Origin: a virus
Direction: 5' to 3' (one strand)
IMG/VR virus record: IMGVR_UViG_3300044837_000112
Span: 14,972 to 78,971 of that record
Length of the DNA: 64,000 bases
In this document: piece by piece, positions 1-64,000 of the stretch
Position numbering within the stretch: the first letter of the stretch is position 1
Layout of the letters: the number at the start of each line of letters is the position of its first letter
Program-made: the position numbers and the translations under genes
The notes under the pieces: model-generated
What the model was told of the DNA's origin: nothing
Databases searched by the model: none
The model's input: only the letters and a program-made list of their open reading frames with translations

Positions 1-188
1 CGAATCGAGAGCCTCGGTGGCTGGTTCCATTTCCTTGGAGCCGTCAAGGACGCAAACACCCAGCATGAGGTGGCCGTGGCTGCGACGCCTTTCTAGGCCA
101 ACCGCTGGCCTTGTGCACGATCCCGTAACATGCAACACTGCAACACACGCAAATCCGGCAAATCTGTAAAACTGAGGGGAACCACAGA

Positions 189-1169
189 ATGACGAGTACT
201 GAAATCGAAGCGGCTGGCGCGTACGGCGACCTCTACGGTGGCCTGGAAGACTTCACCGTCAGCGATATGAAGCTGGCGCGGGTCACGATCGAGCACGCGG
301 ATGGCGTCTTCAAGGACTCGCTGACCGGCGAGACATTCAAGGAGATCTTCTTCATCCCGCTGGCACTGATCAAGCAGCGAGTGCTGTGGCACCCGACCGT
401 AACGGACGATTCGCAGCCGCTGTGCAAGGCGACAAACTTCGAACTCGGCTTCCCGACCGTCGGCCAGCCGAAGGACGTCCAGAACTTCCCCTGGGGCGCA
501 GCCAAACTGAACCCCGCTGACTTCCCGGCCTCGCCAGAGTTCGGACGGCCGGTGGTCCCGTGCTCCTCCTGCGTTCTCAAGGACTGGGGCAGCGACCCGG
601 TCGGCGGCAAGAAGCCGTGGTGCACCGAGCAGCACTCGATCCCGGTCCTGTACGGCGCGACGTCGGACGACTGCATCAACATGGCAGTCATGACATTCCA
701 GCGGTCGTCGATGCAGGCCTCGAAGGCGTTCTTCGCCAGCATCATGCGGGCCAGGAAGCCGGCCTTCTCGGTGATCGGCAAGGCGACCTTGCTCGCACAG
801 AAGCGTGGCACGAACACCTTCCACGTCCCGGTGCTCGCGAAGTTCACGGACACCGAGATGTCGACCTGGGGTGCCTTCTCGGAGCAGGCGAAGACGATCG
901 CCGACTACCTGCGCGAACCGCCGCTGCTCAAGATGGACGGTGCTCCGGACGTTTCTGGCATCGCGGCGGCAACCACCTGGACGCCGGGTGTCGCTGCTCC
1001 CGTTGCTGTAACTCCGACCGTCGTGACGGCCCCGCCGGGCGCCACGATCGCCGGAGCAGTCGTTACAACGGCCCCCGTGGCCGTCCCCGCGACACCAGCA
1101 CCGGCGATGATGGCGCCAATCGCGACGCCTGCTGGCGGTCGCGACGGCAACGACGACCTGCCTTTCTAG
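189..1169 (+). CDS. Putative phage single-stranded DNA-binding protein
   Basis: 326 aa; Ala/Pro/Thr linker then acidic C-terminal tip DDLPF typical of SSBs; GAGGGA RBS; replication-gene context. Confidence 0.6.
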   Translation: MTSTEIEAAGAYGDLYGGLEDFTVSDMKLARVTIEHADGVFKDSLTGETFKEIFFIPLALIKQRVLWHPTVTDDSQPLCKATNFELGFPTVGQPKDVQNFPWGAAKLNPADFPASPEFGRPVVPCSSCVLKDWGSDPVGGKKPWCTEQHSIPVLYGATSDDCINMAVMTFQRSSMQASKAFFASIMRARKPAFSVIGKATLLAQKRGTNTFHVPVLAKFTDTEMSTWGAFSEQAKTIADYLREPPLLKMDGAPDVSGIAAATTWTPGVAAPVAVTPTVVTAPPGATIAGAVVTTAPVAVPATPAPAMMAPIATPAGGRDGNDDLPF

Positions 1170-1181
1170 GCAGCCGATACT

Positions 1182-1219
1182 GGGCGACCCGACCCTATCT
1201 CTAGGGGGCCGGGTCGCCC
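1182..1219 (+). terminator. GC-rich hairpin, probable terminator after SSB-like gene
   Basis: GGGCGACCCG...CGGGTCGCCC inverted repeat just after stop, followed by TCTCT. Confidence 0.55.
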
Positions 1220-1237
1220 TCTCTAAGGAGACAAATC

Positions 1238-1792
1238 ATGTCCGATGAGGACAACGAGCTGCCAGAGCCGCCACCGGGCTTCCGGTTCATCACGCCCGAG
1301 ATACAGGCGGAGATGCAGCAGCGTGCGATGGCACAGGCCACCGAAATGGGTTTATCGGTACACAGCCTGTTCGAGAGTCTGAAGCCGGAGCAGATGCATA
1401 CGCTGATGCGTATGTTCAACATCTGCGTCGGCAACAAGAAGCTGATGCTGCCAACCTATTGGGCTGGACAACTGCACGCGGTACTCCGCTACAAGCACGG
1501 CATCTGTTCCTGCTGCGGCAACCCACTGCACGACGAGCTGGATATCTCCAAGTTCGTCGGCAGCGAAGAGGCTGCGACCGAGGAAGTTGCAAAGGTGGAG
1601 GGTCCGGAGATCGAGGAGTCGTCGGTGGAGCAGATGCTGCGATACAACGTCTCCTCCATCCAGCCGGGTGATCCGTCCGTGGAGTGCAACAAGTGCAGCA
1701 CGTACTTCCCTAGCCTGGAAGCTCGGATGGAATCGGGGCTCAAGTGCCCGGTCTGCCTCTTGGGGGAGCGCTTTGGGAAAGCTGACTCCTAG
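1238..1792 (+). CDS. Hypothetical protein with Cys pairs (CSCC, CNKC, CPVC)
   Basis: AAGGAG RBS; CxxC motifs suggest Zn binding. Confidence 0.7.
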   Translation: MSDEDNELPEPPPGFRFITPEIQAEMQQRAMAQATEMGLSVHSLFESLKPEQMHTLMRMFNICVGNKKLMLPTYWAGQLHAVLRYKHGICSCCGNPLHDELDISKFVGSEEAATEEVAKVEGPEIEESSVEQMLRYNVSSIQPGDPSVECNKCSTYFPSLEARMESGLKCPVCLLGERFGKADS

Positions 1793-2018
1793 ACAGAAGG
1801 CGTTCGACATTACTGAACACCTGCCAGCCGACATGTCGAGTGGCGAGAAGATAAACCAGACACGCGACCCGTTCACGGGAGACGTATATGGCCCTGGCTT
1901 GAAGATAAGCGCAGACGGTGAAATCACCAGGATTGAACTAACTGAAGAGCTTCCCGACTGAGCTTTCCCTAGCCCGCCGGTAGGGGAGAGTAATGCGAAG
2001 AACCTGGAAGATGAAAAT

Positions 2019-2303
2019 ATGGGTAATGATCCTGCACCACATGCGGGACCACCCTGCTGCTATCAGGAGTACGTCGACATCCTGGCCTCCAAGAAAGACT
2101 GGAGCGCAGTCAGACGTAAAGGTTACACCGACGCCATCAATAATACTGTTGCCACTATTCCAGATGGCAGCAGCCAAGACGAAATAGCTGATTACTACCG
2201 GGGGTACAACGATGGAGCCAAATCGAACGAAGTCTGGATTGATTGTCCCCGCCGGTGTTCCATCCAGCGCATCCACGCCCGCCGTTGGCTTGCCAACCAC
2301 TGA
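2019..2303 (+). CDS. Hypothetical protein
   Basis: ORF preceded by CCTGGAAGATGA motif; overlaps next ORF so extent uncertain. Confidence 0.4.
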   Translation: MGNDPAPHAGPPCCYQEYVDILASKKDWSAVRRKGYTDAINNTVATIPDGSSQDEIADYYRGYNDGAKSNEVWIDCPRRCSIQRIHARRWLANH

Positions 2304-2556
2304 GCCGACGAAGGTACCAGTCATCGACGGCTTCCCGCTCGCGAGCCAGTTCATCCTGGCTCGCGAGGTGCACGTGATCGCCAGACTTCTCGAGGGTAAC
2401 AAAACGGCGACTGTTATTTTCTCGCTAGTGGGTGCGACGGCGCAGGATATGGACGCAAACCTCTGTGCCACGTTTATCTCTGACTATCACGGATCGATGG
2501 CACTGGGGCGTGAACTCATCAAGCACGCGACTGATATACCGCTCGTACAGCGATGA
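2212..2556 (+). CDS. Hypothetical protein
   Basis: ORF with ATGA overlap to next gene; true start uncertain. Confidence 0.5.
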   Translation: MEPNRTKSGLIVPAGVPSSASTPAVGLPTTEPTKVPVIDGFPLASQFILAREVHVIARLLEGNKTATVIFSLVGATAQDMDANLCATFISDYHGSMALGRELIKHATDIPLVQR

Positions 2557-2834
2557 AGTACCTCCTGATTCCGCATAATGCCAGATATTCACGGGACGAG
2601 GATGGCAAGTTTCACACCTGGAAAGTTATAATGGCGAACTGGGACGATTCGCCAGGATTTCGAGCTGACGGCAGGACGCGTACCTGGGCAACCGAGGAAG
2701 AGGCGCGCGCCGATATCGCAAAGCGGAAGCGTAACTGGCCAGCACTACTGCAGCACATCGTCACCGAAAACGTGGAGGAGTTCACTGATGACCCCAGCGC
2801 CTCGGAAATCGATGGCTCCGGAGTTGCTGGATGA
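2553..2834 (+). CDS. Hypothetical protein
   Basis: Translationally coupled ORF in + strand operon. Confidence 0.6.
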   Translation: MKYLLIPHNARYSRDEDGKFHTWKVIMANWDDSPGFRADGRTRTWATEEEARADIAKRKRNWPALLQHIVTENVEEFTDDPSASEIDGSGVAG

Positions 2835-4263
2835 TGTCGACTTCTACGACCACCAGATTGACGGCGTACGAGAGATGTGTCGGATGCGAAGTATCATCCT
2901 CGCAGACGACATGGGGCTCGGAAAGTCTCTACAGGCGCTAGCGGCCTTCATTGCCGATATTAAGATGTCCGGGGCGCCGTCGACGGCGGTAGTCATCTGT
3001 CCGACGTCACTGCGGGACAACTGGGCTGACGAGATCGACAAGTTTACAACCTTGCCGTACATGCTTCTCGGTCAGGACATCAACCCGAAAACCGGAAAGC
3101 TACGAACGCTGACTGGCGCTGGTCGATCGTTGCAGATAGCCGAGTTCGCGTCGTGGATCGGCACGAAGATCCTGATCATGAACTACGAGCAGGTAAAGCC
3201 ACACCTGGTCGAGCTGAACTCGCTCGCCATCCGAGTTGGCATCTTCGACGAGGCGCACTACATCAAGAACCACTCGTCACAGCGAACGAAGGCATGCCTT
3301 AGCCTGAAGGACGAGCGGTCCTTCCTGCTGACTGGCACACCACTGCTGAACCACGTCGGCGAGTTGTGGCCGCTGCTGAACAAGGTGGCACCATCTAGCT
3401 TCAAGTCGTACCACGCCTTTATGAACCGCTACTGCGTATTCGGCGGCTGGAATAACCGACAGGTAATGTCGGTGAAGAATCAAAAGGAACTACAGGCCAT
3501 CCTCGACAAGGTGATGATTCGTCGACTCAAAAAGGATGTCCTAGATCTGCCCGAGGTACAGTACATCCAGGTGAAGGTGGACCTGCATCCTAAGCAGCGC
3601 TACCTGTATGACCAGATAGAAGAAGAACTTCGGCTCGAGTCTGTAGATCCGGGCGGCATCGATACTGAAGTCAGTAATGCACTCACGCAGTTCCTGCGGC
3701 TGAAGCAGATCTGCGGAACGCCGTTCACCCTCGGCTTCGGTGATGACAGTTACAAGCTAGATGCGGTCGTCGCCCGGCTACTGGAGAAGGTTGACGCTGG
3801 CGAGAAGGTAGTTCTGTTCTCCCAGTTCCGAGGCGTCCTCGAAGCACTGCGACTGCGCTGCATGGAAGTCAGCATCCTGTCGCTTTCGCTGAATGGAGAT
3901 GTGCCGGTGGGCGAGCGGCAAGCACTAGTCAAACGCTGGGCCGCAATACCAGGCGGTGCGGTAATCCTGTGCCAGTCATCCGTGGCTGGCGTGGGTCTCA
4001 ATATGACCGCAGCAAAGGTAGGCTTCTTCGTAGACAAGCTGTTCGTCCCGGGCCTGAATCAGCAGTGTGTTGACCGCATGCACCGGATCGGCGCCTCGAC
4101 TACCCAACCCGTCCAGATCTTCGAGTTCATTGCCAAGGGGACCGTCGAGTCTCGAGTCGAGGCGATCCTGCGATCGAAGAAGATAACGTTCGACAAGGTG
4201 ATCGGCGGCACCGCGCTGATGCGAAAGTTGTTGGCCGCGCTGAGGGAGAAGGAGGAAGTGTGA
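2788..4263 (+). CDS. SNF2-family (SF2) DNA helicase/ATPase
   Basis: ILADDMGLGKS Walker A, FDEAH, LTGTP, VVLFSQF, GVGLNM, QCVDRMHRIG motifs. Confidence 0.95.
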   Translation: MTPAPRKSMAPELLDDVDFYDHQIDGVREMCRMRSIILADDMGLGKSLQALAAFIADIKMSGAPSTAVVICPTSLRDNWADEIDKFTTLPYMLLGQDINPKTGKLRTLTGAGRSLQIAEFASWIGTKILIMNYEQVKPHLVELNSLAIRVGIFDEAHYIKNHSSQRTKACLSLKDERSFLLTGTPLLNHVGELWPLLNKVAPSSFKSYHAFMNRYCVFGGWNNRQVMSVKNQKELQAILDKVMIRRLKKDVLDLPEVQYIQVKVDLHPKQRYLYDQIEEELRLESVDPGGIDTEVSNALTQFLRLKQICGTPFTLGFGDDSYKLDAVVARLLEKVDAGEKVVLFSQFRGVLEALRLRCMEVSILSLSLNGDVPVGERQALVKRWAAIPGGAVILCQSSVAGVGLNMTAAKVGFFVDKLFVPGLNQQCVDRMHRIGASTTQPVQIFEFIAKGTVESRVEAILRSKKITFDKVIGGTALMRKLLAALREKEEV

Positions 4264-4442
4264 TCTGGCAGATCGGCGCATTAGCAGTAATGATAATCAC
4301 CCTGTGCTACGCACTCGACTGGCCATCCGTGACCACCGGCAAGAAAATCAACGCCCTCGAGGAAGACATAAAGGAGCTTCAGGACGCCATCGCGCGAATC
4401 GAGGCGTACATTCAACTTCCGACGACATGGAGAGCCAAGTGA
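4260..4442 (+). CDS. Small membrane-anchored coiled-coil protein
   Basis: N-terminal hydrophobic helix then heptad pattern; GTGA overlap with helicase stop. Confidence 0.55.
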   Translation: MIWQIGALAVMIITLCYALDWPSVTTGKKINALEEDIKELQDAIARIEAYIQLPTTWRAK

Positions 4443-4611
4443 TCTGCAAGCCGTGCCGCGAGGCTGGAGATACAAGGGTAATCATCGAGGCAGGCGAACC
4501 TATGGGCATCTCGCCTATGGGCTACGCGAACCTGGTCAACATGCACAAGAACTGCAATATTCCAGGCAGAGGTTGCGCCTGTCAACATAAAGTTCCGAAG
4601 GTAGGTATACA

Positions 4612-4845
4612 ATGGGGGAAGAGCTAGCAGGTGATGACAAGCCGATCGAGCGACAGTACGTCGTCGCCGAGATCGCGCTGATCCTCAGCCTCAACGAGGA
4701 GACGGTTCGCGTAAAACTGCGGGCCGGTAATCTTCGCGGCAAGAACGTGGACGGCATCTGGCGCGTGCCGAAGTCAGAGATCGCTCGCTACCTCGAAGAA
4801 GGTAGCTACAAACCGGAGGCCAGCAATGGAACCAGTAGTAAGTAG
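4612..4845 (+). CDS. Helix-turn-helix (excisionase/MerR-like) DNA-binding protein
   Basis: YVVAEIALILSLNEETVRVKLRAGNLRG...WRVPKSEIARY matches the HTH_17 pattern. Confidence 0.8.
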   Translation: MGEELAGDDKPIERQYVVAEIALILSLNEETVRVKLRAGNLRGKNVDGIWRVPKSEIARYLEEGSYKPEASNGTSSK

Positions 4846-5521
4846 TATCACGCGTCGCCTGCTGCCCGGCGAGACGCCGCTATTCTGGATCGACATCGAG
4901 ACGACCGGCCTCGATCCGGACGATGACATCATCCTGGAAGTCGGCATCCGGATCACCAACCAGAACCTGTTGGAGCTGGCGCGGTACACGACGCTCGTCA
5001 TGTGCGTGCTGCCGAATACCCTGTCTGCGATTGGCCGAGCGAGCCAGTTCGTCAAGGACATGCACTACAAGTCAGGCCTGACGGAGGATATCAAGCAGCT
5101 CGGCCTCTCGGAAGCCTCGCATAACTTCTGGCCGGAGCACTGCGAGCAGGCGATCCTCGGCTTCATCAACGAATTCCTCGGCCGCGTCGACTGGGCGTGG
5201 CCGAGGAAGCCGCCGATGTGTGGAAGCTCGGTCCAGTTCGATCGATCGTTCCTGGCCAAGCACATGCCGATCCTGCACGACTTCTTCGACTACCGGCAGC
5301 GCGACGTCTCCTCGGTCAAGGAGTGGTGCGTCGTTCTCAACCCGAAGATCGCCGCACACCTGAAGGAAGAGGAGGCCGCCTGGGTGAAGGTGCACCGTCC
5401 GCAGGCGGACCTCGACGCCAGCATCCGTGAGATGAAGTTCTACATCGAGGAGTTCCTGCTGGTCGATTCGGTGATCGATATCTACGAGGACCACGACCCG
5501 GCGCAACAGCCCCTGTTCTAG
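4826..5521 (+). CDS. orn: Oligoribonuclease (DEDDh 3'-5' exonuclease)
   Basis: WIDIETTGLD, MH.KSGL, PMCGSSVQFDRSFL, DVSSVKE, HR...D motifs of Orn. Confidence 0.9.
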   Translation: MEPVVSSITRRLLPGETPLFWIDIETTGLDPDDDIILEVGIRITNQNLLELARYTTLVMCVLPNTLSAIGRASQFVKDMHYKSGLTEDIKQLGLSEASHNFWPEHCEQAILGFINEFLGRVDWAWPRKPPMCGSSVQFDRSFLAKHMPILHDFFDYRQRDVSSVKEWCVVLNPKIAAHLKEEEAAWVKVHRPQADLDASIREMKFYIEEFLLVDSVIDIYEDHDPAQQPLF

Positions 5522-5535
5522 GTAGGAGAGCCCCT

Positions 5536-6669
5536 GTGCCAACCCGAGTTGTTTTTGAAACAGGTACCATCGGAGATGTCATCCGAAAAGCCACCCAAGT
5601 GGCACCAGCGAAGGTTGGCGCAGCGTTCGACTCGGCGGCGGGTCTCGTGTTTGACATCGATCCCGCCGCCGAGGCGAAGTGCGTAGTCCGCGCCACCGAC
5701 ACCTCCCTCTTCTACCTGGAGGTCGTCGATGTACTGGAGTGCACCGGCGATGCAGTCCGCTGGCGTCTGCCCTCGCAGTTGCTAGCAGCAGTGGTCGGCG
5801 GCATGTCGACAAAGACATCGAAGAACATCACCTTCCAGCAGGACGGCAAGAAGGTAGAGATCCTCTCCGGCCGCATGAAGGGCGACCTGATCCCGATCAC
5901 TGGGATGTCGTATCCTGACTGGAACGTCAGCGCCGATATCGACCTGGTTACCGCGCCCGACTTCGGTGCCCGCCTGCAGCGAGTCGAGTGGGCTTCGGCT
6001 AGCAGTGGCGACAAGAACGAACTGGCACCGATGGCGGGCGTGCTGGTGAACGGCACCCACCTAGTTGCCACCGACCGCTACAGGGTCGCTCGTGTCCCGT
6101 GTGAGATACCACTCGGGGAACCAGTTCTTATCCCGGCCAAGACACTCGCATCCCTCACGTCCAGAATGGGTAATGTAAAGGTCGGCTTCGATGGACATCT
6201 GTTCGTCGTGATGCCGGACTCATACACCCAGATAAAGACAGTTGTCATCACGACCGCCTTCCCGAACCTCGCTCCAGTATTCGCCAAGGAATTCACGACC
6301 GAGGTCGTCTTTCCAAAGTCGGAACTGATCGAGCGGGTTCAGCGGACTGGCGCATTCACCGGCTCCGAGCGGAACCCTATTGTCCAACTGTACCTCGGCC
6401 GCGAAGAGATCGCCGTCTACGTGACGAACCATGAGATCGGCTCGCTCGGCGATGTCCTCGAAGTGCCCGGCCAAATTGAACACGAGCGGTGCATCATCCG
6501 CTTCACGCCCAAGTTTTTGCTGGATGCGCTGACAAACGCACCGTCCGAGATGGTTACGATAAGGTATGATAACGACCGCGTCCGAGCCACCTCGCCAGTG
6601 AAGTTCGAGGCGCCAGGTGGTTACGAGGTATGGGTTTCCCCTCGTGCTGAAACTACACCTGCTGCTTAG
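5536..6669 (+). CDS. dnaN: DNA polymerase III sliding clamp (beta)
   Basis: 377 aa; RATDT, GVLV...LVATDRYRVA, FPNLAPV, FTPKFLLDAL motifs of beta clamp. Confidence 0.85.
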   Translation: MPTRVVFETGTIGDVIRKATQVAPAKVGAAFDSAAGLVFDIDPAAEAKCVVRATDTSLFYLEVVDVLECTGDAVRWRLPSQLLAAVVGGMSTKTSKNITFQQDGKKVEILSGRMKGDLIPITGMSYPDWNVSADIDLVTAPDFGARLQRVEWASASSGDKNELAPMAGVLVNGTHLVATDRYRVARVPCEIPLGEPVLIPAKTLASLTSRMGNVKVGFDGHLFVVMPDSYTQIKTVVITTAFPNLAPVFAKEFTTEVVFPKSELIERVQRTGAFTGSERNPIVQLYLGREEIAVYVTNHEIGSLGDVLEVPGQIEHERCIIRFTPKFLLDALTNAPSEMVTIRYDNDRVRATSPVKFEAPGGYEVWVSPRAETTPAA

Positions 6670-6721
6670 GTTGTGCTTTCCGTCCGTTTCACCCTAAGCT
6701 GGCGATCACAAAGGGGGCGAG

Positions 6722-7075
6722 ATGGCTACGAAATACGATTTCATCCTGAGCAACTCAATCGATGAGGGTTCGGTTTTCAAGTACAGTCTGCCGTTGCCGG
6801 TAGCCTATACGAGTGTTAACCTGGCACTCTACACTGTTGAGATGAAGGTAAAGAATAAGCGTGAGCCGGATGGCGTAATACTGATCGATCTGAGTCCTTA
6901 TGTCTCGATCGATCCTACTGCGAAAACAGTGAACATCGTCGTACCATCTAATGTCTTATCGCTTTTGTCTTGGACAAAGGGTGAGTACGACATAACGATC
7001 CGGCTGACTGCCGATGCAACCACGCGTACGCGTTTGCAGCAAGGCAGTATCACAATAAGCCGTGCTGTCTTCTAA
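6722..7075 (+). CDS. Ig-like beta protein resembling BppU N-terminal domain
   Basis: Pattern IDEGS.F...VNL..YTVEMKVK...GEYDI...RLQQGSITIS. Confidence 0.5.
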   Translation: MATKYDFILSNSIDEGSVFKYSLPLPVAYTSVNLALYTVEMKVKNKREPDGVILIDLSPYVSIDPTAKTVNIVVPSNVLSLLSWTKGEYDITIRLTADATTRTRLQQGSITISRAVF

Positions 7076-7081
7076 GGGAGG

Positions 7082-7585
7082 GTGATGGAGTTCAAGGAAC
7101 TGGACCCGGCCGAGCTTGCCCGCGCCGGGTTCAACGTCTTTCGACGTAGCACGCAAGGATACTGGCGGGGAGTAGAACTTCCGCCCTGGGAAGACCTCGG
7201 CGACGTGACGCGAAATCCCTGGATCGCCTTCGTCGAGAAGCTGCAGATGCGGATAGCGGATAGTGAAAGCTTCCGTTGGACACTGCTGCGCGCAAAGAGT
7301 GAGTTGCGACGCCGCAATGCGCTCGAAGTTCTCGATCAGATAGACCTGCTGCACGTTCAGGGTACACTCGGAATGGGAGTTGTAAGTGGCTACTGCATCG
7401 GATGCGACCTCGTCTGGCCGTGTGAAACTAAAAGGCTCATCCGAGCGTTTAAAAACCAAGCTACCGTGGCTGCCACAGCCGTGGACGGCGAAGCAGGGGC
7501 CAGTGTTCTACCTGGCGGGACGGATGACCGGCCTGCCGGAGTACAACTACCCTACGTTCAGGAAGGCAAGCGCCCGCCTGCGTGA
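7082..7585 (+). CDS. Hypothetical protein with C..C...WPC motif
   Basis: GGGAGG RBS; H...CIGCDLVWPCET motif common in actinophage proteins; 3' part overlaps next ORF. Confidence 0.55.
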   Translation: MMEFKELDPAELARAGFNVFRRSTQGYWRGVELPPWEDLGDVTRNPWIAFVEKLQMRIADSESFRWTLLRAKSELRRRNALEVLDQIDLLHVQGTLGMGVVSGYCIGCDLVWPCETKRLIRAFKNQATVAATAVDGEAGASVLPGGTDDRPAGVQLPYVQEGKRPPA

Positions 7586-7850
7586 ACGCGGTCTGACGGT
7601 AGTATCGCCCCATGAGATCGAACTCATCGGCATCCCACTGGAAAAGCAACACGAGCTAGACCCCGAGCAACTATGGCGGACGATGATGACGGCCGCCATG
7701 ATTTGCTTGACGCGGTGTAACCAGATTATTCTTATGACCGGCTGGAGCGAATCGCGCGGTGCGAGACGCGAACTAGAGTCCGCGTTGACATGCGGGCATG
7801 GGTTGTGGTACTATGATCCCGATACCGACAATCTGATTGAGGTAAAATAG
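7386..7850 (+). CDS. DUF4406 / nucleoside 2-deoxyribosyltransferase-like protein
   Basis: VFYLAGRMTGLPEYNYPTF...SP...C..I..M.GW..SRGARRE motif; start uncertain. Confidence 0.8.
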   Translation: MATASDATSSGRVKLKGSSERLKTKLPWLPQPWTAKQGPVFYLAGRMTGLPEYNYPTFRKASARLRERGLTVVSPHEIELIGIPLEKQHELDPEQLWRTMMTAAMICLTRCNQIILMTGWSESRGARRELESALTCGHGLWYYDPDTDNLIEVK

Positions 7851-8047
7851 TGCCCAGCGAAGATGACCCGAAGGTCAAGAAGTACGCGGAACTGCCCTGG
7901 TCTCCGTTCCACCCGGACATTAAGCCGTCGGTGACTGGCCAGAAATTTGGCCTCGGTATCGGCATCATTCTCGGTGGAACGGTCAGTATCGTACTACTGC
8001 TGCTGGTGCTTAAGCTGATCATCATCGTCGCCACCTGGGTCTTCTGA
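7850..8047 (+). CDS. Small membrane protein
   Basis: Long C-terminal hydrophobic segment; GAGG RBS. Confidence 0.6.
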   Translation: MPSEDDPKVKKYAELPWSPFHPDIKPSVTGQKFGLGIGIILGGTVSIVLLLLVLKLIIIVATWVF

Positions 8048-8048
8048 A

Positions 8049-8600
8049 ATGCTGATAAAAGACGAAAACTTTATCAAGTGGTACGCGTTAAACCTCAACC
8101 CCGAGCCGTGGCGCATTGGCCCGATTGGCTGGAAGGTCGTCAACGGGCGAAAGATTCCCTTCGTTGCGCCCGATCCTGACCTCAAGAACTACCAAGAAGC
8201 AGTCCGCGAACAGTTGGGCTTCCAGCTGGAACATGGCGGAATTCTGCCGTACGGTGGCTTGGTAAGTCTGCACTTCTTCTTCTGGAGACAGCTCGACTCC
8301 TACGAGACCGACGAGAAGAAATCGCAACGGCATATCGCCGACGCAACGAACATGCAGAAGGCACTCGAGGATGCCCTGCAGGGCACGCTGATCACGAACG
8401 ACCGGAACGTCCGGCGCATCAGATCTGACCTCATCGAACAGACACCGACGACGGTTCCGGCTATCATCATCAAGTTCTCAAGCTATCAGGAACCGTCAAT
8501 GGGCGAGCTGTGGCGGGAGGCTGACTTCCCTGCATATGTAACCAAGGTGCTTGCGGAGTTCGCCGAGACGCCGGGCCTGGCATTCGACAACTCACTGTAG
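8049..8600 (+). CDS. RusA-like Holliday junction resolvase
   Basis: DATNMQKALEDALQG...NDRNV catalytic motif. Confidence 0.8.
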   Translation: MLIKDENFIKWYALNLNPEPWRIGPIGWKVVNGRKIPFVAPDPDLKNYQEAVREQLGFQLEHGGILPYGGLVSLHFFFWRQLDSYETDEKKSQRHIADATNMQKALEDALQGTLITNDRNVRRIRSDLIEQTPTTVPAIIIKFSSYQEPSMGELWREADFPAYVTKVLAEFAETPGLAFDNSL

Positions 8601-8610
8601 GGGAGTAGCA

Positions 8611-9075
8611 ATGCACATTCTGATAATGGACAGCGACGAGCACATCCTCGGCAGCAAGAAGTGCTGTGGTGGTGTCTCTGGCAACTGTTCCGAGGAGGGT
8701 TGCATCGCCTGGGTGCACTACCAAGCGATGTACGGCGGCTACGACGAGGCCTGCGAAGTACACGACATCGCTCGATTCGAAGCTCGACCGGCAAAGCTGC
8801 CAGAAGCTGTTAGCGAAACCTTCAGCTTCGAAGAGTTCCGCGACAAGGGAGTGCTATTCCTGCTCAACACGGCTGTCTTCCATCCTCGCGGTATGGCCGT
8901 CGAGTGGGTCTACGACAAGGATGACCGGACCGTCCTCGTCGGCTGGCGCGTACGCGGCGACGGCACTGAGGTCTGGAGCTTCATGAAGTCCGATGAACTC
9001 GACGACGTCTTCGCGCGGTCGCAGGCGTTCCTGGAATCACTGATCCGCAAGGTGGAGGTCACCAATGGGAACTGA
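8611..9075 (+). CDS. Hypothetical protein
   Basis: GGGAG RBS before ATG 8611; L..LNT.VFHPRG motif. Confidence 0.6.
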   Translation: MHILIMDSDEHILGSKKCCGGVSGNCSEEGCIAWVHYQAMYGGYDEACEVHDIARFEARPAKLPEAVSETFSFEEFRDKGVLFLLNTAVFHPRGMAVEWVYDKDDRTVLVGWRVRGDGTEVWSFMKSDELDDVFARSQAFLESLIRKVEVTNGN

Positions 9076-9526
9076 ACCCGACTTCGAACACGGCGAGCCC
9101 GCACCAAAGCCAGGAACTGGTCCATCGATGCATGACCTGATCCTGGAAAATATCAAGATGCAACGCTTCATGTCCGAGCAGCATCTTGCAAACGGAGTCG
9201 CGCCGATCAACTCGCTGGCGACGCTCGATGCTGCAGCGGAGCGTATCAAGCGTCGCAAGGAATACGGCGCGGAGAAGTACAAAACAATCCTCCAGGCAAA
9301 CAACGGTCGCGACTCCCTCAACGATCTCCTCGACGAGATGGAAGACGTGCTCGCCTACAGCCGACAGCACGCCGAGGAGTTCGCCCAGTCGGAGATCGTG
9401 GATCTGGATGTCTTCAACATGATGCTGGCGCAGAAGCGTAACGTCTTCCTCCGGCTCCTTGACATCTACCTCGACCTGATAGAGATGAAGATCCTGCAGG
9501 AGCCGGCGGTCGATAGTGCCATATGA
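9065..9526 (+). CDS. Helical protein, possibly MazG-like nucleotide pyrophosphohydrolase fold
   Basis: R...G.EKY...L...NGRD.L.D..DE..D...Y pattern; GGAGG RBS; function is inference. Confidence 0.5.
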   Translation: MGTEPDFEHGEPAPKPGTGPSMHDLILENIKMQRFMSEQHLANGVAPINSLATLDAAAERIKRRKEYGAEKYKTILQANNGRDSLNDLLDEMEDVLAYSRQHAEEFAQSEIVDLDVFNMMLAQKRNVFLRLLDIYLDLIEMKILQEPAVDSAI

Positions 9527-10247
9527 CGAGAACGGCCGGTACCACGACATCTGGTTGGGCGACAGCGCAGAGCTGGCCACGAAGTTCAAGCCAGGAACGA
9601 TCAACTGTGTCATCACAGATCCACCGTTCGGCGTCGACAACCAGAGCAACATGGCCGTCACTGCTGCCGGCAAGGCCAACGCACGGAAGATCGCGAACGA
9701 CGAGTCGCCAGAAGTAGCTATCAAGGTCTTCAACCAGGTGATGGACGAACTGCTTCCGAGGACCGCCGATAACGCCGACCTCTACATATTCACCGCGCAG
9801 CAGGTCCTGAAGGATTGGCTCGGCGTGGCGGACGAACTAGGCCGTCACGGGTACGCCCGGTGTGCTACATTGGTCTGGGTCAAGGACGGTCCGGGCATGG
9901 GCGACCTAGAAACGTGGGGCCAGGGGTACGAATTCATCCTGTTCCTCAAGAAGGGCCGACGCCCAAGATCGGACGGAGTCAACCGTCGATCCGGGATTCT
10001 GACGTTCCCACAGTTGCGACCTAGCGATCTCATTCACCCTCACGAGAAGCCAGTGCCGCTTCTTACTGAACTGATCCGATGGTCCACCAATCCTGGTGAC
10101 TGGATCGTCGATCCTTTTAGTGGGTCCGGGTCGACGGTACGTGCAGCAAAAGCAAACGGTCGGAACTCGATCGGCATGGAGCTTGATCCCCATAATCATG
10201 CCAGGGCACACGAAAAGCTCACGACAGGTGAGTCAGAACTCTTTTAA
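9516..10247 (+). CDS. DNA adenine/N4-cytosine methyltransferase (beta class)
   Basis: ITDPPF motif IV, HPHEKP, DPFSGSGST SAM-binding motif I. Confidence 0.92.
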   Translation: MPYDENGRYHDIWLGDSAELATKFKPGTINCVITDPPFGVDNQSNMAVTAAGKANARKIANDESPEVAIKVFNQVMDELLPRTADNADLYIFTAQQVLKDWLGVADELGRHGYARCATLVWVKDGPGMGDLETWGQGYEFILFLKKGRRPRSDGVNRRSGILTFPQLRPSDLIHPHEKPVPLLTELIRWSTNPGDWIVDPFSGSGSTVRAAKANGRNSIGMELDPHNHARAHEKLTTGESELF

Positions 10248-10259
10248 GGGGACCAGCGC

Positions 10260-10766
10260 ATGGCCGAGCCGCGCAACATTGAACGGAAGCCCTTCGTGAT
10301 CGTAAGGCCGGTTGATCAGTTCCAAAGGGCAGGCGAGTTGGATGCTCCAGATCTCACGAAGGCGCGGAAGGTGCATGCCTTCTCTGTGAAGGCGCCCCTC
10401 GCGTCCAACGGAAGCACTGTTGATCTGCGCCCGCAGTCGGTACCGACCGACGTGGATCTGACCGTCCCAAAAGCGACGGAGGTGACGACGCCGACTGTGG
10501 ACTCGTCTGCGACCGTCAGTGCCTCCTCCTCCGAGACCGACTCGTCAGAGACTGGGTCCACTCCGGAGCCGAAGGAAGTAGCCCCCCCGAGTTCGCCGTC
10601 GGAAAGCCCGGAGACGCCTGCAGTTGTGGAGAAGGATACTCCCGAGATGGACATGGTGGAACTGCCGGTCTACCCTGTCCTCGAACCGAAGGTGCAGCCA
10701 GGGATGGCATTTCCTTCGCTTCCAGCGGTTCTCACGCTTCCGCCAAAGTCGACAACCCCTTCGTAG
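10260..10766 (+). CDS. Hypothetical low-complexity Ser/Pro/Thr-rich protein
   Basis: AAGGGG RBS; open frame between MTase and WhiB. Confidence 0.55.
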   Translation: MAEPRNIERKPFVIVRPVDQFQRAGELDAPDLTKARKVHAFSVKAPLASNGSTVDLRPQSVPTDVDLTVPKATEVTTPTVDSSATVSASSSETDSSETGSTPEPKEVAPPSSPSESPETPAVVEKDTPEMDMVELPVYPVLEPKVQPGMAFPSLPAVLTLPPKSTTPS

Positions 10767-10780
10767 TTCGCGAACCCTGG

Positions 10781-11008
10781 ATGCTCGAAGCCGCCTGTCC
10801 AGGCAAGGCCCTAGTGACAGATGCGAACGGTAATGTACGTGATATCTTCTTCCCTCGCAAGGGAGAAAGCGCCGACGACGGCATAGCAGTTTGCTTCGTC
10901 TGCACAAAGATACCAGAGTGTGACAGTTGGGCCACCAGGTCCAATGCTCGCCACGGGATCTGGGGTGGTCGGCGTAGGGGAGGTTTAAATGATTCCAAGA
11001 ACCATTAG
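10781..11008 (+). CDS. whiB: WhiB-family Fe-S transcription factor
   Basis: AAC...DIFFP...C..C....EC...GIWGG: four Cys plus the GIWGG turn. Confidence 0.88.
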   Translation: MLEAACPGKALVTDANGNVRDIFFPRKGESADDGIAVCFVCTKIPECDSWATRSNARHGIWGGRRRGGLNDSKNH

Positions 11009-12149
11009 CGCTACTTCGCTGCAAACCTTCGTGGAATGTCCGGCGAAGTTCCAGGCGATGATGATTGACCGCGCGGGCACCTTCAGTGGCGACGCTGCGA
11101 CGCTAGGTAGCTGTCTGCACTCTGTGCTGGAAGAGTTCGTCAATCCAGTCGACATGGCTGTTGGTAACTGGGACTGGGATAAGATGGAGTTCCTGTGGTT
11201 CTCCGCTTGGCTGAAGTTCTTTCCGGGCCAGCCGCCGCGTGGTGATATCTGGGACGACGGCCTAAAGATTCTGCAAGGTTGGTTTAATCGGACTGGCATG
11301 CTACAGGACATCCAAGAGGGCGTCGTCGTCTCTCGAGAGATTAAGCACTTCTTTCCGGTGCCGTATCTGTACGAAGGCGAGAAAGGCGAAGTCAACTTCA
11401 ACTACATCATCGACCGGCTCGATCAGATCGATGACACTACCTGGCGCGTTGTGGACTACAAGTCGCAGCGGATTCCGTGGTCGGCTGAGGAGATGCGGAA
11501 GAAGCTGCAGGTCCTCCTCTACGCGTTAGCCGTCAAGATAGCGCACCCGGAGGCGACGAAGATCTGGGTGCAGTTCGACTTCCTGCGCTCCGGTACCGTC
11601 TCGGTGTTGTTCGAGTACGATGACCTGGTCGACGCCTGGAGACTGGTAAAGACTCTGCTGCAGCAGGTAGTCGACACGGACGTGGACGCTACGCCCGAGC
11701 GGCTGAACGAGAACTGTGGCTACTGCGTGCGCAAGCTGCGCTGTATAACCCTGCTGAAGCACCGGGTCCACGGCATCCTCGGCATGTCGGAGGATGACCT
11801 CGCAGCCGCATACCTGGATCTCAAGGATTCCATCAAGGCCCTCGGTATCCTGAAGGAGGAGATCGAGAATTCCTTCCTAGTAAAGGCGGCGGCGGAGGAT
11901 ATCCTCGACTGGTATACCGAAGAGGGTATGCTGATCAAGGTAACGGCGCCGTCGCGGCGCAGCATTAACCGTGACAGGATGTCCGACATCCTCGGCAAAG
12001 AACTAATGACAAAGTACGGCCGGATCAACGTCGGAGATCTTGATACCCTCCGTGCCGATCCGGCCCTTACCTTTGAACAGAAATCCTTGCTGAACTCTGC
12101 AATCGAGATGAAGCAGGGTGAACTGGGAATCTCAATCAAGAGGAAGTAG
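10989..12149 (+). CDS. Cas4/RecB-like PD-(D/E)XK exonuclease
   Basis: SATSL..F.ECP, IIDRLD, VVDYKS, Q...YA, C.YC....C. Confidence 0.9.
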   Translation: MIPRTISATSLQTFVECPAKFQAMMIDRAGTFSGDAATLGSCLHSVLEEFVNPVDMAVGNWDWDKMEFLWFSAWLKFFPGQPPRGDIWDDGLKILQGWFNRTGMLQDIQEGVVVSREIKHFFPVPYLYEGEKGEVNFNYIIDRLDQIDDTTWRVVDYKSQRIPWSAEEMRKKLQVLLYALAVKIAHPEATKIWVQFDFLRSGTVSVLFEYDDLVDAWRLVKTLLQQVVDTDVDATPERLNENCGYCVRKLRCITLLKHRVHGILGMSEDDLAAAYLDLKDSIKALGILKEEIENSFLVKAAAEDILDWYTEEGMLIKVTAPSRRSINRDRMSDILGKELMTKYGRINVGDLDTLRADPALTFEQKSLLNSAIEMKQGELGISIKRK

Positions 12150-12154
12150 AGTCC

Positions 12155-12583
12155 TCAATAATTCAGCAGTATCGTGAACGTCATGGGAAAGTCGTTCACG
12201 GTGATGGTGAACCAGTGATTGGTCCCACCGGTCACGTAGCCGAGTCGTTGCCAGCCACCTGCACCGGGCACAAGCCAGCCGGACGCGATCACAGACCCAG
12301 TGCCACCGGTCGCCGACGTGTACTGGATCAGCTTGAACGTTGCAGGCTGGTTATCACTTGGCGTGTAGTCCTTGTAGTTGACCTCGCCACAGCTGGGCGA
12401 CTCCTTGACGCGCGAGTAGAGACCGTTGCCGGTACCTCCACGCGTGGCCGTGGCGCAGCCTTCCGGCGGTATAACCGTGTGGGGGCTGATAACTCCGACA
12501 TGGGGCGCAGCCGCCTGGGCGGCGGACACTGGCACTGCGATGAGGCCAGCTGCCAGCACGAGTGCAACGAAGAACTTGCGCAT
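12155..12583 (-). CDS. Secreted protein with signal peptide
   Basis: MRKFFVALVLAAGLIAVPVSAAQA signal peptide; AAAGG RBS. Confidence 0.7.
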   Translation of the reverse strand: MRKFFVALVLAAGLIAVPVSAAQAAAPHVGVISPHTVIPPEGCATATRGGTGNGLYSRVKESPSCGEVNYKDYTPSDNQPATFKLIQYTSATGGTGSVIASGWLVPGAGGWQRLGYVTGGTNHWFTITVNDFPMTFTILLNY

Positions 12584-12595
12584 GCAATTACCTTT

Positions 12596-13075
12596 CTATC
12601 GGTGCTTCTTTGACGGACTCGTGGAGGGAGTAGGACTCGGAATGCGTACTGGCGCGAAGTTGCCGGTGCAGCGGAGGGCCGTACGACCTGCTAGGATTGC
12701 CTGGTAGCTCTGGATGTACTGGTCGCGAAGTGGGCCAGCGGGACGAAGCTCCGGGTGGTAGCCGGTCAGTATTAGATTCCAGACCGGACACAGTACGATG
12801 CTCGAAGTGATATCCTGCTGGTGTCGTACCTGTTGTTCGACGTTAAACAGGTAGCCGGTCAGTACAACATCGAAAAGGAAACTGATAATCAGCGCAACAG
12901 TTGAGTACCAGTTAATCTTACTGCGCTTCGTCGTGGTCGCTAGCTGGGCCGACATTGCACCCGCCAGCGTTGTCACGATTCCAGTGAGTTGCGCAAGCTC
13001 TTGTTTGATGCCACCCGCTTCCTGGGCAAGCGTCTCGGCCGCCTGGGAGTCATGTACTTCTATAGGCTCGGTCAT
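12596..13075 (-). CDS. Membrane protein of lysis cassette
   Basis: Coiled coil, one TM helix, Cys pair; GGAG RBS before ATG 13075. Confidence 0.6.
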   Translation of the reverse strand: MTEPIEVHDSQAAETLAQEAGGIKQELAQLTGIVTTLAGAMSAQLATTTKRSKINWYSTVALIISFLFDVVLTGYLFNVEQQVRHQQDITSSIVLCPVWNLILTGYHPELRPAGPLRDQYIQSYQAILAGRTALRCTGNFAPVRIPSPTPSTSPSKKHR

Positions 13076-13076
13076 C

Positions 13077-13262
13077 TCAACTCCCCCCATGCTTCTTTCG
13101 TCTCTCTACCTTGCGTTCTTCTTGTGCCGCTATCTCTTCTAGCTTGTCTGTGAAGTCGCCGAGACGCCCAGTGAGGTGATCGAGGAGCGCCTTCGTCTCC
13201 CGCGAATGGATGACGATCGGATCGTCCTCTACCGCCAGTGCTGGTCCACGACGCCATGCCAC
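13077..13262 (-). CDS. Small coiled-coil protein of lysis cassette
   Basis: GTG start one base after upstream TGA; same frame as ORF 13077..13310. Confidence 0.45.
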   Translation of the reverse strand: MAWRRGPALAVEDDPIVIHSRETKALLDHLTGRLGDFTDKLEEIAAQEERKVERRKKHGGS

Positions 13263-13263
13263 T

Positions 13264-13539
13264 TCAGGGCCTTCTCTCGTCGAACAACGCCAGGACGCGA
13301 GCAGTTGCATCTGTTGCTCGCGTCAACTGGGCGATGACGTTGTCGCGGAGGGTATCGTTCAGGAGTTTTAGTTCTGCCTCCGCGCGGTCGGCGCGCATCA
13401 CCTCGCGCTCGTTGTTCTTCTGAAGCATGTTGAACAGCTTCACAAGACCGTAGAGCGCGAGGAGCGCGACGACACCGACGATGCCGTACTGAAGGAACGC
13501 ACCTGTTGGGTCTGGAGCAGCCCCTTCAGCAGGCGTCAT
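13264..13539 (-). CDS. Holin-like membrane protein
   Basis: Single TM helix then coiled coil; AGGAGG RBS; next to endolysin. Confidence 0.65.
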   Translation of the reverse strand: MTPAEGAAPDPTGAFLQYGIVGVVALLALYGLVKLFNMLQKNNEREVMRADRAEAELKLLNDTLRDNVIAQLTRATDATARVLALFDERRP

Positions 13540-13565
13540 CGGTGCCTCCTAGCTTTGCCTGCCGC

Positions 13566-14258
13566 CTATTCGCCGAGCTTCGACGTAGGCGAGTGGGGCG
13601 TCGCGACTGATGGGGTGGGCGGCGCGACCGGGGCGGTCTGCGCCGCGATCTTGTCGAGGTCCTTGATCATCTGCGGGTTCTGGATGTTGACCTCGGTGTT
13701 TGTCCGAGCGCGCAGCTGCACCAGCAACTGTGCGACCGTACCCTTGTCCGGCAGTGTGTACTCCATGATCGCCTTCGCGATCTCGTCAGCAGTAGGCATG
13801 TCGCCCTCCATGAAATCGATGAGTGAGACGGGGGGAATGTACGCTTCGGCAACCAGGTCGTAACCAGTCCCGGTTGCCGCGTTCTTGCCTGTCGAGCCGT
13901 GCTTGCTGGACACGTGGATGTGATCCTTGTGCCGGTCGCGGTTCGGGTTGTTCGGCTGATAGGGCGCACCCTTCCAGCCGTTGGCCTCATTGCGGCCGTA
14001 GATCCGGTCGTCGTGAATCACGTACTGTAGGTCGGTGACGTCGCCGAGCAGCCACGCCAGGATGATCGGGGCGGCGGCAGCATAGGACGTGTCGGTCCTG
14101 GTCATGATGTCGAGCGCATGCCAGATACCACGCGAATCAGCGTTGTGGTCCGACCTCTCGGACTGATGCTTGGGGTCTCCAAAGGAGAAGATCGTCATCG
14201 CCGGATAGACGGCGTGGACCATCGCCTGGCGAGCGGCGAGGTTCCTGGCGAGTGGCAT
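13566..14258 (-). CDS. Endolysin (Zn peptidase, M15-like)
   Basis: SDH......HALDI ... YVI...RI ... H.DHIHVS Zn-peptidase motifs; ATG overlaps holin TGA. Confidence 0.8.
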   Translation of the reverse strand: MPLARNLAARQAMVHAVYPAMTIFSFGDPKHQSERSDHNADSRGIWHALDIMTRTDTSYAAAAPIILAWLLGDVTDLQYVIHDDRIYGRNEANGWKGAPYQPNNPNRDRHKDHIHVSSKHGSTGKNAATGTGYDLVAEAYIPPVSLIDFMEGDMPTADEIAKAIMEYTLPDKGTVAQLLVQLRARTNTEVNIQNPQMIKDLDKIAAQTAPVAPPTPSVATPHSPTSKLGE

Positions 14259-14722
14259 CACTTGCCTCCGATGCTGGGGGGTGGTGGAAGATACAGGGGT
14301 AGGCCAGTTATCGGCCGAGGTGTAGCGGGAGTGTCCGCAGCAGTGTTTACCACCGCGACTGCATCGGTTGCAACAGCGAGCCCTGCGGCAACGTGACTCG
14401 GATCGTTGACGGGATCGGGCTTGTAGACAACGACACGTTGATTTGCCGTGACTGCACCGCGAGTCCAGAACGCCTGGACGAGTCCCACGACTGCAGTAGC
14501 AAGAGCAATAACAGCTCCAGTACTCTGATCTGAGACAACCAGTCCAGCCGCACCAGCAAGCGCAGCAACGGCAACCACTGCACCTCGATACATGGCCGGT
14601 TCGAGGTGCGTGAGGTGCCACCAGAATCCAACGTCCTCCGGGATGCCGTCGGCATGAAAGTCAACCGCCTCGTCCTTGAGAAGCTCCAGCCCCTTTACGA
14701 GCTGACTTACATTGAGCGCCAT
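14258..14722 (-). CDS. Holin
   Basis: EPA....AVVAV two TM helices ending R..VT, typical of actinophage holins; GGAGG RBS. Confidence 0.7.
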   Translation of the reverse strand: MALNVSQLVKGLELLKDEAVDFHADGIPEDVGFWWHLTHLEPAMYRGAVVAVAALAGAAGLVVSDQSTGAVIALATAVVGLVQAFWTRGAVTANQRVVVYKPDPVNDPSHVAAGLAVATDAVAVVNTAADTPATPRPITGLPLYLPPPPSIGGK

Positions 14723-14788
14723 ATGGGAACCTCCGGGTCCTACGATGGCTTTGTGGTAGCTAGAATACACCCGTGGGCTGCCGTGGGT

Positions 14789-15112
14789 CTACTTCTTCTT
14801 GGGCCCGTGTTTAGCCGAGTCCCAATGCTCCAGTCGGACCGGACCGTCGTCGAACAGGCCGACAATATCGTGTATCTCCTGCTGGCAGTGACCACAGTGT
14901 GCCCGGAAAAGACCATCGACGTTGTCGGCGCATCTGCCCGGATTATGGACTCCGTCCATAATACAGCCTGACGTATGGCAGGTCATGTAGACATCGACAG
15001 TATGCCAGTCATCCCCTTCGGGGAAGTTTCCCTGACCTGCTGGCTTCTTGGATTCCACCAGCAGCAATGCACGATGCGCCTGTGACCTTGCTAGATGCTC
15101 GTGATGCTTCAC
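14789..15112 (-). CDS. Hypothetical Cys/His-rich protein
   Basis: AAGGAGG RBS; C....C and C..C motifs. Confidence 0.65.
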   Translation of the reverse strand: MKHHEHLARSQAHRALLLVESKKPAGQGNFPEGDDWHTVDVYMTCHTSGCIMDGVHNPGRCADNVDGLFRAHCGHCQQEIHDIVGLFDDGPVRLEHWDSAKHGPKKK

Positions 15113-15123
15113 GGTTCACCTCC

Positions 15124-17538
15124 TTACGGGGCTCGGTAAATCCTATACGAAATAAGTGTTCCACCTGTAGTTGTCCTCATGAGCCACACCAGTGCACTGG
15201 TAGATCCGAGACCATTCCAGCCGGTAGCTACACCCATGAGATTAGTATTAGGAGACGTTAGCATATTTTCTGTGCCAGTACCAGTAATCGTAAAAGACAG
15301 TGTTGAACTTATTGGAGTATTGGCAACAGCCGTGGTAACAGTAACGTTACCAATAACCTCATTACCGACCGATAAGGCGCCCGGAACAGTCGTCGTCGTC
15401 CCAGAATCACCGAGGACAACAGTTCCACCGACGAACTGCCCATTAACCTTGGCCGTCGATCCACTGGAGTCGACGATTGCAATGAGGACAGCCCACTCTG
15501 GCGGCGACCAGTAGCCAGCACAAGCCAAGTTGTCGACGATGAACAGACCACCGACCAGGCGGGCGTCGGCGTTCTGATATGTCTTCTGCGGCACACTCTG
15601 TGCCAGTACTCCTGGTGGGATTCCCCACCAGAGCGACTGATTCGCGGCGAGTGGCACGCCCGACGCGGTACAGGTAACGAATGGCGAGCCCGTGAAGATA
15701 TTAGCAGGGTAAACATTGATCGTGCCTGACGTCGGACATGGGAGTATTGCCTTGCCAACATTGAGGCCACGCCGCGATCGGCCGATGCCAGCGATCTCAA
15801 ACTGTGAACTCCACTTTAGGAACCCACTAATATAACTTGTGGTGCTTCCAGTTGAAGAGTGCGACAGAACCGCAGCACCGCGTTGTCCGATCAACAGATC
15901 TGGATTACGCCACGGACCCGTACTGGCTGCCGAAGTCGGGAACTGATAACTGGTCCCAGTAGTACTCCAGGGGTTGTTACCGTCGCTGTAGCCGAGGATG
16001 CCATTGTTCAGCGGCGGTGCTGTGTCATACTCGAAAACGACGAGACCTGTCTTCGTACTCTTGGGATAATTCCAGGAGTTAAGATTTTTGAAGCGAACAA
16101 CGAAAGGAACGTTATTCGAGTTGTTGTTAAACTGAAGAAAATCAAGGTAGATACGAATCCAGATCTCACCAGGTGAGGTCGTAACGTCTACACCGGGCGC
16201 ACCGTGAATCGTCTGGCGCATGCCAATCTCGAGCGAGTAGTCACTCTGTGAACTCATATCGTTAGGAGAGAACTGGAAGATACCACAGTAGAAGATAGTA
16301 GTCGTTGCCGGAGTACCAGCAATCTGAATGTAAGGATTACAGTATGCAGCATTCACAGGCGCAGAGAAGGTAGCAAAAACACTGGTCCATGTAGTCGCTA
16401 CCAGGTTAGTCGGCAATGGCGACGCAACAGTACTAATAAGTGTGTTAGCGCTGTCATACCAGTCAATGCCGATGCGGGAGTCAGCTGTCGTCACAGTCGC
16501 GTACAGTCTAGTACTCACCAGATAGCTAGCGTTTGGAACGACCGAGTAACGCGTCGTCGCTCCCTCTGCCACCTTGAGCACCGCATGCGAGACGTTCGAT
16601 TGCATCTTCATCGATGCCACAGCAAACGAGGCGGTATCGATCGGCGTTGATACCGCAGTAACTGTCACCTGCGTATCGGCGCTGTTATTCCAATCGTACA
16701 GGTTTGGCACGCCAGCCAGATCGAAGTATTGATGCGCATTCAGAACCGAACCGACCGGTGCGTTCTCGTACTGGTAATAGTCTGCCAGTAACTTGTACCA
16801 AGTATCCTGAGAGCCACCATAGCCGTTTGGTGGGCCATTGAAACAGTTACCACCAGACATGAATGCCTGATCAAAAAGACTAGTGCCAAAACGATATCTG
16901 TTTGTACCAATCGGCGACGCTACCTCTACTTCAAACAGTCCATCCCAGATGTCATTTTGATCGCTAAATCCTGCGCGCTGGTCAACTGCGAAGTTACGAG
17001 TGAAGGGGCCGATGTTGATCGCGTACGGCCCACCAGACTTCGGAAGAGTTCCATCACCGGTCCACATCGTCCGAAACGTATAGTCTGCACCACGGACGTA
17101 CTCTGGGGCGCCGGTTGCACCGAGGGCAATTGTCTGATTACCAGAAGTCGCCCAGTCGCTGGCAAATTGGCCGCCAGTGAGGATTTCGGTAACGTAGAGA
17201 GAACCAAAGAATGATTGGACAAGGACCTGCGAACCGATGCCCTGCGTAGACGTAGAGACAGAGCCAGAAAACTTTGTGTCCCAAATTCCGGGCAGGGTAG
17301 ACGGGAACAGATTAACTGTGATTGACTGCGTATCACTCGGAAACCAGACCTGAGCACGGTAATTAGTGAAGTCAACGGAAACGACCCTACCCTTCTTGGC
17401 TGGTGGATTGAGACTGTTGCCAACCTTCTCGATGTGCCTTGTAAGGATGTCTCGGATGGCAGCAGCCGTGGAAGGATGATCAAATCCCTTGGTGTCGGGC
17501 GGCGCAGGCATCCCCTGAACATCTACTGGGCTTGTCAT
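15124..17538 (-). CDS. Minor tail / receptor-binding protein with CBM-like domain
   Basis: Beta-rich, Thr/Ser-rich; IGIDWYDS...TWT....AP.NA.Y CBM4/9-like segment; position after hub protein. Confidence 0.7.
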   Translation of the reverse strand: MTSPVDVQGMPAPPDTKGFDHPSTAAAIRDILTRHIEKVGNSLNPPAKKGRVVSVDFTNYRAQVWFPSDTQSITVNLFPSTLPGIWDTKFSGSVSTSTQGIGSQVLVQSFFGSLYVTEILTGGQFASDWATSGNQTIALGATGAPEYVRGADYTFRTMWTGDGTLPKSGGPYAINIGPFTRNFAVDQRAGFSDQNDIWDGLFEVEVASPIGTNRYRFGTSLFDQAFMSGGNCFNGPPNGYGGSQDTWYKLLADYYQYENAPVGSVLNAHQYFDLAGVPNLYDWNNSADTQVTVTAVSTPIDTASFAVASMKMQSNVSHAVLKVAEGATTRYSVVPNASYLVSTRLYATVTTADSRIGIDWYDSANTLISTVASPLPTNLVATTWTSVFATFSAPVNAAYCNPYIQIAGTPATTTIFYCGIFQFSPNDMSSQSDYSLEIGMRQTIHGAPGVDVTTSPGEIWIRIYLDFLQFNNNSNNVPFVVRFKNLNSWNYPKSTKTGLVVFEYDTAPPLNNGILGYSDGNNPWSTTGTSYQFPTSAASTGPWRNPDLLIGQRGAAVLSHSSTGSTTSYISGFLKWSSQFEIAGIGRSRRGLNVGKAILPCPTSGTINVYPANIFTGSPFVTCTASGVPLAANQSLWWGIPPGVLAQSVPQKTYQNADARLVGGLFIVDNLACAGYWSPPEWAVLIAIVDSSGSTAKVNGQFVGGTVVLGDSGTTTTVPGALSVGNEVIGNVTVTTAVANTPISSTLSFTITGTGTENMLTSPNTNLMGVATGWNGLGSTSALVWLMRTTTGGTLISYRIYRAP

Positions 17539-19310
17539 GCCGCCACTCCCGTCACTGCAGGCGTTCCAACGATTGTAACGCGCTTCGCCGTGCCAGTCAT
17601 CGCGCCAAGGTTCATCGGCAGCGTATAAGAACTCAGCAGGAATCGCGTCGGAATATAGGTATTACCACTCGGATCAATGACCTCGATGATGTCGTTCGCA
17701 TCGATCCATGGCAGAATGAGGGTCGAGAAGTCGATCGAAAACTCTTCGAGGCCATTCACGCGCAGCAGTGTATCTGCTAGCGCTTGACAGTCAGCAGTGG
17801 TTGTCAGCAGGTCTGAGGTGAACGGCAGAACTCGGTCACTCATGCGGAAGATGTTGGTAGGGGAGGACAGATCCGTGTTAACTGCCTCGCCATATGCCGT
17901 CGTACTCAGACCCGCATCATCCGTGACAGTGGCACCAGTCACGATGATGTGGTTCTTCAGGAGTGAGTCATCGCCGGTCTTCTTATAACTGACCATCGTT
18001 CCGCCGGAGCCACTGTGAATGCTGTACACCATCGGCGACAAAACTGGGTCCTGGAAAGGCCGCATCGTCAGGTATCCGTCTGGTGTGAAGTAAATCTCGT
18101 AACCAATTGCCGTAGCGATCGTCTTCATAACAGCCCAGCGCGCAGTACCGACTGGGAATACAGTAGCATCTTCGAAGAAGAGACCGGTTGCAGGCAGTCG
18201 GAACTTTCGCACACCTGCGTTGCCGGCCAGACCCTGAATGATCTGGTCAGCCGAAAAGGTAGTACCATACTCCAGCGAAGTAGTAAGATCAGAATTCAGG
18301 CACTGCTTCGCGTAATCACGTCCCGTGATATGGATCGTGTTCGGAAAGCGATCCTGGTCAATCGTGTCAACCATGAACTCGCCTACCTGCACCTCCCAGC
18401 GTCGGAGCGTAGGTCGCGCCTGCATCGCTGCCAGGGGCGAGTTGAAGTAGCCAAATGCGAACTGATCCAGATATAGTGCCGTGCCCGCGACAGGGCTGCC
18501 AGTAATGGACGGACCGCCTCGCGCGTACGAAGACCCAGCCGGTACCGTAAAGTTGGCCGTGATATATGTCCAGGTGTTTGCTGCCACCGTAATGGCAGGC
18601 GTACTACTTGTCGACTGATAATTCAGGTATCTGTCGTACCAGTCAATCGCGAGCCTTGCATTCGGAGTGCTCGAAGTCGCGAAGACCCAGCCAGCTATGT
18701 TGATGACCTGATTCTTTATGACTGTCGAGAAGCCAGGACGAGCAGTCGTCTGCGTGGGGGTTCCGACCGTCGTCATGACGCCAGAGAAATTGCCGGAGTA
18801 TGCGAAGGCGTTCGTCTGGGCAAAGGTGCCACCACCGATGGAATCCCAGCCAATTATACCTGTCTCGAACGTTCCATCCACTGACAACAGCGAGACGGGA
18901 GCATTAGTGGAAGCATTCGTAGACGATCTCTCGGTATGATAGTACTCAATTCCCCAGAATGCCTTGATGATGTTGTCGTACCAGAAGCCACCGTATGGGT
19001 CTTCATTCAGTGCGAAGTCAGTATTGTCTAGAGTAAAGTCCATCGCACGGCGCTCATCACGAGTGCCATCTACAGTTACGCTTCCACTAATGAGGCGTGC
19101 ATTCCAGTCGGTGATCGCCATCGGCGTCACACCATCGTTCTGGTAGATCTCCACACGCCGTCGAATCTGGACAACGCCACCCGTCAGTGCGGCGATCACC
19201 TCATCAGAGGGAATGCCGACTGTCGGAATTATTGGAGGGTAGCTGTAGACGTTGGATGGAGGTAACCCAAGTCCACCGATAATCGCTACGCTCGTGTCCG
19301 TATTTGTCAC
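17535..19310 (-). CDS. Minor tail (baseplate hub-like) protein with inserted CBM-like domain
   Basis: ISGSVTVD...RR, I.GRDY, YFTPDG.L hub motifs; DGTFETG...LAIDWY...TWTY CBM insert. Confidence 0.75.
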   Translation of the reverse strand: MTNTDTSVAIIGGLGLPPSNVYSYPPIIPTVGIPSDEVIAALTGGVVQIRRRVEIYQNDGVTPMAITDWNARLISGSVTVDGTRDERRAMDFTLDNTDFALNEDPYGGFWYDNIIKAFWGIEYYHTERSSTNASTNAPVSLLSVDGTFETGIIGWDSIGGGTFAQTNAFAYSGNFSGVMTTVGTPTQTTARPGFSTVIKNQVINIAGWVFATSSTPNARLAIDWYDRYLNYQSTSSTPAITVAANTWTYITANFTVPAGSSYARGGPSITGSPVAGTALYLDQFAFGYFNSPLAAMQARPTLRRWEVQVGEFMVDTIDQDRFPNTIHITGRDYAKQCLNSDLTTSLEYGTTFSADQIIQGLAGNAGVRKFRLPATGLFFEDATVFPVGTARWAVMKTIATAIGYEIYFTPDGYLTMRPFQDPVLSPMVYSIHSGSGGTMVSYKKTGDDSLLKNHIIVTGATVTDDAGLSTTAYGEAVNTDLSSPTNIFRMSDRVLPFTSDLLTTTADCQALADTLLRVNGLEEFSIDFSTLILPWIDANDIIEVIDPSGNTYIPTRFLLSSYTLPMNLGAMTGTAKRVTIVGTPAVTGVAA

Positions 19311-19317
19311 CGGACTC

Positions 19318-19482
19318 CTAGCTGGTCGTTAGAACGATGCCGCCCTCGCGGAGCATGGCAACCTGATGTCCAGGGTGAGACTTGCCCAGTTCGGCCCAGC
19401 CGCAGATGCAGCCACTGAAGTCGCGCCGCTGGTGGTCAATGAGAATCTTCTCGGCTGCCCTGTCTACTTCATCAGCAGTCAT
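19318..19482 (-). CDS. 54-aa His/Cys protein (not in ORF track)
   Basis: MTADEVDRAAEKILIDHQRRDFSGCICGWAELGKSHPGHQVAMLREGGIVLTTS; AGGAG RBS; fills the gap between two tail genes. Confidence 0.65.
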   Translation of the reverse strand: MTADEVDRAAEKILIDHQRRDFSGCICGWAELGKSHPGHQVAMLREGGIVLTTS

Positions 19483-19494
19483 ACCGGATAACTC

Positions 19495-22400
19495 CTAGCT
19501 GGTGCGAGTAGTAAGGGTGATGCTTGTATTGTATACCTGAGTATATGCCATTGTCAAGTCGGAGAGATCCGCCGGTCCAACACCAGAAATACGTGTTACT
19601 GCCGGCGGCGCGAACTTGACGTATAGGACATCTCCGAATGGAGTCTTCATGTAGCAACCCACTCGATTCTTCGCCAGGTAGATGAAGAACTGCTTGTCAC
19701 CAGGCGCCGAGACGGTATCACGCAACTGAATATTCAGACTGCCGACGATTCCAGTCGCCGAGCCTAACTGCATCTGATTACCACGATCGACCACCAGCAG
19801 CGTGGCCTGCTCAATACCGTCGGTGTACCCATCAGCCGTTACGTTCTTCGCCTCGAATGAAGCAATCGAGCCGATGGCAACGTCAGGCACGAAGACATAT
19901 CGATCTCCAGGCATCACTACCGTCGTGAAGCTACCGATAGCAGAGTCAATAAGCGAACCGAACCGCTCTACTGTCTGCGTGACCACATAGTCGATATTCT
20001 TCCCCTGTGGAGCAAGGTAGTCATTGTAGGTAAAGTTGGTCGACGTACCGTCCTGCGTCTCGAACAGCAGAACCCAGGTACTACGGGTATTCTGCGTATC
20101 CATGTCAGCATTCGCTGCGACGTTGTAGCGTCGCCATACTCGCCAGCTGTTAAAGTCGGTATCCTGAGCCGAGTTGGTCCAGGTAATCTGTGCGTACAAC
20201 TCAGTTGGCAAGATCGAGTAAGCAGCTATAGCTCCAGGCGTCCAAGCCGCGACGTCCAGCGCCTTGGCGTTACCGAGGAGCCCAGTCGTATCCTGGATCT
20301 CGACTCGGAAGACATACCACAGATTCTGAGTCATCACGTTCGCGCTGAACTGATACTGCTGCAGGGCGCTGGTGATCCAACCGCTGGTAACCCGCGTTGC
20401 CGGGTCGGCATCGGTAACAGACAGATTCGTCATCCGGATTACAGTAGTCGTATTCGTCACGCCAGTATTTTGGAGCGCAAATAGGCCCATCTGTCCAGCA
20501 GCAACCATCACAAGTGACTGCACGCCCGTATCAAGATTCCAGTTGGCGGGCTCGTTCGCGGTCAGCGCCCATGTTTTGCACTGGATTCGTTGGCCAGTTA
20601 CCCTGAATCGGAAGTTGATGTCCGTTCCAGCTGTGTAAGTATTAGGTGCCCCAGAACTACCACCATCATTCAGCGCGTAGACGAAGGCGCCACCGCTAAG
20701 GACCTGGATATTCATGGCGAAGGTGCCATCGGCATTGAAGTTCGGTCCGATAAGTATATAGTTGTTGATGTCGACGTAGCGCATCATGAGCTTGCCAGCG
20801 ATCGGTGCGCCAACTGCCGTAACATTGATACCGAGACGGCAACTGATATCCGAGTCAGCGACTACATCACCATCCAAGATGGCACGGAAGGAGCCAACCA
20901 CGTCACCGATGAGCAGATTGCCCCAGGTTCCATCAGTACTGAACTTGCTAGCAGCTCCAGCGAGGATATTGTAAGAGCCACCGCTAGAGGACGTACCCCA
21001 ACCGTTTGCTGTCACGCGAGCGTAGATGTCCGCGAACCGCGCCGGGTCGATGCTCACCTTGTAAGCATTCTGCGCACGGCCGGTCACTGACGAATAGTTC
21101 CAGGTAACGGTGGGCGCCGCCGACGTCACCGTTCCGGCATCCACCGGCGACGTTAGCGTCGCAGTAGGCGGATCGGATAGGGTGAATGACACCGGATTAC
21201 AGTAGGGCCCTTGAGTATTATCGGTATCCCAAACCGACACCTGCCAATATAGAGGGATATCCTTGTAGGTCGACGCAATCACGATCTGTGTCGAGGTAAC
21301 AGGCGATGTTATCTTAGTTGTGTCGTAGATGAGACTATTGGTGTCGTAGCGGTATACCTGGACCTGGTACGCGGTTTGCGTGTCAGTTGTCTCGGTGTCG
21401 CTAAACTTCCAAGTGAACGCAACGCCAGGAAGGTAGAAAGCTGCAACGGAGCCGGCAAGTGGAGACGTCGGAATCGCTGTCGGCTGATGTAGTACACTGA
21501 ATGTCGTCGTAAGAGACCAGGCACCAATCGATCCAAGGTCACTCAAGACACGGGAACGAATGTACCAAGTGCCAGTAAACAGTTTCTCAACGCCAATGCC
21601 AGATAGCTGGTGCTTGGTTGTCAGTAGCGGCGCAGCGGCAGCCGTGCTGCTGCCCATATACCTGTAGGCAGAGTCCAACTCAGTGATGACGTGTACGCTC
21701 GTCGTAAATCCAGCATCCGCCGCGATGTTCCACTCCAACTTGCCATTGGCAAGTGGATAGGCCACCGGCGCCTGAGATGTCACCTGCAGTAGTGGAGTAT
21801 CTTTCGCCTGCACTCCATTCGGTGACGCATTAGTTGGCGCATTGAATGAGACATCAGTGATGGCTCGAACGATTGGCGCCGTCGGCAGGTAGACGCTGCT
21901 GGCTTGGCCAATATATGTCATGAAGTTAAACTGGTGAAGACCGCCGGTGTTAATGTTGTTGCCAGTGCCCCAGATAGCAATCGGGTAGTATGCTGACTGA
22001 TAGACGAAGTTATTATCGAGAGTGCGGGACGATATGTCCTTGCGAGACACATGCGGATCGGTGTTTAGCTTGTAGGTAAACGTGACTGCATTCAGAACCG
22101 AGTTGTGCGCACCCGATACATAGCTTGGTACATTACTTGTGATAAAAGCGATCACTACCTGGTTATCTACAAACGCGCTACAGACGTAGTTATAAGGCGT
22201 CGAAGCAGTGTAGATCGCCGAGTTCGCAACGGCACTTCGAGGACCTATCGACTGGATGATGTCAATAGGCACATTGGTGTACGTGCCGGAAGTGAGTCGC
22301 GCGACCGAGAACTGTGGCTGCGACGCGCCAGCAACGAAAGCCGCCTGATACATGCCGCCAGCCATCCGATACAGCCAGATGCGACGGTATGGGGAGCCGA

Positions 22401-23205
22401 CCCCCTTGTTAAACTGACTCCAAATGCCGAGGGTAGTCGCGGCAGCTCCAGTGCTGATATTGAATGTCAGCTCACGGATATTGTCTCCGTAGTCGATGGT
22501 CGTCGTCATCCGCGTGTAACTCATGACCAACTGAACTACGTTGGCGACGACGCCAACACTGTTAAACGTGATCGATGTATCTTCCGAACCAGGCTTGATC
22601 GTCAGAGCGCCGCCCGACAGACCTGCCTGGTCCTCAGTAAAAGCGTTCACCCAGGTTACGTTATCGTTCTTGCGACAGAATAGACGTGTAAAGGCCGAAA
22701 GGCTCGCAGTCGTCTTCGCCTCGAAAGCAGTGATTGCAATGGTAGCGGTCGTACCAGAAGTACCGGCAGCAACGTCGATATCAACCGCACGCCAGCGCCG
22801 AACTACAGCGTTGCTAGCTGAGACGATCTGCTTTGTCCCAGCCGTCCACACACCAGCGCTGTAAGTATTCACTACGTAGTTGAGACTGTTATCCGTGCCA
22901 GCCCAGACGACGTGCATGTTGTTACCCGAGTCCAGAACCATCGACATTACTGCCTGGAACGTCGTCGACGCAAAGACAGTAGCAGGTGTCCAGGTCATAT
23001 TCAGTGTCCAGGTAGTCCGAGCCACGTTGGACTTGTAAACACGAACCTTCGCCACGCCAGTCGTATCAACGCTTGCCGCTGTTGCACTGTTCGTGTCAGG
23101 TACGATCATCACAGCGGAGCCGTCAGAAAGCGTGGCTGTCGCCTTCTTTATGACAGGCGACAAGGTCGAATTAAATCCGACCGTGCTCAGGTTAGCGCTT
23201 GTCAT
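19495..23205 (-). CDS. Large minor tail protein (Ig/FN3-like repeats)
   Basis: 1236 aa directly after tape measure; FTW...D.Q.AYQV, YWQV.VWD FN3-like repeats. Confidence 0.8.
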   Translation of the reverse strand: MTSANLSTVGFNSTLSPVIKKATATLSDGSAVMIVPDTNSATAASVDTTGVAKVRVYKSNVARTTWTLNMTWTPATVFASTTFQAVMSMVLDSGNNMHVVWAGTDNSLNYVVNTYSAGVWTAGTKQIVSASNAVVRRWRAVDIDVAAGTSGTTATIAITAFEAKTTASLSAFTRLFCRKNDNVTWVNAFTEDQAGLSGGALTIKPGSEDTSITFNSVGVVANVVQLVMSYTRMTTTIDYGDNIRELTFNISTGAAATTLGIWSQFNKGVGSPYRRIWLYRMAGGMYQAAFVAGASQPQFSVARLTSGTYTNVPIDIIQSIGPRSAVANSAIYTASTPYNYVCSAFVDNQVVIAFITSNVPSYVSGAHNSVLNAVTFTYKLNTDPHVSRKDISSRTLDNNFVYQSAYYPIAIWGTGNNINTGGLHQFNFMTYIGQASSVYLPTAPIVRAITDVSFNAPTNASPNGVQAKDTPLLQVTSQAPVAYPLANGKLEWNIAADAGFTTSVHVITELDSAYRYMGSSTAAAAPLLTTKHQLSGIGVEKLFTGTWYIRSRVLSDLGSIGAWSLTTTFSVLHQPTAIPTSPLAGSVAAFYLPGVAFTWKFSDTETTDTQTAYQVQVYRYDTNSLIYDTTKITSPVTSTQIVIASTYKDIPLYWQVSVWDTDNTQGPYCNPVSFTLSDPPTATLTSPVDAGTVTSAAPTVTWNYSSVTGRAQNAYKVSIDPARFADIYARVTANGWGTSSSGGSYNILAGAASKFSTDGTWGNLLIGDVVGSFRAILDGDVVADSDISCRLGINVTAVGAPIAGKLMMRYVDINNYILIGPNFNADGTFAMNIQVLSGGAFVYALNDGGSSGAPNTYTAGTDINFRFRVTGQRIQCKTWALTANEPANWNLDTGVQSLVMVAAGQMGLFALQNTGVTNTTTVIRMTNLSVTDADPATRVTSGWITSALQQYQFSANVMTQNLWYVFRVEIQDTTGLLGNAKALDVAAWTPGAIAAYSILPTELYAQITWTNSAQDTDFNSWRVWRRYNVAANADMDTQNTRSTWVLLFETQDGTSTNFTYNDYLAPQGKNIDYVVTQTVERFGSLIDSAIGSFTTVVMPGDRYVFVPDVAIGSIASFEAKNVTADGYTDGIEQATLLVVDRGNQMQLGSATGIVGSLNIQLRDTVSAPGDKQFFIYLAKNRVGCYMKTPFGDVLYVKFAPPAVTRISGVGPADLSDLTMAYTQVYNTSITLTTRTS

Positions 23206-23208
23206 GCC

Positions 23209-26200
23209 TCAACTCCCGACACTAACTTGCAGGTTGCGAATGAACGCCTCGGCGTCGCCACCGTTCTTGACATTCGGGAATGAAAGGTCTCCGTGGAAAT
23301 GGTAAACGTTATGCGTAATCGTCGACTGGAGACGAACGCCGGTCGGCGTCTTCGTCATCGACATCGAGCCGACGCCATTGAACATTCCACCAGCTTGGTA
23401 ATACTTGACACCCGTAGCACTGAATGGTGTCGTAATATCAATGCCGAGTTGCTTGCCAAGTTGGTCGAACAACAGGCGAGCGTTATCACGATAAATCGGG
23501 TCAGTCGGAATCACGAACTCCGGGAAACCGCGACGCCCCTCTCCTACTATCGCAGTCGCCTCGTTGACAATCCGACCACCCTGGGCAAACTTCGGCATCT
23601 GTGGAAAACTGAACGAGTCACCACCGATGCCGGGAATCCAACTTGGAATCTTGAAGTTTACCTTGCCAAGTGTCTTATTCCAGATATCAGCAATGCTGTT
23701 GAACACACTCTTGGCGGCATTCTTCATACCGTCCCACATCGTTGATGCCGCCGCCTTGATGCGACCAGGGATGCCCGTTACCGCACTGACTAGCTTGTCA
23801 ACCCAGCCCTTAACGGTATTGTATGCCGTCTTGAAGCCTCCGGCAATGTTTCCGATCACACCGGCGATGATGCCGATAGCCGCTTTGAACTTGTCGCGGG
23901 CCGACTGAACCAGTGTGATAAACTGGTTCCAGTGACCCTTTACGGCAGCAACTGTCGCCTTGAAGATGTCAACGATACCAGAGATAATCAGGCCAATGGC
24001 CTCGAACAGTGGCTTGAGTACCTTATTCCAGATCGCCTTCAGGCCGGTGATAAACGCGTTCCAGATGGCGATCGCAACGTCTTTTAGCATGGTAAAGAAG
24101 CCGATGATGCCGTTCACCATGTCGGGGATGATACTGTGGCCGATAAGTTCGTCGTACAGCCAGACGAAGAAGTTCCAGATGCCCAGGACGATACCCTTGA
24201 ACAGGCCCCAAACAATCAGTCCGAAGTTCTTGAAGAACGAGACGATACCCCAGAAGAGGCCAAAGACTAGATCCTTGAGACCATGTAGTGCAAGTCCAAT
24301 ATCACCAGTTAACAGACCGACAATTATCTCGACAATGCCACGGATGACTCGAATTACCATCTTGATCATGTCGATGATGAATCCGAGAACAGGACTCAAT
24401 ACATCCTTAAGTACCTCGGCTAGGATACTAAAGGCACCGAGAAGGAGGCCGCCGATGATCTCTGCCAGTGGCTTAATTGCCTGCCACAGATCGCTCAGCA
24501 GAGTACCAATGGGGCCGATGAGGTCCTTGAACTGTTTTATCTGTGGAAGGATTGTCTTCCATGCATCCTTGAAAGCTGTACCAATTACCTGAATGATTCC
24601 AGAGATGGGTGGCCAAAGCAGCTTCCAGGCCCGGCTAGCAAAGAGGGCGATAGATCCGAAAAGGTCCTTGACCGTATCGATGTATCCACCGAAGTCGACA
24701 CCCTTGAACGGATTGCCGATACCCTTGAACATCGACGAGAAGCCCTTGCCAACAGCTCCAAGCGATGGACCGACCTCTTTACCCAGCCAACTCATAGCAG
24801 AATTCCAGCCACGCTTGACCGGACTCAAGAAGTCAAGACTGAAGCCGCCGAACATGCCTCCCATCTTCTTTGACAGATCTTGGGTGAACTGATCAATCAT
24901 AGCCGACTGATCTGGAATACCAGGCAACTCGCGACCTAGCTTGCCACCACCCGTGACACTCGGGAAGTTAGCGCCCGCTCCAGCAGCAAACTGATCGACG
25001 CCACCGGCTGACGTCTTCTTGGCTGCGTTAGATGCCAATTTCTGTGCGGCCGAGTCGAAATCGGAAATAGCCTGCGTAATGGCATCGATCTGCGTCTTGA
25101 TTTGATCGTACTGTGCTTGAATCTTGTCGAGAGAGGCGTTTTCTGAATCATAAGTTAGCTGAAGTGCATCACGAGAAACAGTCAATGAATCAACGAGCGC
25201 CTTCTGTGTTGTGTATGCCGCAGTGGCAGCTGCTAGTTGGTCATTGATCCCCTTCTTCTGGCCTTGTAGCGCGTTGAGTTGAGCATCGTAAGCACCGAGA
25301 ATATCTGAACCTGCGCCTGCCTCGCGAAGCGACTTCTGGATACCACTAAGCGTCTCAATGTCACCATTGATCATGGCAACCTTGTTCGAGAAGCCGTCCA
25401 TGGCATTCTTCATGCCATCGAGGATATCCTTCTGGAGAGTCAGTGAATCGTTTGCTGCATCAAGCTCCGTCTTGAGAGCATTGACTATCGCCTGCTGTGC
25501 CTGTAGGCGAGTATTTACAGCATCAAGCTCGGCGTTAAGGGGTTTTAGATCCTTTATGAGCGCGTCGAACGCCGGAACTGCATCCTTGGCGATGGACAGC
25601 AACTCTTTGCGGATCGCTGCGTAATCGGCTGCCTGTGCAGCTGCTTCTACCTCGCGTACCGCTGCGGCGAACGCTTTTAGGTCTCCGCCCGCCTTCTGGA
25701 AAGTAGAGCCGACGTCATGCAGTTCTTCGTACTGAGTCTTGATTGCAGCGACACCTGTTGTCACGTTGTCCACGTGCGAAGGCGAGTGCCGCTGCCAAGG
25801 GTTGATGTGCTGGAACCAGCCGTAAATCGCATGCGCTGCTGCCGCGATCGTGTCGACCACTGCGATCATCGCACTCTGAATACCCTTAGGAAGAGCATTG
25901 AATGCGCTGAGCACGAAGTTGACAACAGCGTTAGCTGCATCTGCTAGCGGCTTGAAAATGGTACTCAGATCGAAGTATTTCTGCAGCCACTGGACAAAGT
26001 TCTGCCAGCCTTGCTTGATGTCATTCCAGAAAACAACGAATACAGCAATTACGGCTGCGACGATCAATCCAGGCCAGCCGACAAGAAATGTACCGACCGC
26101 TATTAATGCATCAACGATACCTCCGGCTATAGACACAATCCCCAGCACAAGCCAGCGACCAAGACCGAAAAGCCAAAGGAATCCCTTCGCCACCTCGGCA

Positions 26201-27528
26201 ATCAGAATCTCGAGTGCGCCGAAGATACGAAGCACCGGACCAATGCCTGCCAGAATTAGCAGACCGAACAGGATGAATTTCTGTACAGCCGGGTTCAGAT
26301 TGGCAAACCAAGTAGCCAACCGTGCGACCGACTGGGCCAGATACAGAATCGTCGGGATCATCGGCTGAATGATGTCCGCCATCGCATTCTGTAGGGTTAC
26401 CCAGATCTCTTTCAGTCGCTGTGGATTCGAGTTGAGGACCTGGTTAAGTTCCTTCTGTGCCTGCGCATACACCTTCGTCTTGTCTGCCGTACTGGCCAGC
26501 GCCTTAGCGTAGTAGCCAGTGGACGAATTCAGCTCCACCATCAGCTGATTGAACCGTGTCACCTGGTAAATGCCGGCTATCTGCTTTCCGACGAAGCCCT
26601 TCTGTGCGTCGCTCAGCGTGCTATACGCCTTTGCAACGGTGAGGAGCCGCTGCTGGGCGTTCAATTGCTCAAATGACATGGCGTTCGTGTTGATGCCCAT
26701 GTCTTTAAGTGCCGAACTCACCGATGCAGTAGGCGACATTAGACGCGTCAAGATTGTCTTGAGGGCGTTACCTGCCTGGGATGCTGTTGCAGCAGTAGGG
26801 ACGAGTGCAGCTATATCAGCAGCAAGATAGCGAGCGCTAATTCCATACGTGGCTGCCGTAGAAGCCGATCGCTGGAAACCTTCGATCAAACCCTGCATAG
26901 AGACGCCGGTCTGATTCTCTACCATATTCAAGATGTCAATTGTTGTCGCGAGTTCTGTAATACTCTGGCCGTACTGTGCCTGGATTGAGATCAATGACTG
27001 AGTTGCCTCAGCGGCCGTCTGCTCGCCAAGGATCATCGTCTGCAGTGTCAACTGTACCGACTTGGCAAGCGCAATACCAGAAACTCCGGCTGCTGCCCAG
27101 TCGGCGGCGATGTTAAGCACGTCCGCCTGTGACACGCCAAACTCATCAGACAGCAGCACGAACGCCTTCCTCAAGGCGTTAATCTCGTTTGTCATTTGTG
27201 CAACTGTCTGGGTGCCGTCGCCGTACACCTTCTGGATCCGAACGAGGGCCGTCTCGTTAGCGAGTTCAAACTTCATCGCCGCCGCTGCAGCTGCCACAAT
27301 AGGCAAAGTGAAGTTGTACTCTAACTGGCGACCGAGCCACTGCGTGCGACTGCCGAAGCTGGTCATGCGATTCAGCGTATTACCGAGGGCGACACCGAAA
27401 CCATCGGTCTGCATGGTAGCGCCAGTCATCCGGCCACCGAGAGCAGTCAGTTGAGCACGAATCGCCGCGAGGGCCGCCTGCGCCTGTGCGGTAGTAATTC
27501 GGATCTGAATGTTCAAGATGGAGTTCAC
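23209..27528 (-). CDS. Tape measure protein
   Basis: Longest ORF; Ala-rich helical, A..AGNALKTI..RL..P motif, periodic W/F repeats, hydrophobic segment; GTG start with AAGGAG RBS. Confidence 0.95.
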   Translation of the reverse strand: MNSILNIQIRITTAQAQAALAAIRAQLTALGGRMTGATMQTDGFGVALGNTLNRMTSFGSRTQWLGRQLEYNFTLPIVAAAAAAMKFELANETALVRIQKVYGDGTQTVAQMTNEINALRKAFVLLSDEFGVSQADVLNIAADWAAAGVSGIALAKSVQLTLQTMILGEQTAAEATQSLISIQAQYGQSITELATTIDILNMVENQTGVSMQGLIEGFQRSASTAATYGISARYLAADIAALVPTAATASQAGNALKTILTRLMSPTASVSSALKDMGINTNAMSFEQLNAQQRLLTVAKAYSTLSDAQKGFVGKQIAGIYQVTRFNQLMVELNSSTGYYAKALASTADKTKVYAQAQKELNQVLNSNPQRLKEIWVTLQNAMADIIQPMIPTILYLAQSVARLATWFANLNPAVQKFILFGLLILAGIGPVLRIFGALEILIAEVAKGFLWLFGLGRWLVLGIVSIAGGIVDALIAVGTFLVGWPGLIVAAVIAVFVVFWNDIKQGWQNFVQWLQKYFDLSTIFKPLADAANAVVNFVLSAFNALPKGIQSAMIAVVDTIAAAAHAIYGWFQHINPWQRHSPSHVDNVTTGVAAIKTQYEELHDVGSTFQKAGGDLKAFAAAVREVEAAAQAADYAAIRKELLSIAKDAVPAFDALIKDLKPLNAELDAVNTRLQAQQAIVNALKTELDAANDSLTLQKDILDGMKNAMDGFSNKVAMINGDIETLSGIQKSLREAGAGSDILGAYDAQLNALQGQKKGINDQLAAATAAYTTQKALVDSLTVSRDALQLTYDSENASLDKIQAQYDQIKTQIDAITQAISDFDSAAQKLASNAAKKTSAGGVDQFAAGAGANFPSVTGGGKLGRELPGIPDQSAMIDQFTQDLSKKMGGMFGGFSLDFLSPVKRGWNSAMSWLGKEVGPSLGAVGKGFSSMFKGIGNPFKGVDFGGYIDTVKDLFGSIALFASRAWKLLWPPISGIIQVIGTAFKDAWKTILPQIKQFKDLIGPIGTLLSDLWQAIKPLAEIIGGLLLGAFSILAEVLKDVLSPVLGFIIDMIKMVIRVIRGIVEIIVGLLTGDIGLALHGLKDLVFGLFWGIVSFFKNFGLIVWGLFKGIVLGIWNFFVWLYDELIGHSIIPDMVNGIIGFFTMLKDVAIAIWNAFITGLKAIWNKVLKPLFEAIGLIISGIVDIFKATVAAVKGHWNQFITLVQSARDKFKAAIGIIAGVIGNIAGGFKTAYNTVKGWVDKLVSAVTGIPGRIKAAASTMWDGMKNAAKSVFNSIADIWNKTLGKVNFKIPSWIPGIGGDSFSFPQMPKFAQGGRIVNEATAIVGEGRRGFPEFVIPTDPIYRDNARLLFDQLGKQLGIDITTPFSATGVKYYQAGGMFNGVGSMSMTKTPTGVRLQSTITHNVYHFHGDLSFPNVKNGGDAEAFIRNLQVSVGS

Positions 27529-27589
27529 TGAAGCTCCTTGGTCTTTTCCCGACCTACACTGGACCTCATGTGTCCTACATGACAGAGAA

Positions 27590-27635
27590 TAACGGAACGC
27601 GGCCACCCCCGTCTATCAAAGTGGCCGCGTTCCGT
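27590..27635. terminator. Hairpin between tail chaperone and tape measure genes
   Basis: AACGGAACGCGGCCAC...GTGGCCGCGTTCCGTT 16-bp inverted repeat. Confidence 0.6.
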
Positions 27636-27636
27636 T

Positions 27637-27933
27637 TCACATTTTAACTCGCGATGGATGCCCAAGTAGTCCCTTGTTTGCACCACGCTTATTCTTTTCC
27701 GCTTGATCTTTTTGCGCTTCCAGCTTCTCGTTCTGCGCTATGCCAACCTGCTGGAGGATATAGAACATGTCTGACACGAACTGAGGGTCCTGGTCGTACA
27801 TGCCACCTGCCTCCGGCAGGTGTGCCCACTTCATCCCAGCGAGCAGGGCGAACATCCGAATCGCGCCACAGGGATTTGATATTTCCTCGTCATGCGCGAA
27901 GGCTTCGACCTGGGCTAGGAAGAGGGTTTTCCC
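27637..27933 (-). CDS. Tail assembly chaperone, -1 frameshift extension (gpGT-like)
   Basis: -1 frame is open from the G GGA AAA slippery site into ORF 27637..27855 (LP..GG..DQ motif). Confidence 0.8.
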   Translation of the reverse strand, partial: GKTLFLAQVEAFAHDEEISNPCGAIRMFALLAGMKWAHLPEAGGMYDQDPQFVSDMFYILQQVGIAQNEKLEAQKDQAEKNKRGANKGLLGHPSRVKM

Positions 27934-28511
27934 GCTTCGCGCTCCTCGGCCTTAATGAGTGCCTCCTGCAGCTTAGCGATTTCCTCGCGGATCATGTCCG
28001 GCGTCGCGTTCGCCGTCATGAAGGGGTTCGCCTCGACAATTGCAGCGTGCAGATCGCTGACGTGCTTCGGGTTGGCTTCCTTGAGCCACTTCTCCAGTTC
28101 GGCATGCTGGCTGCCCTTAGAGAAGGGAATCGGCACGATTTCGATGCTGCCATCTTCAGCGTACCGCTTTGTAACGAGGTGCCAGCCGGTGACGCTACCA
28201 AGGATCAACTCGTGTCGTTCCTTGGCCGTATCGACAGCGAGGGAGGCTTCGTCCGTCGACCGACTCATCTTCAGTGACTTTGACGTCGCTCGCTCGAACT
28301 TGGCTCGATCGCCTTCGTTCAGTTTCTTGAACTCGATCTTCTGCTTGCCATCCGGGAAGAACCACTCCCCGAACTCCTTGAAGCCGTAGTAATCACCATA
28401 GCCGGTACTGTCGTCGATCTCGGCGTTGATGGTCGACGCCTGGCCGCCATTGCCGCCCGAAAGCGGCATGTTTCCAAGCTGCATGACGTTCGCTTGATCG
28501 TGTACGGTCAT
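27915..28511 (-). CDS. Tail assembly chaperone (gpG-like)
   Basis: Between tail tube and tape measure; ends GCG GGA AAA CCC TCT TCC TAG. Confidence 0.85.
   Translation of the reverse strand: MTVHDQANVMQLGNMPLSGGNGGQASTINAEIDDSTGYGDYYGFKEFGEWFFPDGKQKIEFKKLNEGDRAKFERATSKSLKMSRSTDEASLAVDTAKERHELILGSVTGWHLVTKRYAEDGSIEIVPIPFSKGSQHAELEKWLKEANPKHVSDLHAAIVEANPFMTANATPDMIREEIAKLQEALIKAEEREAGKPSS
27927..27933 (-). other. Programmed -1 ribosomal frameshift site GGGAAAA
   Basis: X XXY YYZ heptamer in the correct frame near the end of the chaperone gene. Confidence 0.85.
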
Positions 28512-28549
28512 TCTAGGTCCTCCTGAACCTTTTGGACTTCACTGAACAA

Positions 28550-28584
28550 CGCCGGGCGCCAGTCTGTCTGCACTGGCGCCCGGC
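28550..28584 (-). terminator. Hairpin after major tail gene
   Basis: GCCGGGCGCCAGT...ACTGGCGCCCGGC followed on - strand by GTTGTT. Confidence 0.7.
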
Positions 28585-28611
28585 ACTCCTAGATATCTTG
28601 TCACGGGAAAA

Positions 28612-29958
28612 TTACGCCGGGTTACCACCAGTCGCGATGATGACGTAGACTCGCATGATCGGAGTCGTCGTGACTGGCCGAAGTGGCTGGAAGACGATAT
28701 CCGAGTCAATGATGTCGTCGCCGGACACCTTCAACGCGTACGGTTGCAAGGCCGCCAATGGGAAGACAAACTTGATCGTGTTGGAAAGCAGTGGAGACGA
28801 ACCCGCGATCGTGCTGTACGTCTGGCAAGTGATCACGATCGGTGACTTTGTCACCACGCCACCGGGCGACGTCGCTGCCGAGCTGCCGTAGACCGCCTGG
28901 CGCCACAGCGTCTTGTCCTGCTCGCGGATCGTCACGCCGACGGTGATGTTGCGCCGCTTGGCCGTGAGGTCACCGAGAACGAAGCTGCCGAGGCGGAAGT
29001 CGTCCGCCGCGAACTGATTGTCCAGGTCGAACTTGAACGACTTCGCCGCCAGGCTGACGCCACCGTAAGTGATGGTGATATTCGTGCCGGTAATCAAGTC
29101 ACCGTTGTCGTACAGCGCTGGGTTAGTGATCGGGCTGGCGACCGCATTCTGAATACGAGCGATCATGCCCGCAGTGCCCATGAAGTAGCCAGCTGAGGCC
29201 GCTTCGAAATGCAAGGTGTTCACGACGGCGTCGGTGTACTGCCAGACGTCGAAGACGGGACCGCCGGAGATCTGCTCTTCGATCGACAGGAAGTTGAGCT
29301 GCCCATCGATCGGAACGAACAGGTGCTGGAAGCCCGCCGCGTTGCTGACACCGGTCGTGGTATGCGTGACGGTGACGATGGGCGACGAGCCAACCAAGCC
29401 AGCGCTGGTTGCCGTGATGGCTGTCGTTGTACCGTTGAGCGCGCCGTCGAAGGTAACGACGACAGTGGCCGCACCCTGGAACAGCGGGCCGCCAGTACAG
29501 ATGACATCGTTATCGCCGATATTACTCAGCAACGCAAGGGCCGCCTGAATCTGGCCAGCTGTTGCGTTGTACGGAATAGCCGCTGTCGTCTGCGCACCGT
29601 ACGTAAGCGTGAAAGTACCACTTGCGGCCGTGCCGGTATAGCCGAGCGTCTGGACGTCCTGAGTACCGGCCGGGCCGACGTAGTGCAGCCCCATCGCCGC
29701 CTGCAGCAGCGTCATGATGGACTGAAGGCGACCGTAGAACTCGTAGTCACCGGCGTACGATACGGGACCAAGGAAGGCGTCCGTGACGTCACGGCCGCCA
29801 CCGATCTCCGGGTCCGGGATCATCAGCGTACGAGACGGCGCCAGCGCGCCGGTCTTCGTCTTCATCGCGACGCCTGCGGTCGTGATATCAGCTTGGAAGG
29901 TACCCGCCACCGCCTGCGTACGGAGAATGACGTGCCCTGGCTGGGATGAGAAACCCAT
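28612..29958 (-). CDS. Major tail tube protein with inserted surface domain
   Basis: Position, strong codon bias, tail-tube-like N- and C-terminal parts, ~100-aa insert. Confidence 0.85.
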   Translation of the reverse strand: MGFSSQPGHVILRTQAVAGTFQADITTAGVAMKTKTGALAPSRTLMIPDPEIGGGRDVTDAFLGPVSYAGDYEFYGRLQSIMTLLQAAMGLHYVGPAGTQDVQTLGYTGTAASGTFTLTYGAQTTAAIPYNATAGQIQAALALLSNIGDNDVICTGGPLFQGAATVVVTFDGALNGTTTAITATSAGLVGSSPIVTVTHTTTGVSNAAGFQHLFVPIDGQLNFLSIEEQISGGPVFDVWQYTDAVVNTLHFEAASAGYFMGTAGMIARIQNAVASPITNPALYDNGDLITGTNITITYGGVSLAAKSFKFDLDNQFAADDFRLGSFVLGDLTAKRRNITVGVTIREQDKTLWRQAVYGSSAATSPGGVVTKSPIVITCQTYSTIAGSSPLLSNTIKFVFPLAALQPYALKVSGDDIIDSDIVFQPLRPVTTTPIMRVYVIIATGGNPA

Positions 29959-29961
29959 GGG

Positions 29962-30381
29962 TTACTTCTCCTCTCCGGTAGCGGGGATGAAGATGGAAGC
30001 CATCGGCGACGGCATAGCCACCGGGGTGGCTTCGGTCGGTCCGGTAGGCCCTGTCGGCTCCGTAACGCCAGTCTTCTCGACGGGCAGGTCGACGGGCAGG
30101 TCGACGGGCAGGTCGACGGGCGCCGGATCGATTCCGGCAGCAGCCAGCAGCATCGCCGCCTTGGCCTCAGAAACCGTGCCACTGCTTACTGCGCGATCGA
30201 CCTCTTGCTTAAACTCCGTCTGCGCGAGCAGGTGATCCTCGTCCAACTTCTTGGCCTGGATCTCATCGTGCGACAGCTGAAGCGTATGCTCCGTGTGAGT
30301 CTTGAGAGTACGCGTCAGATCGCGAACGGCGTCGTTGCGACGAATCCGCTCCTCGATCGACAACTGCTCCGGTTCGGTCAT
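29962..30381 (-). CDS. Hypothetical protein with PVDL repeats
   Basis: ORF with 12-bp tandem repeat (TCGACGGGCAGG, ~3.7 copies, 30077-30121). Confidence 0.6.
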   Translation of the reverse strand: MTEPEQLSIEERIRRNDAVRDLTRTLKTHTEHTLQLSHDEIQAKKLDEDHLLAQTEFKQEVDRAVSSGTVSEAKAAMLLAAAGIDPAPVDLPVDLPVDLPVEKTGVTEPTGPTGPTEATPVAMPSPMASIFIPATGEEK

Positions 30382-30390
30382 CTGACGTCC

Positions 30391-30879
30391 CTACTGTGTC
30401 TGCGTCTCAAGCCAATATTCGATGGTCGACAGGTGCATGAAATTACCCTTTACTTCGTTACTCAGGTAACGCGTCCGGGCAACTCCGCGCCGCTGGATCT
30501 TCTCCGTCTTCCCGAACATGGTGATCTGGAGTTGGTCCAATCCTATGCGGAGCGGCGCGTCGTTGTAAAGCAAAGACCGCATCACTTTCGACAACACAGA
30601 ATGCACCCGGATACCCTTCACTGGGTCCGCGTCGATCACCCAGGCCTGTACGCCAATCGTGTATTTCTGAAGCGTCGGCTCTTCGTAGCCACCAGTCTCG
30701 AAGCTGGCCTCGTTCGGTGCCCAGCTAAGCGGATAGATACCCACACTCTGGGTTGGATCTCCAGTATTCAGCATCCGCTGGATTACGAAAAGATCTGGGT
30801 AAAGCATCTCTGTCCGAGTACTAATCAGTTCGATCGCGTTGCTTGGGAAGACCTCTGTGGTCTCGTCGAAAAGTGTCAT
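30391..30879 (-). CDS. Tail terminator-like protein
   Basis: Size and synteny in neck module. Confidence 0.55.
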   Translation of the reverse strand: MTLFDETTEVFPSNAIELISTRTEMLYPDLFVIQRMLNTGDPTQSVGIYPLSWAPNEASFETGGYEEPTLQKYTIGVQAWVIDADPVKGIRVHSVLSKVMRSLLYNDAPLRIGLDQLQITMFGKTEKIQRRGVARTRYLSNEVKGNFMHLSTIEYWLETQTQ

Positions 30880-31400
30880 CAGATGCCAATCAATCCACCG
30901 ATAAGGTACCTGGACAGATCATCGGTAAGGTCAACCGCATCAATCTGGTTGATACCAAGTACTGGACGCTTTGGCGTCTTGGGCGTGTCACGACCGAACT
31001 GCGCAGTCATCAACTTCTGCTGAACCTCGACGGACATACTGCCACCCGGATAGGTGACGCGGATATCACCAGGTGCTGCACTGATCTCGCCCTGGTTCGT
31101 GTCGAGGTAGTCGAGCATCTCGCCAGTTCGCTGATTGATCGGATGGTCGCCCGGATAGCCAAGAGACTGACGAATAGAGATCGTCGCGCCAGCTAGATCC
31201 TTCCATTGACCAACGACGTCGTCGCCCTCGTTGGCGAAGCGCTGATCAACCCTATCTTGCAGATAAGGGACCGCAACATTCGAGAGAAAGTTCTCCAGAG
31301 AGGACTCACTGATCATCAGCTCAATACTATCGAGCTGTTCCATGACGCGACTGTCGTCGAGCGTGATGGTGAACATACCATTAACAACAGCCCTGGCCAT
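30879..31400 (-). CDS. Virion morphogenesis / tail completion protein
   Basis: RF..EG....W..L..ATI, RTG.M, QFG....P.RP.LG motifs (Mu gpG-like). Confidence 0.75.
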   Translation of the reverse strand: MARAVVNGMFTITLDDSRVMEQLDSIELMISESSLENFLSNVAVPYLQDRVDQRFANEGDDVVGQWKDLAGATISIRQSLGYPGDHPINQRTGEMLDYLDTNQGEISAAPGDIRVTYPGGSMSVEVQQKLMTAQFGRDTPKTPKRPVLGINQIDAVDLTDDLSRYLIGGLIGI

Positions 31401-31409
31401 AGGACTCGC

Positions 31410-31955
31410 CTACCCGCCGCCGATGAAGGGGTTACCCCAGCCGCCCTCCGGCGGACCCCAGGGGGCGCCGCCAGCCGGGAAGATGGGGTTCGGATTTGGG
31501 TACAGGTAAGGCGCCCGCTGTGTGAAGATATAGAAGCTGTCGACACCGGAAGCGAGATCCTGCTGACCGATAACCGGTCCCTGAACGCCTAGATCATCTG
31601 TGTTAATGAACGGGGCGCCCGGGAGAACGATATCTCCATTGGTCACCTTATAAAGCGCAGACTGCGCCTCTTTGAGGAGTTGGGCTGCATAAGCGTTGAC
31701 ATGGTCGGCTTCCGCACCCGCCTGCACAGCCATGAGCCAGCGCGCCGATGCGATAAAGTTGTTGATCCGCTGCAGCCAGCTGACTGTGATCCTGTTTGCG
31801 GCCACAGCCTCGTCGACGACGATCGGAGTGACATAACGGAGACCCAGCGCGATATCTATCTCGTTCGCAGCGTCATCGACGTACTGTCGTCCCATCTCCT
31901 CGGAGGGAGTCGGAATGACACCAAGCAGCATGTCGCTCACAGCCGAGTAGGCCAT
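31410..31955 (-). CDS. Head-to-tail adaptor (Mu gp36-like)
   Basis: MAYS...D, DA..EID..L..RY.TP motif. Confidence 0.75.
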   Translation of the reverse strand: MAYSAVSDMLLGVIPTPSEEMGRQYVDDAANEIDIALGLRYVTPIVVDEAVAANRITVSWLQRINNFIASARWLMAVQAGAEADHVNAYAAQLLKEAQSALYKVTNGDIVLPGAPFINTDDLGVQGPVIGQQDLASGVDSFYIFTQRAPYLYPNPNPIFPAGGAPWGPPEGGWGNPFIGGG

Positions 31956-31995
31956 TCCGCACTCCCTTCGAGTTGTTACTGCCTAACGGGAATTA

Positions 31996-32472
31996 CTACT
32001 TCTTGAAGCCAAGCGAACTGGCCTCGGGGGCCTTGGCTTCCTTCTCGTCGTCGGCCTTCTTGGCAGCCAGGGCCGCCTCGATTTCCTCCGGCGAGGAGTT
32101 CTCGTCGACCTCGTCGTCGTCGCTGCCTTCGGCCGGCTCGTCGACGCTGTGGTGCAGCAACTCCGGGTCGTCGTCGGCGTTGCCGATCAGGTGATCGTAC
32201 TGATCGGTGTGCTTGAGCCGGTCGGCGTCGGTCAGCAGCGGCTTGCCGCCGATGTCTGCGTAGTTCATGTACTCGGGATCGACGCCGATGAAGTCACGAA
32301 CGTCGTTGCCCTCGACGCGGAAGTCGCGAGCGTTGGGGTCGTCGCGTAGGTACTTTGGGACATAATCCGCGCCGTCGCCGCGCACGGGCAGCGAGCTGTT
32401 CTCGCTGGCGTCGGAATCGGTCTCGGAAACGACAACCTCGGCATCGTCGTCCTTCTTTGTGGCGTCATCCAC
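31996..32472 (-). CDS. Acidic hypothetical protein
   Basis: GGGAG RBS, strong codon bias. Confidence 0.65.
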   Translation of the reverse strand: MDDATKKDDDAEVVVSETDSDASENSSLPVRGDGADYVPKYLRDDPNARDFRVEGNDVRDFIGVDPEYMNYADIGGKPLLTDADRLKHTDQYDHLIGNADDDPELLHHSVDEPAEGSDDDEVDENSSPEEIEAALAAKKADDEKEAKAPEASSLGFKK

Positions 32473-32598
32473 CGGAAGCTCCCTGTCGTGATGTGCTCTG
32501 AGGCCGACGGGCGAGACAGGGCTTTACAGACCCGCCCCGCCCATCGCTGGTATCCGACTCGAGCATTTAACGTCCGCAGGTCGGCTTGGACGGTGTGT

Positions 32599-32796
32599 CT
32601 AGAAGCCGTTCTTGGAGACTGCGCCGCGACCCGGCTGACGTGAAGTAACGCCAACTCGGCCGTTCTTGTTGCCACCGCCACCAGGACCGACTGCTACTGC
32701 TGGACTCCGCTTGCCAGGCCGACCGCCGGACGGGATCGCCCGCTGACCGGAAGGCTGCATGACGACCGAGCCGTCAGGCAGACGTGTTGCCGCCAT
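32599..32796 (-). CDS. Small basic Gly/Arg-rich protein
   Basis: GGAGG RBS; in late operon. Confidence 0.55.
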   Translation of the reverse strand: MAATRLPDGSVVMQPSGQRAIPSGGRPGKRSPAVAVGPGGGGNKNGRVGVTSRQPGRGAVSKNGF

Positions 32797-33049
32797 CGGT
32801 GGTCACCTCCTCTTCCTTCTCGTCGAGCATGAACGTAACCGTGAACTCGTCGCCCATGGTGAGCTGGTCGGCGAGTTCGTTCTTCATCGACATCTGAAGC
32901 TGGAGACCGGGAGTGGAAGACGCCCACTCCTTGTTGACCTCGCGGCCATTCGACCCGTAGTTCGGACCGAAGCTGAATGCCGTGACGTTCTCGCCGTTCG
33001 GCTGCTTGTAGCCGAGCTTGAGCTTGGCCGTGAAGGACTTCAGAGCCAT
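32774..33049 (-). CDS. Hypothetical protein
   Basis: N.EWA..TP...L.M motif; directly after capsid gene. Confidence 0.65.
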   Translation of the reverse strand: MALKSFTAKLKLGYKQPNGENVTAFSFGPNYGSNGREVNKEWASSTPGLQLQMSMKNELADQLTMGDEFTVTFMLDEKEEEVTTDGGNTSA

Positions 33050-33052
33050 GCG

Positions 33053-34360
33053 TTAGACGCTCCCGTCGAGTACAGAGATGGTGTAGGTAGCGGTGAGGTC
33101 CATGTGGAGGAAGACCGGGAACGCCTTGATTCCCGTGCCGACGTCCATACCCCAGGGGTCGACGCCGAAATCCTTCTCCCACTCGTAATAGCCGGACGTC
33201 CAGTTACCGGCCGGGTGCGGCGAGGTCAGCGTCTTCGCGAAGCCGATCTGGGTGTCGTCGAACTGGGCAATGTCATCCTCGGATGGGAGGAAGATCACCT
33301 TGTTCTGCGGCAGGAAGCGGTTGTTGGTAGTAACGGTCGCTCCGACCGACCGAGTACGGTAGACCGCGTCGTACTCGATGAACGTGAGGCCGGTCGCGTT
33401 CTCAATGATTGCCTGAGCCGCCGACGGCGACCAGCCATCGAGCAGGTACTTCGGGTCGATCGGCGAGGATAGCGGACTGCCAGCCGCCACAAGGCCGGTA
33501 CGCGCCGTGAACTTCGCCGAGTTCCAGATCTGGCTCAGCAGACGACGCGAGGCGATGGCTCGGTTGAGTCGGATGCCGTACGTGTCGTAGAACCAGTTCT
33601 GGAGGTTGATGATGTCGCCGATGGGGTCACCGGTACCATCACTCTTGATCCAGGAGCTGCTGTTAAGCGTGATGTTCGCGGCGTTACCAGCCGGGTCGAT
33701 CAGCGTACTGCCCATCACCATGTTCTGCTGGGCTGGACGCTGGAAGTCAACGGTGAAGTTGATTCGACCATCGTTGTAAGCGATGGCGCCGGTGGAGAGC
33801 GCATTCATGATGAGCCACTCCATCCGGTTGTCGATCTTGCGCCGACGCCGGAGGGTATCACGGGCAAGCCGCGCCTGCCAGTCCTCGGTGGCCGACTGTG
33901 CCGTGAGGGGCAGGTTGCTGGTGTCCCGGAGTTGCTGCTGGATCAGCAGCCATTCCCGGTATCGACTGACATCGGATGCGCTGTAGTGGTCCTTGACTGC
34001 CCAGTCAATGACGGACGCGCGACCCTCCAGCTCGAAGATGTCGTCCTTCTGACTCAGTTCCGATTCCGCGTCTTCTGCGCGGGCCGGAACCAGGCCATCG
34101 GACATGCCGAGGGCGTACTGGAAGATCACGTCGTCCGTCGGGACCTCGAGGAACGGCGCGATAAGGCTCAGACCGATGTGGTTCTGCGGCAGAACGATCT
34201 CGCGAATGACACCAAGCGAGACCTCCTTCCGGACCAGTCGGTCCTGAGGGATAGGAGTTGCGAACTGGCTTCCACCAGCCACGCCGTGACCGAGACCGAA
34301 CTGAGGACCAGTCGTCGTCGACGGCGCGGCCGGGAAGGCAAGCCCAGCACCAGTTGTCAT
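33053..34360 (-). CDS. Major capsid protein (lambda gpE-like)
   Basis: RMEWLIMNALSTG.I..N.....VDF, W....GDPIGDI, FLP..K.IF motifs; GAGG RBS before ATG 34360. Confidence 0.88.
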   Translation of the reverse strand: MTTGAGLAFPAAPSTTTGPQFGLGHGVAGGSQFATPIPQDRLVRKEVSLGVIREIVLPQNHIGLSLIAPFLEVPTDDVIFQYALGMSDGLVPARAEDAESELSQKDDIFELEGRASVIDWAVKDHYSASDVSRYREWLLIQQQLRDTSNLPLTAQSATEDWQARLARDTLRRRRKIDNRMEWLIMNALSTGAIAYNDGRINFTVDFQRPAQQNMVMGSTLIDPAGNAANITLNSSSWIKSDGTGDPIGDIINLQNWFYDTYGIRLNRAIASRRLLSQIWNSAKFTARTGLVAAGSPLSSPIDPKYLLDGWSPSAAQAIIENATGLTFIEYDAVYRTRSVGATVTTNNRFLPQNKVIFLPSEDDIAQFDDTQIGFAKTLTSPHPAGNWTSGYYEWEKDFGVDPWGMDVGTGIKAFPVFLHMDLTATYTISVLDGSV

Positions 34361-34418
34361 GGAAACATCCTCTGTGTTCGGATCGGGATCGACTGCTTGG
34401 CTGTTATTGGGCCGTCGA

Positions 34419-35189
34419 CTACTGGAAAGTGAGCGACAGAGTCTTTTGGGCAACCGTCGCCGTTGCAGTCGCATTCTGCATCGCCTGCGCGATGCCAGCT
34501 GCGGTAAGTTCGATGCACCAAGCCTGGACACAGGTAGCGTCGTATGTGACGGCGATCTCCCGGTCCGACTCCAGCAGTTGCCAGGGCAGGAAGGTGTCGT
34601 TGACGCCGACGATACCCGCCGTGCTGCTGCGGCCATCGAGGGCACCGGCGATACCAGTCGTAGTGTGCACCGGCGTGATCGTCGGGCTAGAGCCGGTGAC
34701 TGAGGCGATGCTCATAGAGAGCGTCACCGGACCGGCGAGGTTGCCAGCCGCCGTGTAGACGGTGGCGGTCGTCAGCTGCGGACCGCCGGTGACGAGCAGG
34801 TTACCCGCACCAACGCTGGAAAGTGCCTGGACGGCCGTCTGGATCGTCGCGATCGAGGCGTTGAACGCCAGTGCTGGGGTCGTCTGACCATTGACGGTAA
34901 TCGTGAACGTACCCGCCGACCAGGTACCACCCGGAGTCAGCGTCCAGACGTCAGCGGTACCGGCCGCCTGGAACGGGCCGATCTTGCCAGAGTCGGGACC
35001 GGAGGTGATCTTGGCCATCACCGTACCGGGCTGAAGGATCTTCTGGGTAGAGCCGTCAATGATGACGACGCCGGGAACGGAGTTCTTCGCGACTGTGTAC
35101 GACGTCTTCTTGACACCAACCGTGGACCGGAGATACCGGTTGACACCGAACGGAGTCTGGAGCGCGCCGCCCTTGGAAAAGCCGGGCAT
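34419..35189 (-). CDS. Head decoration protein (lambda gpD-like) with inserted domain
   Basis: KILQPGTVMAKIT.....GP...A.DGR....G motif; lies between protease and capsid. Confidence 0.75.
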   Translation of the reverse strand: MPGFSKGGALQTPFGVNRYLRSTVGVKKTSYTVAKNSVPGVVIIDGSTQKILQPGTVMAKITSGPDSGKIGPFQAAGTADVWTLTPGGTWSAGTFTITVNGQTTPALAFNASIATIQTAVQALSSVGAGNLLVTGGPQLTTATVYTAAGNLAGPVTLSMSIASVTGSSPTITPVHTTTGIAGALDGRSSTAGIVGVNDTFLPWQLLESDREIAVTYDATCVQAWCIELTAAGIAQAMQNATATATVAQKTLSLTFQ

Positions 35190-35244
35190 ATCTGGTCCTC
35201 TCGGTCTTTACTTGCTAGAAGAACATCGTAGCTGGCCTGACTGT

Positions 35245-36537
35245 TTAGACCTTGATGGCCGGGCGTTCGCCCGCAGAGACCAACTTCTGGTAGGACGGCG
35301 TGTTGCAGTACATCGTCGGGATCTGACCGGACCGTTCGTGGATGCGGACGATCTGACGAGCCGTTTCCAGCTCGGTGCTTGCGGCCGTCGGCTGCGCGCC
35401 GTTCGCCGGGTTGGTGACACCGCCGCCGTGGTTGGCGAGCAGCGGGTTAGGCAGGCCGAACTGCTGCGTCCAGGCCGCGTACTGCGCATCGTCGAGGGCG
35501 AGGGCAAATGCCTCGTACTCAGGCTGCTGTGGCGCGAGGATCTTGTTGTTGATCACGAGGCCCTTGACGAACTCCTTGCGGTTCGTGTCACGCAGTTCAC
35601 GCTGCGCCGACTCGAACGCGTTGATGTACGCCTGAACCTGGCCGAAGTCGGTGACCTGCTGACCGGCACAGGTGAAGATGATCTGCTGCGGGGCCGACGG
35701 CTGTGCGAATGGCATCGACTGCTGCGGCGCTGGCTGCATAGCCGGCTGCTGCATCGGCTGCACCTGCGGCTGCGCGAACTGTGGGAACGTCGGCTGTCCG
35801 AGCTGCGGCTGCGCCAGTGGCTGCATCTGCGGCAGAACGGGCAAAGCAAGAAGGCCGGCAGGCTGACCCTGCTGAACCCCTGCGGCCTGCGGAGTTGGCT
35901 GCACGTTAATCTCCCTGAGAGAAGCGCCGAGATCGAAGATTACCCGAGTACCTGGGGCAACCGCACTATCGGCTTGATGTAATCCGAAGTTTAGACCCTC
36001 GACTGCGGGCATGTCGACGTATGCATAGCCCCCGAAAACGGGCCACAGTTCAGTTTCATTATTGGTTGTGTACTGGATGATCTCCGAAGACCTATTGCGC
36101 CAAGTGCCATTGGCTAGATTCTCCGCAGCGTATAGCTGCGTGATCTCAACGTCGGCCAGCAGATAGCTGTACTCCTGCTTATCAACTGGCGACTGCATCG
36201 GCCTTGTCTTCAGATCCTGAGTCCAGCCGACGACGTTACCGCGTCCCTGTATGTTGCCAATGAGCCACGTTTTATGGCCATCGCGCACCGGCGCCGCAGG
36301 CAAAATGCTCTTCTGGGCGAGGAAGCTGTTGTTCGAGATCATCTGATCAAGGTGAAACTGTTCCCACGTCGACTGCATTCCGGAACTGTCACGGAATGTA
36401 CCAGTCCGAAAGACCGGAATGTCAGTGAAGACAGTACCACCCTTACTGCCAGAATACTGCTTGCCAAAACTGGTCGCAAGTCCATCCATCACGTAGAGGA
36501 GGGACCGCGCCGCAGCCGGAAAAGCAGTAACTGTCAT
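35245..36537 (-). CDS. Capsid maturation protease / scaffold (Mu gpI-like)
   Basis: IPVFRTG.F, P.RDGH, VGW, RSSEI, PAVEGL; Gln-rich linker then helical scaffold. Confidence 0.8.
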   Translation of the reverse strand: MTVTAFPAAARSLLYVMDGLATSFGKQYSGSKGGTVFTDIPVFRTGTFRDSSGMQSTWEQFHLDQMISNNSFLAQKSILPAAPVRDGHKTWLIGNIQGRGNVVGWTQDLKTRPMQSPVDKQEYSYLLADVEITQLYAAENLANGTWRNRSSEIIQYTTNNETELWPVFGGYAYVDMPAVEGLNFGLHQADSAVAPGTRVIFDLGASLREINVQPTPQAAGVQQGQPAGLLALPVLPQMQPLAQPQLGQPTFPQFAQPQVQPMQQPAMQPAPQQSMPFAQPSAPQQIIFTCAGQQVTDFGQVQAYINAFESAQRELRDTNRKEFVKGLVINNKILAPQQPEYEAFALALDDAQYAAWTQQFGLPNPLLANHGGGVTNPANGAQPTAASTELETARQIVRIHERSGQIPTMYCNTPSYQKLVSAGERPAIKV

Positions 36538-36560
36538 GGGGCATACATTACGGCACGCCC

Positions 36561-36851
36561 TCACCTACCGGAAGCGGCGCTTGGTGCCCCAATTTCCAGT
36601 TCGTGTGGCGGATCTATCTCTTCCATGACTGCGCGACCACCACTGATGACGATATCTTGCCATCGATAGCAGTCGCGACATTTGATACTGACTGAACCAC
36701 CCTTGAACACAGACTCGGTTGTCGTACGACCCGACCGCTCAATTTTGACATGGACGTAGAGGCGTCCGTCGACATCGACGCCATACATGGCCAGCAGTGG
36801 TCGGCGCGGACAGAAAGGGCACCGCCACTCCTTCGGCTTTCCAGTCAACAT
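36561..36851 (-). CDS. Zn-ribbon protein (Mu Com-like)
   Basis: EWRCPFC...LL and IKCRDC motifs. Confidence 0.65.
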   Translation of the reverse strand: MLTGKPKEWRCPFCPRRPLLAMYGVDVDGRLYVHVKIERSGRTTTESVFKGGSVSIKCRDCYRWQDIVISGGRAVMEEIDPPHELEIGAPSAASGR

Positions 36852-38599
36852 CAGTCCTCTTCCAGCTGTTCAGCTAGGCAACTGGTCAGGATCTGCTCCA
36901 GGTAGATCTTGAGTTCGCCGGTCGAATCCATGCCAATCAGGATCTCGTCCGACTCAAACAGGACAGCCTCGGCCAGGCCATACATGCCCAGTTTGATGCC
37001 CTGTTCGTTCTCGAAACCGTCTTTTGTCAGTGCCGCTTGGAGCTGACCATCGAAGCCGAACGAGAGAGTCGTGCCGATATTGGCGTGCCCTTCAGAGACT
37101 CGCTTACTGACCTGAGCAGCGACCCTGGTTGCGATATCGCTGATAACCAGGGAGGCGTTTGCTGTCTTCTTCTTCGTGCCAGTTCCGCCAGCACCGCCAG
37201 TCTTCTTCGGCGTTCCTCCGGCCTTGGCTTTCGCCTGCGGGTCGGCTGGCTTCGTTCCGGGGGCTCCTGTGTCATTGCCTGTTAGCACCTGCACCTCTTT
37301 GAAGGACAGGCCAGCGATATCACCCAGTTCCTGAAGGTCTGGCATCGCCCGACCGGTTGGGATGAGCGCCTGCAGGATCGCAGTTATCATCTGGATTTTA
37401 TCGCTGCCCATCTTGCGGAAGCTGATGGTTGCGCGTGGGGCATTTGTTCCGAAGTTGAAGTCGACAAGCCGCGACAGGATGAAGGCATCGATATATGTCT
37501 TCATGTCGGCCGCAAGAGCGTTGAGCATATTCTGATAGGTCACCCAGTGGGTTGACCCGAGGTTGTATGATCCTACATCTGCAGTTCTAAGAACCAACAG
37601 TGGCGTGAAGAGCGCGAGCGACATCTCTTCGTCAAGACGCATTAAGTAGCGCTCAAAATCAGCGCCACGCATCTGCGATTCGAGATATTCGATCTCGTAG
37701 TCGTATTCGACCGCCTTGCCGGCTGATCCCGTACCTATCTGGGTTCGGTCGTTCGGCAGCACGACGGCAGATCGGTTCCGCAGACTCTGCAGGACGTTCA
37801 GCATCAACTGAGCGCCGTTTATCTTTACTGCCTGGCCATCCGAGTTAACAGTGATCTGCTCATCGTACGGCGCCCGACCAACTGGTACCGGCTCTCCAAA
37901 CCGCTCGAAGTATCGGTTAGAGAACATGTGGATCAGGAGAGAGAAGTACCAACTTGTAAAGGCAGCACGGAGCAACTTCCGTCCGTACATATCGCCATTC
38001 TCGGAAAGCAATGGATACCAGAAGGTGTTCGCGCTTGGAATCGGCCAGTCCTGACCCCAGACTCTGATGCCGTCGTAGATCGGAATCTTTGGAGGGATAC
38101 GCCCGGCGGGAGCGTACCCATCCACCATCTTCCAGTGAACCAGCGAGGTCTCCGGGATTAGGTCTTTTATCTTGGTCAAGACCACGCGACCAGAGCCAGG
38201 ATCGTTCTCAAACTGCAAAACACAGGGCGCATAGCCAGCCCAGTGCGCCTGCGAGCACGCCTTGATGATGTTCGTCCACATCGCATCCATGTTACCCTGG
38301 ACAAACTTCTTAATCTTCGGATCGTCACACTCGATCTTCCAATCGAGCTGATGCAGCATGAAGCTCATAACACTGAGGGCAGCATTGATCTGATAGTGGT
38401 CGCGCATCGTGCGGAAGTCCGCGAGCTGCAACTTACTCAGATCGAACTGCACAGCACCATAACCGGGTAGATTCCTGATGAGACGGTTGTCCCACTCATT
38501 TGCCCAACGAGGAGCAAACTTCTCGCCCAGTGCTGGCGGCTGCGCCTTCGCGAAGTTGGACGAACTAAGCGGGTTGCCATTTTTATCAACGAGTTGCAT
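36851..38599 (-). CDS. Portal protein (Mu gp29/DUF935-like)
   Basis: YG..LLR.A...W, ERFG.P...G, GSYNLG..H, L...NFG motifs. Confidence 0.9.
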   Translation of the reverse strand: MQLVDKNGNPLSSSNFAKAQPPALGEKFAPRWANEWDNRLIRNLPGYGAVQFDLSKLQLADFRTMRDHYQINAALSVMSFMLHQLDWKIECDDPKIKKFVQGNMDAMWTNIIKACSQAHWAGYAPCVLQFENDPGSGRVVLTKIKDLIPETSLVHWKMVDGYAPAGRIPPKIPIYDGIRVWGQDWPIPSANTFWYPLLSENGDMYGRKLLRAAFTSWYFSLLIHMFSNRYFERFGEPVPVGRAPYDEQITVNSDGQAVKINGAQLMLNVLQSLRNRSAVVLPNDRTQIGTGSAGKAVEYDYEIEYLESQMRGADFERYLMRLDEEMSLALFTPLLVLRTADVGSYNLGSTHWVTYQNMLNALAADMKTYIDAFILSRLVDFNFGTNAPRATISFRKMGSDKIQMITAILQALIPTGRAMPDLQELGDIAGLSFKEVQVLTGNDTGAPGTKPADPQAKAKAGGTPKKTGGAGGTGTKKKTANASLVISDIATRVAAQVSKRVSEGHANIGTTLSFGFDGQLQAALTKDGFENEQGIKLGMYGLAEAVLFESDEILIGMDSTGELKIYLEQILTSCLAEQLEED

Positions 38600-38605
38600 C
38601 AGTAC

Positions 38606-40501
38606 TTAACTCCCGGATCTTAGGTGCGGCGGAAGCGACATACCAGAACCCATCGAGCCGAAGCCAGGCATTGAGCCAAACCCAGGAATCTCGGGAAGTT
38701 CCAAACCAACGCCGCTTCCTTCGCGGGGGAGGTGTGGAAAAGGTATTGCCGAACCACCAGAGCTAACCGATGCTCCCGATTGTGCCAGACCTCGACGGTA
38801 TTGTCTATCACCCATGAGGGTGCAAACAACACCAGCCATCGCATCGGTGACGTCCTTACTGCCGCCCGGCGGGTGATCCACCTTCTTGCCGTCGCCAGCA
38901 TGCATGAGTTCTAAGAGTTCTTTGGTGATTATATCGATCAGCTTGGTGTCACCATTATGCCAGTAGGTCATCAAGCGTGGCCATTCGACCCGGTCCTCGT
39001 AGATTGCCTCACGCAAGTCATGATAAGGTAGTAACTCTTTGTCGACGGATAGGTAACCTGCATTCATTTTCTTTTTATTTAGTTGCTGCAGTGTATCTGT
39101 TGACTGAAAACCGTCTAGAGTTACCTGTTTAATTCTGAATCCACGTGCATCTCTCAATCGATACAGAATATCACGCATATCTGAGAGGATAATCTCCGTA
39201 CCAGGTAGTGGCCTGATGCGGATAATGCAATCAAACACGATAACTGGCTTGAGTTCATCGTCAACTTCTTTTAATTCGTGCACGTGTCCGACGGCCAACC
39301 CTAAAGCATCGCCGTTAGGGCTAATACCGATGTCTACGTGGGCCACTCGCTTCAGTGAATCCGTAGCCATGAACCAATCGGCGAACTCGGGTCGATTGAG
39401 ACGTGGCCCGACAGGACCTTCCGATATTCCATAACGCGTATGCCACTTTGTAAACGCTGCTTCCACCTTCTCTGGCATCGAGATGAAGGCGTCACCGACC
39501 ATTGGCGGAATACCAGCATGGTCCCGGAGCGCTTGTTGCGGGTTACTCGTAAAGTCTTTACGGTATACATTTGGCACCTCCATCAACTGATCGGGCGTCA
39601 TAAAGTCGCGCATCAGCTCATCAACGATTGTCTTTCGCGCCGGATCGAACCAGAAGCTATCCCGAGTGATGTTGTCTGGCTTTAGGAACTTGTCCCAGCC
39701 AAGACTATCCCAGATGGTCAACTTGGTGGCGTACGAACCGCCCTTGAAACCTTCCTCCATGAACTCTTTGTACATGTTCGCCGCAAATCCGACCGACTTC
39801 TTCATCTGACCAATCAGAATGAGAAGACCGCGGTTACCGAAGCGAGACGTAATACGGTTCCGGATCGTGTTGTAGCCATCCAGAGCGTAGTCTTTTTTCT
39901 CGGTAACGAGGTGCGAGTCCATTTCGTCGATGATGCCGCCGAGAATGTTATAACCCTCAAACGTCGTATCCTTGGAGTCACCGGGCACGATCCAAATATC
40001 CTTTGGCAGCCGGATCTGCCTCTTGTACGAAGGATCGTGTGGGTGCTTACGGAACCACGGACTGTGATTGATACGTGCGAAGATGTCGCCAAAGAGAACC
40101 TCCCGAGCATTCGTTTCTGAAGTTGACATCTGCATGAATGCGATGCGAGATCCCGGCAGCAGACCAAAGAATTCCTGCGGGTTCTTCAAGCACAGCACCC
40201 AGTGAGCCATGTAAGGGAGGGCTATCGACGCGAACGTCGTCTTACCGACACCAATAGCCCCAGTAAACATAGCACGCTGAACATTAGCCAGATTATAAAC
40301 GTTGGGTTCAGCACCGAAGATACTAACCAGTGCTTCACGGACCCCATCGCGAACACCCTTTTCGATGTCAAGGTAATCTTTACCAAGAAACTCTAACAGA
40401 CCAGCTGGTCGTTCCGTGAAGTCAGTATTCTTCTTCAGCCAGTCCAGCTCACGAATAGCAATAAGCTCGGAATCAGAATCCACGTAAGTAGGAACTGTCA
40501 T
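38606..40501 (-). CDS. terL: Terminase large subunit
   Basis: Walker A GAIGVGKT, Walker B IIDE, RNase H-like HVDIG, DGFQS, DHP..GSKDVTDA. Confidence 0.93.
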   Translation of the reverse strand: MTVPTYVDSDSELIAIRELDWLKKNTDFTERPAGLLEFLGKDYLDIEKGVRDGVREALVSIFGAEPNVYNLANVQRAMFTGAIGVGKTTFASIALPYMAHWVLCLKNPQEFFGLLPGSRIAFMQMSTSETNAREVLFGDIFARINHSPWFRKHPHDPSYKRQIRLPKDIWIVPGDSKDTTFEGYNILGGIIDEMDSHLVTEKKDYALDGYNTIRNRITSRFGNRGLLILIGQMKKSVGFAANMYKEFMEEGFKGGSYATKLTIWDSLGWDKFLKPDNITRDSFWFDPARKTIVDELMRDFMTPDQLMEVPNVYRKDFTSNPQQALRDHAGIPPMVGDAFISMPEKVEAAFTKWHTRYGISEGPVGPRLNRPEFADWFMATDSLKRVAHVDIGISPNGDALGLAVGHVHELKEVDDELKPVIVFDCIIRIRPLPGTEIILSDMRDILYRLRDARGFRIKQVTLDGFQSTDTLQQLNKKKMNAGYLSVDKELLPYHDLREAIYEDRVEWPRLMTYWHNGDTKLIDIITKELLELMHAGDGKKVDHPPGGSKDVTDAMAGVVCTLMGDRQYRRGLAQSGASVSSGGSAIPFPHLPREGSGVGLELPEIPGFGSMPGFGSMGSGMSLPPHLRSGS

Positions 40502-40503
40502 GA

Positions 40504-41985
40504 CTAAAACACCCTGGTGGCGGGAACCTCTAGCACGACTGATCCCTCAATCTCCTTGCGTGTCGGAGGTGTCGGAGCCGCAGTCGCCGCATGGACCATC
40601 CGCTCGCCTACCGCAAGACCACCCAGGGTGCCACCAGCACCGAGTCCCTTCAGCATCCCCTTGATCATGTCGCCATCGATCTCGTTACGAGGGATGCCAG
40701 CCTCCTCCAGCGCGCGGACTGCTGCGGCAACCAGCTCCTTGGGGTTTTGGCTGCTAACTATGCCTGCCGAGACGCCGACCCCGACGTTGACGTTGACGTT
40801 CGCCGCGCCCGACAGCTTCGGGTCCACCAGCTTGGCGAGTTTGACGCCATCAGCGAACAGTCCACCCATCTGCTTAGTAACCTCAGGATCAAGCTGGTCA
40901 CTCTCGGACTCCTTCTCCATCGCGGTCTCGAGCCGCTCTGCCCGCATCCTGGTCAGCTCGGCGAGTCCCTCGACGATCCGACCCGCGTCGCGGTGCTGGA
41001 AGAACTTGGCAAGATCGGCCATCTCGGACTCCTTTAGGCCGCAGATCTGACCGGCACGAAAGACTCTACAACCAGGAGCGATGCTACACTGGTCACAAAG
41101 TACCTTCTCGGCGGCGGCGGTGGTGTACTGTTTGCGCTGAATGACGATACTCTGGCCCTGATGCGGTAGCCCAGTCGCAGCGATGCGCTCCATAGCTCTG
41201 GTGGCGCCACGACCCGCGTACCTGAAGTTCGAGTTGTAGTGCTGCTGCGCCCACAGGATCGAGCGGATACGCAGCAGATAGCGAGCCTGCTGACCCAGCG
41301 AGCCTCCATCGAGAAAGTCTTTGACGGTGATGCCGAACAGCTCGATCCAGTGACGCCAGTCATTTATATCGCGGTAGAAGTTACTCGAGTCCATATCAAG
41401 CGTCCGGCCCGGCGCCAGCCGAATCTTCCGGTTCTGGTCACCCAGATCCTCTAGGCCGACATCGACGCTGGCCAGATCATACGCGAACATGTACGCGAAG
41501 CTGATGAGGCCATTGACGTGCAGAGTCACTCCTGGATTGTCGAGCTGCAGTTTGCCAACTCTTGCCAGCATGCTAGACGGCATGCCACCGAAGTTATAGA
41601 GCACAACCTTGTGCTCCTGGCCAAATACTGACCGCATCGTCCGGTCTATCGTCTCGTCCGCACATAGCCGGGCGTTATCACCAGCTGGGTTGGCGATCAG
41701 GAACTCCAGATCTTCCCAATCATCTGTTTTGGGAGACCAGGTGGGATACACAGCACTCGGCTCACCGAAGCAATCCTCGGGCCGGTACAACTGCGCGCCT
41801 TGCTTGCCCAAGATCATGATCTGCGGGTGGATCTGTGAGCTGGCGTAAATCTGCCGGATTAGGTTCAAGCCGTTGTGCTTCTGGCGACCCAATTCTGTCT
41901 GTGAAAAGACGATCCGCGAGATACCTTCATCGCGGAATAGGGAGACATTAACGCGAGGGTTCCGAAACCACACCTCAGTCATCAT
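40504..41985 (-). CDS. Pre-terminase protein: degenerate TGT-like barrel, Cys4 cluster, helical C-terminus (possible small terminase)
   Basis: LHVNGL..F...Y..ASVD segment; CDQC.....C........C; position just before terL; GGGAAGG RBS. Confidence 0.5.
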   Translation of the reverse strand: MMTEVWFRNPRVNVSLFRDEGISRIVFSQTELGRQKHNGLNLIRQIYASSQIHPQIMILGKQGAQLYRPEDCFGEPSAVYPTWSPKTDDWEDLEFLIANPAGDNARLCADETIDRTMRSVFGQEHKVVLYNFGGMPSSMLARVGKLQLDNPGVTLHVNGLISFAYMFAYDLASVDVGLEDLGDQNRKIRLAPGRTLDMDSSNFYRDINDWRHWIELFGITVKDFLDGGSLGQQARYLLRIRSILWAQQHYNSNFRYAGRGATRAMERIAATGLPHQGQSIVIQRKQYTTAAAEKVLCDQCSIAPGCRVFRAGQICGLKESEMADLAKFFQHRDAGRIVEGLAELTRMRAERLETAMEKESESDQLDPEVTKQMGGLFADGVKLAKLVDPKLSGAANVNVNVGVGVSAGIVSSQNPKELVAAAVRALEEAGIPRNEIDGDMIKGMLKGLGAGGTLGGLAVGERMVHAATAAPTPPTRKEIEGSVVLEVPATRVF

Positions 41986-42089
41986 GTCCCTTCCCTCGCC
42001 CTCTCGGAGCATTAGTAGATATCTGTACACCATACAACCAGGACGCCCACGCGCGGGAGCAATGTAACGGTAGGGAATGTTGGATACAG

Positions 42090-42126
42090 TTCGGGCCAGC
42101 CCCCCGTGGAAGAAGGCTGGCCCGAA
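42090..42126. terminator. 12-bp-stem hairpin upstream of late operon
   Basis: TTCGGGCCAGCC...GGCTGGCCCGAA; no clear U-tract. Confidence 0.55.
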
Positions 42127-42255
42127 ACTACTCTGTGTTAAGTCCTACCCGTCACTCTCGCCCAACAGCCCGTCACTCTCGCAACAGGGGGCCTCCGGGG
42201 GAGTCTCACAGATACTTGATTGTTTATCCTGGAAGATGATCGCTCAAGTAAGGTC

Positions 42256-42284
42256 ACTATACCATGACCCGTAAACCGTGTCAA
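42256..42284 (-). promoter_or_regulatory. Leftward sigmaA-type promoter
   Basis: TTGACA-17 bp-TATAGT with TGn extended -10 on the - strand. Confidence 0.8.
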
Positions 42285-42339
42285 ATCATCTTAACAATCG
42301 CCGGTAATAAAGGTGAATAATGGACACATGGGACGCCGC

Positions 42340-42369
42340 TAGACCGGCCACCACGTGCCGTGATACGGT
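42340..42369 (+). promoter_or_regulatory. Possible rightward promoter for primase
   Basis: TAGACC-18 bp-TACGGT with TGn extension. Confidence 0.4.
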
Positions 42370-42452
42370 CACGGGACCGCGATAGGCGGAAGTTCCAGCT
42401 AGGTTACCGGCGGAACTAGAGCAAACATCCTGGAAGATGAATCGGAGATGCC

Positions 42453-43358
42453 ATGAGCGTCCAAGAATACACTGACGATATGCTGAAGGATGTTGCCAAA
42501 CTACTGGCGAAGCACTTCATTGCCAGGTCTGACGTGATGGCCCAGCAGCACCCCGACGGAGGCTACTCGCCTACCCGCGGGCCCCGTAACCCTGACGGTA
42601 CACCTGGTGACCTGGCTGGCTTCTCCATGCCGGCCCTGATGAACCACCTCAAGGGTACGGCGACCCTGGGCCACTATCTGCTGAACAAAGATAACCAGTG
42701 CAAGCTGTTCGCCTTTGATATTGATATCGACGGCATCAAGTCGGGTACGCCGAAAGAGGATTGGTGTCTGCTTCCAACCTCGTACATCGACGGCGAGTAT
42801 CGCGAGTACTTCCACATCGATGGGAGGCTCGCCTGGAAGACTGATATGGCGGGATTCCAGCTAGACGGCGGGCCTACCTATACTCGGGATATGCAAATAG
42901 TGAGCCGCGACTTCCTGCGGTACCAGTTGCGCCGAGTGGCCGACGAACTGATGATCGCGATCCGAGAGAACTTGGAAATCCCGACCGTCTTCGCGTACAC
43001 CGGCAACAAGGGTCTGCACGTGTACGGGTTTACTGGCCTGATGGACGCCAAAGATGTGCGTGAAGGGGCCGAAATCTGTGCGGAAGCCGCTAGAATGCGC
43101 CCGCATAAGGGGTCTAACTTCTGGAAACCGACCGATAACTTCGCTGAACCCTGCGCCCTAACGGTTGAGATCTTCCCCAAGCAGACGACCATCGGCGAGG
43201 ACGGCTTCGGGAATCTGCTCCGTCTGCCCCTCGGAAAGAACCTGAAGAACCCGGAACACCCCACTTTCTTCTGTTCTGACGTGCCAGGTGGCGAAAGATC
43301 CTCTATCACCCCGGTCGATACTCTGCAGCTGTTTGAAACAGTCTTCCGAGGTCTGTAA
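42453..43358 (+). CDS. Archaeo-eukaryotic primase (AEP, TOTE-primase-like)
   Basis: FAFDIDID, YTGNKGLHVY, EIFPKQ.....FGNLLRLPLG motifs. Confidence 0.88.
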   Translation: MSVQEYTDDMLKDVAKLLAKHFIARSDVMAQQHPDGGYSPTRGPRNPDGTPGDLAGFSMPALMNHLKGTATLGHYLLNKDNQCKLFAFDIDIDGIKSGTPKEDWCLLPTSYIDGEYREYFHIDGRLAWKTDMAGFQLDGGPTYTRDMQIVSRDFLRYQLRRVADELMIAIRENLEIPTVFAYTGNKGLHVYGFTGLMDAKDVREGAEICAEAARMRPHKGSNFWKPTDNFAEPCALTVEIFPKQTTIGEDGFGNLLRLPLGKNLKNPEHPTFFCSDVPGGERSSITPVDTLQLFETVFRGL

Positions 43359-43478
43359 TCCAGTGTACCAAAATACCAGGGATTACTGTCTCGAAGTGCA
43401 TAAAAAGCCCCATAAAAGGCGGGAAAACGCCGTGAAAGTGCCTAAAACTGAGCGGACGGCAACGGGGGGCAGAAGTAT

Positions 43479-45419
43479 ATGACAGATGTGAGTACGGCGG
43501 GGACTGTAGCGGTAGGTACTACAGTCCCCGCACCGCGATCTGGCAAGTTTGCGGAGGCTCTTGCAGCCCGCCGGGCGGCGAAGGCGGCAGAGTCTGGGGT
43601 AGAGAAGTCGCTACTAGAGGCAGTAGAAGACTTCATCCCGGACATACCACCAGACCCGCTCACGGAGTATCAGTCGAAGGTGAACGCAGCCATCGAGGAG
43701 ATCACCTTCCAGGAGGTCTTCGAGTTGATGGTCTCGATGGGGATCATCTCCAGGTCGGCTAAGCCGATCAGCTCCTGGGTCGGCGACTCCAACAAGTTCT
43801 TCTGTCCGGACCCGTCCCACGACAACTCCGGCGGCACCATGAGTGCCTGGGGTTCCCGCGAGAAGGGGAAGTGGACCTGCTCCAAAGGCTGCGGCGATGG
43901 GGCAGGTGGTGGCGACAAGTTGTCGCTGGCTAAATATCTGTTCGGCGAAGAGTTCCACGACAGATGCAACAAATTAGCTGGCGCCCTGCGTGGTGTTAAG
44001 AAGCCTGAATTTTTGGTTGGTGGCCTCCCGCCGGAGTCACCAGTCGCCCTGGTGACACCTTCGACTTCAGTAGCTTCAGCTGAAGTAGCTGAAGTCGGTC
44101 CAGCCGGACCAGGGGAAACTACAGATCCGTTGCTACTGCGTTTCGATGGGAATGCAGTCCTTGCCTTCTCGTCAGTGAAGGATTCGTTCCTTCACAAATA
44201 CGTTGCCGCAATGGCGCTCAGCTCATCCCCGGAAGAATTTAATCTGCCACTAGCCATGCTCGTGATTGCACTGGTCAGTGGCCGCCGCGTACAGTTGGAC
44301 GACGAGTACCCCGTGATCCCGACGATGGGCATTGTCCTTGTTGGCACCTCGGGTGATGGAAAGACGAACAGCATAAAGCCAGCCAAGAAGCTAATGAGAA
44401 CTGTTGATCCAGCCGGTCCCGAGAGGTTCGGCATCAACATCGACAAGAACGTAATCTCCGGACAGGAACTCGTCCACACCTTCCGGAAGGTTGAAAAGGA
44501 TCTCGAAACCGGCGCCGTAACGGAGTACCCGATCCGGGCGCTACTCGAGTACCCAGAGTTCTCCGGCTTCTTTGGCAGTACGAAGATGACTGGGTCTTCA
44601 CTCAAGACGTTCCTACACGAGATGCTCGATGGGGACGAATACCTCGGCTACGGGAGCCGCTCCGCTGGAGGCAAGGTGATTGCCCGGAACGCTTTCGGAT
44701 GCGTCATCTCGACAGTACAGACGGATATGCTGTCTTCCCTGTTTACGCGGGAAGACGCCGCGTCCGGCTTCATGAACCGCTTCATTATGATCAGCGGAAC
44801 AGAGAAGGAGCAGGTTGGAATCAATCGAGCTGTCATCGACAGCGATGGGTATACCGCTGCCCTGCGAGAGGTGAAGTCCTTCTGCCACGGCACGGGGCGA
44901 TCGAAGCCAATCCTCTGGAACCCTGACGCAGAAGCTCTGTATAACAAGATCTATAAAGAATATCTCAAACCGATCAAGGACGCTGACCGGCGTGCGCTAC
45001 TAAAGCGTATCGACCTATACTTCAAAAAGTTCTGTCTCATCTTTGCAATCAACGAGCGTTCTGAGTATGTGCTGCCACACCATGTACAGATGGCCAGACA
45101 GATGACCACGTACATCGTGCCGACAAGTCAGACCATCTCCGAGAACGTCTTCGTCGCGGACGCGAACGACATGGACGAGTGGCTCGTCCGTCGGATCGGG
45201 GCGCTGGAGCTGCTGTCCAGAGAGAAGGAACCGACCAAGGAGCACCACGGCCCAACCGTCGCCGCACTCGGACGCGAGTTTAAGAAGAAGAAATGGACCA
45301 TTGAATCCGTCAACAAGGCACTCAAGGGTCTCGAGATCGCCGGCATCATCAAGGGGATCGACGGCGGCGGCAAGCGTGGCCAGCGAACTAAGTACTACTA
45401 TCTTATCGAGCCAGACTAA
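43479..45419 (+). CDS. Zn-finger + DUF3987-like replicative helicase/ATPase
   Basis: CPDPSHD...C..GC...GGD Zn finger; GTSGDGKT Walker A; SGFMNRF; C-terminal wHTH-like segment. Confidence 0.8.
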   Translation: MTDVSTAGTVAVGTTVPAPRSGKFAEALAARRAAKAAESGVEKSLLEAVEDFIPDIPPDPLTEYQSKVNAAIEEITFQEVFELMVSMGIISRSAKPISSWVGDSNKFFCPDPSHDNSGGTMSAWGSREKGKWTCSKGCGDGAGGGDKLSLAKYLFGEEFHDRCNKLAGALRGVKKPEFLVGGLPPESPVALVTPSTSVASAEVAEVGPAGPGETTDPLLLRFDGNAVLAFSSVKDSFLHKYVAAMALSSSPEEFNLPLAMLVIALVSGRRVQLDDEYPVIPTMGIVLVGTSGDGKTNSIKPAKKLMRTVDPAGPERFGINIDKNVISGQELVHTFRKVEKDLETGAVTEYPIRALLEYPEFSGFFGSTKMTGSSLKTFLHEMLDGDEYLGYGSRSAGGKVIARNAFGCVISTVQTDMLSSLFTREDAASGFMNRFIMISGTEKEQVGINRAVIDSDGYTAALREVKSFCHGTGRSKPILWNPDAEALYNKIYKEYLKPIKDADRRALLKRIDLYFKKFCLIFAINERSEYVLPHHVQMARQMTTYIVPTSQTISENVFVADANDMDEWLVRRIGALELLSREKEPTKEHHGPTVAALGREFKKKKWTIESVNKALKGLEIAGIIKGIDGGGKRGQRTKYYYLIEPD

Positions 45420-45433
45420 GCAGGGAGAATGAC

Positions 45434-45775
45434 ATGCCCAAGAAGATCAGAACTGAACTGATCGAGGACGAAGAGAACGACATCAACGAGTTCGACATGC
45501 TGCACAAGGCGGCGGACGTGGCGACGGATCTCTTCTTGAAGCAAGGCTGGCACATCCCGCACGGGGCCTACAAGGGTCCTCGGGTTCACCAGGAGCTGCT
45601 CCACGAGATCATCTTCGCGGCGTTGACCGAGACGTACCTCGCAGCCGTCAACTCGCCCGGCTGGGGACCGTTCCAGTGTCGAGGCACTGACAAGCGCCTG
45701 GCAATTCTGAAATGCCTAGAGCTGGACGGCCGGATTTCCTTCGAGACGATTTGCTACCTCGGCCCTGGGCGGTAG
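45434..45775 (+). CDS. Hypothetical protein
   Basis: GGGAG RBS; follows helicase. Confidence 0.55.
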   Translation: MPKKIRTELIEDEENDINEFDMLHKAADVATDLFLKQGWHIPHGAYKGPRVHQELLHEIIFAALTETYLAAVNSPGWGPFQCRGTDKRLAILKCLELDGRISFETICYLGPGR

Positions 45776-46330
45776 ATCAACTAGCGGTAATGCGGAGCAA
45801 AATAATGCGGAGCACGAATCTTTTTCGTGCTCCGCATTACTCTCTGTCACGGGCAATAATGCGGAGTAAATCGGCTCCTACTTATTTACTACGAATTACT
45901 TTGGCTAGTTGATCTATAAATCGGTTATTCGGAGCGGCTCCCCAAAACATAAAGGAGCACGTTTGACCTGCGGTTATGCATAGAGGAGTGCGTAAAATGC
46001 GGAGCCGTACCGTCTATACCCGTAGGGCCATACAGGTATCAAGAAACATCAAGTACTAAATTTCTCCCCTACGGTTACCGTGTGTAGTCATCCGAGTCCT
46101 TATACGAAGACTTTGATCACGGTATACGCCTAGCTCCTAATTCCCCTAATTCTCCTCATTGCGTTTTCGCAGGTCAAACGCCATATGATCATGCTCATAC
46201 TACTACTACTACTAACTCCTACTTACTTATATATATATATATTATAGATAATGAACCATCTGAAGACCCTAAGATGGGGGGTGTAGGCGAGGGTCTATAC
46301 AACTGGCTATATCTTTCTAGATGATCATGC
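45773..46330. other. Putative replication origin (iteron-like TAATGCGGAG repeats plus AT-rich tract)
   Basis: TAATGCGGAG at 45788, 45803, 45857, inverted at 45830; 16-bp-stem hairpin 45803-45839; (TAC)n/(TA)n tract ~46198-46252; adjacent to primase/helicase. Confidence 0.55.
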
Positions 46331-46447
46331 TTTCAGAAAAACTTGGTGTGTGTTGCGCGAGGCAAGAGAGGCCCGATTTCGTGCCCGGTTTGTCATTTTT
46401 TGTCCGGTATGCCCCGATAATTTGTCCGTTTTGCCCCGATTCTAATG

Positions 46448-46649
46448 TGGACAAGTCCACATCGGACTGTCCGTTTTGCACCGATCTGTACCATTGGTCA
46501 GTCCGATATGGCACAGATGCCCGAGTCCACATTGGACAGGTCTACATCGGACTGTCCGTTATACCCCGATCTGTACCATTGGCCAGTCCGATATGCACGA
46601 GATGACCCTGTTCCACATTGGACAGGTCTACATCGGACTGTCCGTTATG
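46448..46649. repeat. Tandem repeat, 85-86 bp unit, ~2.3 copies
   Basis: Units begin TGGACA(A/G)GTC.ACATCGGACTGTCCGTT at 46448, 46533, 46619. Confidence 0.9.
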
Positions 46650-46759
46650 TCGTGATATCATCACCGATAGTGTGCACTATCGGTGATCTAGACCATCAGA
46701 TGGTCCAAAGGTATGACCATTAGCATGACCAGCCATCGTACAGGTGTGCTATGCGAGAC

Positions 46760-46773
46760 GTTTCACGTGAAAC
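46760..46773. promoter_or_regulatory. parS: parS site 1
   Basis: GTTTCACGTGAAAC inside 20-bp perfect palindrome 46757-46776. Confidence 0.85.
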
Positions 46774-47003
46774 GTCAAAGATCATCTTCGTGTGGTCGCG
46801 TAGGGCTAGTTGATCTTGGTCTAGTCTTGGCGCGAGACTAGTTCACATCCACCATACCGTCTGGTGGTAAGACCTTTCCAACGGACCATCTGCATGACTG
46901 TCTAATGGTCCTACCATTAGACCATTAGACAGTCAGACCATTGGCACAGCGGCCAGTCAAACCAGTAGTACGTGACACAAACTAAAAAGAAAGTTAACAG
47001 TCC

Positions 47004-47300
47004 GGTAAACAACCTTTACAATTGCCATCCAAGCAACTGTAAAGAAACCTAACCCAATGGTAAACAACCTTTACAGTTGCCCATACCCAACCATCCTAGG
47101 AAGCTAGGAGGCTAGGATGCCCACCACCAGCACTGTTAAGACTCTTTACAGTAACGCAAACCTTCTTTACAATTGCATCAGCAACTATCATCGCGGCAAA
47201 CATCTAACTGTTAACAAACCTTCTTCAATAGCAAACCTTGTTAACAGTCATCCATGATCACTGTTAACAAACCTTACCGTACAGCCAACCTTCCTAACAG
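47004..47300. repeat. AT-rich degenerate repeats
   Basis: GGTAAACAACCTTTACA(A/G)TTGCC at 47004 and 47059; ACTGTTAACAAACCTT at 47207 and 47260; further partial copies. Confidence 0.8.
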
Positions 47301-47746
47301 TCGTACCACACCCACAACCTAGCCCATCTGTCAACCAGAAACGCCGGGCAATCCACCGAACGGTCTGACATCCAGCCCTAGCGGTTGGGTAGCCGAGCCG
47401 TTCGGTCATTCCGCTAGTTGATCTACGCCCGGCCGTCCGACGTCATCCGCCAATGGCCCATCTAGACCCCCTAGCGTCGCCACCGACGGGCGTTCTAGCG
47501 CCTGGTTATAACCACACCGACCTAGGCGATTTCTCGCGGCACGATCGATCCTAGCGCGTTTCCGCTGGTCAACCGATGTGATCATTTGTCCGTATCGGTC
47601 CGCGTAGCGCCTACGGTGATCCAGTAGGCCACCGAATGTGGCCGAAAAACCCTTGACAATCACCCATCTGGCCGATACCTCATCGCCCGTAGGCGAGCTG
47701 TCCTAGCTTCCTAGGATGCGTCGCATCCCCCAAAGATCTAGGGCAC

Positions 47747-47803
47747 CTGGGCATCCTAGGACACTAGGAAGGTGACCCGGCTGGGCATCCTAGGACACTA
47801 GGA
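47747..47803. repeat. 23-bp direct repeat CTGGGCATCCTAGGACACTAGGA x2
   Basis: Copies at 47747 and 47781. Confidence 0.85.
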
Positions 47804-48234
47804 CGCTGGCCGAAAGGTTGATCCTCCGAACGGTTGGCCAGGGCTGACCAGAAGTCTTTTTTGTCTAGCCGTTCGACAGCCGTTCTAGCGTGCATATGCG
47901 TGTCCTAGGCACTAGGATTGGCGTAGCGCCAAAGACGGAACGAAAAACGGTACGGGGTAGGGGACGGGCCAGGGGCCAGGCGCAACCTAGCGCATGCGGG
48001 CCCCGGGCTAGTTGTTCGTTGACATCTGAATGTGCCTGGTTACTAATGGGCACCACTCTGACCAACCATGGCGCTAGCTAGCGCCCGTTGCGTGATCTCG
48101 TAGACCTATGTGTCCGGGATATCCGACATGCCTCAGCCATGGTTTAGCCCGTAGACGGGCTGGTCACCTGACGATGACTTTGGTTACGTCCTTATGACGG
48201 GCCGTTTTGATCCTCGTACGTTTCATGGTTTCTG

Positions 48235-48248
48235 GTTTCACGTGAAAC
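48235..48248. promoter_or_regulatory. parS: parS site 2
   Basis: GTTTCACGTGAAAC, intergenic. Confidence 0.85.
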
Positions 48249-48275
48249 ATCGAGATCAACTAAAAGGCGGCTGTT

Positions 48276-48560
48276 ATGAGTGTTTTGGGCGTTATGACTC
48301 ACCGTGATTTTCACGCGGAAACGCACGCGTTCCTCGCTAGTAAGGGCATCGACACGTCGTCGGACTCGTTCGACGAGATCGACGTCGATGACCTCCGCAC
48401 CATGATCAGCCAGACGTTCGCCGACGAGGCGAACCTGGAGAAACTGTTTGCTATGCCGTATAACTCGGGCGCCCAGTTGGCGCTCGGTGGCGCGTTGTCC
48501 GTACTGCGGGCGTTGCGCAACGACTACGCCGACTTGATCAAGTACCTGATCGGAGCCTGA
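48276..48560 (+). CDS. Hypothetical protein (cassette 1)
   Basis: AAAAGGCGG RBS-like motif 5 nt before ATG. Confidence 0.75.
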   Translation: MSVLGVMTHRDFHAETHAFLASKGIDTSSDSFDEIDVDDLRTMISQTFADEANLEKLFAMPYNSGAQLALGGALSVLRALRNDYADLIKYLIGA

Positions 48561-48562
48561 TC

Positions 48563-48757
48563 ATGACGAAAACGGCTCGCACCATCGCTAGTCGGCTGGC
48601 CCGCGAATATGACGTTTGCGCTGGCAACTACGAGCCAATCGGCGCGCAGATGGTCAACGATTGTGCACGCGCGCTCGACCTAGACTTTCCGGGCGTATGG
48701 GCCCACTACCGGGCGCTGGTAGCGGCGTCCGACTACGCCGCGCTGGTTCGGGCGTAG
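48563..48757 (+). CDS. Hypothetical protein (cassette 1)
   Basis: GGAG RBS; stop lies just inside the right IR arm. Confidence 0.7.
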   Translation: MTKTARTIASRLAREYDVCAGNYEPIGAQMVNDCARALDLDFPGVWAHYRALVAASDYAALVRA

Positions 48758-48801
48758 GCAGGCGAGATCAAAACGGCCCGTGATATGGACGTAACCAAAT
48801 G

Positions 48802-49181
48802 TGTCTGGTTTGAGTCATCTAGGCCGAAAGCTGACCTAAAGGCGGATTTACCATGTTTGAGACAGACAAATTGAGCGATGCCGTGCGCGTCGGGACCTTT
48901 TCCGACATGCGCAAGACCGACTCGCTCCAGTGGATTCAGCGCGTTAGTGGTTTCGTGCTTGTCCGCTTCATGGAGGTTTCTTCGTTTTATCACTTTGAGG
49001 ACTTTGTGTCCGTTATCGCGTACGGCTATGAGATGGATGAGCTGGAATGCGCGCTGCTCATGACCTACGTTGCACCGTACCAGCCCGCTATGGCCGTTCT
49101 GGCGCCCGTAGGCGCCTAGTGGTTGTTCGGTAGTAGAGTCCGATTCATACGTCTTTCGGCCTAGATGACCCAAACCAGACA
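48802..49181. repeat. Cassette 2 bounded by 29-bp inverted repeat
   Basis: Arms 48802-48830 and 49153-49181, 1 mismatch. Confidence 0.9.
48853..49119 (+). CDS. Hypothetical protein (cassette 2)
   Basis: AAAGGCGG before ATG. Confidence 0.7.
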   Translation: MFETDKLSDAVRVGTFSDMRKTDSLQWIQRVSGFVLVRFMEVSSFYHFEDFVSVIAYGYEMDELECALLMTYVAPYQPAMAVLAPVGA

Positions 49182-49228
49182 TCGTCAATTTCGCATTGAG
49201 TCATAAATGCGCCCGGTCTGGATGTTTG

Positions 49229-49242
49229 GTTTCACGTGAAAC
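49229..49242. promoter_or_regulatory. parS: parS site 3
   Basis: GTTTCACGTGAAAC, intergenic. Confidence 0.85.
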
Positions 49243-49276
49243 ATCTCATGATCAGTTAGACCAAAAGGCGGATATT

Positions 49277-49639
49277 ATGATCGATCTTGCACACGCGGAA
49301 AGCCACCCTAGCGACATGATCTTCGTCGTGACTCGTGGTGACTACGTCAGCCGCGAAGCGCTGTTCGGCGTGGCCAGCACGTTCAGTGACTGGAACGAGC
49401 CCGGACGTCGTCGGACGGATGGCGACATCACCACGCTGCCCCGCGTCTACTGGAACCTCGGTGGCACGCTGGTCGAGCTATACGTCGCGGTAGGCACGGG
49501 TACGGCTGGCACGGGCGACCGGTTCGAAGGTCGCGCGACCGAGGGGCTGCACGTAGTCGAGCTGCGTATCCCCGACGATGCTGCGGCGCGGGCCCGCTAC
49601 ACAGGCGCCATGAAGATCTTCACCCACTTTTACCTGTAG
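49277..49639 (+). CDS. Hypothetical protein (cassette 3)
   Basis: AAAAGGCGG before ATG 49277. Confidence 0.7.
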   Translation: MIDLAHAESHPSDMIFVVTRGDYVSREALFGVASTFSDWNEPGRRRTDGDITTLPRVYWNLGGTLVELYVAVGTGTAGTGDRFEGRATEGLHVVELRIPDDAAARARYTGAMKIFTHFYL

Positions 49640-49757
49640 TGCCCCATACCGGGCGCATCTATGACTCAATGCGGAATATATGGAATTGTCAGTCATACCA
49701 GGGCATCGGGCCCCTAGTTCATCTTTCACGTTTTTGGATGCCCACTAGGAGCCCTTC

Positions 49758-50432
49758 ATGCCCGAAAATAACGATATGCGTTACACGCTTCACGTGCTCG
49801 GCGAGTTGAAGATCAAACTTCGCGGCGACTACGGCCGCGAATGGTCATCGATCTTGTATGTTTCACGTGAAACATGCACCTGCTGTGGGCCGAAGGCCGA
49901 CAACGAGGTAGCGCAAACGATCTGTTTGATGTGCGCCGAAACGTGGAACGCTGACCACAAGATCAAAACGAACAACGATACCTTCATGACCGCTATCGCG
50001 GTTCGCTCCATGATCAGCCGTAGCATCATCGAGAATGACCGACGTCGGACCGCCCCGCGTAACCAGGCGGATGTGCACATCGTGGCTGGTCCGGCCGGTC
50101 CGGATAGCAACCCGGTAGTCACGTGCGACTGTGGGCCGGGCGTCGCGGTCGGAATGACCGACGACTTCGGTCTGAAGGAGTTCCTGCTGACGGCCGATAG
50201 TGCGGCGCTCGATCCGACCAGTGAGCCAATGCAGGCTTACCGTGCGGCACGCGCCGAGGGCGCGTCGGCCGATATGGCTGGGGCCCGTGCCCTGCAGGTG
50301 TACCGGGCGATCCACTCGGCCGACGACGAGGCTCACATCGGTGACGATGGAGCCGAATCTATCGATGACATGCGCAAGGCGCTCAACGAGCGCAACCGTA
50401 TCGCCATCGAGACCGGTCCGTATCGCGCCTAG
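49758..50432 (+). CDS. Hypothetical Cys-rich protein (cassette 4)
   Basis: AGGAG RBS; CTCC...CLMC motif. Confidence 0.7.
   Translation: MPENNDMRYTLHVLGELKIKLRGDYGREWSSILYVSRETCTCCGPKADNEVAQTICLMCAETWNADHKIKTNNDTFMTAIAVRSMISRSIIENDRRRTAPRNQADVHIVAGPAGPDSNPVVTCDCGPGVAVGMTDDFGLKEFLLTADSAALDPTSEPMQAYRAARAEGASADMAGARALQVYRAIHSADDEAHIGDDGAESIDDMRKALNERNRIAIETGPYRA
49860..49873. promoter_or_regulatory. parS: parS site 4 (inside CDS, read as VSRET)
   Basis: ATGTTTCACGTGAAACAT 18-bp palindrome. Confidence 0.85.
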
Positions 50433-50575
50433 TCCCACCCTGCTAGACCGCTAGACCTAGCCCTACCTAGGCGCTCGGTGCCCTGATATGACTGACAATT
50501 CCATCCATTCTAATCATCTGTAGTGTGTACGGGCGTGGCCCTATCTCCACAAGATCAACAAAAGGCGGCTCGGAC

Positions 50576-50848
50576 ATGCTAGATCGTGAAGATTACTTGC
50601 AGTCGCAACAAGTGGACGACTGGCTCATGAGCCATGGCGCCCACTGGAACGACGGTCGTCAATCCACGTTCAATACGTGCTTTGCGGCCGACTGGAACGA
50701 CGCGCACGGCATTGTTTCACGTGAAACACTCGGTAACCCGATTGTGTTCACGCGGACGATGTTGCACGAGGGCCCCGGTCCGGACACCGAAACGCCCTGG
50801 TACGAGGCTAACCGTAGGCACGGCCACTTCGTGCAGGGTCACCTGTGA
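50576..50848 (+). CDS. Hypothetical protein (cassette 5)
   Basis: AAAAGGCGG before ATG 50576. Confidence 0.65.
   Translation: MLDREDYLQSQQVDDWLMSHGAHWNDGRQSTFNTCFAADWNDAHGIVSRETLGNPIVFTRTMLHEGPGPDTETPWYEANRRHGHFVQGHL
50714..50727. promoter_or_regulatory. parS: parS site 5 (inside CDS)
   Basis: TGTTTCACGTGAAACA. Confidence 0.85.
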
Positions 50849-51048
50849 ACGGGTCCAGCGGGTCGCCGGCAGGCGAGCTGGGTGCGTACCTACTTATCGG
50901 CATCGTTCTATGGCTCACCTACCGGCGCCGCGTCCGTCGTATCAAGATCGAAGCTGCCCGTATCGCTAGGGCTGCTGCGATCATGGAGGCAGCGGAAGTG
51001 TTCGACGGTACCGGCCCGCTAGTCGACCCCGACGAGGAGGCATCATGA
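50845..51048 (+). CDS. Small membrane protein (cassette 5)
   Basis: TM helix followed by Arg cluster; GTGA overlap. Confidence 0.6.
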   Translation: MNGSSGSPAGELGAYLLIGIVLWLTYRRRVRRIKIEAARIARAAAIMEAAEVFDGTGPLVDPDEEAS

Positions 51049-51599
51049 AGTGCGGTCACTGTCAGTCACGTGATGTGACGGTCAGTCACGTGCGGACATG
51101 CGCCAGCCCGACCCGTCAGCCCGTTGTACCGGCCCGTGAAGCCGTCTATAGCGGGTGTGGTGGGTCAGCTAGGGCCGTTACCATTCCAGCCCGCACGATG
51201 GCGCTGGTTGGCACTAGCGGGCCCTCGTGGGACACGGTCGGGGCAGCGGTTCGGACCGAGTCGCATGTTTCACGTGAAACATCGACGTACCCACACCTGG
51301 ACGAGCACGCGGGGATGTACCGCGATCCGCGTAACGGCTCGATCTACAAGGTACAAAAAGCGGTGCACGGGTCTGGCCATCTATACGCCAAGTCGCTAGT
51401 AGTGCACGGTCCGGGTAGTGCCGAGTTCCAGATGGCGCCCGGCATGGTCCGCAAGATCAAACTGGACTGGCGCATGACGGTGGACGAGGCTCGTACCTAC
51501 GGCGCGCTCTACGGTGTGTGTGTCCGATGTGGTCGCACGCTGACCGATGAGACATCGATCGCCGAGGGTATCGGCCCGATATGCGCTAGCAAGATTTAA
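51045..51599 (+). CDS. DUF6011-like Zn-binding protein
   Basis: CVRCGRTLTDETSIAEGIGPICA C-terminal motif; GAGGAGG RBS. Confidence 0.8.
   Translation: MKCGHCQSRDVTVSHVRTCASPTRQPVVPAREAVYSGCGGSARAVTIPARTMALVGTSGPSWDTVGAAVRTESHVSRETSTYPHLDEHAGMYRDPRNGSIYKVQKAVHGSGHLYAKSLVVHGPGSAEFQMAPGMVRKIKLDWRMTVDEARTYGALYGVCVRCGRTLTDETSIAEGIGPICASKI
51267..51280. promoter_or_regulatory. parS: parS site 6 (inside CDS)
   Basis: ATGTTTCACGTGAAACAT. Confidence 0.85.
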
Positions 51600-51687
51600 C
51601 CGAAAGTACTAGGTACTACCTGCACCCGTACGCACCACAGATGATTAGAATGGATGGATTAGTCAGCTGTCTAGAAAAGGCGGAAAC

Positions 51688-52185
51688 ATGAGACTACATC
51701 CTGTAAAAGATGGCGTCGCGGCCTTCGACCCGTCCGACCGTGCACCAGTCACAACGCGTGACCGGTACGGTCAGAAATTGGTAGACCGGCATGACGCCAA
51801 CGGTTTCTGCACGGGCGCAACGTCACCTATGACGGCCAGCGCGCCCGTGGAGCAGCCCGGTAGCGTGTCCGGTACGCCGAACGCCAGTACGCCAAACATC
51901 ATCGGAGTTACCTACGGGGAGACCGGTAGCGTGTACTACGATGCCGCCCAGGTGATCGAGGCTAATGGTCAGACCTATGGCCTGGTCATCCGAACGGTTG
52001 AGATGGGCGACAGGCCCCTGCCCGTTAGTCGTGTCAAGGTGACTAAACAGCCATCTGACGCGGACGAAGCGGTCAGGGCTGCGGTACGGGCAATGGGCTA
52101 TCACGGAAAGGTAACGAAGGGCATGCGCCAGGCGATCTTGGACATGCTCGCGCTAGAGGTACGGCACGTAGCCGATAACGGCTAG
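51688..52185 (+). CDS. Hypothetical protein
   Basis: AAAAGGCGG before ATG. Confidence 0.7.
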   Translation: MRLHPVKDGVAAFDPSDRAPVTTRDRYGQKLVDRHDANGFCTGATSPMTASAPVEQPGSVSGTPNASTPNIIGVTYGETGSVYYDAAQVIEANGQTYGLVIRTVEMGDRPLPVSRVKVTKQPSDADEAVRAAVRAMGYHGKVTKGMRQAILDMLALEVRHVADNG

Positions 52186-52748
52186 TTAGTGTGACGTAGG
52201 TCACATCGTGCCAATCGTGCGTGTCCTAGTAGACACTAGCGACGTTGTGCCGTAACGTGATCCATTCAACCAGCTACACCCGAACTTGCTAGCCAACACC
52301 GAGGCACGTCGTGCGGTGTCGCCTAGCGGGTACCCAGGGGTCCAGCCACATCGGGCCCGTACGCTCCCACCGTAGGGAGCCTGGGAACTAGCCCTATCAG
52401 TACGCACCCGCTAGTCATTCGTACCTCGTACGCGTGGCTGGGGGTCGGAGGTAGGGTGGCTAGGCTAGCCAGCTCGGCGGGTGCCCGTGCCCGACCGTCC
52501 GCTAGGCACGATCCACGGGCACCCGCTAGACACCCTAGATTCACGCGTGACGGCCTATCAGCGTCCGACCTAGTATCCGTACGGGTACGCGGTCACGGCC
52601 CTACAGGACGGCTAGCACGGTCTAGGGCCCGCTAGAAATTGTTCTGGCACCAGCCGTTACCTAGACGCCGGACACCCGTTGTAGCGGGCGTAGGCGAGCT
52701 AGTCGGGTGACGGTAGTTATCCGACGGAAACTGCAGCTACATCGGCTG

Positions 52749-52778
52749 TTGACACGCAACCCCTGCGTAAGCTACCGT
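52749..52778 (+). promoter_or_regulatory. SigmaA-type promoter
   Basis: TTGACA-18 bp-TACCGT, 55 nt upstream of ATG 52833. Confidence 0.7.
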
Positions 52779-52832
52779 CTGCTAGTCATCGAGCGCGGCG
52801 CCCAGCCGCCTGACTTACCCGAGGAGTGCACC

Positions 52833-53990
52833 ATGGCACAGCGTGACGCGGTTGACGAGACGGCCCCCGAGGCACCCGTCGATCCGAGTACTACCAGCGA
52901 GACCGTGGCCACCGAGGTCACCAGCACCGAGGCGCCCGTCGTCGAGGGTACCGAAGCCGTAAGCGCCGAGGGTACCGAGGCATCCGTCGTCGAGGGTACC
53001 GACGTCGCCGAGGCGACGGACCAGCAGCCCGAGCCGGAGAAGCCGAAGGTCATCACGGCCGACGAGGTCAAGAAGTTCGGCGAGTTCGTCACGGCCGACG
53101 AGGGTGCGATCAAGACCGCCGACAAGGCCAACGGAGCCCTGACCACCGAAGCGCTCACGGCGGTTACCGAGTTCTACGCGGAGCTGCCCAATACGACGGT
53201 CAAAAAGGCCGTCATCGCGTGGCTCGCCGAGCAGATGGTCGAAGCGCTGGCCGAGCGTATGGACGCCATCACGGCCCGATCCTTCAGCCTGATCAAGAAG
53301 GCGCTCGAGGGTGTCGTCACCCACAAGCAGACGGCCATCAAGGAGCCGGTCGACCTGAAGGCGGCCTTCATCGACGCCGCGACGGCCCTGTACCTGGGGC
53401 CGACGTTCCTGGTTCAGCCCGAGGGCCTGCCGGCCGACTGGCAGGTGCAGGTCCAGGCGCTCGGCCTGAAGCTGGCCGAGTCCGACGTTCCCGCGTACCT
53501 CGAGTACCTGGCCGCGAAGGCGACCTGGGACGCGCTGTCCGACGAGGACAAGGCCGCCACGGTGCAGGTCGAGGGTGCCAACGACATGGAGCTGGTCAAC
53601 CCGCAGCCGGTCGCGCCGCAGGTGTCGGCGATCGTGGTCCGTGCCGCGAACCTGGCGCGGGGCAACGTGACCCGTGCCGCGAAGGCGCCGAAGGCCGACG
53701 GTACCAAGGCGCCGCGTGCAGCGGCCGGAGGTCCGGCATACGACGGTCCGAAGCGGTCCATCACCAAGCACATCGCCGAGTTCATGGCCACGCAGCCCGC
53801 CGGTCACTTCGCCAAGATCTCCGAAATCCGGGCGTTCAAGTCGGAGGAGTACCCGGAGGGCAACGCCAGCCAGGGTGCGATCAGCGCGGCGCTGTTCAAC
53901 GCGGACGGCCCGAAGGATGTCAGCGCGAAGCTGCCCGGCATCGCGGCCGTCGAGGTTGAGGGTCGCAAGGGTGCCCGCAAGGCCGCCTGA
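52833..53990 (+). CDS. Ala/Glu-rich protein with C-terminal winged-helix-like domain
   Basis: GAGGAG RBS, extreme GC3 bias suggesting high expression; C-terminal domain paralogous to 54971..55369. Confidence 0.75.
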   Translation: MAQRDAVDETAPEAPVDPSTTSETVATEVTSTEAPVVEGTEAVSAEGTEASVVEGTDVAEATDQQPEPEKPKVITADEVKKFGEFVTADEGAIKTADKANGALTTEALTAVTEFYAELPNTTVKKAVIAWLAEQMVEALAERMDAITARSFSLIKKALEGVVTHKQTAIKEPVDLKAAFIDAATALYLGPTFLVQPEGLPADWQVQVQALGLKLAESDVPAYLEYLAAKATWDALSDEDKAATVQVEGANDMELVNPQPVAPQVSAIVVRAANLARGNVTRAAKAPKADGTKAPRAAAGGPAYDGPKRSITKHIAEFMATQPAGHFAKISEIRAFKSEEYPEGNASQGAISAALFNADGPKDVSAKLPGIAAVEVEGRKGARKAA

Positions 53991-54017
53991 TCTACCGCAC
54001 GGCACGATCACCCAGCC

Positions 54018-54060
54018 ACGCCGCGCGGCCCCTAGGATAGCCCTAGGAGCCGCGCAGCGT
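54018..54060 (+). terminator. Hairpin after 52833..53990
   Basis: ACGCCGCGCGGCCCCTAGG...CCTAGGAGCCGCGCAGCGT. Confidence 0.55.
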
Positions 54061-54211
54061 GGTGGGTGGCACTAGACCAGGGTATCGGTTCGTGAAATCG
54101 CCCAGCGCTAATCGTGGCGGGTAGAAGCTCCGTGTCGGTACCCTGATCTAGCGCCATCCAGCGAACGGTCGACCCATCATCGACCGGCTCAACCCCAAGG
54201 AGGTCTCACGC

Positions 54212-54556
54212 ATGACCCGTACCCGCAACCGTGCCGCGACCGTGGCAGCGCTCACCGTAGCGCTGGGCGGTCTAATCGGCGCTGGCCTAGCACTGGCTAC
54301 GGCGGGCGACGCCGCGCACGGCTCGATGCCGCCCGATGTGGCCCCCGCGCCCGTGGTCCAGTCGTACGATCCGACGTCGGGCCTGTCGGGCGACGGTCAG
54401 TCGTGCAACTACGGCTGGTCATCGGTCACCCAGCACGGGCGCCTAGTCGCGTGCATCGGGCAGGCCGTACCGATTCCCGTAGGGCCCGCTGGACGGGCTA
54501 ACGGGCCCGTGGTGGCGTTTTCCGACGTTGCCGGCAGGGGAGCCAACCGTGGCTAG
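54212..54556 (+). CDS. Secreted/membrane protein
   Basis: AAGGAGG RBS; signal peptide-like N-terminus. Confidence 0.7.
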   Translation: MTRTRNRAATVAALTVALGGLIGAGLALATAGDAAHGSMPPDVAPAPVVQSYDPTSGLSGDGQSCNYGWSSVTQHGRLVACIGQAVPIPVGPAGRANGPVVAFSDVAGRGANRG

Positions 54557-54974
54557 TCAACGCGCGCTGTTCGCATACGTCGGGGGCGCGTGGCGCTTCG
54601 AGGGCTTCATCACGGTTAGTCTGGCCGAGGGTGAGGCTATCCGTGAGAAGATCGAGGCGGAGAACGGACCGCGTACCTGCTTCATGGTCTGGACGCCGCG
54701 CATGCCTAGTCCTGACGCGCCTAGTCCCGACGCGGAGCGCCCTGGTCCGATGCTCACCGAGTCGACGTCCAAGGCCTGCTGCAAGACCTGGTTGGACAAG
54801 CCGCACGCGAAGACATGCCACTTCTACGAGGAGCGCCCTAGCGAGGCAGTATCCGCCGAGCTATGCGAAGCCATGGTGAAGCGGTCGGCTGGTGGCGTTG
54901 TCATGTGCCAGAAGGTGCTGCCTCCGAGTGGTATCTGCCTGAACGAAAAGATGCACATCGAGGAGGGGTCATGA
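54549..54974 (+). CDS. Hypothetical Cys/His-rich protein
   Basis: GGGAG RBS before GTG 54549. Confidence 0.6.
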   Translation: MASQRALFAYVGGAWRFEGFITVSLAEGEAIREKIEAENGPRTCFMVWTPRMPSPDAPSPDAERPGPMLTESTSKACCKTWLDKPHAKTCHFYEERPSEAVSAELCEAMVKRSAGGVVMCQKVLPPSGICLNEKMHIEEGS

Positions 54975-55369
54975 CTGATAGTCAAGGCCCGCTGACCGCC
55001 TTCGAGTTGGTCAAGCAGTCCTGGCTGATCCATCCTGACTGGACGGTCGAAGATCACGTCAGTTTCATGCAGTGGGAAGTCGTGTCTACGACGTACACCT
55101 TCGACCAGGTCAGTATGTGGCTCCACCAGCTGCGCAGGACGTCACCGATCGCCAAGCATATCCGTGAGTTCTTCGCGGATATGCCCGTCGGTAGTGGCGC
55201 TCCGATCGCCGAGATAGCGGCGTACCACTCGACCGTGTATCCCGAGGGATACGATGATGATGGCGCTATCCTGTCGTACCTGTACGGCACGCACCCTCGG
55301 CGCACGGGCACGCCCGGCATCGAGTACGCCAAGGTTGACGGGCGCAACGGTGCACGCAAGGTAAGTTAG
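54971..55369 (+). CDS. Hypothetical protein sharing a domain with the 52833 gene product
   Basis: GAGGAGG RBS; IAKHIREFF...YPEG...GAI...PGI...DGRNGARK. Confidence 0.7.
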   Translation: MTDSQGPLTAFELVKQSWLIHPDWTVEDHVSFMQWEVVSTTYTFDQVSMWLHQLRRTSPIAKHIREFFADMPVGSGAPIAEIAAYHSTVYPEGYDDDGAILSYLYGTHPRRTGTPGIEYAKVDGRNGARKVS

Positions 55370-55419
55370 TAGACCCCCAGGGTGTCAGTTGACTGGCATT
55401 GACTGACACCCTGGGACAT

Positions 55420-55492
55420 AGCGGGTTGGCGCAGTTGGTAGCGCGCTGGGCTCATATCCCAGAGGTCAGGGGTTCAAGTCCCCTACCCGCAA
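55420..55492 (+). tRNA. tRNA-fMet (CAT)
   Basis: Cloverleaf; 1:72 mismatch; GGG/CCC anticodon stem; loop CTCATAT; T-loop TTCAAGT; no encoded CCA. Confidence 0.88.
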
Positions 55493-55827
55493 CGATCGAT
55501 TACCAGGCCAGTCACTGCCAACGATGCGTGCAACGCGCCATCTTAGGAGCGGTGGGATCACCTGGCCTGGTAGTCGAGCCTAGTTAGTCGCCTACGCACT
55601 CTAGCGTGTGCGTAGACCCAAGATCAGTGCGGCGCGTTACCCGCCTTTCGCTGACGCGCTGATCTTGGGTCTACGGACGTTCTAGGGCCACGAGGCTAGT
55701 AGCGTTCAGGGTGTCCGGCCGTGGTTCCTCGTGGGACCAGGTGGAAGCCGAAAGGCCACGCTGTGGGGAGAAAACCACCACGGCTGGACACCACCCTTCA
55801 ATCCTGGAAGATGAGAAGGCGGGTAAA

Positions 55828-56100
55828 ATGCTTGTCGAAGTAGGAGAAAGGCAAAAGCTTTTCTTAGTCACAGTCAAGTTCGACTCCCGGCCGAAAGTGG
55901 CACCGGGTACGCCGAAGATGACTGGGCCGTGTCCGGCCACGCTCGAGGTCAACTGTACGGACGTAGAGGGCAAGCACCACACGGTGCTGGCCAGCCGTCC
56001 GCTCGGTACCACTATCGAAGAGGTGGCGGCCTCGTTCACGGACTTCCTGCACGTGACGCGCATCGAGGAGGTGCCTGGAGAATGGGAGCGCATGGTGTGA
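55828..56100 (+). CDS. Hypothetical protein
   Basis: AAGGCGG before ATG 55828; GPCP....CTD..G.HH motif. Confidence 0.65.
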   Translation: MLVEVGERQKLFLVTVKFDSRPKVAPGTPKMTGPCPATLEVNCTDVEGKHHTVLASRPLGTTIEEVAASFTDFLHVTRIEEVPGEWERMV

Positions 56101-56423
56101 GCGAGTACACCGTCGAAGCGCTGACGGGAGCCGGTATCTTGATCGAGGTCAAGCCCACCAGCCTGAAGCGCTGGGCCATCTTCCTTACCGATGCGCTGCG
56201 CGAGTGTGTGTTTTATGACATCGTCGACGAGTTCCAGATTGACAGCTACACGGATGACCACTTCCTGGCCGTTCGGCTGCCGAACGTGATCACGCCACCC
56301 GTTCTCGACGATAGTGTCGAGCTGGATGCGGCTCTGGAGCACGCTGGTGACCTGCTGGACATGACGGACAAGGAGCTGGAAGCGATTCCGGCCCCTGTCC
56401 TCGAGAAGCCTGGTCGGCCGTAA
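56097..56423 (+). CDS. Hypothetical protein
   Basis: GTGA overlap; GGGAG RBS. Confidence 0.6.
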   Translation: MSEYTVEALTGAGILIEVKPTSLKRWAIFLTDALRECVFYDIVDEFQIDSYTDDHFLAVRLPNVITPPVLDDSVELDAALEHAGDLLDMTDKELEAIPAPVLEKPGRP

Positions 56424-56593
56424 TGGCTGTCTCGCGATGCGCTGATTGTGGCGCTGAACGTGGCGACCACAAGGATTACTGTCCGAGTCGGTCGGTAGTC
56501 AAGGAGCTGGCCATCGAGGATGACAAGGTGGCTAAGGTATTCCTGAAGCGTCTGGGGATGCAGTTGCCGGTCGAAGGATCGGAGGGCCCGTAA
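56423..56593 (+). CDS. 56-aa Zn-finger-like protein (not in ORF track)
   Basis: MAVSRCADCGAERGDHKDYCP...; TAATG coupling at both ends. Confidence 0.6.
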   Translation: MAVSRCADCGAERGDHKDYCPSRSVVKELAIEDDKVAKVFLKRLGMQLPVEGSEGP

Positions 56594-56766
56594 TGGCTGC
56601 TCGCTACGTAGTTCGCGAGATCAACGGTCGCAGGCGAGGCGAGAAACGCTGGGTTCCTTACGACACGAAGTTGAAGATGTCGGTAGACGATGCGCACGTC
56701 CGAAAGTCAGACGCTAGCGAGGTCTGCAGGGAACTGAACAACAAAGAACAGACAGAGGGTCTCTAG
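56593..56766 (+). CDS. 57-aa hypothetical protein (not in ORF track)
   Basis: MAARYVVREINGRR...; GGAGG RBS, TAATG coupling. Confidence 0.6.
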   Translation: MAARYVVREINGRRRGEKRWVPYDTKLKMSVDDAHVRKSDASEVCRELNNKEQTEGL

Positions 56767-56849
56767 TGTCCAGAGGGTCCATCCTTCTCGACGAGAAGTC
56801 ATCTGGCAACTGATCGGCAACCCCGTCAGGGGTCAGTGGTAATAGGTTT

Positions 56850-56921
56850 TCTCCTTTCGTTCAATTGGCAGGACGCGGCGTTCTGGGCGCTGAGATTGGG
56901 GTTCGAGTCCCTGAGGGAGAG
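56850..56921 (+). tRNA. tRNA-Gln (CTG)
   Basis: Acceptor TCTCCTT/AGGGAGA, anticodon arm CGGCG-TTCTGGG-CGCTG, T-loop TTCGAGT, G73. Confidence 0.85.
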
Positions 56922-57023
56922 CAAGGTCTCATGGCACACGAGACCTTATCCTGGGTCATGCGTGGCCTTGGTGTTAAACTCGTTGCCCGTTCCCGCAAAG
57001 ACTCTGCAGAACCGGGAACGTCA

Positions 57024-57093
57024 CGTCCCGAGGCTCTTTGGCAGAGCGACCTGTTGCAACAGGAGGGTCTGGGTTCGAGTCCCAGCGGGACGA
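57024..57093 (+). tRNA. Atypical tRNA-like RNA, 6-nt anticodon loop (TGC/GCA ambiguous)
   Basis: Perfect acceptor CGTCCCG/CGGGACG, D stem GCTC/GAGC, T arm CTGGG-TTCGAGT-CCCAG; CCTG-TTGCAA-CAGG. Confidence 0.7.
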
Positions 57094-57950
57094 CGTAATG
57101 CATTACAGTTCCCAGGTGGCCTGAACCTAGACACCTGAAATGTTAAGCTGGTACAGCACGGTAGTCCCCAAGCGCGGCATTGCGTCCGGCTGCGGAAACC
57201 CGGGGCTGTTCTCGGTGGCTGACTGATGAGCCTGTGCACATCCTGGTGGAACCTGGGAAGGTGTACTGCCCCTGGCCGGACCAAGCACGAGGGGCGCCTA
57301 AATAATGCAAGCCAGCATGCGCCCGAGGAGCCGGAAGCAAACTCCGGACAATGTACAGAGCGGCTGTTTGAGAACAGAGATCGATCACCTGGTTGTCAAG
57401 GCAACGTGCCCCTAGCCCTGCCGAGTTGTTGACTACGGAGGATTTAAAGGGGAGTGCACCTCGTTACCGGGACGACTCATATCGAGAACTGCGAACAGTG
57501 GTCGGTGGTTAGATCCCATCTACTGGCACGGGAAGTAGCAACTACAGAACTATGCGAGAGTTGGCACTGGTGGGCGAGCGTGCGCCGCGTCCCTCATCTT
57601 CGAGGGGTTGGGTGAGGGCTCGCGATACTGAGCCGTGATGACGTTCAGTCGCGCCATCGTGGATCAGTGCCAACTCTCGGATAGTTCTGGGATTGGGTCT
57701 AGTGCCAGAGGTTCTCGGTTGTTAGCCGAGGTGTCCCGAGGTAGAGATCAAGTACCGGCAAGTGCGAACGGCTGAAAGCCTACACTGGTTGCCGCCAGAA
57801 AGGTGTACAGTCGGCCAGAGCTATCTGGCCGGGCTGGCTAACAATTGAAGACAGTACAGGCCTCATAAGCCTGTGCGGCGAGGTTCGCTGCGGTACGACT
57901 CGCGTCTGATAGTCCTGCCAGCCCGGTCTACCTTAATCTCACAGTCAGGA
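57094..57950 (+). ncRNA. Long structured non-coding region among tRNAs
   Basis: No convincing ORF; stems 57206-57213/57370-57377 and 57545-57569/57665-57689, Met-like anticodon arm 57856-57874. Confidence 0.55.
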
Positions 57951-57958
57951 GGTGCACC

Positions 57959-58285
57959 GTGGACTTCATCACCGCGAGTGCTCAGTATCCGAACGATCCG
58001 AACCACGCTTCTGCCCTGCTGGTGCTCATCGCGGCCCTGATGGTCGTTGGCATAGCTGCTGCTGCGATACGGGTCATCCTAGCGACCGGTCGGACCGTCG
58101 AGGAGCCGCCTATCGACGGTGTGCGTGGCCCACTGGCCCCCGTGGTGGCCCCAGTGGAGTTCCCACGTACGCTGGATGACCTGGCCCACCACGCCAACCA
58201 GTACGACGTTAATATGTACGGGCGACACGCCGGAACTAACACGGGCACCTTCACTGTCGTTCGCCACAAGATGAATCTAGGATAG
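57959..58285 (+). CDS. Membrane protein
   Basis: AGGAGG RBS; one TM helix. Confidence 0.7.
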   Translation: MDFITASAQYPNDPNHASALLVLIAALMVVGIAAAAIRVILATGRTVEEPPIDGVRGPLAPVVAPVEFPRTLDDLAHHANQYDVNMYGRHAGTNTGTFTVVRHKMNLG

Positions 58286-58321
58286 ATTAGATCAGCTAAA
58301 TGAAAGAGGGGCGACAAGGGT

Positions 58322-58546
58322 ATGAGCCAGATTCACTTGTACATCAAGCGAACGGTCGACCACTATCCGGACAGTATGCATTCATGGTCGGATGTCGAGG
58401 CATTGAAAGCCGACCTGATCCGCACGGACGACTTTGAGGATCGGAACGCCAAAGTCGTCGCGTGGGCGGAAAGCGACAGTACCGAGCCACTCGTGATCGA
58501 GTCGCCGGTGACGGTTTCCATCTACACCTACACCAAGAGTAAGTAG
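58322..58546 (+). CDS. Hypothetical protein
   Basis: AAGGG RBS; compact ORF. Confidence 0.65.
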   Translation: MSQIHLYIKRTVDHYPDSMHSWSDVEALKADLIRTDDFEDRNAKVVAWAESDSTEPLVIESPVTVSIYTYTKSK

Positions 58547-58559
58547 GAGATCAGCTAGC

Positions 58560-58634
58560 GGTCCCATACGTCTCAATGGAGAGCGGCGCTGAGCGCGCTG
58601 AGCGCGTGTCCAGGTTCAAGTCCTGGCGGGACCA
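58560..58634 (+). tRNA. Atypical tRNA-Leu(GAG)-like RNA
   Basis: Acceptor GGTCCCA/CGGGACC, arm CGGCG-CTGAGCG-CGCTG, 9-nt variable loop, T arm CCAGG-TTCAAGT-CCTGG; C at position 37. Confidence 0.6.
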
Positions 58635-58821
58635 CGATATACCCCGGTGCTAGCTCCCTCGTGGGCTTACATCGGGCCGGGCGAGAACAATCGAGATTAA
58701 CGTGATCTTCCAAAATCTCGCCATCCCACTTCTCGACCCTGACCTGCAGGCACAGGTCGATGTGGGTGCTGGACTCGACTAGACGCGCACTCGCATCGCG
58801 CCGGTAGTCGAGTCCAGCCAC

Positions 58822-58967
58822 GGGACCAGTAGTAGAAATGGTAACACGCTCGCTAGACAGGTAGGCCACTCTGCACGACTCCTTCTGTTGTTGTTTGTCG
58901 CTCTGCACAGTAATATCCGGCCTGCAGTACCTGTCGAGAGATGTCAGTTCGATCCTGACCTGGTCCC
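58822..58967 (+). ncRNA. tRNA-scaffold RNA with ~85-nt insert replacing the anticodon loop; G-1:C73 (His-like)
   Basis: GGGACCAG/CTGGTCCC, D loop AATGGTA, T arm GTCAG-TTCGATC-CTGAC, insert helix GACAGGTA/TACCTGTC. Confidence 0.7.
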
Positions 58968-58997
58968 CGCAAGTCATCAAACCCCTGGAAGGTGACA

Positions 58998-59306
58998 ATG
59001 GAACGCAAGATCAAGTTGACCCAGCACCTCCTCGGCATGACCCCGTTCGTTCTTATCCAGTGGGAGCTGGACGAGCTGAACGAGCCGGTGATGAAGTTTA
59101 CGGCCGACGCCTTCGGTTCCAAGAAGGAGATCGTCGAGACGCTCGCCTACGCATTGACCAGCGTGATCCCGCAACTCGAGGGAGAGGAGCTGTCCAGATG
59201 GATCGACGTTAAAGATACGCTCGACGCGCTCATCGAGGCGTCGGGCGATACCACCACGGTCACAGTGACCACCAAAGAAGTAGCGCAAGAATCTGACCGG
59301 CCCTAG
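58998..59306 (+). CDS. Hypothetical protein
   Basis: GGAAGGTGA RBS before ATG 58998. Confidence 0.65.
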   Translation: MERKIKLTQHLLGMTPFVLIQWELDELNEPVMKFTADAFGSKKEIVETLAYALTSVIPQLEGEELSRWIDVKDTLDALIEASGDTTTVTVTTKEVAQESDRP

Positions 59307-59329
59307 GAACCAAGGGTAATCCGGCCAGC

Positions 59330-59400
59330 GGTGGCTAGCTTAAGTAAAGCGTCCGCGTCCAATAATCGCGGAGATCCAGGTTCGAGTCCGGGGCCTACCA
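59330..59400 (+). tRNA. Atypical tRNA-like RNA with 9-nt anticodon loop
   Basis: D stem GCTT/AAGC, TCCGCG-TCCAATAAT-CGCGGA, T-loop TTCGAGT, bulged acceptor GGTGGC/GCCTACC. Confidence 0.6.
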
Positions 59401-59446
59401 CGCGGCACTGTCCAGTGCAGCAGAACATCTATCCAAAGGACAGAAG

Positions 59447-60337
59447 TTGAAGAACTTCATCAAGCGTCCCAGTCGGCGAGTCATCCTCGCCGGTGCTGCG
59501 ACCGTCGCACTGATCGTGGGCGGACTGGTCGCAACCCAGGCGTACGCGTCGGGCACGGCCAAGCCGCTCGCCGGTCACGTGTACCAGGAATGCGTCAATA
59601 CCACGAACCTCGACGTGCATGTCACGCTCGGCAGTAAGTGCGCGACCGGCTACGTCCCCTTCACGCCGAAGGGCCTCGCGGGAGCGACCGGCAAGCAGGG
59701 CATCCAGGGCATCCAGGGTGTTCCCGGCGCAATTGGTGCCACGGGGGCAACTGGCGCCCCGGGTACTCCCGGCACCTCGGCGGTCGTCGTGTTCACTGCC
59801 TCCACGTCGGTCTCGGATCGCGACGACTCGGGCACGGACAACACCAACTGGGCAACCGACGCCTTCATTCGGTCGGCGACGCTGACTCGTACCGGCGAGG
59901 TGACCGCGAGTCACTGTGACGGTGTGGTCGCTCACTGCTTCAGCTACGTGCTCGATCTCAACGACAGTGGCTCGTTCCTGACGAACGTCGGCGCGCATGC
60001 TCCAAACGACAGCAGCGCAACGATCAGCGGTCGAGTCGCTGGCAGCATGACTGGTGGTGGCACGATCGACTTCTACGCGTCCACCACGGCCGCTGACGCA
60101 GGTCTCGTCGATGCCACGCTGACCGGCGATGTGCCTTCGACCGTCGGCTGGGGCGGCGAGTTCTTCGTCTCCGGTACGCACCTGTCACATCAGCACTTCG
60201 TGACCGGCGGCTGGACCTACACGGCGCCGAACACCTGTGAGCAGTGGGTCGACAGTGATCTGACCAGCTGGGGCTCGCTGGACCCGCCCAACTCGAACGC
60301 CGCTGGCGACGTCAAGGGCATCAACCTCTGCAGCTGA
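59447..60337 (+). CDS. Secreted protein with collagen-like G-X-Y repeats
   Basis: Signal peptide, about 11 G-X-Y triplets, beta-rich C-terminal domain; AAAGGA RBS, TTG start. Confidence 0.75.
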   Translation: MKNFIKRPSRRVILAGAATVALIVGGLVATQAYASGTAKPLAGHVYQECVNTTNLDVHVTLGSKCATGYVPFTPKGLAGATGKQGIQGIQGVPGAIGATGATGAPGTPGTSAVVVFTASTSVSDRDDSGTDNTNWATDAFIRSATLTRTGEVTASHCDGVVAHCFSYVLDLNDSGSFLTNVGAHAPNDSSATISGRVAGSMTGGGTIDFYASTTAADAGLVDATLTGDVPSTVGWGGEFFVSGTHLSHQHFVTGGWTYTAPNTCEQWVDSDLTSWGSLDPPNSNAAGDVKGINLCS

Positions 60338-60490
60338 CCCGCAGACGCCTACCCCGGTAGGCGAGTCAGCTGGAGGAGTAATACCGTACTGCATGCTGTA
60401 ACGCGAAGACGCGGGTCACCCTTCAACGGCGAAGGTCTGGCCCGCGTCTTCGTGAAGAGCTAGAAACCAACCTGGAAGAGGTAACACTGC

Positions 60491-61192
60491 ATGACTGACA
60501 CACGCATCCCCGAGCCCGCGCTGCCCGCCGCCCGTATCGGTGGCGTGAACAACCTGGAGCCGCTGATCGGCGAGGGGGTCGAGAAGGAGCCGATGCTGCT
60601 GCTCGACACGACTGGCAGCATGAGCTACCCGATCGCCGAGGGCTCGGCCATCACCCGCAAGGATCTGGTCGGCGAAGCACTCGGCGCGCTTGTCGGTGCG
60701 CTCGAGGCGTTCGACAGCCAGGCGCTCGACGAGGCTGCCGCTGGCGAGGACGCTGGCGGTGTTATGACTATCACCTTCGCTGGTGGCTTCGCCACCAATA
60801 TCGGCGACCTCGCGCGTAGGAACTGGCGAGAGAAGTGGGACAAGATTCAGTGGGGCGGCGGCACTGCCATCATGCCCGGCTGGGCCCTGCTCGAGGAGAC
60901 GTATGCGGATGAGTTCGGCGACCGGCCGAACCTCGACCGGCCGAACATTCTCGGCATCGTCGTGACCGACGGCGAGCTGACCGACGCTGCTCAGTTCGAG
61001 GCGACCCTGCGGGCGACCAGCTCGCGTACCTTCGTCGTGATCGCACTGGTCGGCTACGGCACCGAGCACGACGACGCGCTGCGTTCATACCAGAAGATCG
61101 CCGAGACGAACAAGCGCATCCGCGTCGTCTCGTTCGACAGCGAGACGGACCCGCTGCAGATCGCGGCCGACCTGCTCGAGCTGGTCAAGTAA
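60491..61192 (+). CDS. von Willebrand factor A (vWA) domain protein
   Basis: MIDAS-like LLDTTGSM, GGT, IVVTDG. Confidence 0.85.
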   Translation: MTDTRIPEPALPAARIGGVNNLEPLIGEGVEKEPMLLLDTTGSMSYPIAEGSAITRKDLVGEALGALVGALEAFDSQALDEAAAGEDAGGVMTITFAGGFATNIGDLARRNWREKWDKIQWGGGTAIMPGWALLEETYADEFGDRPNLDRPNILGIVVTDGELTDAAQFEATLRATSSRTFVVIALVGYGTEHDDALRSYQKIAETNKRIRVVSFDSETDPLQIAADLLELVK

Positions 61193-61196
61193 GGTT

Positions 61197-61298
61197 TTCC
61201 CGGTAGTTTAAAGGCAGAACACCAGGAGATTGTACCGGACAGGGATCAAGTAGAGCCCTGGCGGCCTGGAGGTGCGGGTTCGAGTCCCGCTCGGGAAG
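61197..61298 (+). ncRNA. tRNA-scaffold RNA with 38-nt structured anticodon loop
   Basis: Acceptor TTCCCGG/TCGGGAA, D arm GTTT-AAAGGCA-GAAC, stem CCAGG/CCTGG, T arm GCGGG-TTCGAGT-CCCGC, G73. Confidence 0.75.
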
Positions 61299-61327
61299 CG
61301 TAAGTCATCAAACCCCTGGAGGTATCT

Positions 61328-61750
61328 ATGACACAGAACAAAAACAAGAAGATCGTGACCGACGCCGAACTGGCGAACGATCTGCGTCAGGCCTGGAGTC
61401 TCACCGGCACGATACTTATCGCTAGTGAGATATTCTGGGTCCTCTGGCTGATTCGGATCGCCCAGCCATACTGGTATGCCGAGCTGTTCCTCGTGAGTAT
61501 CCTGATACTGAACGTCGTCGGCTTTGCGGCTGGGCCGAGGCTTAACCGTATCAAGTACCAGCGGTACATCCTCGCGCGCGCCCAGGTCAAGGCGATCATG
61601 GCGATGAACAGCCAGCCGAACCTGGACTTCGTCGGACCGTCCGCTGCGACGATCGACGAGACCAGCTACATGCTCGGCTACTGCAACGCTACCGCCACCG
61701 TTGCCCTGCTGCTGAAGAAGGTCGAAGACCTACAGAAGGCGGGCGACTAG
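61328..61750 (+). CDS. Membrane protein (two TM helices)
   Basis: GGAGG RBS; two hydrophobic segments. Confidence 0.7.
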   Translation: MTQNKNKKIVTDAELANDLRQAWSLTGTILIASEIFWVLWLIRIAQPYWYAELFLVSILILNVVGFAAGPRLNRIKYQRYILARAQVKAIMAMNSQPNLDFVGPSAATIDETSYMLGYCNATATVALLLKKVEDLQKAGD

Positions 61751-61752
61751 CT

Positions 61753-62010
61753 ATGCCCAAGCAGAAAAAGCGCAACTGGCGCTGGCGGATATTCAAGGAC
61801 CCAGTACCCGACGGCGACGGTAGGCACTGGCGCGTCCAGCTGATCTTCGATGTCGCCGAGCCAGCGATGCACGCCCATACATACAGCCAGGCGGCATGTA
61901 TTTCTGTGGTCTATCACTATGAGCGATGGCTCAGTACCCACAAGAACTGGAAGTCCAAGCAGGCCGCTCTGTACCGTACTGTTTTCACTGAACGGAGGCA
62001 CTGGCGATGA
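61753..62010 (+). CDS. Basic Trp-rich hypothetical protein
   Basis: AAGGCGGG upstream; operon spacing. Confidence 0.6.
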   Translation: MPKQKKRNWRWRIFKDPVPDGDGRHWRVQLIFDVAEPAMHAHTYSQAACISVVYHYERWLSTHKNWKSKQAALYRTVFTERRHWR

Positions 62011-62145
62011 CGCGTGATCACGAGGACATCATCGCCGACGCTCTCGCACAGGTGGTGATGACAGGTCGGGCTACGGTCGACCTGTGCAATGGCCTAGTAG
62101 TCAACATCGATTATCCCAAGACGGAGCCAGAGAAGGAGGAGACGG

Positions 62146-62715
62146 ATGCAGACATTCCTGGCGGTCCCTGACTTCGCCGAGTCGGCCAAGACGCTTGACC
62201 TGAAGCGCCTCGACAGGCAGCGGACCGAGGCACTCGGCATTCTGAGCACGCTGCTCGGTACGTCGAGCCTCGGTCGCGACCTGTCCAATCACCCAGCCGT
62301 GGTGATGTGGCGTGGCTACGAGGGCGAGCTGTTCCGTTACGGCATGACCATCTGCAAGGAGTACGAGGCGCGCGGTTACAAGGACGGCGTCGGCCTTCGA
62401 CTCGTGGAACTGTTCACCGATGCGCTCAAGCATGATCGCGTCAAGAATCGGCTTAGCCTGAAACCCTACTGGCTCGGTGTTGAGGGGTTTCACCTCAGCC
62501 ATCGGTCCAACCTGTTGCGAATGGACCCCGAGCACTATCGGAGGTTCTGGCCCAATGATTCCGACGAACTGGACTACGTGTGGCCTAAGTTCCGGCCAGA
62601 CGTGCAAGGACCATGGGAGCCACGGGGGCCGCTGGATCACGGGACCACTAGGGCCCATCTGGCTGCCCTTGCGGGCGCCCGTGGCTCCGACGAAGAGGTT
62701 TTGGCGGATAGTTAA
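62146..62715 (+). CDS. Pyrimidine-dimer DNA glycosylase (DenV / MSMEG_6728-like)
   Basis: MQTFL..PDF..SA..LD.KRL..QR.E, HPAV.MWRGY, RGYKD, P.WLG, SHRSNLLR.DP.HY. Confidence 0.88.
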   Translation: MQTFLAVPDFAESAKTLDLKRLDRQRTEALGILSTLLGTSSLGRDLSNHPAVVMWRGYEGELFRYGMTICKEYEARGYKDGVGLRLVELFTDALKHDRVKNRLSLKPYWLGVEGFHLSHRSNLLRMDPEHYRRFWPNDSDELDYVWPKFRPDVQGPWEPRGPLDHGTTRAHLAALAGARGSDEEVLADS

Positions 62716-62939
62716 GAGACTACAGAAGCCGGCGGCCGTCATTCTGGCTGCAGCGATCACCGCAAGGGGACTGCTGCAGCTGGATGGCGACAACGCGACA
62801 CAGGCGATGAAGCCCTACGTTCTCCTGATCCTGTTCGTCCTGTTTCTGGCGGGCATGCCGAGACGTCGCCAGCGTGCCAGCTTCAAGAAAAGGCTACGTC
62901 GTACCACGAATCATAGAATCCCTACGAAAGGACTGCACA

Positions 62940-63512
62940 GTGAGTGAAGAAGTTGTGGACGCTGTCGGGCAGCACGAGGCTGACGAAGCTCGGCTCGTCA
63001 TCGATGCCGAACTGGCAAAAGACCCCGAAGGCCTGTTCGCACCCATCGAAACGCTGAAGTCCGATCCCAGTATCAACGTCGAGATCATCGTCACCCTGCC
63101 GGACGGCACCAAGAAGTCCGAGAACTGGGAGTACGAAGACCTGGACCTCTCGAGCATCGCCGACGGCGGCCTTACCGCCGACATCATGTCGGACGTCGGC
63201 GACTTCATCGAAGACCAAGGCATCTTCGATGACATCGAACTCGACGACGAGGACGACGAAGATGAGGATGATGAAGACGAGGACGAAGACGACGACGAAG
63301 ACGACGGACAAGACGAAGACGAGGACGAAGATTCGAACGAAGACGAAGACGCCTCTGCCCTCGTTGCCCACGATGCCGCCGTCGGCCTTCCCGGCGAAGC
63401 CGACGGCTACATCGACGGCAACCCGGAGCTGGGCGGATCGTCGCTCGAGCCGCCGCGTGTCGGCGAGTCCGGCATCGATCACCCTCTCCATGCCGACCCG
63501 CACGGAGAGTAG
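62940..63512 (+). CDS. Highly acidic protein with Asp/Glu tract
   Basis: AAAGGA RBS before GTG 62940; ~38-residue D/E-rich run. Confidence 0.7.
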   Translation: MSEEVVDAVGQHEADEARLVIDAELAKDPEGLFAPIETLKSDPSINVEIIVTLPDGTKKSENWEYEDLDLSSIADGGLTADIMSDVGDFIEDQGIFDDIELDDEDDEDEDDEDEDEDDDEDDGQDEDEDEDSNEDEDASALVAHDAAVGLPGEADGYIDGNPELGGSSLEPPRVGESGIDHPLHADPHGE

Positions 63513-63657
63513 CAAGCAGCGACTCGGCGCTGGCCAGCGAGTGACCTGGCCACGGGGTTAGGCCGAGAGCGGGTGCGCGGTAGGCGAGGCTGTGGGAAGC
63601 GGCCTACCGCGCATCGTCCCCAGGAAAACTTGGGTAACCGTACTATGAGGAGACACT

Positions 63658-63891
63658 GTGCTGAAGACGCTCTTGGTTCTCACCGTCGCCGTGGGCGCTG
63701 CTGCCTTCAAGTCCGAAGAGGTCCGCATGGGCCTCGGCATGGTCGTGAAGGGTGCTGTCAAGGAGGTGCTCGCTGCGAAGGCGTTGCTGGAGGATAACCT
63801 GGACGAGCAGGATAACCTGGACGAGCCGGGCATCGACGGCCAGCCGTCTTATGCCAGCGAAGCCCCATTCTACGGCAACGGTCCGGCCTAA
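63658..63891 (+). CDS. Hypothetical protein
   Basis: GAGGAG RBS before GTG; hydrophobic N-terminus. Confidence 0.6.
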   Translation: MLKTLLVLTVAVGAAAFKSEEVRMGLGMVVKGAVKEVLAAKALLEDNLDEQDNLDEPGIDGQPSYASEAPFYGNGPA

Positions 63892-63910
63892 GTACAACGG
63901 ACAGAGTCGT

Positions 63911-63949
<39 letters not shown>

Positions 63950-64000
63950 CGGGCGGGCGCCGGCCGCGCCGGGCGGCGGGGGGCGAGGCGGCCCCCCCGC

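Follow-up and report, generated by a model that had tools for sequence, protein, structure and literature searches.

A 14-nt sequence at the starts of early genes in a soil actinophage and its complement in the predicted leader of the late operon

What is the function of a 14-nt sequence that stands just upstream of early-gene start codons and recurs, with no gene behind it, just inside a promoter of the opposite direction? The question arises from the region between two divergent operons of a phage whose record is a single contig of 78,971 bp with 57.8% G+C and a CheckV completeness of 99%. The window is the 64,000-nt stretch that was analyzed (bases 14972–78971 of the record), and its numbering is used throughout. 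A gene map derived from codon usage places non-structural genes on the + strand up to position 12149, then a leftward block of 30 kb that runs from 42033 to 12155, and + strand genes again from 42453. Besides the small-terminase-like gene, this block encodes further head and tail proteins and two proteins of very large size. The next gene after the primase on the rightward side is a primase/helicase gene. The first genes of the two operons are:

40504–41985, − strand: small-terminase-like protein, gene 1 of the leftward operon (PHROG phrog_6902, terminase small subunit, E 3e-41).
42453–43358, + strand: AEP-type DNA primase, gene 1 of the rightward operon (Pfam PF22548, E 4.5e-15).

Homologues of the primase in Gordonia and Rhodococcus phages carry the annotation DNA primase. 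Among named phages, the closest are those of Gordonia (Cluster CS, e.g. Woes), Rhodococcus, and Tsukamurella, with a primase identity of just 36–39%. The phage itself, a soil actinophage, is known solely through metagenome assemblies.

The initial annotation reported exact copies of ATCCTGGAAGATGA on the + strand at 42226, 42427, and 55801, and a related sequence ahead of the gene at 2019. All three exact copies are present, and the fourth is a near-copy on the same strand that starts at 2001. The four sites are:

42226–42239, + strand: copy A, an orphan, ATCCTGGAAGATGA; its complement spans about +11 to +24 of the leftward transcript.
42427–42440, + strand: copy B, in the primase 5′ UTR, ATCCTGGAAGATGA; it ends 12 nt before the ATG at 42453, as reported.
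55801–55814, + strand: copy C, ATCCTGGAAGATGA; it ends 13 nt before the ATG at 55828.
2001–2014, + strand: copy D, AACCTGGAAGATGA, with one mismatch; it ends 4 nt before the ATG at 2019.

These are the only matches with up to one mismatch in the whole 78,971-bp genome, where 0.025 are expected analytically. Allowing two mismatches gives five matches against 0.39 expected, and none of 100 dinucleotide shuffles reaches five. Across the whole genome, matches with two to three mismatches are dispersed over both strands and lie within genes. Among all genomic 12-mers present at least three times, the only dispersed repeats are the motif and a parS-like palindrome; all others belong to tandem repeats or tRNA T arms or are three-copy chance matches within genes. 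A search of IMG/VR for the exact 14-mer returned, among the matches listed, single chance ones only. The motif is absent from the 30-kb leftward structural operon, and every copy is on the + strand.

It could be argued that the copies are functionless, either chance repeats or the residue of a recent duplication, and there are indeed only four of them. Against this, about 0.03 copies are expected, no shuffle out of 100 attains the observed count, and two of the copies are perfectly kept in a spacer that is otherwise about 50% identical to that of a relative (see below). The four copies have unrelated flanks and are therefore not duplications. We regard a functionless origin as scarcely credible. 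The set of targets is nevertheless smaller than first proposed. The variants reported at 58984, 60471, and 61315 exist, but as targets they do not hold: they are Shine-Dalgarno-like sequences at chance frequency, and two of them belong to a separate repeat, GTCATCAAACCCCTGGA. Twelve-mers with one mismatch also occur inside genes on the − strand (43702 and 57594), at about the chance level. Pfam did not reproduce the ‘vWA’ label that had been given to the gene at 60491.

Three of the copies are linked to genes. Copy B lies in a UTR of about 75 nt, with 3 nt between its end and a GGAG Shine-Dalgarno sequence. Copy C lies in an intergenic gap of more than 300 nt. A separate Shine-Dalgarno sequence, GGAG or GAAGG, follows copies B and C, and copy D is the only gene-linked copy that itself occupies the ribosome-binding-site position. 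The genes behind copies C and D are ORFans:

55828–56100, + strand: 90-aa ORFan behind copy C, with positive coding potential in frame.
2019–2303, + strand: 94-aa ORFan behind copy D, with coding potential positive to about 2220.

Neither protein has a match in Pfam or PHROG. The next gene after the 90-aa ORFan, starting at 56097, overlaps it through GTGA. No sigma-70-like promoter was found within 200 nt upstream of copy C or copy D. Upstream of copy B there is one candidate:

42340–42369, + strand: putative early promoter for rightward transcription, TAGACC-18-TACGGT, with hexamers conserved in the one close relative and a diverged spacer.

The TACGGT hexamer recurs in Gordonia phage Woes as part of TTGACA-17-TACGGT, in the same place upstream of the primase. 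Copy B lies about 45–60 nt downstream of the putative promoter. Only about 1.8% of strand-specific positions fall within 30 nt upstream of a start codon, against three of three gene-linked copies, so their placement is not due to chance. Because copies B, C, and D hug start codons, even where a large gap is available, and no promoter is found near C or D, what the gene-linked copies track is translation-initiation regions and not promoters. The motif, its strand bias, and its adjacency to the ribosome-binding sites of early genes are thus confirmed. Two simpler identities were considered and rejected. As a promoter element, of the ECF type or for leaderless transcripts, the motif has no −35 or −10 partner at a fixed spacing, and its distance to the ATG varies. 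As a Shine-Dalgarno sequence, it matches the anti-Shine-Dalgarno poorly (two A-C mismatches), and copies B and C have a Shine-Dalgarno of their own.

Such placement would also suit an RNA tag that acts in cis and is read by a protein or by the ribosome, whether as the site of a translational repressor or activator, the target of a site-specific RNase, or an enhancer or standby site, as was first proposed for the start-associated sequences (SAS) of actinophages. Adjacency to start codons is shared with SAS (PMC3203893) and with the targets of T4 RegA and RegB (PMC3014915). Reading by the ribosome is disfavored by the same poor anti-Shine-Dalgarno match and the separate Shine-Dalgarno after B and C, and no candidate RNA-binding protein was identified. 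The tag also gives no reason why the orphan copy should keep a fixed register with the leftward promoter. To include copy A, the cis-acting tag would call for promoter interference or for rightward transcription from a possible TACAGT promoter at 42085 that faces the leftward one. At 42085, TACAGTTCGGGCC is similar to TACGGTCACGGGACC at 42364, which forms the −10 and discriminator of the putative early promoter; the two are the sole intergenic matches to their pattern, and both are conserved in the close relative. However, the candidate at 42085 has neither a −35 element nor consistent spacing. Taken together, these points leave a cis-acting tag improbable.

The claim that copy A precedes no + strand gene holds. 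The sole + strand ORF behind it has 18 codons and begins 24 nt away, and its peptide is not conserved in the close relative. Small ORFs behind copy A or within the leader were considered as the functional element and rejected, since the peptides are unconserved and an 83-nt indel breaks any frame. The consensus leftward promoter described just upstream of copy A is present as well, as a near-consensus sequence with an upstream TG in addition to its hexamers. The features of the leftward transcript are:

42256–42284, − strand: predicted promoter P_L, which would drive the packaging and structural operon leftward; in TTGACA-17-TGnTATAGT, 11 of the 12 hexamer positions match, and the TG is there in addition.
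42215–42249, − strand: predicted initial transcribed region, the first ~26–35 nt of which are conserved; it carries UCAUCUUCCAGGAU and a weak predicted 5′ stem-loop.
41986–42249, − strand: predicted late leader, the small-terminase 5′ UTR of ~264 nt, with both the start codon and the transcription start predicted.

Copy A lies 17 nt from the −10 element of P_L. The motif falls within the initial transcribed region, so any leftward RNA from P_L would carry a perfect 14-nt complement near its 5′ end. The transcription start was deduced from the position of the −10 element. The first leftward gene had been taken to start at 42033, and comparison with the close relative moves this start to the ATG at 41985: the protein here begins MMTEVW, and the relative has V-TEVW (GTG, then TEVW). 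A terminase start at this ATG sets the length of the leader at about 264 nt.

Two further elements had been described in the leader, a hairpin with a 12-bp stem and a direct repeat, and both are present. The hairpin stem is formed by UUCGGGCCAGCC and GGCUGGCCCGAA, and the direct repeat CCCGTCACTCTCGC occurs at 42148 and 42169. The repeat lies in a stretch of about 83 nt that is missing from the close relative and is therefore dispensable.

42090–42127, strand not assigned: GC-rich hairpin whose stem, GGGCCAGCC/GGCUGGCCC, is lengthened by UUC/GAA; its flank TGGATACAGTTC is conserved.

The hairpin loop was considered as a second seed and rejected; its complement has no other copy near any gene start in either phage. 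No U tract follows the hairpin on either strand, and a terminator scan was blank in both phages. Rfam models, RF01695 included, gave no match at E up to 1 over 41900–42500, and over the whole window the gathering score was reached by three tRNA matches only. The initial annotation had proposed either an sRNA of about 160 nt or a late-operon leader. The leader part of this proposal fits the geometry. The discrete 160-nt sRNA is not supported: neither a U-tract terminator nor an Rfam match was found, and the hairpin sits midway in a 5′ UTR of ~264 nt. Of the features of a generic trans-acting sRNA, a promoter of its own is present on sequence evidence only, and an intrinsic terminator at the 3′ end was not found. 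The sequence thus predicts a long late-mRNA leader instead of a self-contained sRNA, perhaps one that is processed.

The same layout could be that of late control of the lambda Q type, in which the initial region of P_L would be a pause and loading site, the hairpin a regulated terminator, and the other copies of the motif unrelated or of other purpose. A strong, constitutive-looking promoter is followed by a conserved +1 to +26 segment, a hairpin 40–160 nt downstream, and then the late genes, and the non-template CATCTT has A2 and T6 of a −10-like pause element. This model does not account for the three other copies, exact or nearly so, at the starts of early genes, its hairpin lacks a U tract, and no Q-like protein was identified. 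We rate it as very improbable.

Sequence conservation was evaluated with the only close relative found, IMG/VR contig 3300020034_000166 (L001), whose primase is 79% identical. Primase-based scans of IMG/VR and the JGI metagenomes returned this same contig each time (L001, L002, L003, and L127 are one contig). Neither megablast nor blastn matched the region to any of 50,697 phage records, and searches for relatives of the DNA around copies C and D were likewise negative. Both copies of the motif in the divergent region are fully conserved in L001, copy A with 14 of 14 nucleotides at 2742–2755 and copy B with 14 of 14 at 2976–2989, where it ends 11 nt before the primase ATG. No further copies were found in the readable ~9.5 kb of L001 beyond the primase start, which falls short of the equivalents of C and D. 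The leftward promoter is in the same place as TTGACA-18-TGnTATGGT with a diverged spacer, and the register of the motif to the promoter is kept within one base in the two phages. The stretch +1 to +9 of the leftward transcript agrees at 10 of 10 positions. The hairpin stems are identical, the 12-nt flank is conserved, and the loops differ. Outside these elements, 82 of 164 ungapped columns of the intergenic alignment match, and there are 124 gap columns. The motif is identical in both phages, so it offers no covariation to exploit.

Copy A may instead have been conserved as a DNA site, or because the promoter requires this initial transcribed region. A DNA operator would be an asymmetric 14-bp duplex recognized by a phage or host protein, a small-scale relative of the stoperator system. 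At P_L the bound protein (+11 to +24) would block or pause RNA polymerase, and elsewhere it would act as a roadblock or local regulator. The 14-bp conservation has sharp boundaries with unrelated flanks, a site just past the start point is a classic repressor position, and the phage encodes DNA-binding proteins, such as a 62-aa HTH_17/MerR-like protein found among the 36 proteins scanned. Monomeric repressors that act on asymmetric 13–14-bp sites are documented in Cluster A phages (PMC9283540, PMC5559632). Stoperators occur in Cluster A mycobacteriophages and in Gordonia phages, with 20–30 sites per genome (PMC9283540, PMC6550527, PMC5559632). The sites described here are likewise asymmetric, intergenic, and 13–14 bp in size, with one at a promoter and the others within transcription units. 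They differ in number, four sites with up to one mismatch against 20–30, and in orientation, copy A being opposed to local transcription whereas B, C, and D are co-oriented with it. Copies B, C, and D adjoin start codons, not promoters, and the sequence is unlike the stoperator consensus, which ends in TGTCAAG. A single protein acting on a late promoter and on early genes suits a lysogenic repressor, and this phage does not look temperate. The scan of 36 proteins revealed no cassette of repressor and integrase and no L5 gp71-like repressor. The sole tyrosine recombinase in this set is short and Xer-like, and the distant relative Mbo2 has the same. The distant relatives found are Cluster CS Gordonia phages of ~73–78 kb, which are lytic. 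We consider a DNA operator rather unlikely, yet a serious rival, and the main one, to pairing by the leader RNA.

The remaining reading is that the leader acts as RNA. In predicted folds of the late leader, the complement has a mean unpaired probability of 0.46–0.49. A small 5′ stem-loop is predicted to be able to display it in both phages, and the outer pairs of this stem-loop are CUUG/CAAG here and CUUG/CAGG in L001, a one-sided change from U-A to U-G. The consensus energy of the stem-loop is weak (−4.55 kcal/mol), and the leader does not fold significantly better than shuffled sequences (z of −1.4 and −1.8). Pairing of the complement with the terminase's own ribosome-binding region appeared in the fold of this phage, was absent in L001, and was rejected. 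The tags in the mRNAs of B, C, and D are predicted to be 54–67% unpaired. Predicted duplexes at sites C and B have energies of −29 and −28 kcal/mol, respectively, and are among the strongest in the genome, the self match aside. The duplex at site D does not rank among the 30 best, and a score of −31 goes to a − strand site at 43702 that is untranscribed. Predicted duplex energies thus do not cleanly separate the targets from the GC-rich background.

These data suggest a model in which the 14-nt sequence would be a start-associated tag, functioning at the RNA level, on a small number of early mRNAs of non-structural genes, namely those of the primase operon and of two ORFans. The tag would be placed directly 5′ of the ribosome-binding regions or inside them. 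The exact complement, UCAUCUUCCAGGAU, would stand at the start of the late-operon mRNA or of a 5′ fragment derived from this mRNA. As late transcripts accumulate, their 5′ segment would pair with the tagged early mRNAs between −27 and −5 from the start codons. Pairing would block 30S binding, create a double-stranded RNase substrate, or both, and the early genes would be turned down as the packaging genes rise. What the sequence shows directly is the motif copies with their positions, the promoter, the complementarity, and the conservation in one relative. Firing of P_L, the start point of its transcript, the encounter and pairing of the RNAs, and the direction of the effect are all points that we infer from it. 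The model is drawn from three targets and one relative. We tentatively favor the reading that the late leader carries the complement, pairs with the early ribosome-binding regions, and represses them, at somewhat less than an even chance. The wider proposal, that the 5′ end of the late mRNA is a trans-acting riboregulator through which late onset directly enforces the early-to-late switch, is more tentative still.

Phage RNAs that act in a comparable way are the c4 antisense RNA of P1 and P7 and the CI RNA of satellite P4, which are derived from leaders and pair with repeated sites beside a ribosome-binding site. They are processed, structured RNAs of 70–80 nt that act in immunity on their own operon. 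The arrangement proposed here would share with them an operon-leader phage RNA, a short complement to repeated targets adjacent to ribosome-binding sites, and control by pairing. It would differ in having its complement at the 5′ end of a late mRNA and, as targets, early genes that are scattered over other transcripts. The c4 family is RF01695 in Rfam (PMC2864571), and the interval 41900–42500 has no match to it. A likeness to T4 RegA and RegB lies in the inactivation of early mRNAs at translation-initiation regions during infection (PMC3014915). The T4 proteins act on short, degenerate sites (GGAG or A/U-rich), whereas the tag here is long and exact, and the only partner identified for it is a predicted complementary RNA. 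A leader that acted in trans would give the late mRNA a dual function and tie late transcription to early-gene shut-off, and it would join the few known phage antisense regulators (P1 c4 and P4 CI).

By analogy, the closest known kind appears to be the SAS of actinophages, which were described in Cluster K mycobacteriophages and have SAS-like counterparts in Cluster EF Microbacterium phages (PMC3203893, PMC7302621). The shared features are a short (13–14 nt), asymmetric motif private to the phage, present at non-structural genes only, in one orientation, just upstream of starts, and with one copy that belongs to no gene. There is no sequence similarity between the two. The motif here contains GGAAG, has no AGGAG core, and lacks an extended inverted-repeat (ESAS) partner, and there are 4 copies compared to 10–19, or 11–19 in Cluster K (PMC3203893). 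Two of its three gene-linked copies are upstream of a separate Shine-Dalgarno, whereas SAS occupy the ribosome-binding-site position at 3–7 nt. The orphan copy also has a defined place here, antisense in the first 25 nt of the predicted late transcript. SAS became known in actinophages in 2011, no mechanism has since been described for them, and their authors left the partner open as ‘either RNA or protein’ (PMC3203893). If the model is correct, the 5′ end of the late mRNA would give SAS a concrete RNA partner. The system is small and fully specified, with three tags, one complementary copy, and one strong predicted promoter, and would make a clean test case for timing by RNA–RNA pairing. Should a protein bind the duplex instead, the sites would amount to an asymmetric operator system that is new, in a phage without obvious signs of being temperate. 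On either reading, the four copies are markers of regulatory points in a phage lineage about which little is known.

The distant relatives show how far the arrangement extends. The divergent primase/terminase layout is common to Woes and Trogglehumper, whose divergent regions are ~140–150 nt and do not contain the tag arrangement. Across 45 distant IMG/VR relatives (L128–L175), the longest stretch that the primase start region has in common with the 655 nt upstream measures 6–10 nt, and this comparison doubles as an empirical null for the 14-nt match. No 14-nt match occurs in these 45 relatives; the arrangement is therefore specific to this lineage and not a family-wide accident. The distant relative Mbo2 has a repeated start region of its own, AGGGAGAGAACCGAAATGAC, at five early genes, a finding that also suits a tag read in cis. 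This repeat indicates that private start-region tags recur in the broad group.

Three features lie in succession ahead of motif copy C (55801-55814), the copy of the 14-nt + strand tag that precedes ATG 55828:

55420-55493, tRNA-Met
55601-55675, long hairpin
55709-55797, strongly predicted cloverleaf-like, multi-branched RNA structure

In the predicted fold, three small hairpins lie inside the 13-15 bp stem (GGUGUCCGGCCGUGG/CCACGGCUGGACACC) that closes the cloverleaf-like structure, whose 3' edge is 4-5 nt upstream of the motif. Neither ARAGORN nor Rfam made a call on it. The modeled structure could be a processing signal that sets where the 55828 mRNA begins.

Sequences resembling tRNA also adjoin a second repeat. 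GTCATCAAACCCCTGGA occurs twice in the window (58973-58989 and 61304-61320), each time closely following a tRNA-like T-arm sequence and closely preceding a start codon (58998 and 61328). The initial annotation had listed 58984 and 61315 as variants of the motif; because both positions fall within GTCATCAAACCCCTGGA, these two are reassigned to this separate repeat. T arms of the GGTTCGAGTCC type are found at three places, compared to only three called tRNAs. The distantly related Rhodococcus phage Mbo2 (ON191531.1) has an identical 20-nt start region, AGGGAGAGAACCGAAATGAC, common to five early genes (097, 098, 099, 102, and 103; record 67970-74612), and four genes have the extended upstream sequence CACCCACCGAGGGAGAGAA in common. 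Mbo2 is a cultured phage, and its start-associated repeat is unannotated.

The leader of the small-terminase gene contains TGGATACAGTTCGGGCC (42081-42103), which is perfectly conserved in the single close relative. It is similar to the −10 plus discriminator sequence that the putative early promoter has at 42364 (TACGGTCACGGGACC), and is located about 150 nt from the predicted late promoter (about 70 nt in the relative). TGGATACAGTTCGGGCC may be a promoter pointing rightward, toward the late one, or else part of the conserved GC-rich hairpin element. In the predicted fold of the − strand RNA, leader UCAUC..UUCC (42226-42240) pairs with the terminase start region GGAAGGGACAUGAUGA (41975-42000) and could thereby close the 264-nt leader as a loop in cis. 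This pairing is in the fold of this phage only and was not seen in that of the relative.

The surroundings of motif copy D (2001-2014) and a 2.5-kb stretch without a called gene (45776-48275) add the following features:

1833-1961, small ORF of ~42 codons with positive coding potential, absent from our own gene map
46994, promoter-like site TTAACA-17-TACAAT, inside the 2.5-kb stretch
47145, promoter-like site TTTACA-17-TACAAT, inside the 2.5-kb stretch

Counting the small ORF reduces the gap containing copy D to only 57 nt. Within 2019-2556, the frame with coding potential changes at ~2230-2250: before that point it is the one used by ORF 2019-2303, after it the one used by ORF 2212-2556. An overlapping gene pair, translation starting late at a TTG (2290), or a frameshift could account for the change. 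Tandem repeats lie in the 2.5-kb stretch as well, and of the six GTTTCACGTGAAAC palindromes it contains the first two.

The genome bases preceding the window (L124) encode two further proteins:

L124 8512-8700, HTH_17/MerR-like (excisionase/BldC-like) protein, 62 aa
L124 11305-12141, short tyrosine recombinase, 278 aa

A XerC-like recombinase is annotated in Mbo2 too, so the tyrosine recombinase is a conserved feature of this phage group rather than a marker of integration.

Follow-up and report, generated by a model that had tools for sequence, protein, structure and literature searches.

Within the stretch of phage DNA analysed here (the window, 64,000 nucleotides), genes for an AEP-type primase and a helicase are followed by a 2.5-kb noncoding, repeat-rich control region, which has the lowest GC content and the most negative GC skew of the window and in which no Rfam family was matched. 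Downstream of it lie five abutting cassettes of small genes, each bracketed by a long-range inverted repeat, whose proteins belong to no known family except DUF6011. Distributed over the control region and the cassettes are six copies of a short palindrome, named here parS-1 to parS-6 (Table 1). Five of the six fall within the early operon formed by the cassettes, four of the five cassettes contain one, as the preliminary description of this DNA had correctly stated, and the remaining site sits about 230 bp upstream of a set of promoter-like repeats.

Table 1. Features of the parS array and its surroundings (positions in the window unless marked as genome positions)
Feature	Position	Strand	Remarks
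Tyrosine recombinase (PF00589)	genome 11305-12141		278 aa; about 3 kb before the window start
AEP-type primase	42453-43358	+	immediately upstream of the control region
Helicase	43479-45419	+	upstream of the control region
Control region	45776-48275		2.5 kb, noncoding, repeat-rich
85-bp tandem repeats	46432-46650		within the control region
Promoter-like repeats	about 46980-47300		TTwACA-17-TACAAT; within the control region
parS-1	46760-46773		large noncoding region; core of a 20-bp palindrome (GAC-core-GTC)
Five small-gene cassettes	48179-51666	+	abutting; a 29-44-nt long-range inverted repeat encloses each
parS-2	48235-48248		intergenic, in the cassette 1 leader; the left inverted-repeat arm lies on one side and the ribosome-binding site AAAGGCGG on the other
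parS-3	49229-49242		intergenic; leader of cassette 3, placed relative to arm and ribosome-binding site like parS-2
parS-4	49860-49873		perfect 16-mer in ORF 49758-50432, codons 35-39 (VSRET), just 5' of CxxC...CxxC
parS-5	50714-50727		perfect 16-mer in ORF 50576-50848, codons 47-51
parS-6	51267-51280		perfect 16-mer in the DUF6011 gene 51045-51599, codons 75-79, variable linker

The palindrome, GTTTCACGTGAAAC, occurs in six exact copies inside 4.5 kb, just downstream of the genes for primase and helicase, and the earlier statement that it is found nowhere else holds for the window as well as for the whole phage genome of 78,971 bp (99% complete). No further match with up to two mismatches exists in the window, where the chance expectation for matches is 0.19 and a count of six was reached in none of 100 shuffles. 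All six sites contain an exact 14-bp core of the chromosomal-type parS palindrome tGTTNCACGTGAAACa, the consensus being that of PMC7022226 and PMC3527565. Measured against the 16-bp form TGTTTCACGTGAAACA, the three ORF-internal sites are perfect and the three intergenic ones carry two (the first site), one and one mismatches, and every remaining near match in the window has three.

That three copies are intergenic and three genic is as first described, and parS-4, -5 and -6 are indeed all translated as V-S-R-E-T, but the argument for selection on the DNA that had been drawn from this shared reading is weak. Since TGA occurs in the third frame whichever strand of the palindrome is read, two readable frames are left, and three sites would therefore share one frame in one case out of four by chance. 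Taken alone, the common frame is thus poor evidence for selection at the DNA level. All five parS codons, however, end in A or T, against a third-position GC of about 0.7 in the ORFs, which does support such selection.

Six-frame profile searches of the whole genome, in which the positive controls matched, gave no match to the ParB profiles PF02195 (ParB_N), PF17762 (HTH_ParB) and TIGR00180 or to the ParA profiles PF13614 (AAA_31) and PF01656 (CbiA), so that the reported absence of ParA and ParB extends to the part of the genome outside the window. The companion remark that no integrase is present is correct for the window but not for the whole genome, which encodes a tyrosine recombinase that is conserved across this phage group and annotated as an integrase or XerC-like recombinase. 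The argument for an extrachromosomal lifestyle, which had been built on that remark, is therefore unfounded, and no plasmid or prophage forms of the relatives were found. Further, the phage encodes WhiB and a BldC-like protein, the latter 91-94% identical to the chromosomal BldC of Micromonosporaceae, although the near-universal presence of BldC in its bacterial class limits its value as a host indicator. The backbone of the phage is nearest to phages of Mycobacteriales, and its BldC copy to that of sporulating Micromonosporaceae.

Extending the motif scan from the genome, in which the array is unique, to relatives reveals both conservation and loss. The single accessible relative, L142, with a nucleotide identity of 68-75% (about 70%), has retained exact copies at the places homologous to parS-1 (position 7430), parS-2 (8618) and parS-4 (10097), even though their 150-bp flanks are only 46-70% identical: 58-62% around parS-1 and 46-49% around parS-2, where the first cassette genes differ as well. 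Around parS-4, the motif ILYVSRETCT is invariant in two homologues. This retention amid diverged flanks, and not the VSRET frame, shows, together with the codon endings and the place of parS-6 in a variable protein linker, that selection acts on the sites as DNA. The other three sites are missing in L142, the closest relative, where parS-3 has no counterpart and the whole ORF 50576-50848 that harbours parS-5 is absent. At the place of parS-6, the L144 homologue of the DUF6011 gene reads VPVGE and holds no parS. Moreover, 12 of 15 cultured relatives scanned are without a site. The array is thus dispensable and turns over.

Two exact sites each are present in the cultured Gordonia phages Orchid, PatrickStar and Gibbles (cluster CX), located at distances of 1.2 and 2.2 kb from the right end of the genome, a map position matching that of the array described here. 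ParB_N was not matched in Orchid and Gibbles, and no homologues of the cassette proteins were found in the right-end regions of Orchid-type phages that were searched. One Orchid site precedes the first early gene, and an Orchid site also makes up the tip of a hairpin module between genes, the base of which recurs with other tips. The physical ends of Orchid, a 249-bp terminal repeat, map to a point matching the control region, where the origin and early promoters of the present phage, as well as its physical ends, may be located.

The identification of the palindrome as a chromosomal parS is borne out for Actinobacteria by published work and by four chromosomes of Micromonosporaceae. M. smegmatis, M. 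tuberculosis and C. glutamicum have the same motif as their chromosomal parS (PMC7022226, PMC3527565, PMC7083940), and the exact 14-mer occurs 5, 9, 4 and 3 times in the four Micromonosporaceae chromosomes, always in a single cluster, 2.7-5.9 kb long, within which the only parB gene lies. With six sites in 4.5 kb, the phage array has as many sites, as densely packed, as an entire host centromere; in C. glutamicum, 10 sites are spread over 35 kb (PMC7083940). The likeness to the chromosomal clusters of Actinobacteria thus covers the identical sequence, the position next to replication functions and, for Micromonosporaceae, copy number and density, whereas the phage array has no internal parAB operon and is carried by a virus.

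Mimicry of the host centromere, proposed in the preliminary description, is the best reading of these observations because the motif is the actinobacterial parS, the phage has no ParA or ParB, and the sites are conserved as DNA; the idea as such was already known from phi29. The six sites are probably an orphan centromere array that loads the chromosomal ParB of the host, and actual binding of the phage sites by host ParB seems likely. That the purpose of the array is segregation or persistence can be suggested more tentatively. As the early end of the phage DNA enters the cell, host ParB dimers would load at every palindrome, close into CTP-dependent clamps and spread through the adjacent few kilobases. 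They would thereby cover the control region together with the early cassettes, next to the primase and helicase genes. The outcome would be a partition complex like that formed at the host cluster of three to nine parS sites around parB, and the phage DNA would be treated as a chromosome origin, moved and positioned by ParA, tethered poleward and possibly loaded with SMC. The most likely pay-off, the one demonstrated for phi29, would be that a phage genome which does not yet replicate, or does so slowly, hitch-hikes along with the segregating chromosome into daughter cells, dormant cells or spores.

Against this explanation stand the turnover of the array among relatives and the failure to find a plasmid or prophage form of any of them. 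A short lytic cycle needs no partition and, if the genome is arranged as in Orchid, the array may be within 1-2 kb of a free DNA end, where sliding ParB clamps could run off. Gordonia terrae, the host of Orchid, is not known to form spores. A bolder reading, which we consider rather unlikely, would make the phage an actinobacterial counterpart of phi29, in which the full-size centromere mimic together with the phage's own BldC-like protein and WhiB delays lysis and a ParB-partitioned episome rides into spores or dormant polar cells. If true, 'lytic' actinophages would generally be able to persist by hitch-hiking on ParB, in non-sporulating hosts as well, because these sites are shared by the cluster CX phages of Gordonia.

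The phage might instead recruit host ParB for control, either by letting it spread from the six sites to dampen transcription from the early cassettes and promoters or to set its timing, or by titrating ParB and SMC with its replicating DNA and so deranging host segregation and division, a reading that we consider rather unlikely. The setting of the sites favours it, with five of six in the early operon, two of these in cassette leaders just before the ribosome-binding site, parS-1 upstream of the promoter-like repeats and one Orchid site upstream of the first early gene. It is also in keeping with a report on P. aeruginosa, in which raised ParB levels reportedly potentiate the repression of promoters adjacent to high-affinity parS sites (PMC5521831). 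However, silencing of its own early genes would need a motive, such as delayed development, at which point this reading merges with that of a borrowed centromere. For titration, six sites per phage copy compare with 3-10 on the chromosome (M. smegmatis 3, C. glutamicum 10; PMC7022226), but little would be gained by it since M. smegmatis, C. glutamicum and S. coelicolor can all do without parB (PMC7022226). Segregation, titration of ParB and shielding of the cassettes look alike at the level of sequence, which does not separate control from hitch-hiking.

Explanations in which ParB plays no part, or a different one, fare less well. It is improbable that the palindromes are operators for a non-ParB protein of the phage, be it a cassette protein or the Zn-ribbon-like product of ORF 49758-50432, and resemble parS by coincidence or convergence. 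In favour of operators, the region is an early regulatory one, no family is known for most of the cassette proteins and a conserved CxxC...CxxC adjoins the site embedded in that ORF. However, the match to the centromere is 14/14 in six sites and 16/16 in three, a coincidence of about 1 in 16,000 palindromic 14-mers. Moreover, ORF interiors are odd locations for operators, the same sequence recurs in the Orchid-type phages, whose searched right-end regions lack the cassette proteins, and phi29 carries a host-specific variant, TGTTCCACGTGAAACA. A ParB coat could also serve counter-defence, masking or anchoring the incoming DNA against a host system directed at foreign DNA, such as the polar plasmid-defence complex MksBEFG (Wadjet-like) or end-directed nucleases; MksBEFG of C. 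glutamicum acts on plasmids and is polar with DivIVA, where ParB-parS is tethered (PMC7083940), and by synteny the sites are near a genome end. Such a role is very improbable, being purely inferential and without a known example, and the array is linked to no defence or anti-defence gene here. There is, lastly, hardly any likelihood that the motif is an RNA hairpin of the cassette and stem architecture, acting in the control of processing or translation, or that the repeats merely arose as cassettes were duplicated. The sites do occur in transcripts rich in long-range stems, and the Orchid hairpin module offers a parallel, but a hairpin would tolerate compensatory changes, and yet the six copies here, the three of L142 and the two of each cluster CX phage all match the ParB site. 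Also, the cassettes have no sequence in common beyond the motif, and parS-1 is located outside all of them.

Outside Bacillus and phi29, little is understood of the ways in which virulent phages survive in hosts that do not grow, are dormant or differentiate. That an actinophage carries a conserved parS array of centromere size suggests that phages repeatedly borrow host ParABS, and do so in a second phylum, to which mycobacteria-like and antibiotic-producing genera belong. This idea is directly testable, as the sites are present in the cultured and engineerable phages Orchid, PatrickStar and Gibbles on Gordonia terrae. Such arrays could also be leveraged as portable cis stabilisers for actinobacterial vectors, and they could be a hidden variable in the use of lytic phages against Gordonia, Rhodococcus and Mycobacterium.

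The principle of a phage-borne host parS is not new, having been established with the virulent Bacillus phages phi29 and Nf, which carry host-type parS (Meijer et al. 2005, summarised in PMC2731898); phi29 utilizes Spo0J-dependent segregation into the prespore, or spore entrapment (PMC2731898). In phi29, the B. subtilis-type TGTTCCACGTGAAACA has four exact sites (10445, 15903, 17243 and 18760), three of them inside genes. Both phi29 and the present phage combine multiple host-consensus parS, genic and intergenic, with the lack of ParA and ParB. However, phi29 is a 19-kb protein-primed podovirus with sites spread over 8 kb, whereas the present phage is a 79-kb siphovirus-like actinophage of another host phylum, with one dense array beside replication genes and early promoters that copies the parB-centred cluster of the host. 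Moreover, phi29 pairs parS with Spo0A boxes and endospore entrapment, while the cultured carriers here infect Gordonia, a genus not known to sporulate, so the pay-off may differ. The extrachromosomal prophages of P1, the cluster A mycobacteriophages and the subcluster A15 Gordonia phages (PMC5559632, PMC7157519) likewise have a centromere-like array with a ParB-type clamp and a ParA motor, but theirs are complete parABS systems, with ParA, ParB and the parS repeats all supplied by the phage itself; the present phage has neither protein and uses the host sequence. Finally, SGI1 reportedly borrows the parABS of IncC plasmids through its own copy of parS (PMC10954446) and thus likewise contributes only a cis site, the difference being that SGI1 is an integrative island exploiting a plasmid ParABS in Gammaproteobacteria, and the element described here a phage with the chromosomal site.

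The palindromic 14-mer GTTTCACGTGAAAC occurs exactly six times in the phage (parS-1 to parS-6; Table), all of them within a 4.5-kb stretch that makes up 6% of the genome. A scan of the window allowing up to two mismatches returned those six alone, where 0.19 were expected and no shuffle reached six, and the whole 78,971-bp IMG/VR record, of which the window is bases 14972-78971 and which is 99% complete according to CheckV, holds none outside them, which upholds the count given in the preliminary description. Against the 16-bp consensus TGTTTCACGTGAAACA, the three ORF-internal sites match in full and the intergenic three differ at the outermost bases only; since any further match in the window has three mismatches or more, the distribution of sites is all-or-none. 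The 3' end of the contig (window 63900-64000) consists of a long poly-G and G/C-rich run that probably arose as an artefact of sequencing or assembly, and the contig ends are therefore not to be equated with the physical genome ends.

The assignment of the motif as a chromosomal-type parS is borne out by both literature and genomes. In M. tuberculosis and in M. smegmatis, which has 3 sites, GTTTCACGTGAAAC serves as chromosomal parS (PMC7022226, PMC3527565), and TGTTNCACGTGAAACA does so in C. glutamicum, where 10 sites have been confirmed by ParB ChIP-seq and the ParB-parS complex is tethered to polar DivIVA and loads SMC (PMC7083940). Four Micromonosporaceae chromosomes, chosen as controls through the phage's BldC-like gene, carry the exact 14-mer 5, 9, 4 and 3 times, always in one cluster of 2.7-5.9 kb that also holds the only canonical parB gene. 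Judged against these clusters, the phage array has as many sites, as densely packed, as a whole chromosomal centromere, but lacks parAB.

Coordinates of the parS sites and other features (window positions; G000, whole record, with L130 a locus in it)
Feature	Position	Strand	Remarks
parS-1	46760		noncoding region 45.8-48.3 kb
parS-2	48235		leader of cassette 1, between left arm and ribosome-binding site
parS-3	49229		leader of cassette 3, between left arm and ribosome-binding site
parS-4	49860		inside ORF 49758-50432, frame VSRET
parS-5	50714		inside ORF 50576-50848, frame VSRET
parS-6	51267		inside ORF 51045-51599, frame VSRET
AEP-type primase	42453-43358		upstream of array
Helicase	43479-45419		upstream of array
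Noncoding repeat-rich stretch	45.8-48.3 kb		2.5 kb; lowest GC and most negative GC skew in window
Three 85-bp tandem repeats	46432-46650		each with internal hairpin
Family of 43-47-nt repeats	46980-47300		sigma-70-like TTwACA-17-TACAAT pairs
Five abutting small-gene cassettes	48179-51666	+	each bracketed by 29-44-nt inverted repeat
WhiB-family protein	10781-11008
BldC-like MerR/HTH_17 protein	G000 8512-8700 (L130)		62 aa; 91-94% identical to chromosomal Micromonosporaceae copies
Tyrosine recombinase	G000 11305-12141 (L130)		outside window; arm-less, 278 aa; PF00589
HTH DNA-binding protein	G000 12150-12965		after recombinase

The array appears to lack a cognate partner of its own. A six-frame profile search of the whole genome, with positive controls, gave no match to ParB_N, HTH_ParB, TIGR00180 (parB), AAA_31 or CbiA, and none of about 50 ORFs run against Pfam and PHROGs resembled ParB, extending the earlier claim of no ParA/ParB to the remainder of the genome. 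A DNA methyltransferase (9516-10247) matched its PHROG family profile in the middle only (positions 124-344 of 743). That no integrase was seen holds for the window but not for the whole genome, which encodes a tyrosine recombinase conserved throughout the phage group (ReqiDocB7, Jumbo, GordTnk2, Orchid) and annotated there as an integrase or XerC-like recombinase; the argument from an absent integrase to a plasmid lifestyle is thus rejected. Elsewhere, a large ATPase and a 981-aa protein at G000 1219-6102 (L130) match PHROG porphyrin-biosynthesis and cobalamin-biosynthesis families and are possibly a CobS/CobT-like pair, while tRNA-Met and tRNA-Gln genes lie at window 55420-57094, with a tRNA-like element (57024-57094) whose anticodon could not be called by ARAGORN.

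Coordinates and translations confirm that three sites are intergenic and three are read as VSRET within ORFs. The identical readings had been taken as proof of selection on the DNA, and on their own they are rejected as such: the third frame of the palindrome has TGA on both strands, leaving only two frames open, so the shared frame is weak evidence. Codon choice is a better sign of DNA-level constraint, as each of the five parS codons (GTT TCA CGT GAA ACA) has A or T as its last base, although third-position GC in these ORFs is about 0.7. At parS-4, 67% of the residues conserved with the relative phage use the same codon, which is not significant alone, and VSRET is also present, at the protein level, in a second homologue (P0003).

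Selection on the DNA is nonetheless borne out by IMGVR_UViG_3300020034_000166 (loci L142 and L144), the only close relative with accessible DNA. Its gene order is the same (primase, helicase, noncoding region, cassettes), its nucleotide identity to the phage is 68-75% in alignable blocks, and it has three exact sites, homologues of parS-1, -2 and -4, kept amid flanks (150 bp on either side) that are 46-70% identical. Moreover, parS-2 is retained despite different genes in the first cassette, the parS-6 linker reads VPVGE and the ORF bearing parS-5 is missing. The array is thus kept by DNA-level selection, while single sites are gained or lost.

Terminase, portal, helicase and recombinase place the phage in a loose group of 75-83-kb Gordonia, Rhodococcus and Tsukamurella phages. 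Among 15 cultured members scanned, 12 are without a site; the cluster CX phages Orchid (NC_030915), PatrickStar and Gibbles have two exact sites each, 965 bp apart (in Orchid at 78481 and 79446), at distances of 1.2 and 2.2 kb from the right end of the genome. Because gene 1, at the left end of Orchid, encodes the helicase, and the Orchid genome carries a 249-bp terminal repeat, these sites occupy the same place as the array on a circular map. Orchid carries right-end early-gene intergenic hairpin modules (L129 3950-4900) whose base, TTGAATCCATCGCTAG ... CTAAGGTTGATTCA, is conserved and whose palindromic tips vary; a parS site forms one of these tips, and the other parS of Orchid lies upstream of the first early gene. 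A ParB_N search of Orchid and Gibbles gave no match; their sequences near the sites, at about 95% identity, give no information on selection. Comparison of the region with cultured phages at near-identity gave no match, a helicase-only search of viral contigs found no relatives, and alignments A1 and A2 against viral and metagenome contigs returned one and the same contig every time.

Within the noncoding stretch, the tandem repeats and the TTwACA-17-TACAAT family could represent iterons of an origin or a stack of early promoters; a promoter/terminator scan showed no enrichment over shuffles, so promoter assignments are suggestions only. An Rfam search of 45400-52000 matched no family. A 390-bp block of this 'noncoding' region (47328-47718), 72% identical to L142 7836-8225, is a candidate for a small gene or noncoding RNA; a minus-strand ORF (47406-47663) overlaps it, with codon-position GC that is not coding-like. 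The inverted-repeat arms of the cassettes are 322-1091 nt apart and 86-97% complementary, those of adjoining cassettes touch or overlap, and part of them is common to L142; they look like long-range RNA stems, for example processing stalks.

The host clues diverge, with the backbone pointing to Mycobacteriales and the BldC-like gene being nearest to Micromonosporaceae. The BldC-like protein, however, keeps 83-93% identity in most of the 201 Actinomycetes sampled (a tally that takes in six genomes flagged unpublished, on which nothing claimed here depends: G015, G023, G032, G038, G044 and G051), and being near-universal in the class, it gives a weak hint only. A DUF397 (BldB-like) match at G000 13891-14301 is below the Pfam cut-off. 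A cutinase-type LysB was not found, and neither the ten candidate ORFs searched with PHROGs nor the ten searched with Pfam included a recognisable lysin.

The best-supported reading of these sequences is that host ParB would load at the six sites, assembling a partition complex at the early end of the genome, close to the replication genes, and that ParA, DivIVA and SMC would then act on the phage DNA as they do on an origin region. The motif, the lack of ParA/ParB and the conservation sustain the host-centromere view, while its frame and integrase arguments do not. By analogy with phi29, the most likely purpose would be to have a phage genome inherited or positioned before it starts to replicate. 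Against this stand the dispensability of the array in most relatives, the divergent host clues, the possible proximity of the sites to a free DNA end, and the lack of episomal or prophage relatives: a 631-aa putative large terminase (ORF 38606-40501) found none in 185,579 species genomes, and PLSDB yielded one distant Rhizobium match only. Alternatively, the array might control early transcription, given sites in cassette leaders; it might titrate ParB; or it might act in counter-defence. The cassette proteins have no homologue in the right-end regions of Orchid (6.6 kb) and Gibbles (3.2 kb), and thus no shared candidate binder was found.

Exact scans of IMG/VR found the 14-mer in at least 119 stretches and the 18-bp extended palindrome in at least 117; among the 14-mer matches listed, 21 of 119 stretches have two to five sites, and six contigs (L095, L037, L012, L024, L035 and L071) have 3-5 exact sites each, several being small and of low GC (0.37-0.41). 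None of the multi-site contigs among the matches listed is related to this phage. A ParB_N search of five of these records (L095, L037, L012, L024 and L071, all incomplete) gave no match. Orphan host-type parS is thus a recurrent feature of viral DNA. The precedent is phi29, for which five parS sites and an involvement of Spo0J in genome segregation into the prespore have been described (PMC2731898); a check of NC_011048 confirmed four exact TGTTCCACGTGAAACA sites, of which three are intragenic. Presence in cultured Gordonia phages makes parS function testable. Orphan host parS of the phi29 type is thus already known; what is notable here is a centromere-sized array, its conservation and its cultured Gordonia carriers.

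Follow-up and report, generated by a model that had tools for sequence, protein, structure and literature searches.

Five abutting early gene units of an uncultured actinobacterial phage, each enclosed by a long-range inverted repeat under apparent selection for pairing

The genome of an uncultured actinobacterial phage contains a row of five early gene units, each of them set between flanks that can pair with one another. This arrangement raises the question of what keeps the flanks complementary and of which molecule, RNA or DNA, they would pair on. Here, the window denotes the whole stretch of DNA that was analyzed (64,000 nucleotides), and positions refer to it unless stated otherwise. No publication of this layout was found in the literature.

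Five long-range inverted repeats tile the array

Five long-range inverted repeats (IR1 to IR5) tile positions 48179-51666 of the window, with arms of 29-44 nt that are 86-97% complementary and loops of 322-1091 nt.

48179-48212, + strand: IR1 left arm, 5' strand of stem 1; pairs with 48766-48799 (34 nt per arm, 32 of 34 paired)
48766-48799, + strand: IR1 right arm, 3' strand of stem 1; duplex -55.1 kcal/mol
48802-48830, + strand: IR2 left arm; pairs with 49153-49181 (28 of 29 paired)
49153-49181, + strand: IR2 right arm; duplex -49.8 kcal/mol
49188-49221, + strand: IR3 left arm; pairs with 49644-49677 (34 nt, 31 of 34 paired)
49644-49677, + strand: IR3 right arm; duplex -54.3 kcal/mol
49674-49717, + strand: IR4 left arm; pairs with 50467-50510 (44 nt, 86%)
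50467-50510, + strand: IR4 right arm; duplex -65.3 kcal/mol; final 19 nt shared with the IR5 left arm
50492-50533, + strand: IR5 left arm; pairs with 51625-51666 (42 nt, 90%)
51625-51666, + strand: IR5 right arm; duplex -65.2 kcal/mol

All five arm pairs that a sequence-only reading had located here were recovered in place. Its arm lengths stood for IR1 and IR2 and had to be extended for IR3 (26 to 34 nt), IR4 (38 to 44 nt) and IR5 (26 to 42 nt). The units do abut as it had described; with the extended arms, gaps of 2 and 6 nt are followed by overlaps of 4 and 19 nt. The core that it had seen as shared by the arms shrinks to a weak, loose central YCAT of 3-4 nt (TCAT in IR2-IR5, TTAT in IR1), which is also found in the arms of the relative described below.

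We scanned the whole 78,971-bp genome for inverted repeats of at least 26 nt with at least 85% identity and loops of 100-3000 nt. Exactly five repeats passed, all within the array, and none of the arm pairs has a second copy in the genome. Across 30 dinucleotide-preserving shuffled genomes, one such repeat was obtained in total. A chance origin of the five repeats is excluded.

Each unit comprises one to three small + strand ORFs, in agreement with the sequence-only reading, and the ORFs of every unit are preceded by one common ribosome-binding motif, AAAGGCGG. The arms never overlap an ORF or a AAAGGCGG ribosome-binding site; the IR1 right arm begins 8 nt past the stop codon at 48757.

A relative keeps the arms and changes the cargo

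The sole relative found was the IMG/VR contig L008, whose helicase and primase are 50% and 80% identical, respectively, to those of the window phage. L008 carries all five stems at identical gene boundaries, with left arms homologous to those of the window as follows.

L008 12485-12514: homologue of the IR1 left arm
L008 12926-12953: homologue of the IR2 left arm
L008 13302-13330: homologue of the IR3 left arm
L008 13828-13869: homologue of the IR4 left arm
L008 14390-14418: homologue of the IR5 left arm

The cargo enclosed in the window, and its likeness to that of L008, is listed here.

48276-48757, + strand: cassette 1 cargo, two small ORFs (48276-48560, 94 aa; 48563-48757, 64 aa)
48853-49119, + strand: cassette 2 cargo, 88-aa ORF; protein 89% identical to the L008 ORF
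49277-49639, + strand: cassette 3 cargo, 120-aa ORF; tblastx identity to L008 56-68%
49758-50432, + strand: cassette 4 cargo, 224-aa ORF; N-terminal part homologous to L008
50576-51599, + strand: cassette 5 cargo, three ORFs (50576-50848, 90 aa; 50845-51048, 67 aa; 51045-51599, 184 aa)

Searches of Pfam and PHROG gave no match for the two cassette 1 ORFs, the 88-aa ORF of cassette 2 or the 224-aa ORF of cassette 4; the 184-aa ORF of cassette 5 has a DUF6011 C-terminus (PF19474, E = 3e-14). The cassette 1 ORFs are unrelated to the lone 96-aa ORF in the corresponding L008 slot, the homology of the cassette 4 ORF to a 130-aa ORF of L008 is limited to the N-terminal ~92 aa (65%), and the first ORF of cassette 5 (90 aa) is missing from L008. 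Cargo can change while the enclosing arms stay conserved. As to the gain, loss or inversion of cassettes that the sequence-only reading had suggested looking for in relatives, L008 has differing cargo (cassettes 1, 4 and 5) and no inversion.

Covariation between the arms, another suggested check, was found across the five stems. Over the 154 aligned pair positions (counts that rest on two sequences and a single relative), 106 are unchanged, 23 have changed on both sides and are paired in both phages, and 7 have changed on one side with pairing kept via a + strand G.U. The expected number of compensatory changes was 1.7-3.2, with a maximum of 12 in 10,000 null trials, and only 6 pairs were lost where 46 losses were expected. 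The IR3 homologue accounts for 7 compensatory pair changes. Six non-Watson-Crick positions are common to both phages (hypergeometric p = 0.0016). Arm identity between the phages is 75-81%; among the eight adjacent UTR pieces, seven are at 41-67% and one is at 80%. To judge by covariation over these two sequences, the complementarity of the arm pairs is already seen to be kept by selection of some kind for pairing. Compensatory change by itself does not tell whether the arms must pair as RNA or must be complementary as DNA.

Predicted folds and transcription signals

In the predicted folds, the stems amount to -46 to -65 kcal/mol each, and in either phage each cassette includes its stem when folded to the minimum free energy (MFE) structure. 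All five also form when the whole 3.6-kb array transcript is folded in this way; the arms pair in these predictions, as the sequence-only reading had supposed, and the stems dominate the predicted fold of a polycistronic + strand transcript.

The mismatches in the window match the spectrum described earlier, with five A.C and four G.U, and there the antisense stems exceed the sense stems in stability by 3 kcal/mol; the view that this pattern leaves RNA versus DNA unsettled holds as far as the window by itself is concerned. The L008 stems have a G.U to A.C ratio of 10:4 and are, in sum, 20 kcal/mol more stable in the + sense than in the antisense. Combining both phages gives 14:9, a weak sense-strand bias (p = 0.2). 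Both phages also retain two A.C mismatches in common, a kind of mismatch that is not neutral in sense RNA.

Crude scans for + strand consensus promoters and terminators found none inside the array of either phage. Upstream of it, two conserved blocks were noted.

47655-47689, + strand: conserved TTGACA block ahead of the array and best candidate for its early promoter; conserved with L008 12078
48013-48025, + strand: conserved block GTTCGTTGACA ahead of the first stem, with a weak likeness to boxA; L008 12463

The scan scores the L008 12078 block as TTGACA-16-GATGAT. Another conserved TTGACA lies only 11 nt upstream of the first arm in L008 and would, if it were the sole start site, leave stem 1 truncated. 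The block GTTCGTTGACA matches the boxA of E. coli or B. subtilis (PMC13753749) at 8 of 11 positions and does not keep the CUUU core, a weak and unconvincing resemblance to a boxA antiterminator ahead of the first stem.

Searches of the phage genome found no phage-encoded RNase III, a family that was found in the Corynebacterium glutamicum control, and no RtcB, the RNA ligase family covered with a view to the circular messages that the sequence-only reading had thought possible.

A proposed model of paired-end early messages

Taken by itself, the claim that selection maintains the five inverted repeats as long-range RNA helices is quite probable. For the fuller explanation, in which these helices close each early gene unit and host RNase III cuts the array into end-paired messages, we lean a little towards acceptance. 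We infer that the paired molecule is RNA, that the array is one transcript, that RNase III cuts the stems and that the paired ends stabilize the messages. An RNA fold is the most likely reading because L008 keeps the pairing through many matched double mutations. The RNA stems put forward by the sequence-only reading thus remain the best account, because the pairing is selected (23 compensatory changes), the stems dominate the predicted fold and no match to a consensus promoter or terminator was found within the array; the G.U over A.C strand bias adds only weakly to it.

According to this explanation, an early rightward transcript would probably start in the conserved non-coding region upstream of the array and run through it without internal promoters or terminators. 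The stretch ~40-65 nt ahead of a unit's start codon would pair with one lying 4-34 nt beyond its last stop, so that each unit of one to three genes would become a loop closed by a double-stranded stem of 28-44 bp, with neighboring stems abutting. Such helices would be substrates for the double-strand-specific RNase III of the host. Most likely, the precursor would be cleaved into individual messages that keep their 5' and 3' ends paired, and this pairing would shield them from end-dependent decay. The expression of each unit would thereby be independent of its neighbors, as with the leader-trailer stalks of 16S and 23S rRNA.

If the stems do process and clamp, phage early operons would apply the logic of rRNA maturation to protein-coding messages, one transcript being cut into individually stabilized units. 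Even expression and free swapping of accessory genes that are tiny and come in long series would be explained in this way. Phages of this kind would depend on RNase III as a host factor, and synthetic operons in actinobacteria could be fitted with such stems as portable insulators. A broader proposal, which we hold only tentatively and with somewhat less than even confidence, is a dedicated phage message architecture, in which each early unit occupies a slot with its own helix, is released by host RNase III as an end-paired, exonuclease-resistant message, and allows accessory genes to be dropped in. Since the helix and not the cargo is conserved, new accessory genes in such a slot would be correctly expressed at once.

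Alternative explanations

All of the pairing and covariation evidence fits equally well with RNA helices that are not processing sites. Left uncut, the helices could insulate cistrons from one another or bar decay between them, could prevent Rho from loading on a long transcript rich in leaders, could form closed loops that return a terminating ribosome to the start site, or could regulate translation through alternative pairing. The conserved internal mismatches near the stem centers could be antideterminants against cutting, and positions 50492-50510, which are able to pair with either 49674-49692 or 51648-51666, could form a switch. It would not be a conserved switch, because the alternative pairing is absent from L008, where the IR4 and IR5 arms do not overlap. 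However, in any cell that has RNase III, double-stranded RNA that pairs almost perfectly over 28-44 bp should be cleaved, and we regard helices that stay uncut as rather unlikely.

That the repeats act at the DNA level, as ends of invertible or excisable cassettes, as attC-like single-strand fold-backs or as slots for homologous exchange, seems quite improbable. The cargo does differ within conserved arms (cassette 1 unrelated, cassette 4 half replaced, cassette 5 with one gene more), but phage mosaicism ordinarily includes the swapping of cargo where intergenic sequence is conserved, and such swapping may be a side effect of the arms. A single tyrosine recombinase is encoded (G000:C1:11674-12102), yet its gene is 50 kb from the array, and no serine recombinase or invertase was found in the phage genome. 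The arms have the loose central YCAT in common, but their sequences are otherwise cassette-specific, which puts them beyond the reach of a single recombinase, and the shared core is no more than 3-4 nt. The lack of an RNA strand bias in the window mismatches also fits this explanation. Against it, the order and orientation of the five units are identical in phages at 50% helicase identity, no direct repeats or duplications flanking the arms were found, cruciform extrusion is impossible with loops of 0.3-1.1 kb, and ORFs and ribosome-binding sites are kept free of arms, as would be needless for a DNA site. Invertible or excisable cassettes, which the sequence-only reading had offered as its alternative, are disfavored by this colinearity, by the missing serine recombinase and by the cassette-specific arms.

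It is very improbable that the repeats are functionless relics of tandem duplications or palindrome-splitting insertions, with arms kept alike by gene conversion: the weak core common to the arms of IR2-IR4 would be expected from duplication and the transition-to-transversion mix of mismatches looks neutral, but the arms are better conserved than most adjacent untranslated sequence, show 23 compensatory changes and only 6 losses over a long divergence, retain six ancestral mismatches in both lineages that frequent, repeated arm-to-arm conversion would have erased, and, as inverted repeats of this length, bear an inversion cost and should decay if useless.

Comparison with known systems

In bacterial rrn operons, the leader-trailer stalks of 16S and 23S rRNA are cut by RNase III (PMC6582327). 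As in these stalks, flanks hundreds to thousands of nt apart would pair into a long helix, and several helices, each of its own sequence, would succeed one another on one precursor. Two marks of the stalks were found in the array: long-range complementarity of at least ~20 bp in all five stems, and compensatory maintenance (23 changes versus 1.7-3.2 expected, from two sequences only). Unlike the stalks, the loops of the array are protein-coding messages with ribosome-binding sites, in five abutting phage units, cleavage is only inferred, and boxA is not convincingly present.

In the early mRNA of phage T7, the host RNase III sites R0.3-R1.3 divide a polycistronic transcript into single messages; their stems contain internal mismatches, and stem remnants stabilize the products. 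The array would likewise belong to a phage early polycistronic transcript and has internally mismatched stems, but the T7 sites are local intercistronic hairpins, whereas here the strands of a helix lie on opposite sides of a gene. A T7-type hairpin was rejected for the junctions, whose local folds reach only -12 to -17 kcal/mol without a defined hairpin.

The ends of the hok mRNA engage in fold-back (fbi) pairing. In icaR of Staphylococcus aureus, the 5' and 3' UTRs of one mRNA pair with the involvement of RNase III (PMC3868564). The array shares with both the pairing of the ends of one message, which there affects stability and translation. In both cases a single gene is concerned, and the pairing is short and hides the ribosome-binding site or inactivates the mRNA, in contrast to a tiled array in which the ribosome-binding site stays in the loop and the stems reach 28-44 bp.

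Units bounded by inverted repeats and holding variable cargo also recall Hin/Gin/Cin segments, shufflons and integron cassettes, but the array has no shared recombination core, adjacent recombinase or alternative orientation. An invertible segment or shufflon was rejected on the grounds that only the loose YCAT is common, no recombinase is adjacent and L008 has the same orientation. In integrons, every gene is followed by attC, a local imperfect palindrome carrying R and L boxes, and IntI integrase and attI are present; here the repeats enclose the genes, the junctions are without local palindromes and no integrase is adjacent, and an integron array was rejected. A MITE- or IS-like element was rejected as well, the arm pairs being single-copy, without flanking direct repeats and with no match to transposase families among the cargo proteins.

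The distantly related Rhodococcus phage ReqiDocB7 and Tsukamurella phage TIN4 have a syntenic early array, the common order being a helicase, a long non-coding region, a run of small ORFans and then a homologue of window 52830-53990. No long-range repeats were found in their early arrays. Like the array described here, theirs have spacers of ~90-100 nt at every gene boundary, but these hold a local hairpin and a TTGACA...TAGACT promoter. By this analogy, the separate expression of small genes appears to be a conserved need that is met differently in these phages.

Genome setting and the five stems

The virus record comprises 78,971 bp, with an IMG/VR completeness rating of 99%. Its closest cultured phages (genomes of 72-83 kb, primases at most 39% identical to the window primase) infect Gordonia, Rhodococcus, and Tsukamurella, so the host is probably an actinobacterium.

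Table. Gene order around the array (window coordinates).
From ~42.0 kb leftward, - direction: terminase and portal genes
42453-43358, rightward: primase
43479-45419, rightward: helicase
45.8-48.27 kb: 2.4-kb stretch without credible ORFs, 3' of the helicase and followed by the small + strand cassette genes
After the small + strand cassette genes: gene for a 386-aa protein, PHROG 6708

Five long inverted repeats (IR1-IR5) each bracket one gene cassette (cassettes 1-5). The sequence-only reading had listed five such arm pairs; all were found, three of them reaching further than it stated. When the whole genome was scanned for inverted repeats of at least 26 nt with at least 85% identity and a loop of 100-3000 nt, exactly these five were returned, as against one in total from 30 dinucleotide shuffles.

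Table. Stems in the window and in its relative L008 (IMG/VR contig 3300020034_000166, own coordinates).
IR1: left 48179-48212, right 48766-48799; 34 nt, 32 paired, loop 553 nt; L008 stem 1, 12485-12514 / 12886-12915
IR2: left 48802-48830, right 49153-49181; 29 nt, 28 paired, loop 322 nt; L008 stem 2, 12926-12953 / 13273-13300
IR3: left 49188-49221, right 49644-49677; 34 nt, 31 paired, loop 422 nt; L008 stem 3, 13302-13330 / 13789-13817
IR4: left 49674-49717, right 50467-50510; 44 nt, 86% paired, loop 749 nt; L008 stem 4, 13828-13869 / 14326-14367
IR5: left 50492-50533, right 51625-51666; 42 nt, 90% paired, loop 1091 nt; L008 stem 5, 14390-14418 / 15174-15202

In every cassette the left arm ends 22-63 nt before the start codon and the right arm starts 4-34 nt 3' of the stop codon, and no arm overlaps an ORF. 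The short core that the arms were said to share is reduced to a loose central YCAT, with nothing stronger in common. All stems have a non-Watson-Crick pair no more than a few nucleotides from this YCAT, at a conserved position in IR1, IR4, and IR5. A 19-nt segment, 50492-50510, can pair either with the outer end of the IR4 left arm (49674-49692) or with that of the IR5 right arm (51648-51666), which puts stems 4 and 5 in competition; in L008 these stems are set 22 nt apart, without the overlap.

A single relative with the same architecture

A collection of 5.8 billion proteins contained one homologue of the helicase (50% identity), located on L008 (16.9 kb). The two sequences are colinear over a stretch that takes in the primase (80% identity), the non-coding region, and everything up to the 386-aa gene, and L008 has all five stems at gene boundaries matching those of the window, the five units being identical in order and orientation. 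Further searches added no relative. Scanning IMG/VR with one protein at a time (386-aa protein, cassette 4 protein, or helicase) gave no match; alignment-based helicase and primase scans of metagenome, viral, and GTDB contigs returned L008 (= L033) alone; arm-core patterns retrieved L008 plus chance matches; and a parS-plus-ribosome-binding-site pattern hit 24 contigs, among which L008 was the sole related one.

The cassettes keep their frame while their contents change. Of the gain, loss, or inversion of cassettes that relatives might have displayed, the comparison with L008 reveals differing cargo and no inversion. In cassette 1, the two window genes are unrelated to the one gene that L008 has in that slot, despite homologous arms, 5' leader, and ribosome-binding site; homology between the cassette 4 proteins is limited to the first ~92 residues; and cassette 5 has one extra gene in the window. 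The cargo proteins matched no Pfam or PHROG family and gave no usable Atlas match, except that the last gene of the array encodes a DUF6011 C-terminus; Gordonia phage Mahdia has a DUF6011 gene without enclosing repeats. No Rfam family matched within the array.

The sequence AAAGGCGG, 3' of the left arms, precedes the first genes of cassettes 1, 2, 3, and 5 and the post-array gene (window 48264, 48840, 49265, 50562, and 51677; L008 12563, 12964, 13365, 14434, and 15226, all five on the + strand). It is Shine-Dalgarno-like, with C replacing A of AGGAGG, and is kept in both phages; the cassette 4 leader is of a different type.

Compensatory changes in the arms

For each stem we aligned its four strands, two from the window and two from the one relative L008, and sorted 154 pair positions into classes.

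Table. Pair positions, window versus L008.
Watson-Crick pairs unchanged: 106/154
Both sides changed, paired in both phages: 23/154
One side changed, pairing kept via + strand G.U: 7/154
One side changed, unpaired in one phage: 8/154
Both sides changed, unpaired in one phage: 4/154
Non-Watson-Crick, same bases in both phages: 6/154 (three G.U, two A.C, one U.U)

Arm covariation in relatives, which had been put forward as a check on function, is thus present as 23 compensatory changes. Shuffling partner columns within each stem gave 1.7 expected (maximum 8 in 10,000), and scattering as many substitutions as were observed over random positions gave 3.2 (maximum 12); the latter also predicted 46 lost pairs, as against 6 observed. 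Arm identity between the phages is 75-81%, compared with 41-67% in seven of the eight adjacent untranslated pieces and 80% in the eighth. Sharing of the six imperfect positions by both phages has a chance probability of p = 0.0016. These patterns indicate that selection acts on the complementarity of each arm pair, and that frequent arm-to-arm copying is not what keeps it, because copying would have erased ancestral imperfections.

RNA folding and transcription signals

Predicted folding bore out the proposed arms. Stem duplex energies range from -46 to -65 kcal/mol, each stem lies within the minimum-energy fold of its own cassette in both phages (26-40 arm pairs), and all five occur together in that of a 3,621-nt transcript that covers the whole array. 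The junctions, each a right arm plus the next left arm, fold locally with just -12 to -17 kcal/mol and do not qualify as terminators or T7-type hairpins.

Scanning for consensus sequences gave no + strand promoter or terminator inside either array. The idea that every left arm carries a sigma-70 promoter was also rejected: by eye, the TTG-containing core lacks a -10 match whatever the spacing, and the scans yielded none. Upstream, the strongest promoter candidate is a TTGACA block conserved between the phages (window 47655, L008 12078). A conserved GTTCGTTGACA lies 5' of the first stem, at a distance of 11 nt in L008; it is weakly boxA-like, agreeing with the boxA sequences published for E. 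coli or B. subtilis at only 8 of 11 positions and lacking the CUUU core. In the window, ~140-150 nt (48035-48175) that do not occur in L008 separate GTTCGTTGACA from the first stem; this insert includes a short hairpin (48150-48165) as well as a GCGCTAGCTAGCGC palindrome.

RNA or DNA, and a possible function

The paired molecule is likely RNA. Neither ORFs nor ribosome-binding sites are touched by the arms, and the cassette region is predicted to be carried as sense message. Loops of 0.3-1.1 kb are ordinary for RNA stalks and cannot extrude from duplex DNA. Moreover, each arm pair has a sequence of its own, so no single DNA-binding protein could read all of them. In L008, G.U outnumbers A.C by 10:4 and, in sum, sense (+ strand) pairing of the stems is favoured over antisense pairing by 20 kcal/mol. 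Against a firm verdict, the ratio in the window is 4:5 with equal sense and antisense energies, and pooling the two phages gives 14:9, which falls short of significance.

The alternative of invertible or excisable DNA cassettes fares poorly. The phage has one tyrosine recombinase, a 280-aa ORF with a Phage_integrase match (PF00589, E = 5e-23; G000:C1:11674-12102 in whole-genome coordinates, outside the window), located 50 kb from the array. No serine recombinase was found in the phage genome and no direct repeats flank the arms; a strong shared core is lacking, and order and orientation are unchanged in L008.

If the stems are RNA, their processing can be envisaged. Near-perfect dsRNA of 28-44 bp is a textbook substrate of RNase III. 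Neither RNase III nor RtcB ligase was found in the phage, so the host RNase III would be the enzyme to cut the stems. RNase III leaves its products with a 5' phosphate and a 3' hydroxyl; the suggestion of circularised messages is unsupported. The long-range repeats are absent from the cultured relatives ReqiDocB7, TIN4, Kvothe, Mbo2, Trogglehumper, and Reynauld. Because the same spacers hold a hairpin and a strong promoter in distant relatives, the need for small genes as separate, stable units seems conserved, with a differing solution.

parS copies and the non-coding region

The 14-nt GTTTCACGTGAAAC, a chromosomal parS, e.g. of Mycobacterium smegmatis (PMC7022226), occurs in six exact copies (window 46760, 48235, 49229, 49860, 50714, and 51267) and nowhere else in the genome, with 0.02 expected. 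It is present in four of the five cassettes. L008 has copies at 11346, 12534, and 14013, and at three sites the position is shared: one is in the non-coding region, one belongs to the leader of cassette 1, and the third falls within the cassette 4 ORF and reads VSRET in frame. We found no link between these copies and the stems. In the early array of ReqiDocB7 (L005), the hairpin GTTTCACGGGCAGCCCGTGAAAC occupies three spacers (7681-7703, ~8741, and 9196-9218; one copy has an extra G) and consists of two parS half-sites 9 nt apart, directly 5' of a TTGACA promoter.

The non-coding region (45800-48270; L008 10400-12480) contains blocks of differing short repeats, several conserved in L008. Among its features are iteron-like GTCCACATCGGACTGTCCG units at 46.4-46.65 kb, two promoter-like TTAACA/TTTACA-17-TACAAT sites (46994 and 47145), and local hairpins rich in CCTAGG (47700-47804). 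This 2.4-kb region is possibly an origin and early control region.

Comparison with known systems

Our literature searches found no description of tiled gene-enclosing stems in a phage operon, in agreement with the sequence-only reading, which knew of no phage system with this layout. In mechanism, rRNA operons with their leader-trailer stalks offer the nearest analogue (PMC6582327); for protein-coding messages it is icaR-type 5'-3' UTR pairing of a single gene (PMC3868564). Nearest in setting is the processing of T7 early mRNA, which uses local hairpins; the non-Watson-Crick pair close to the central YCAT of this array is reminiscent of the internal loops of the T7 sites.
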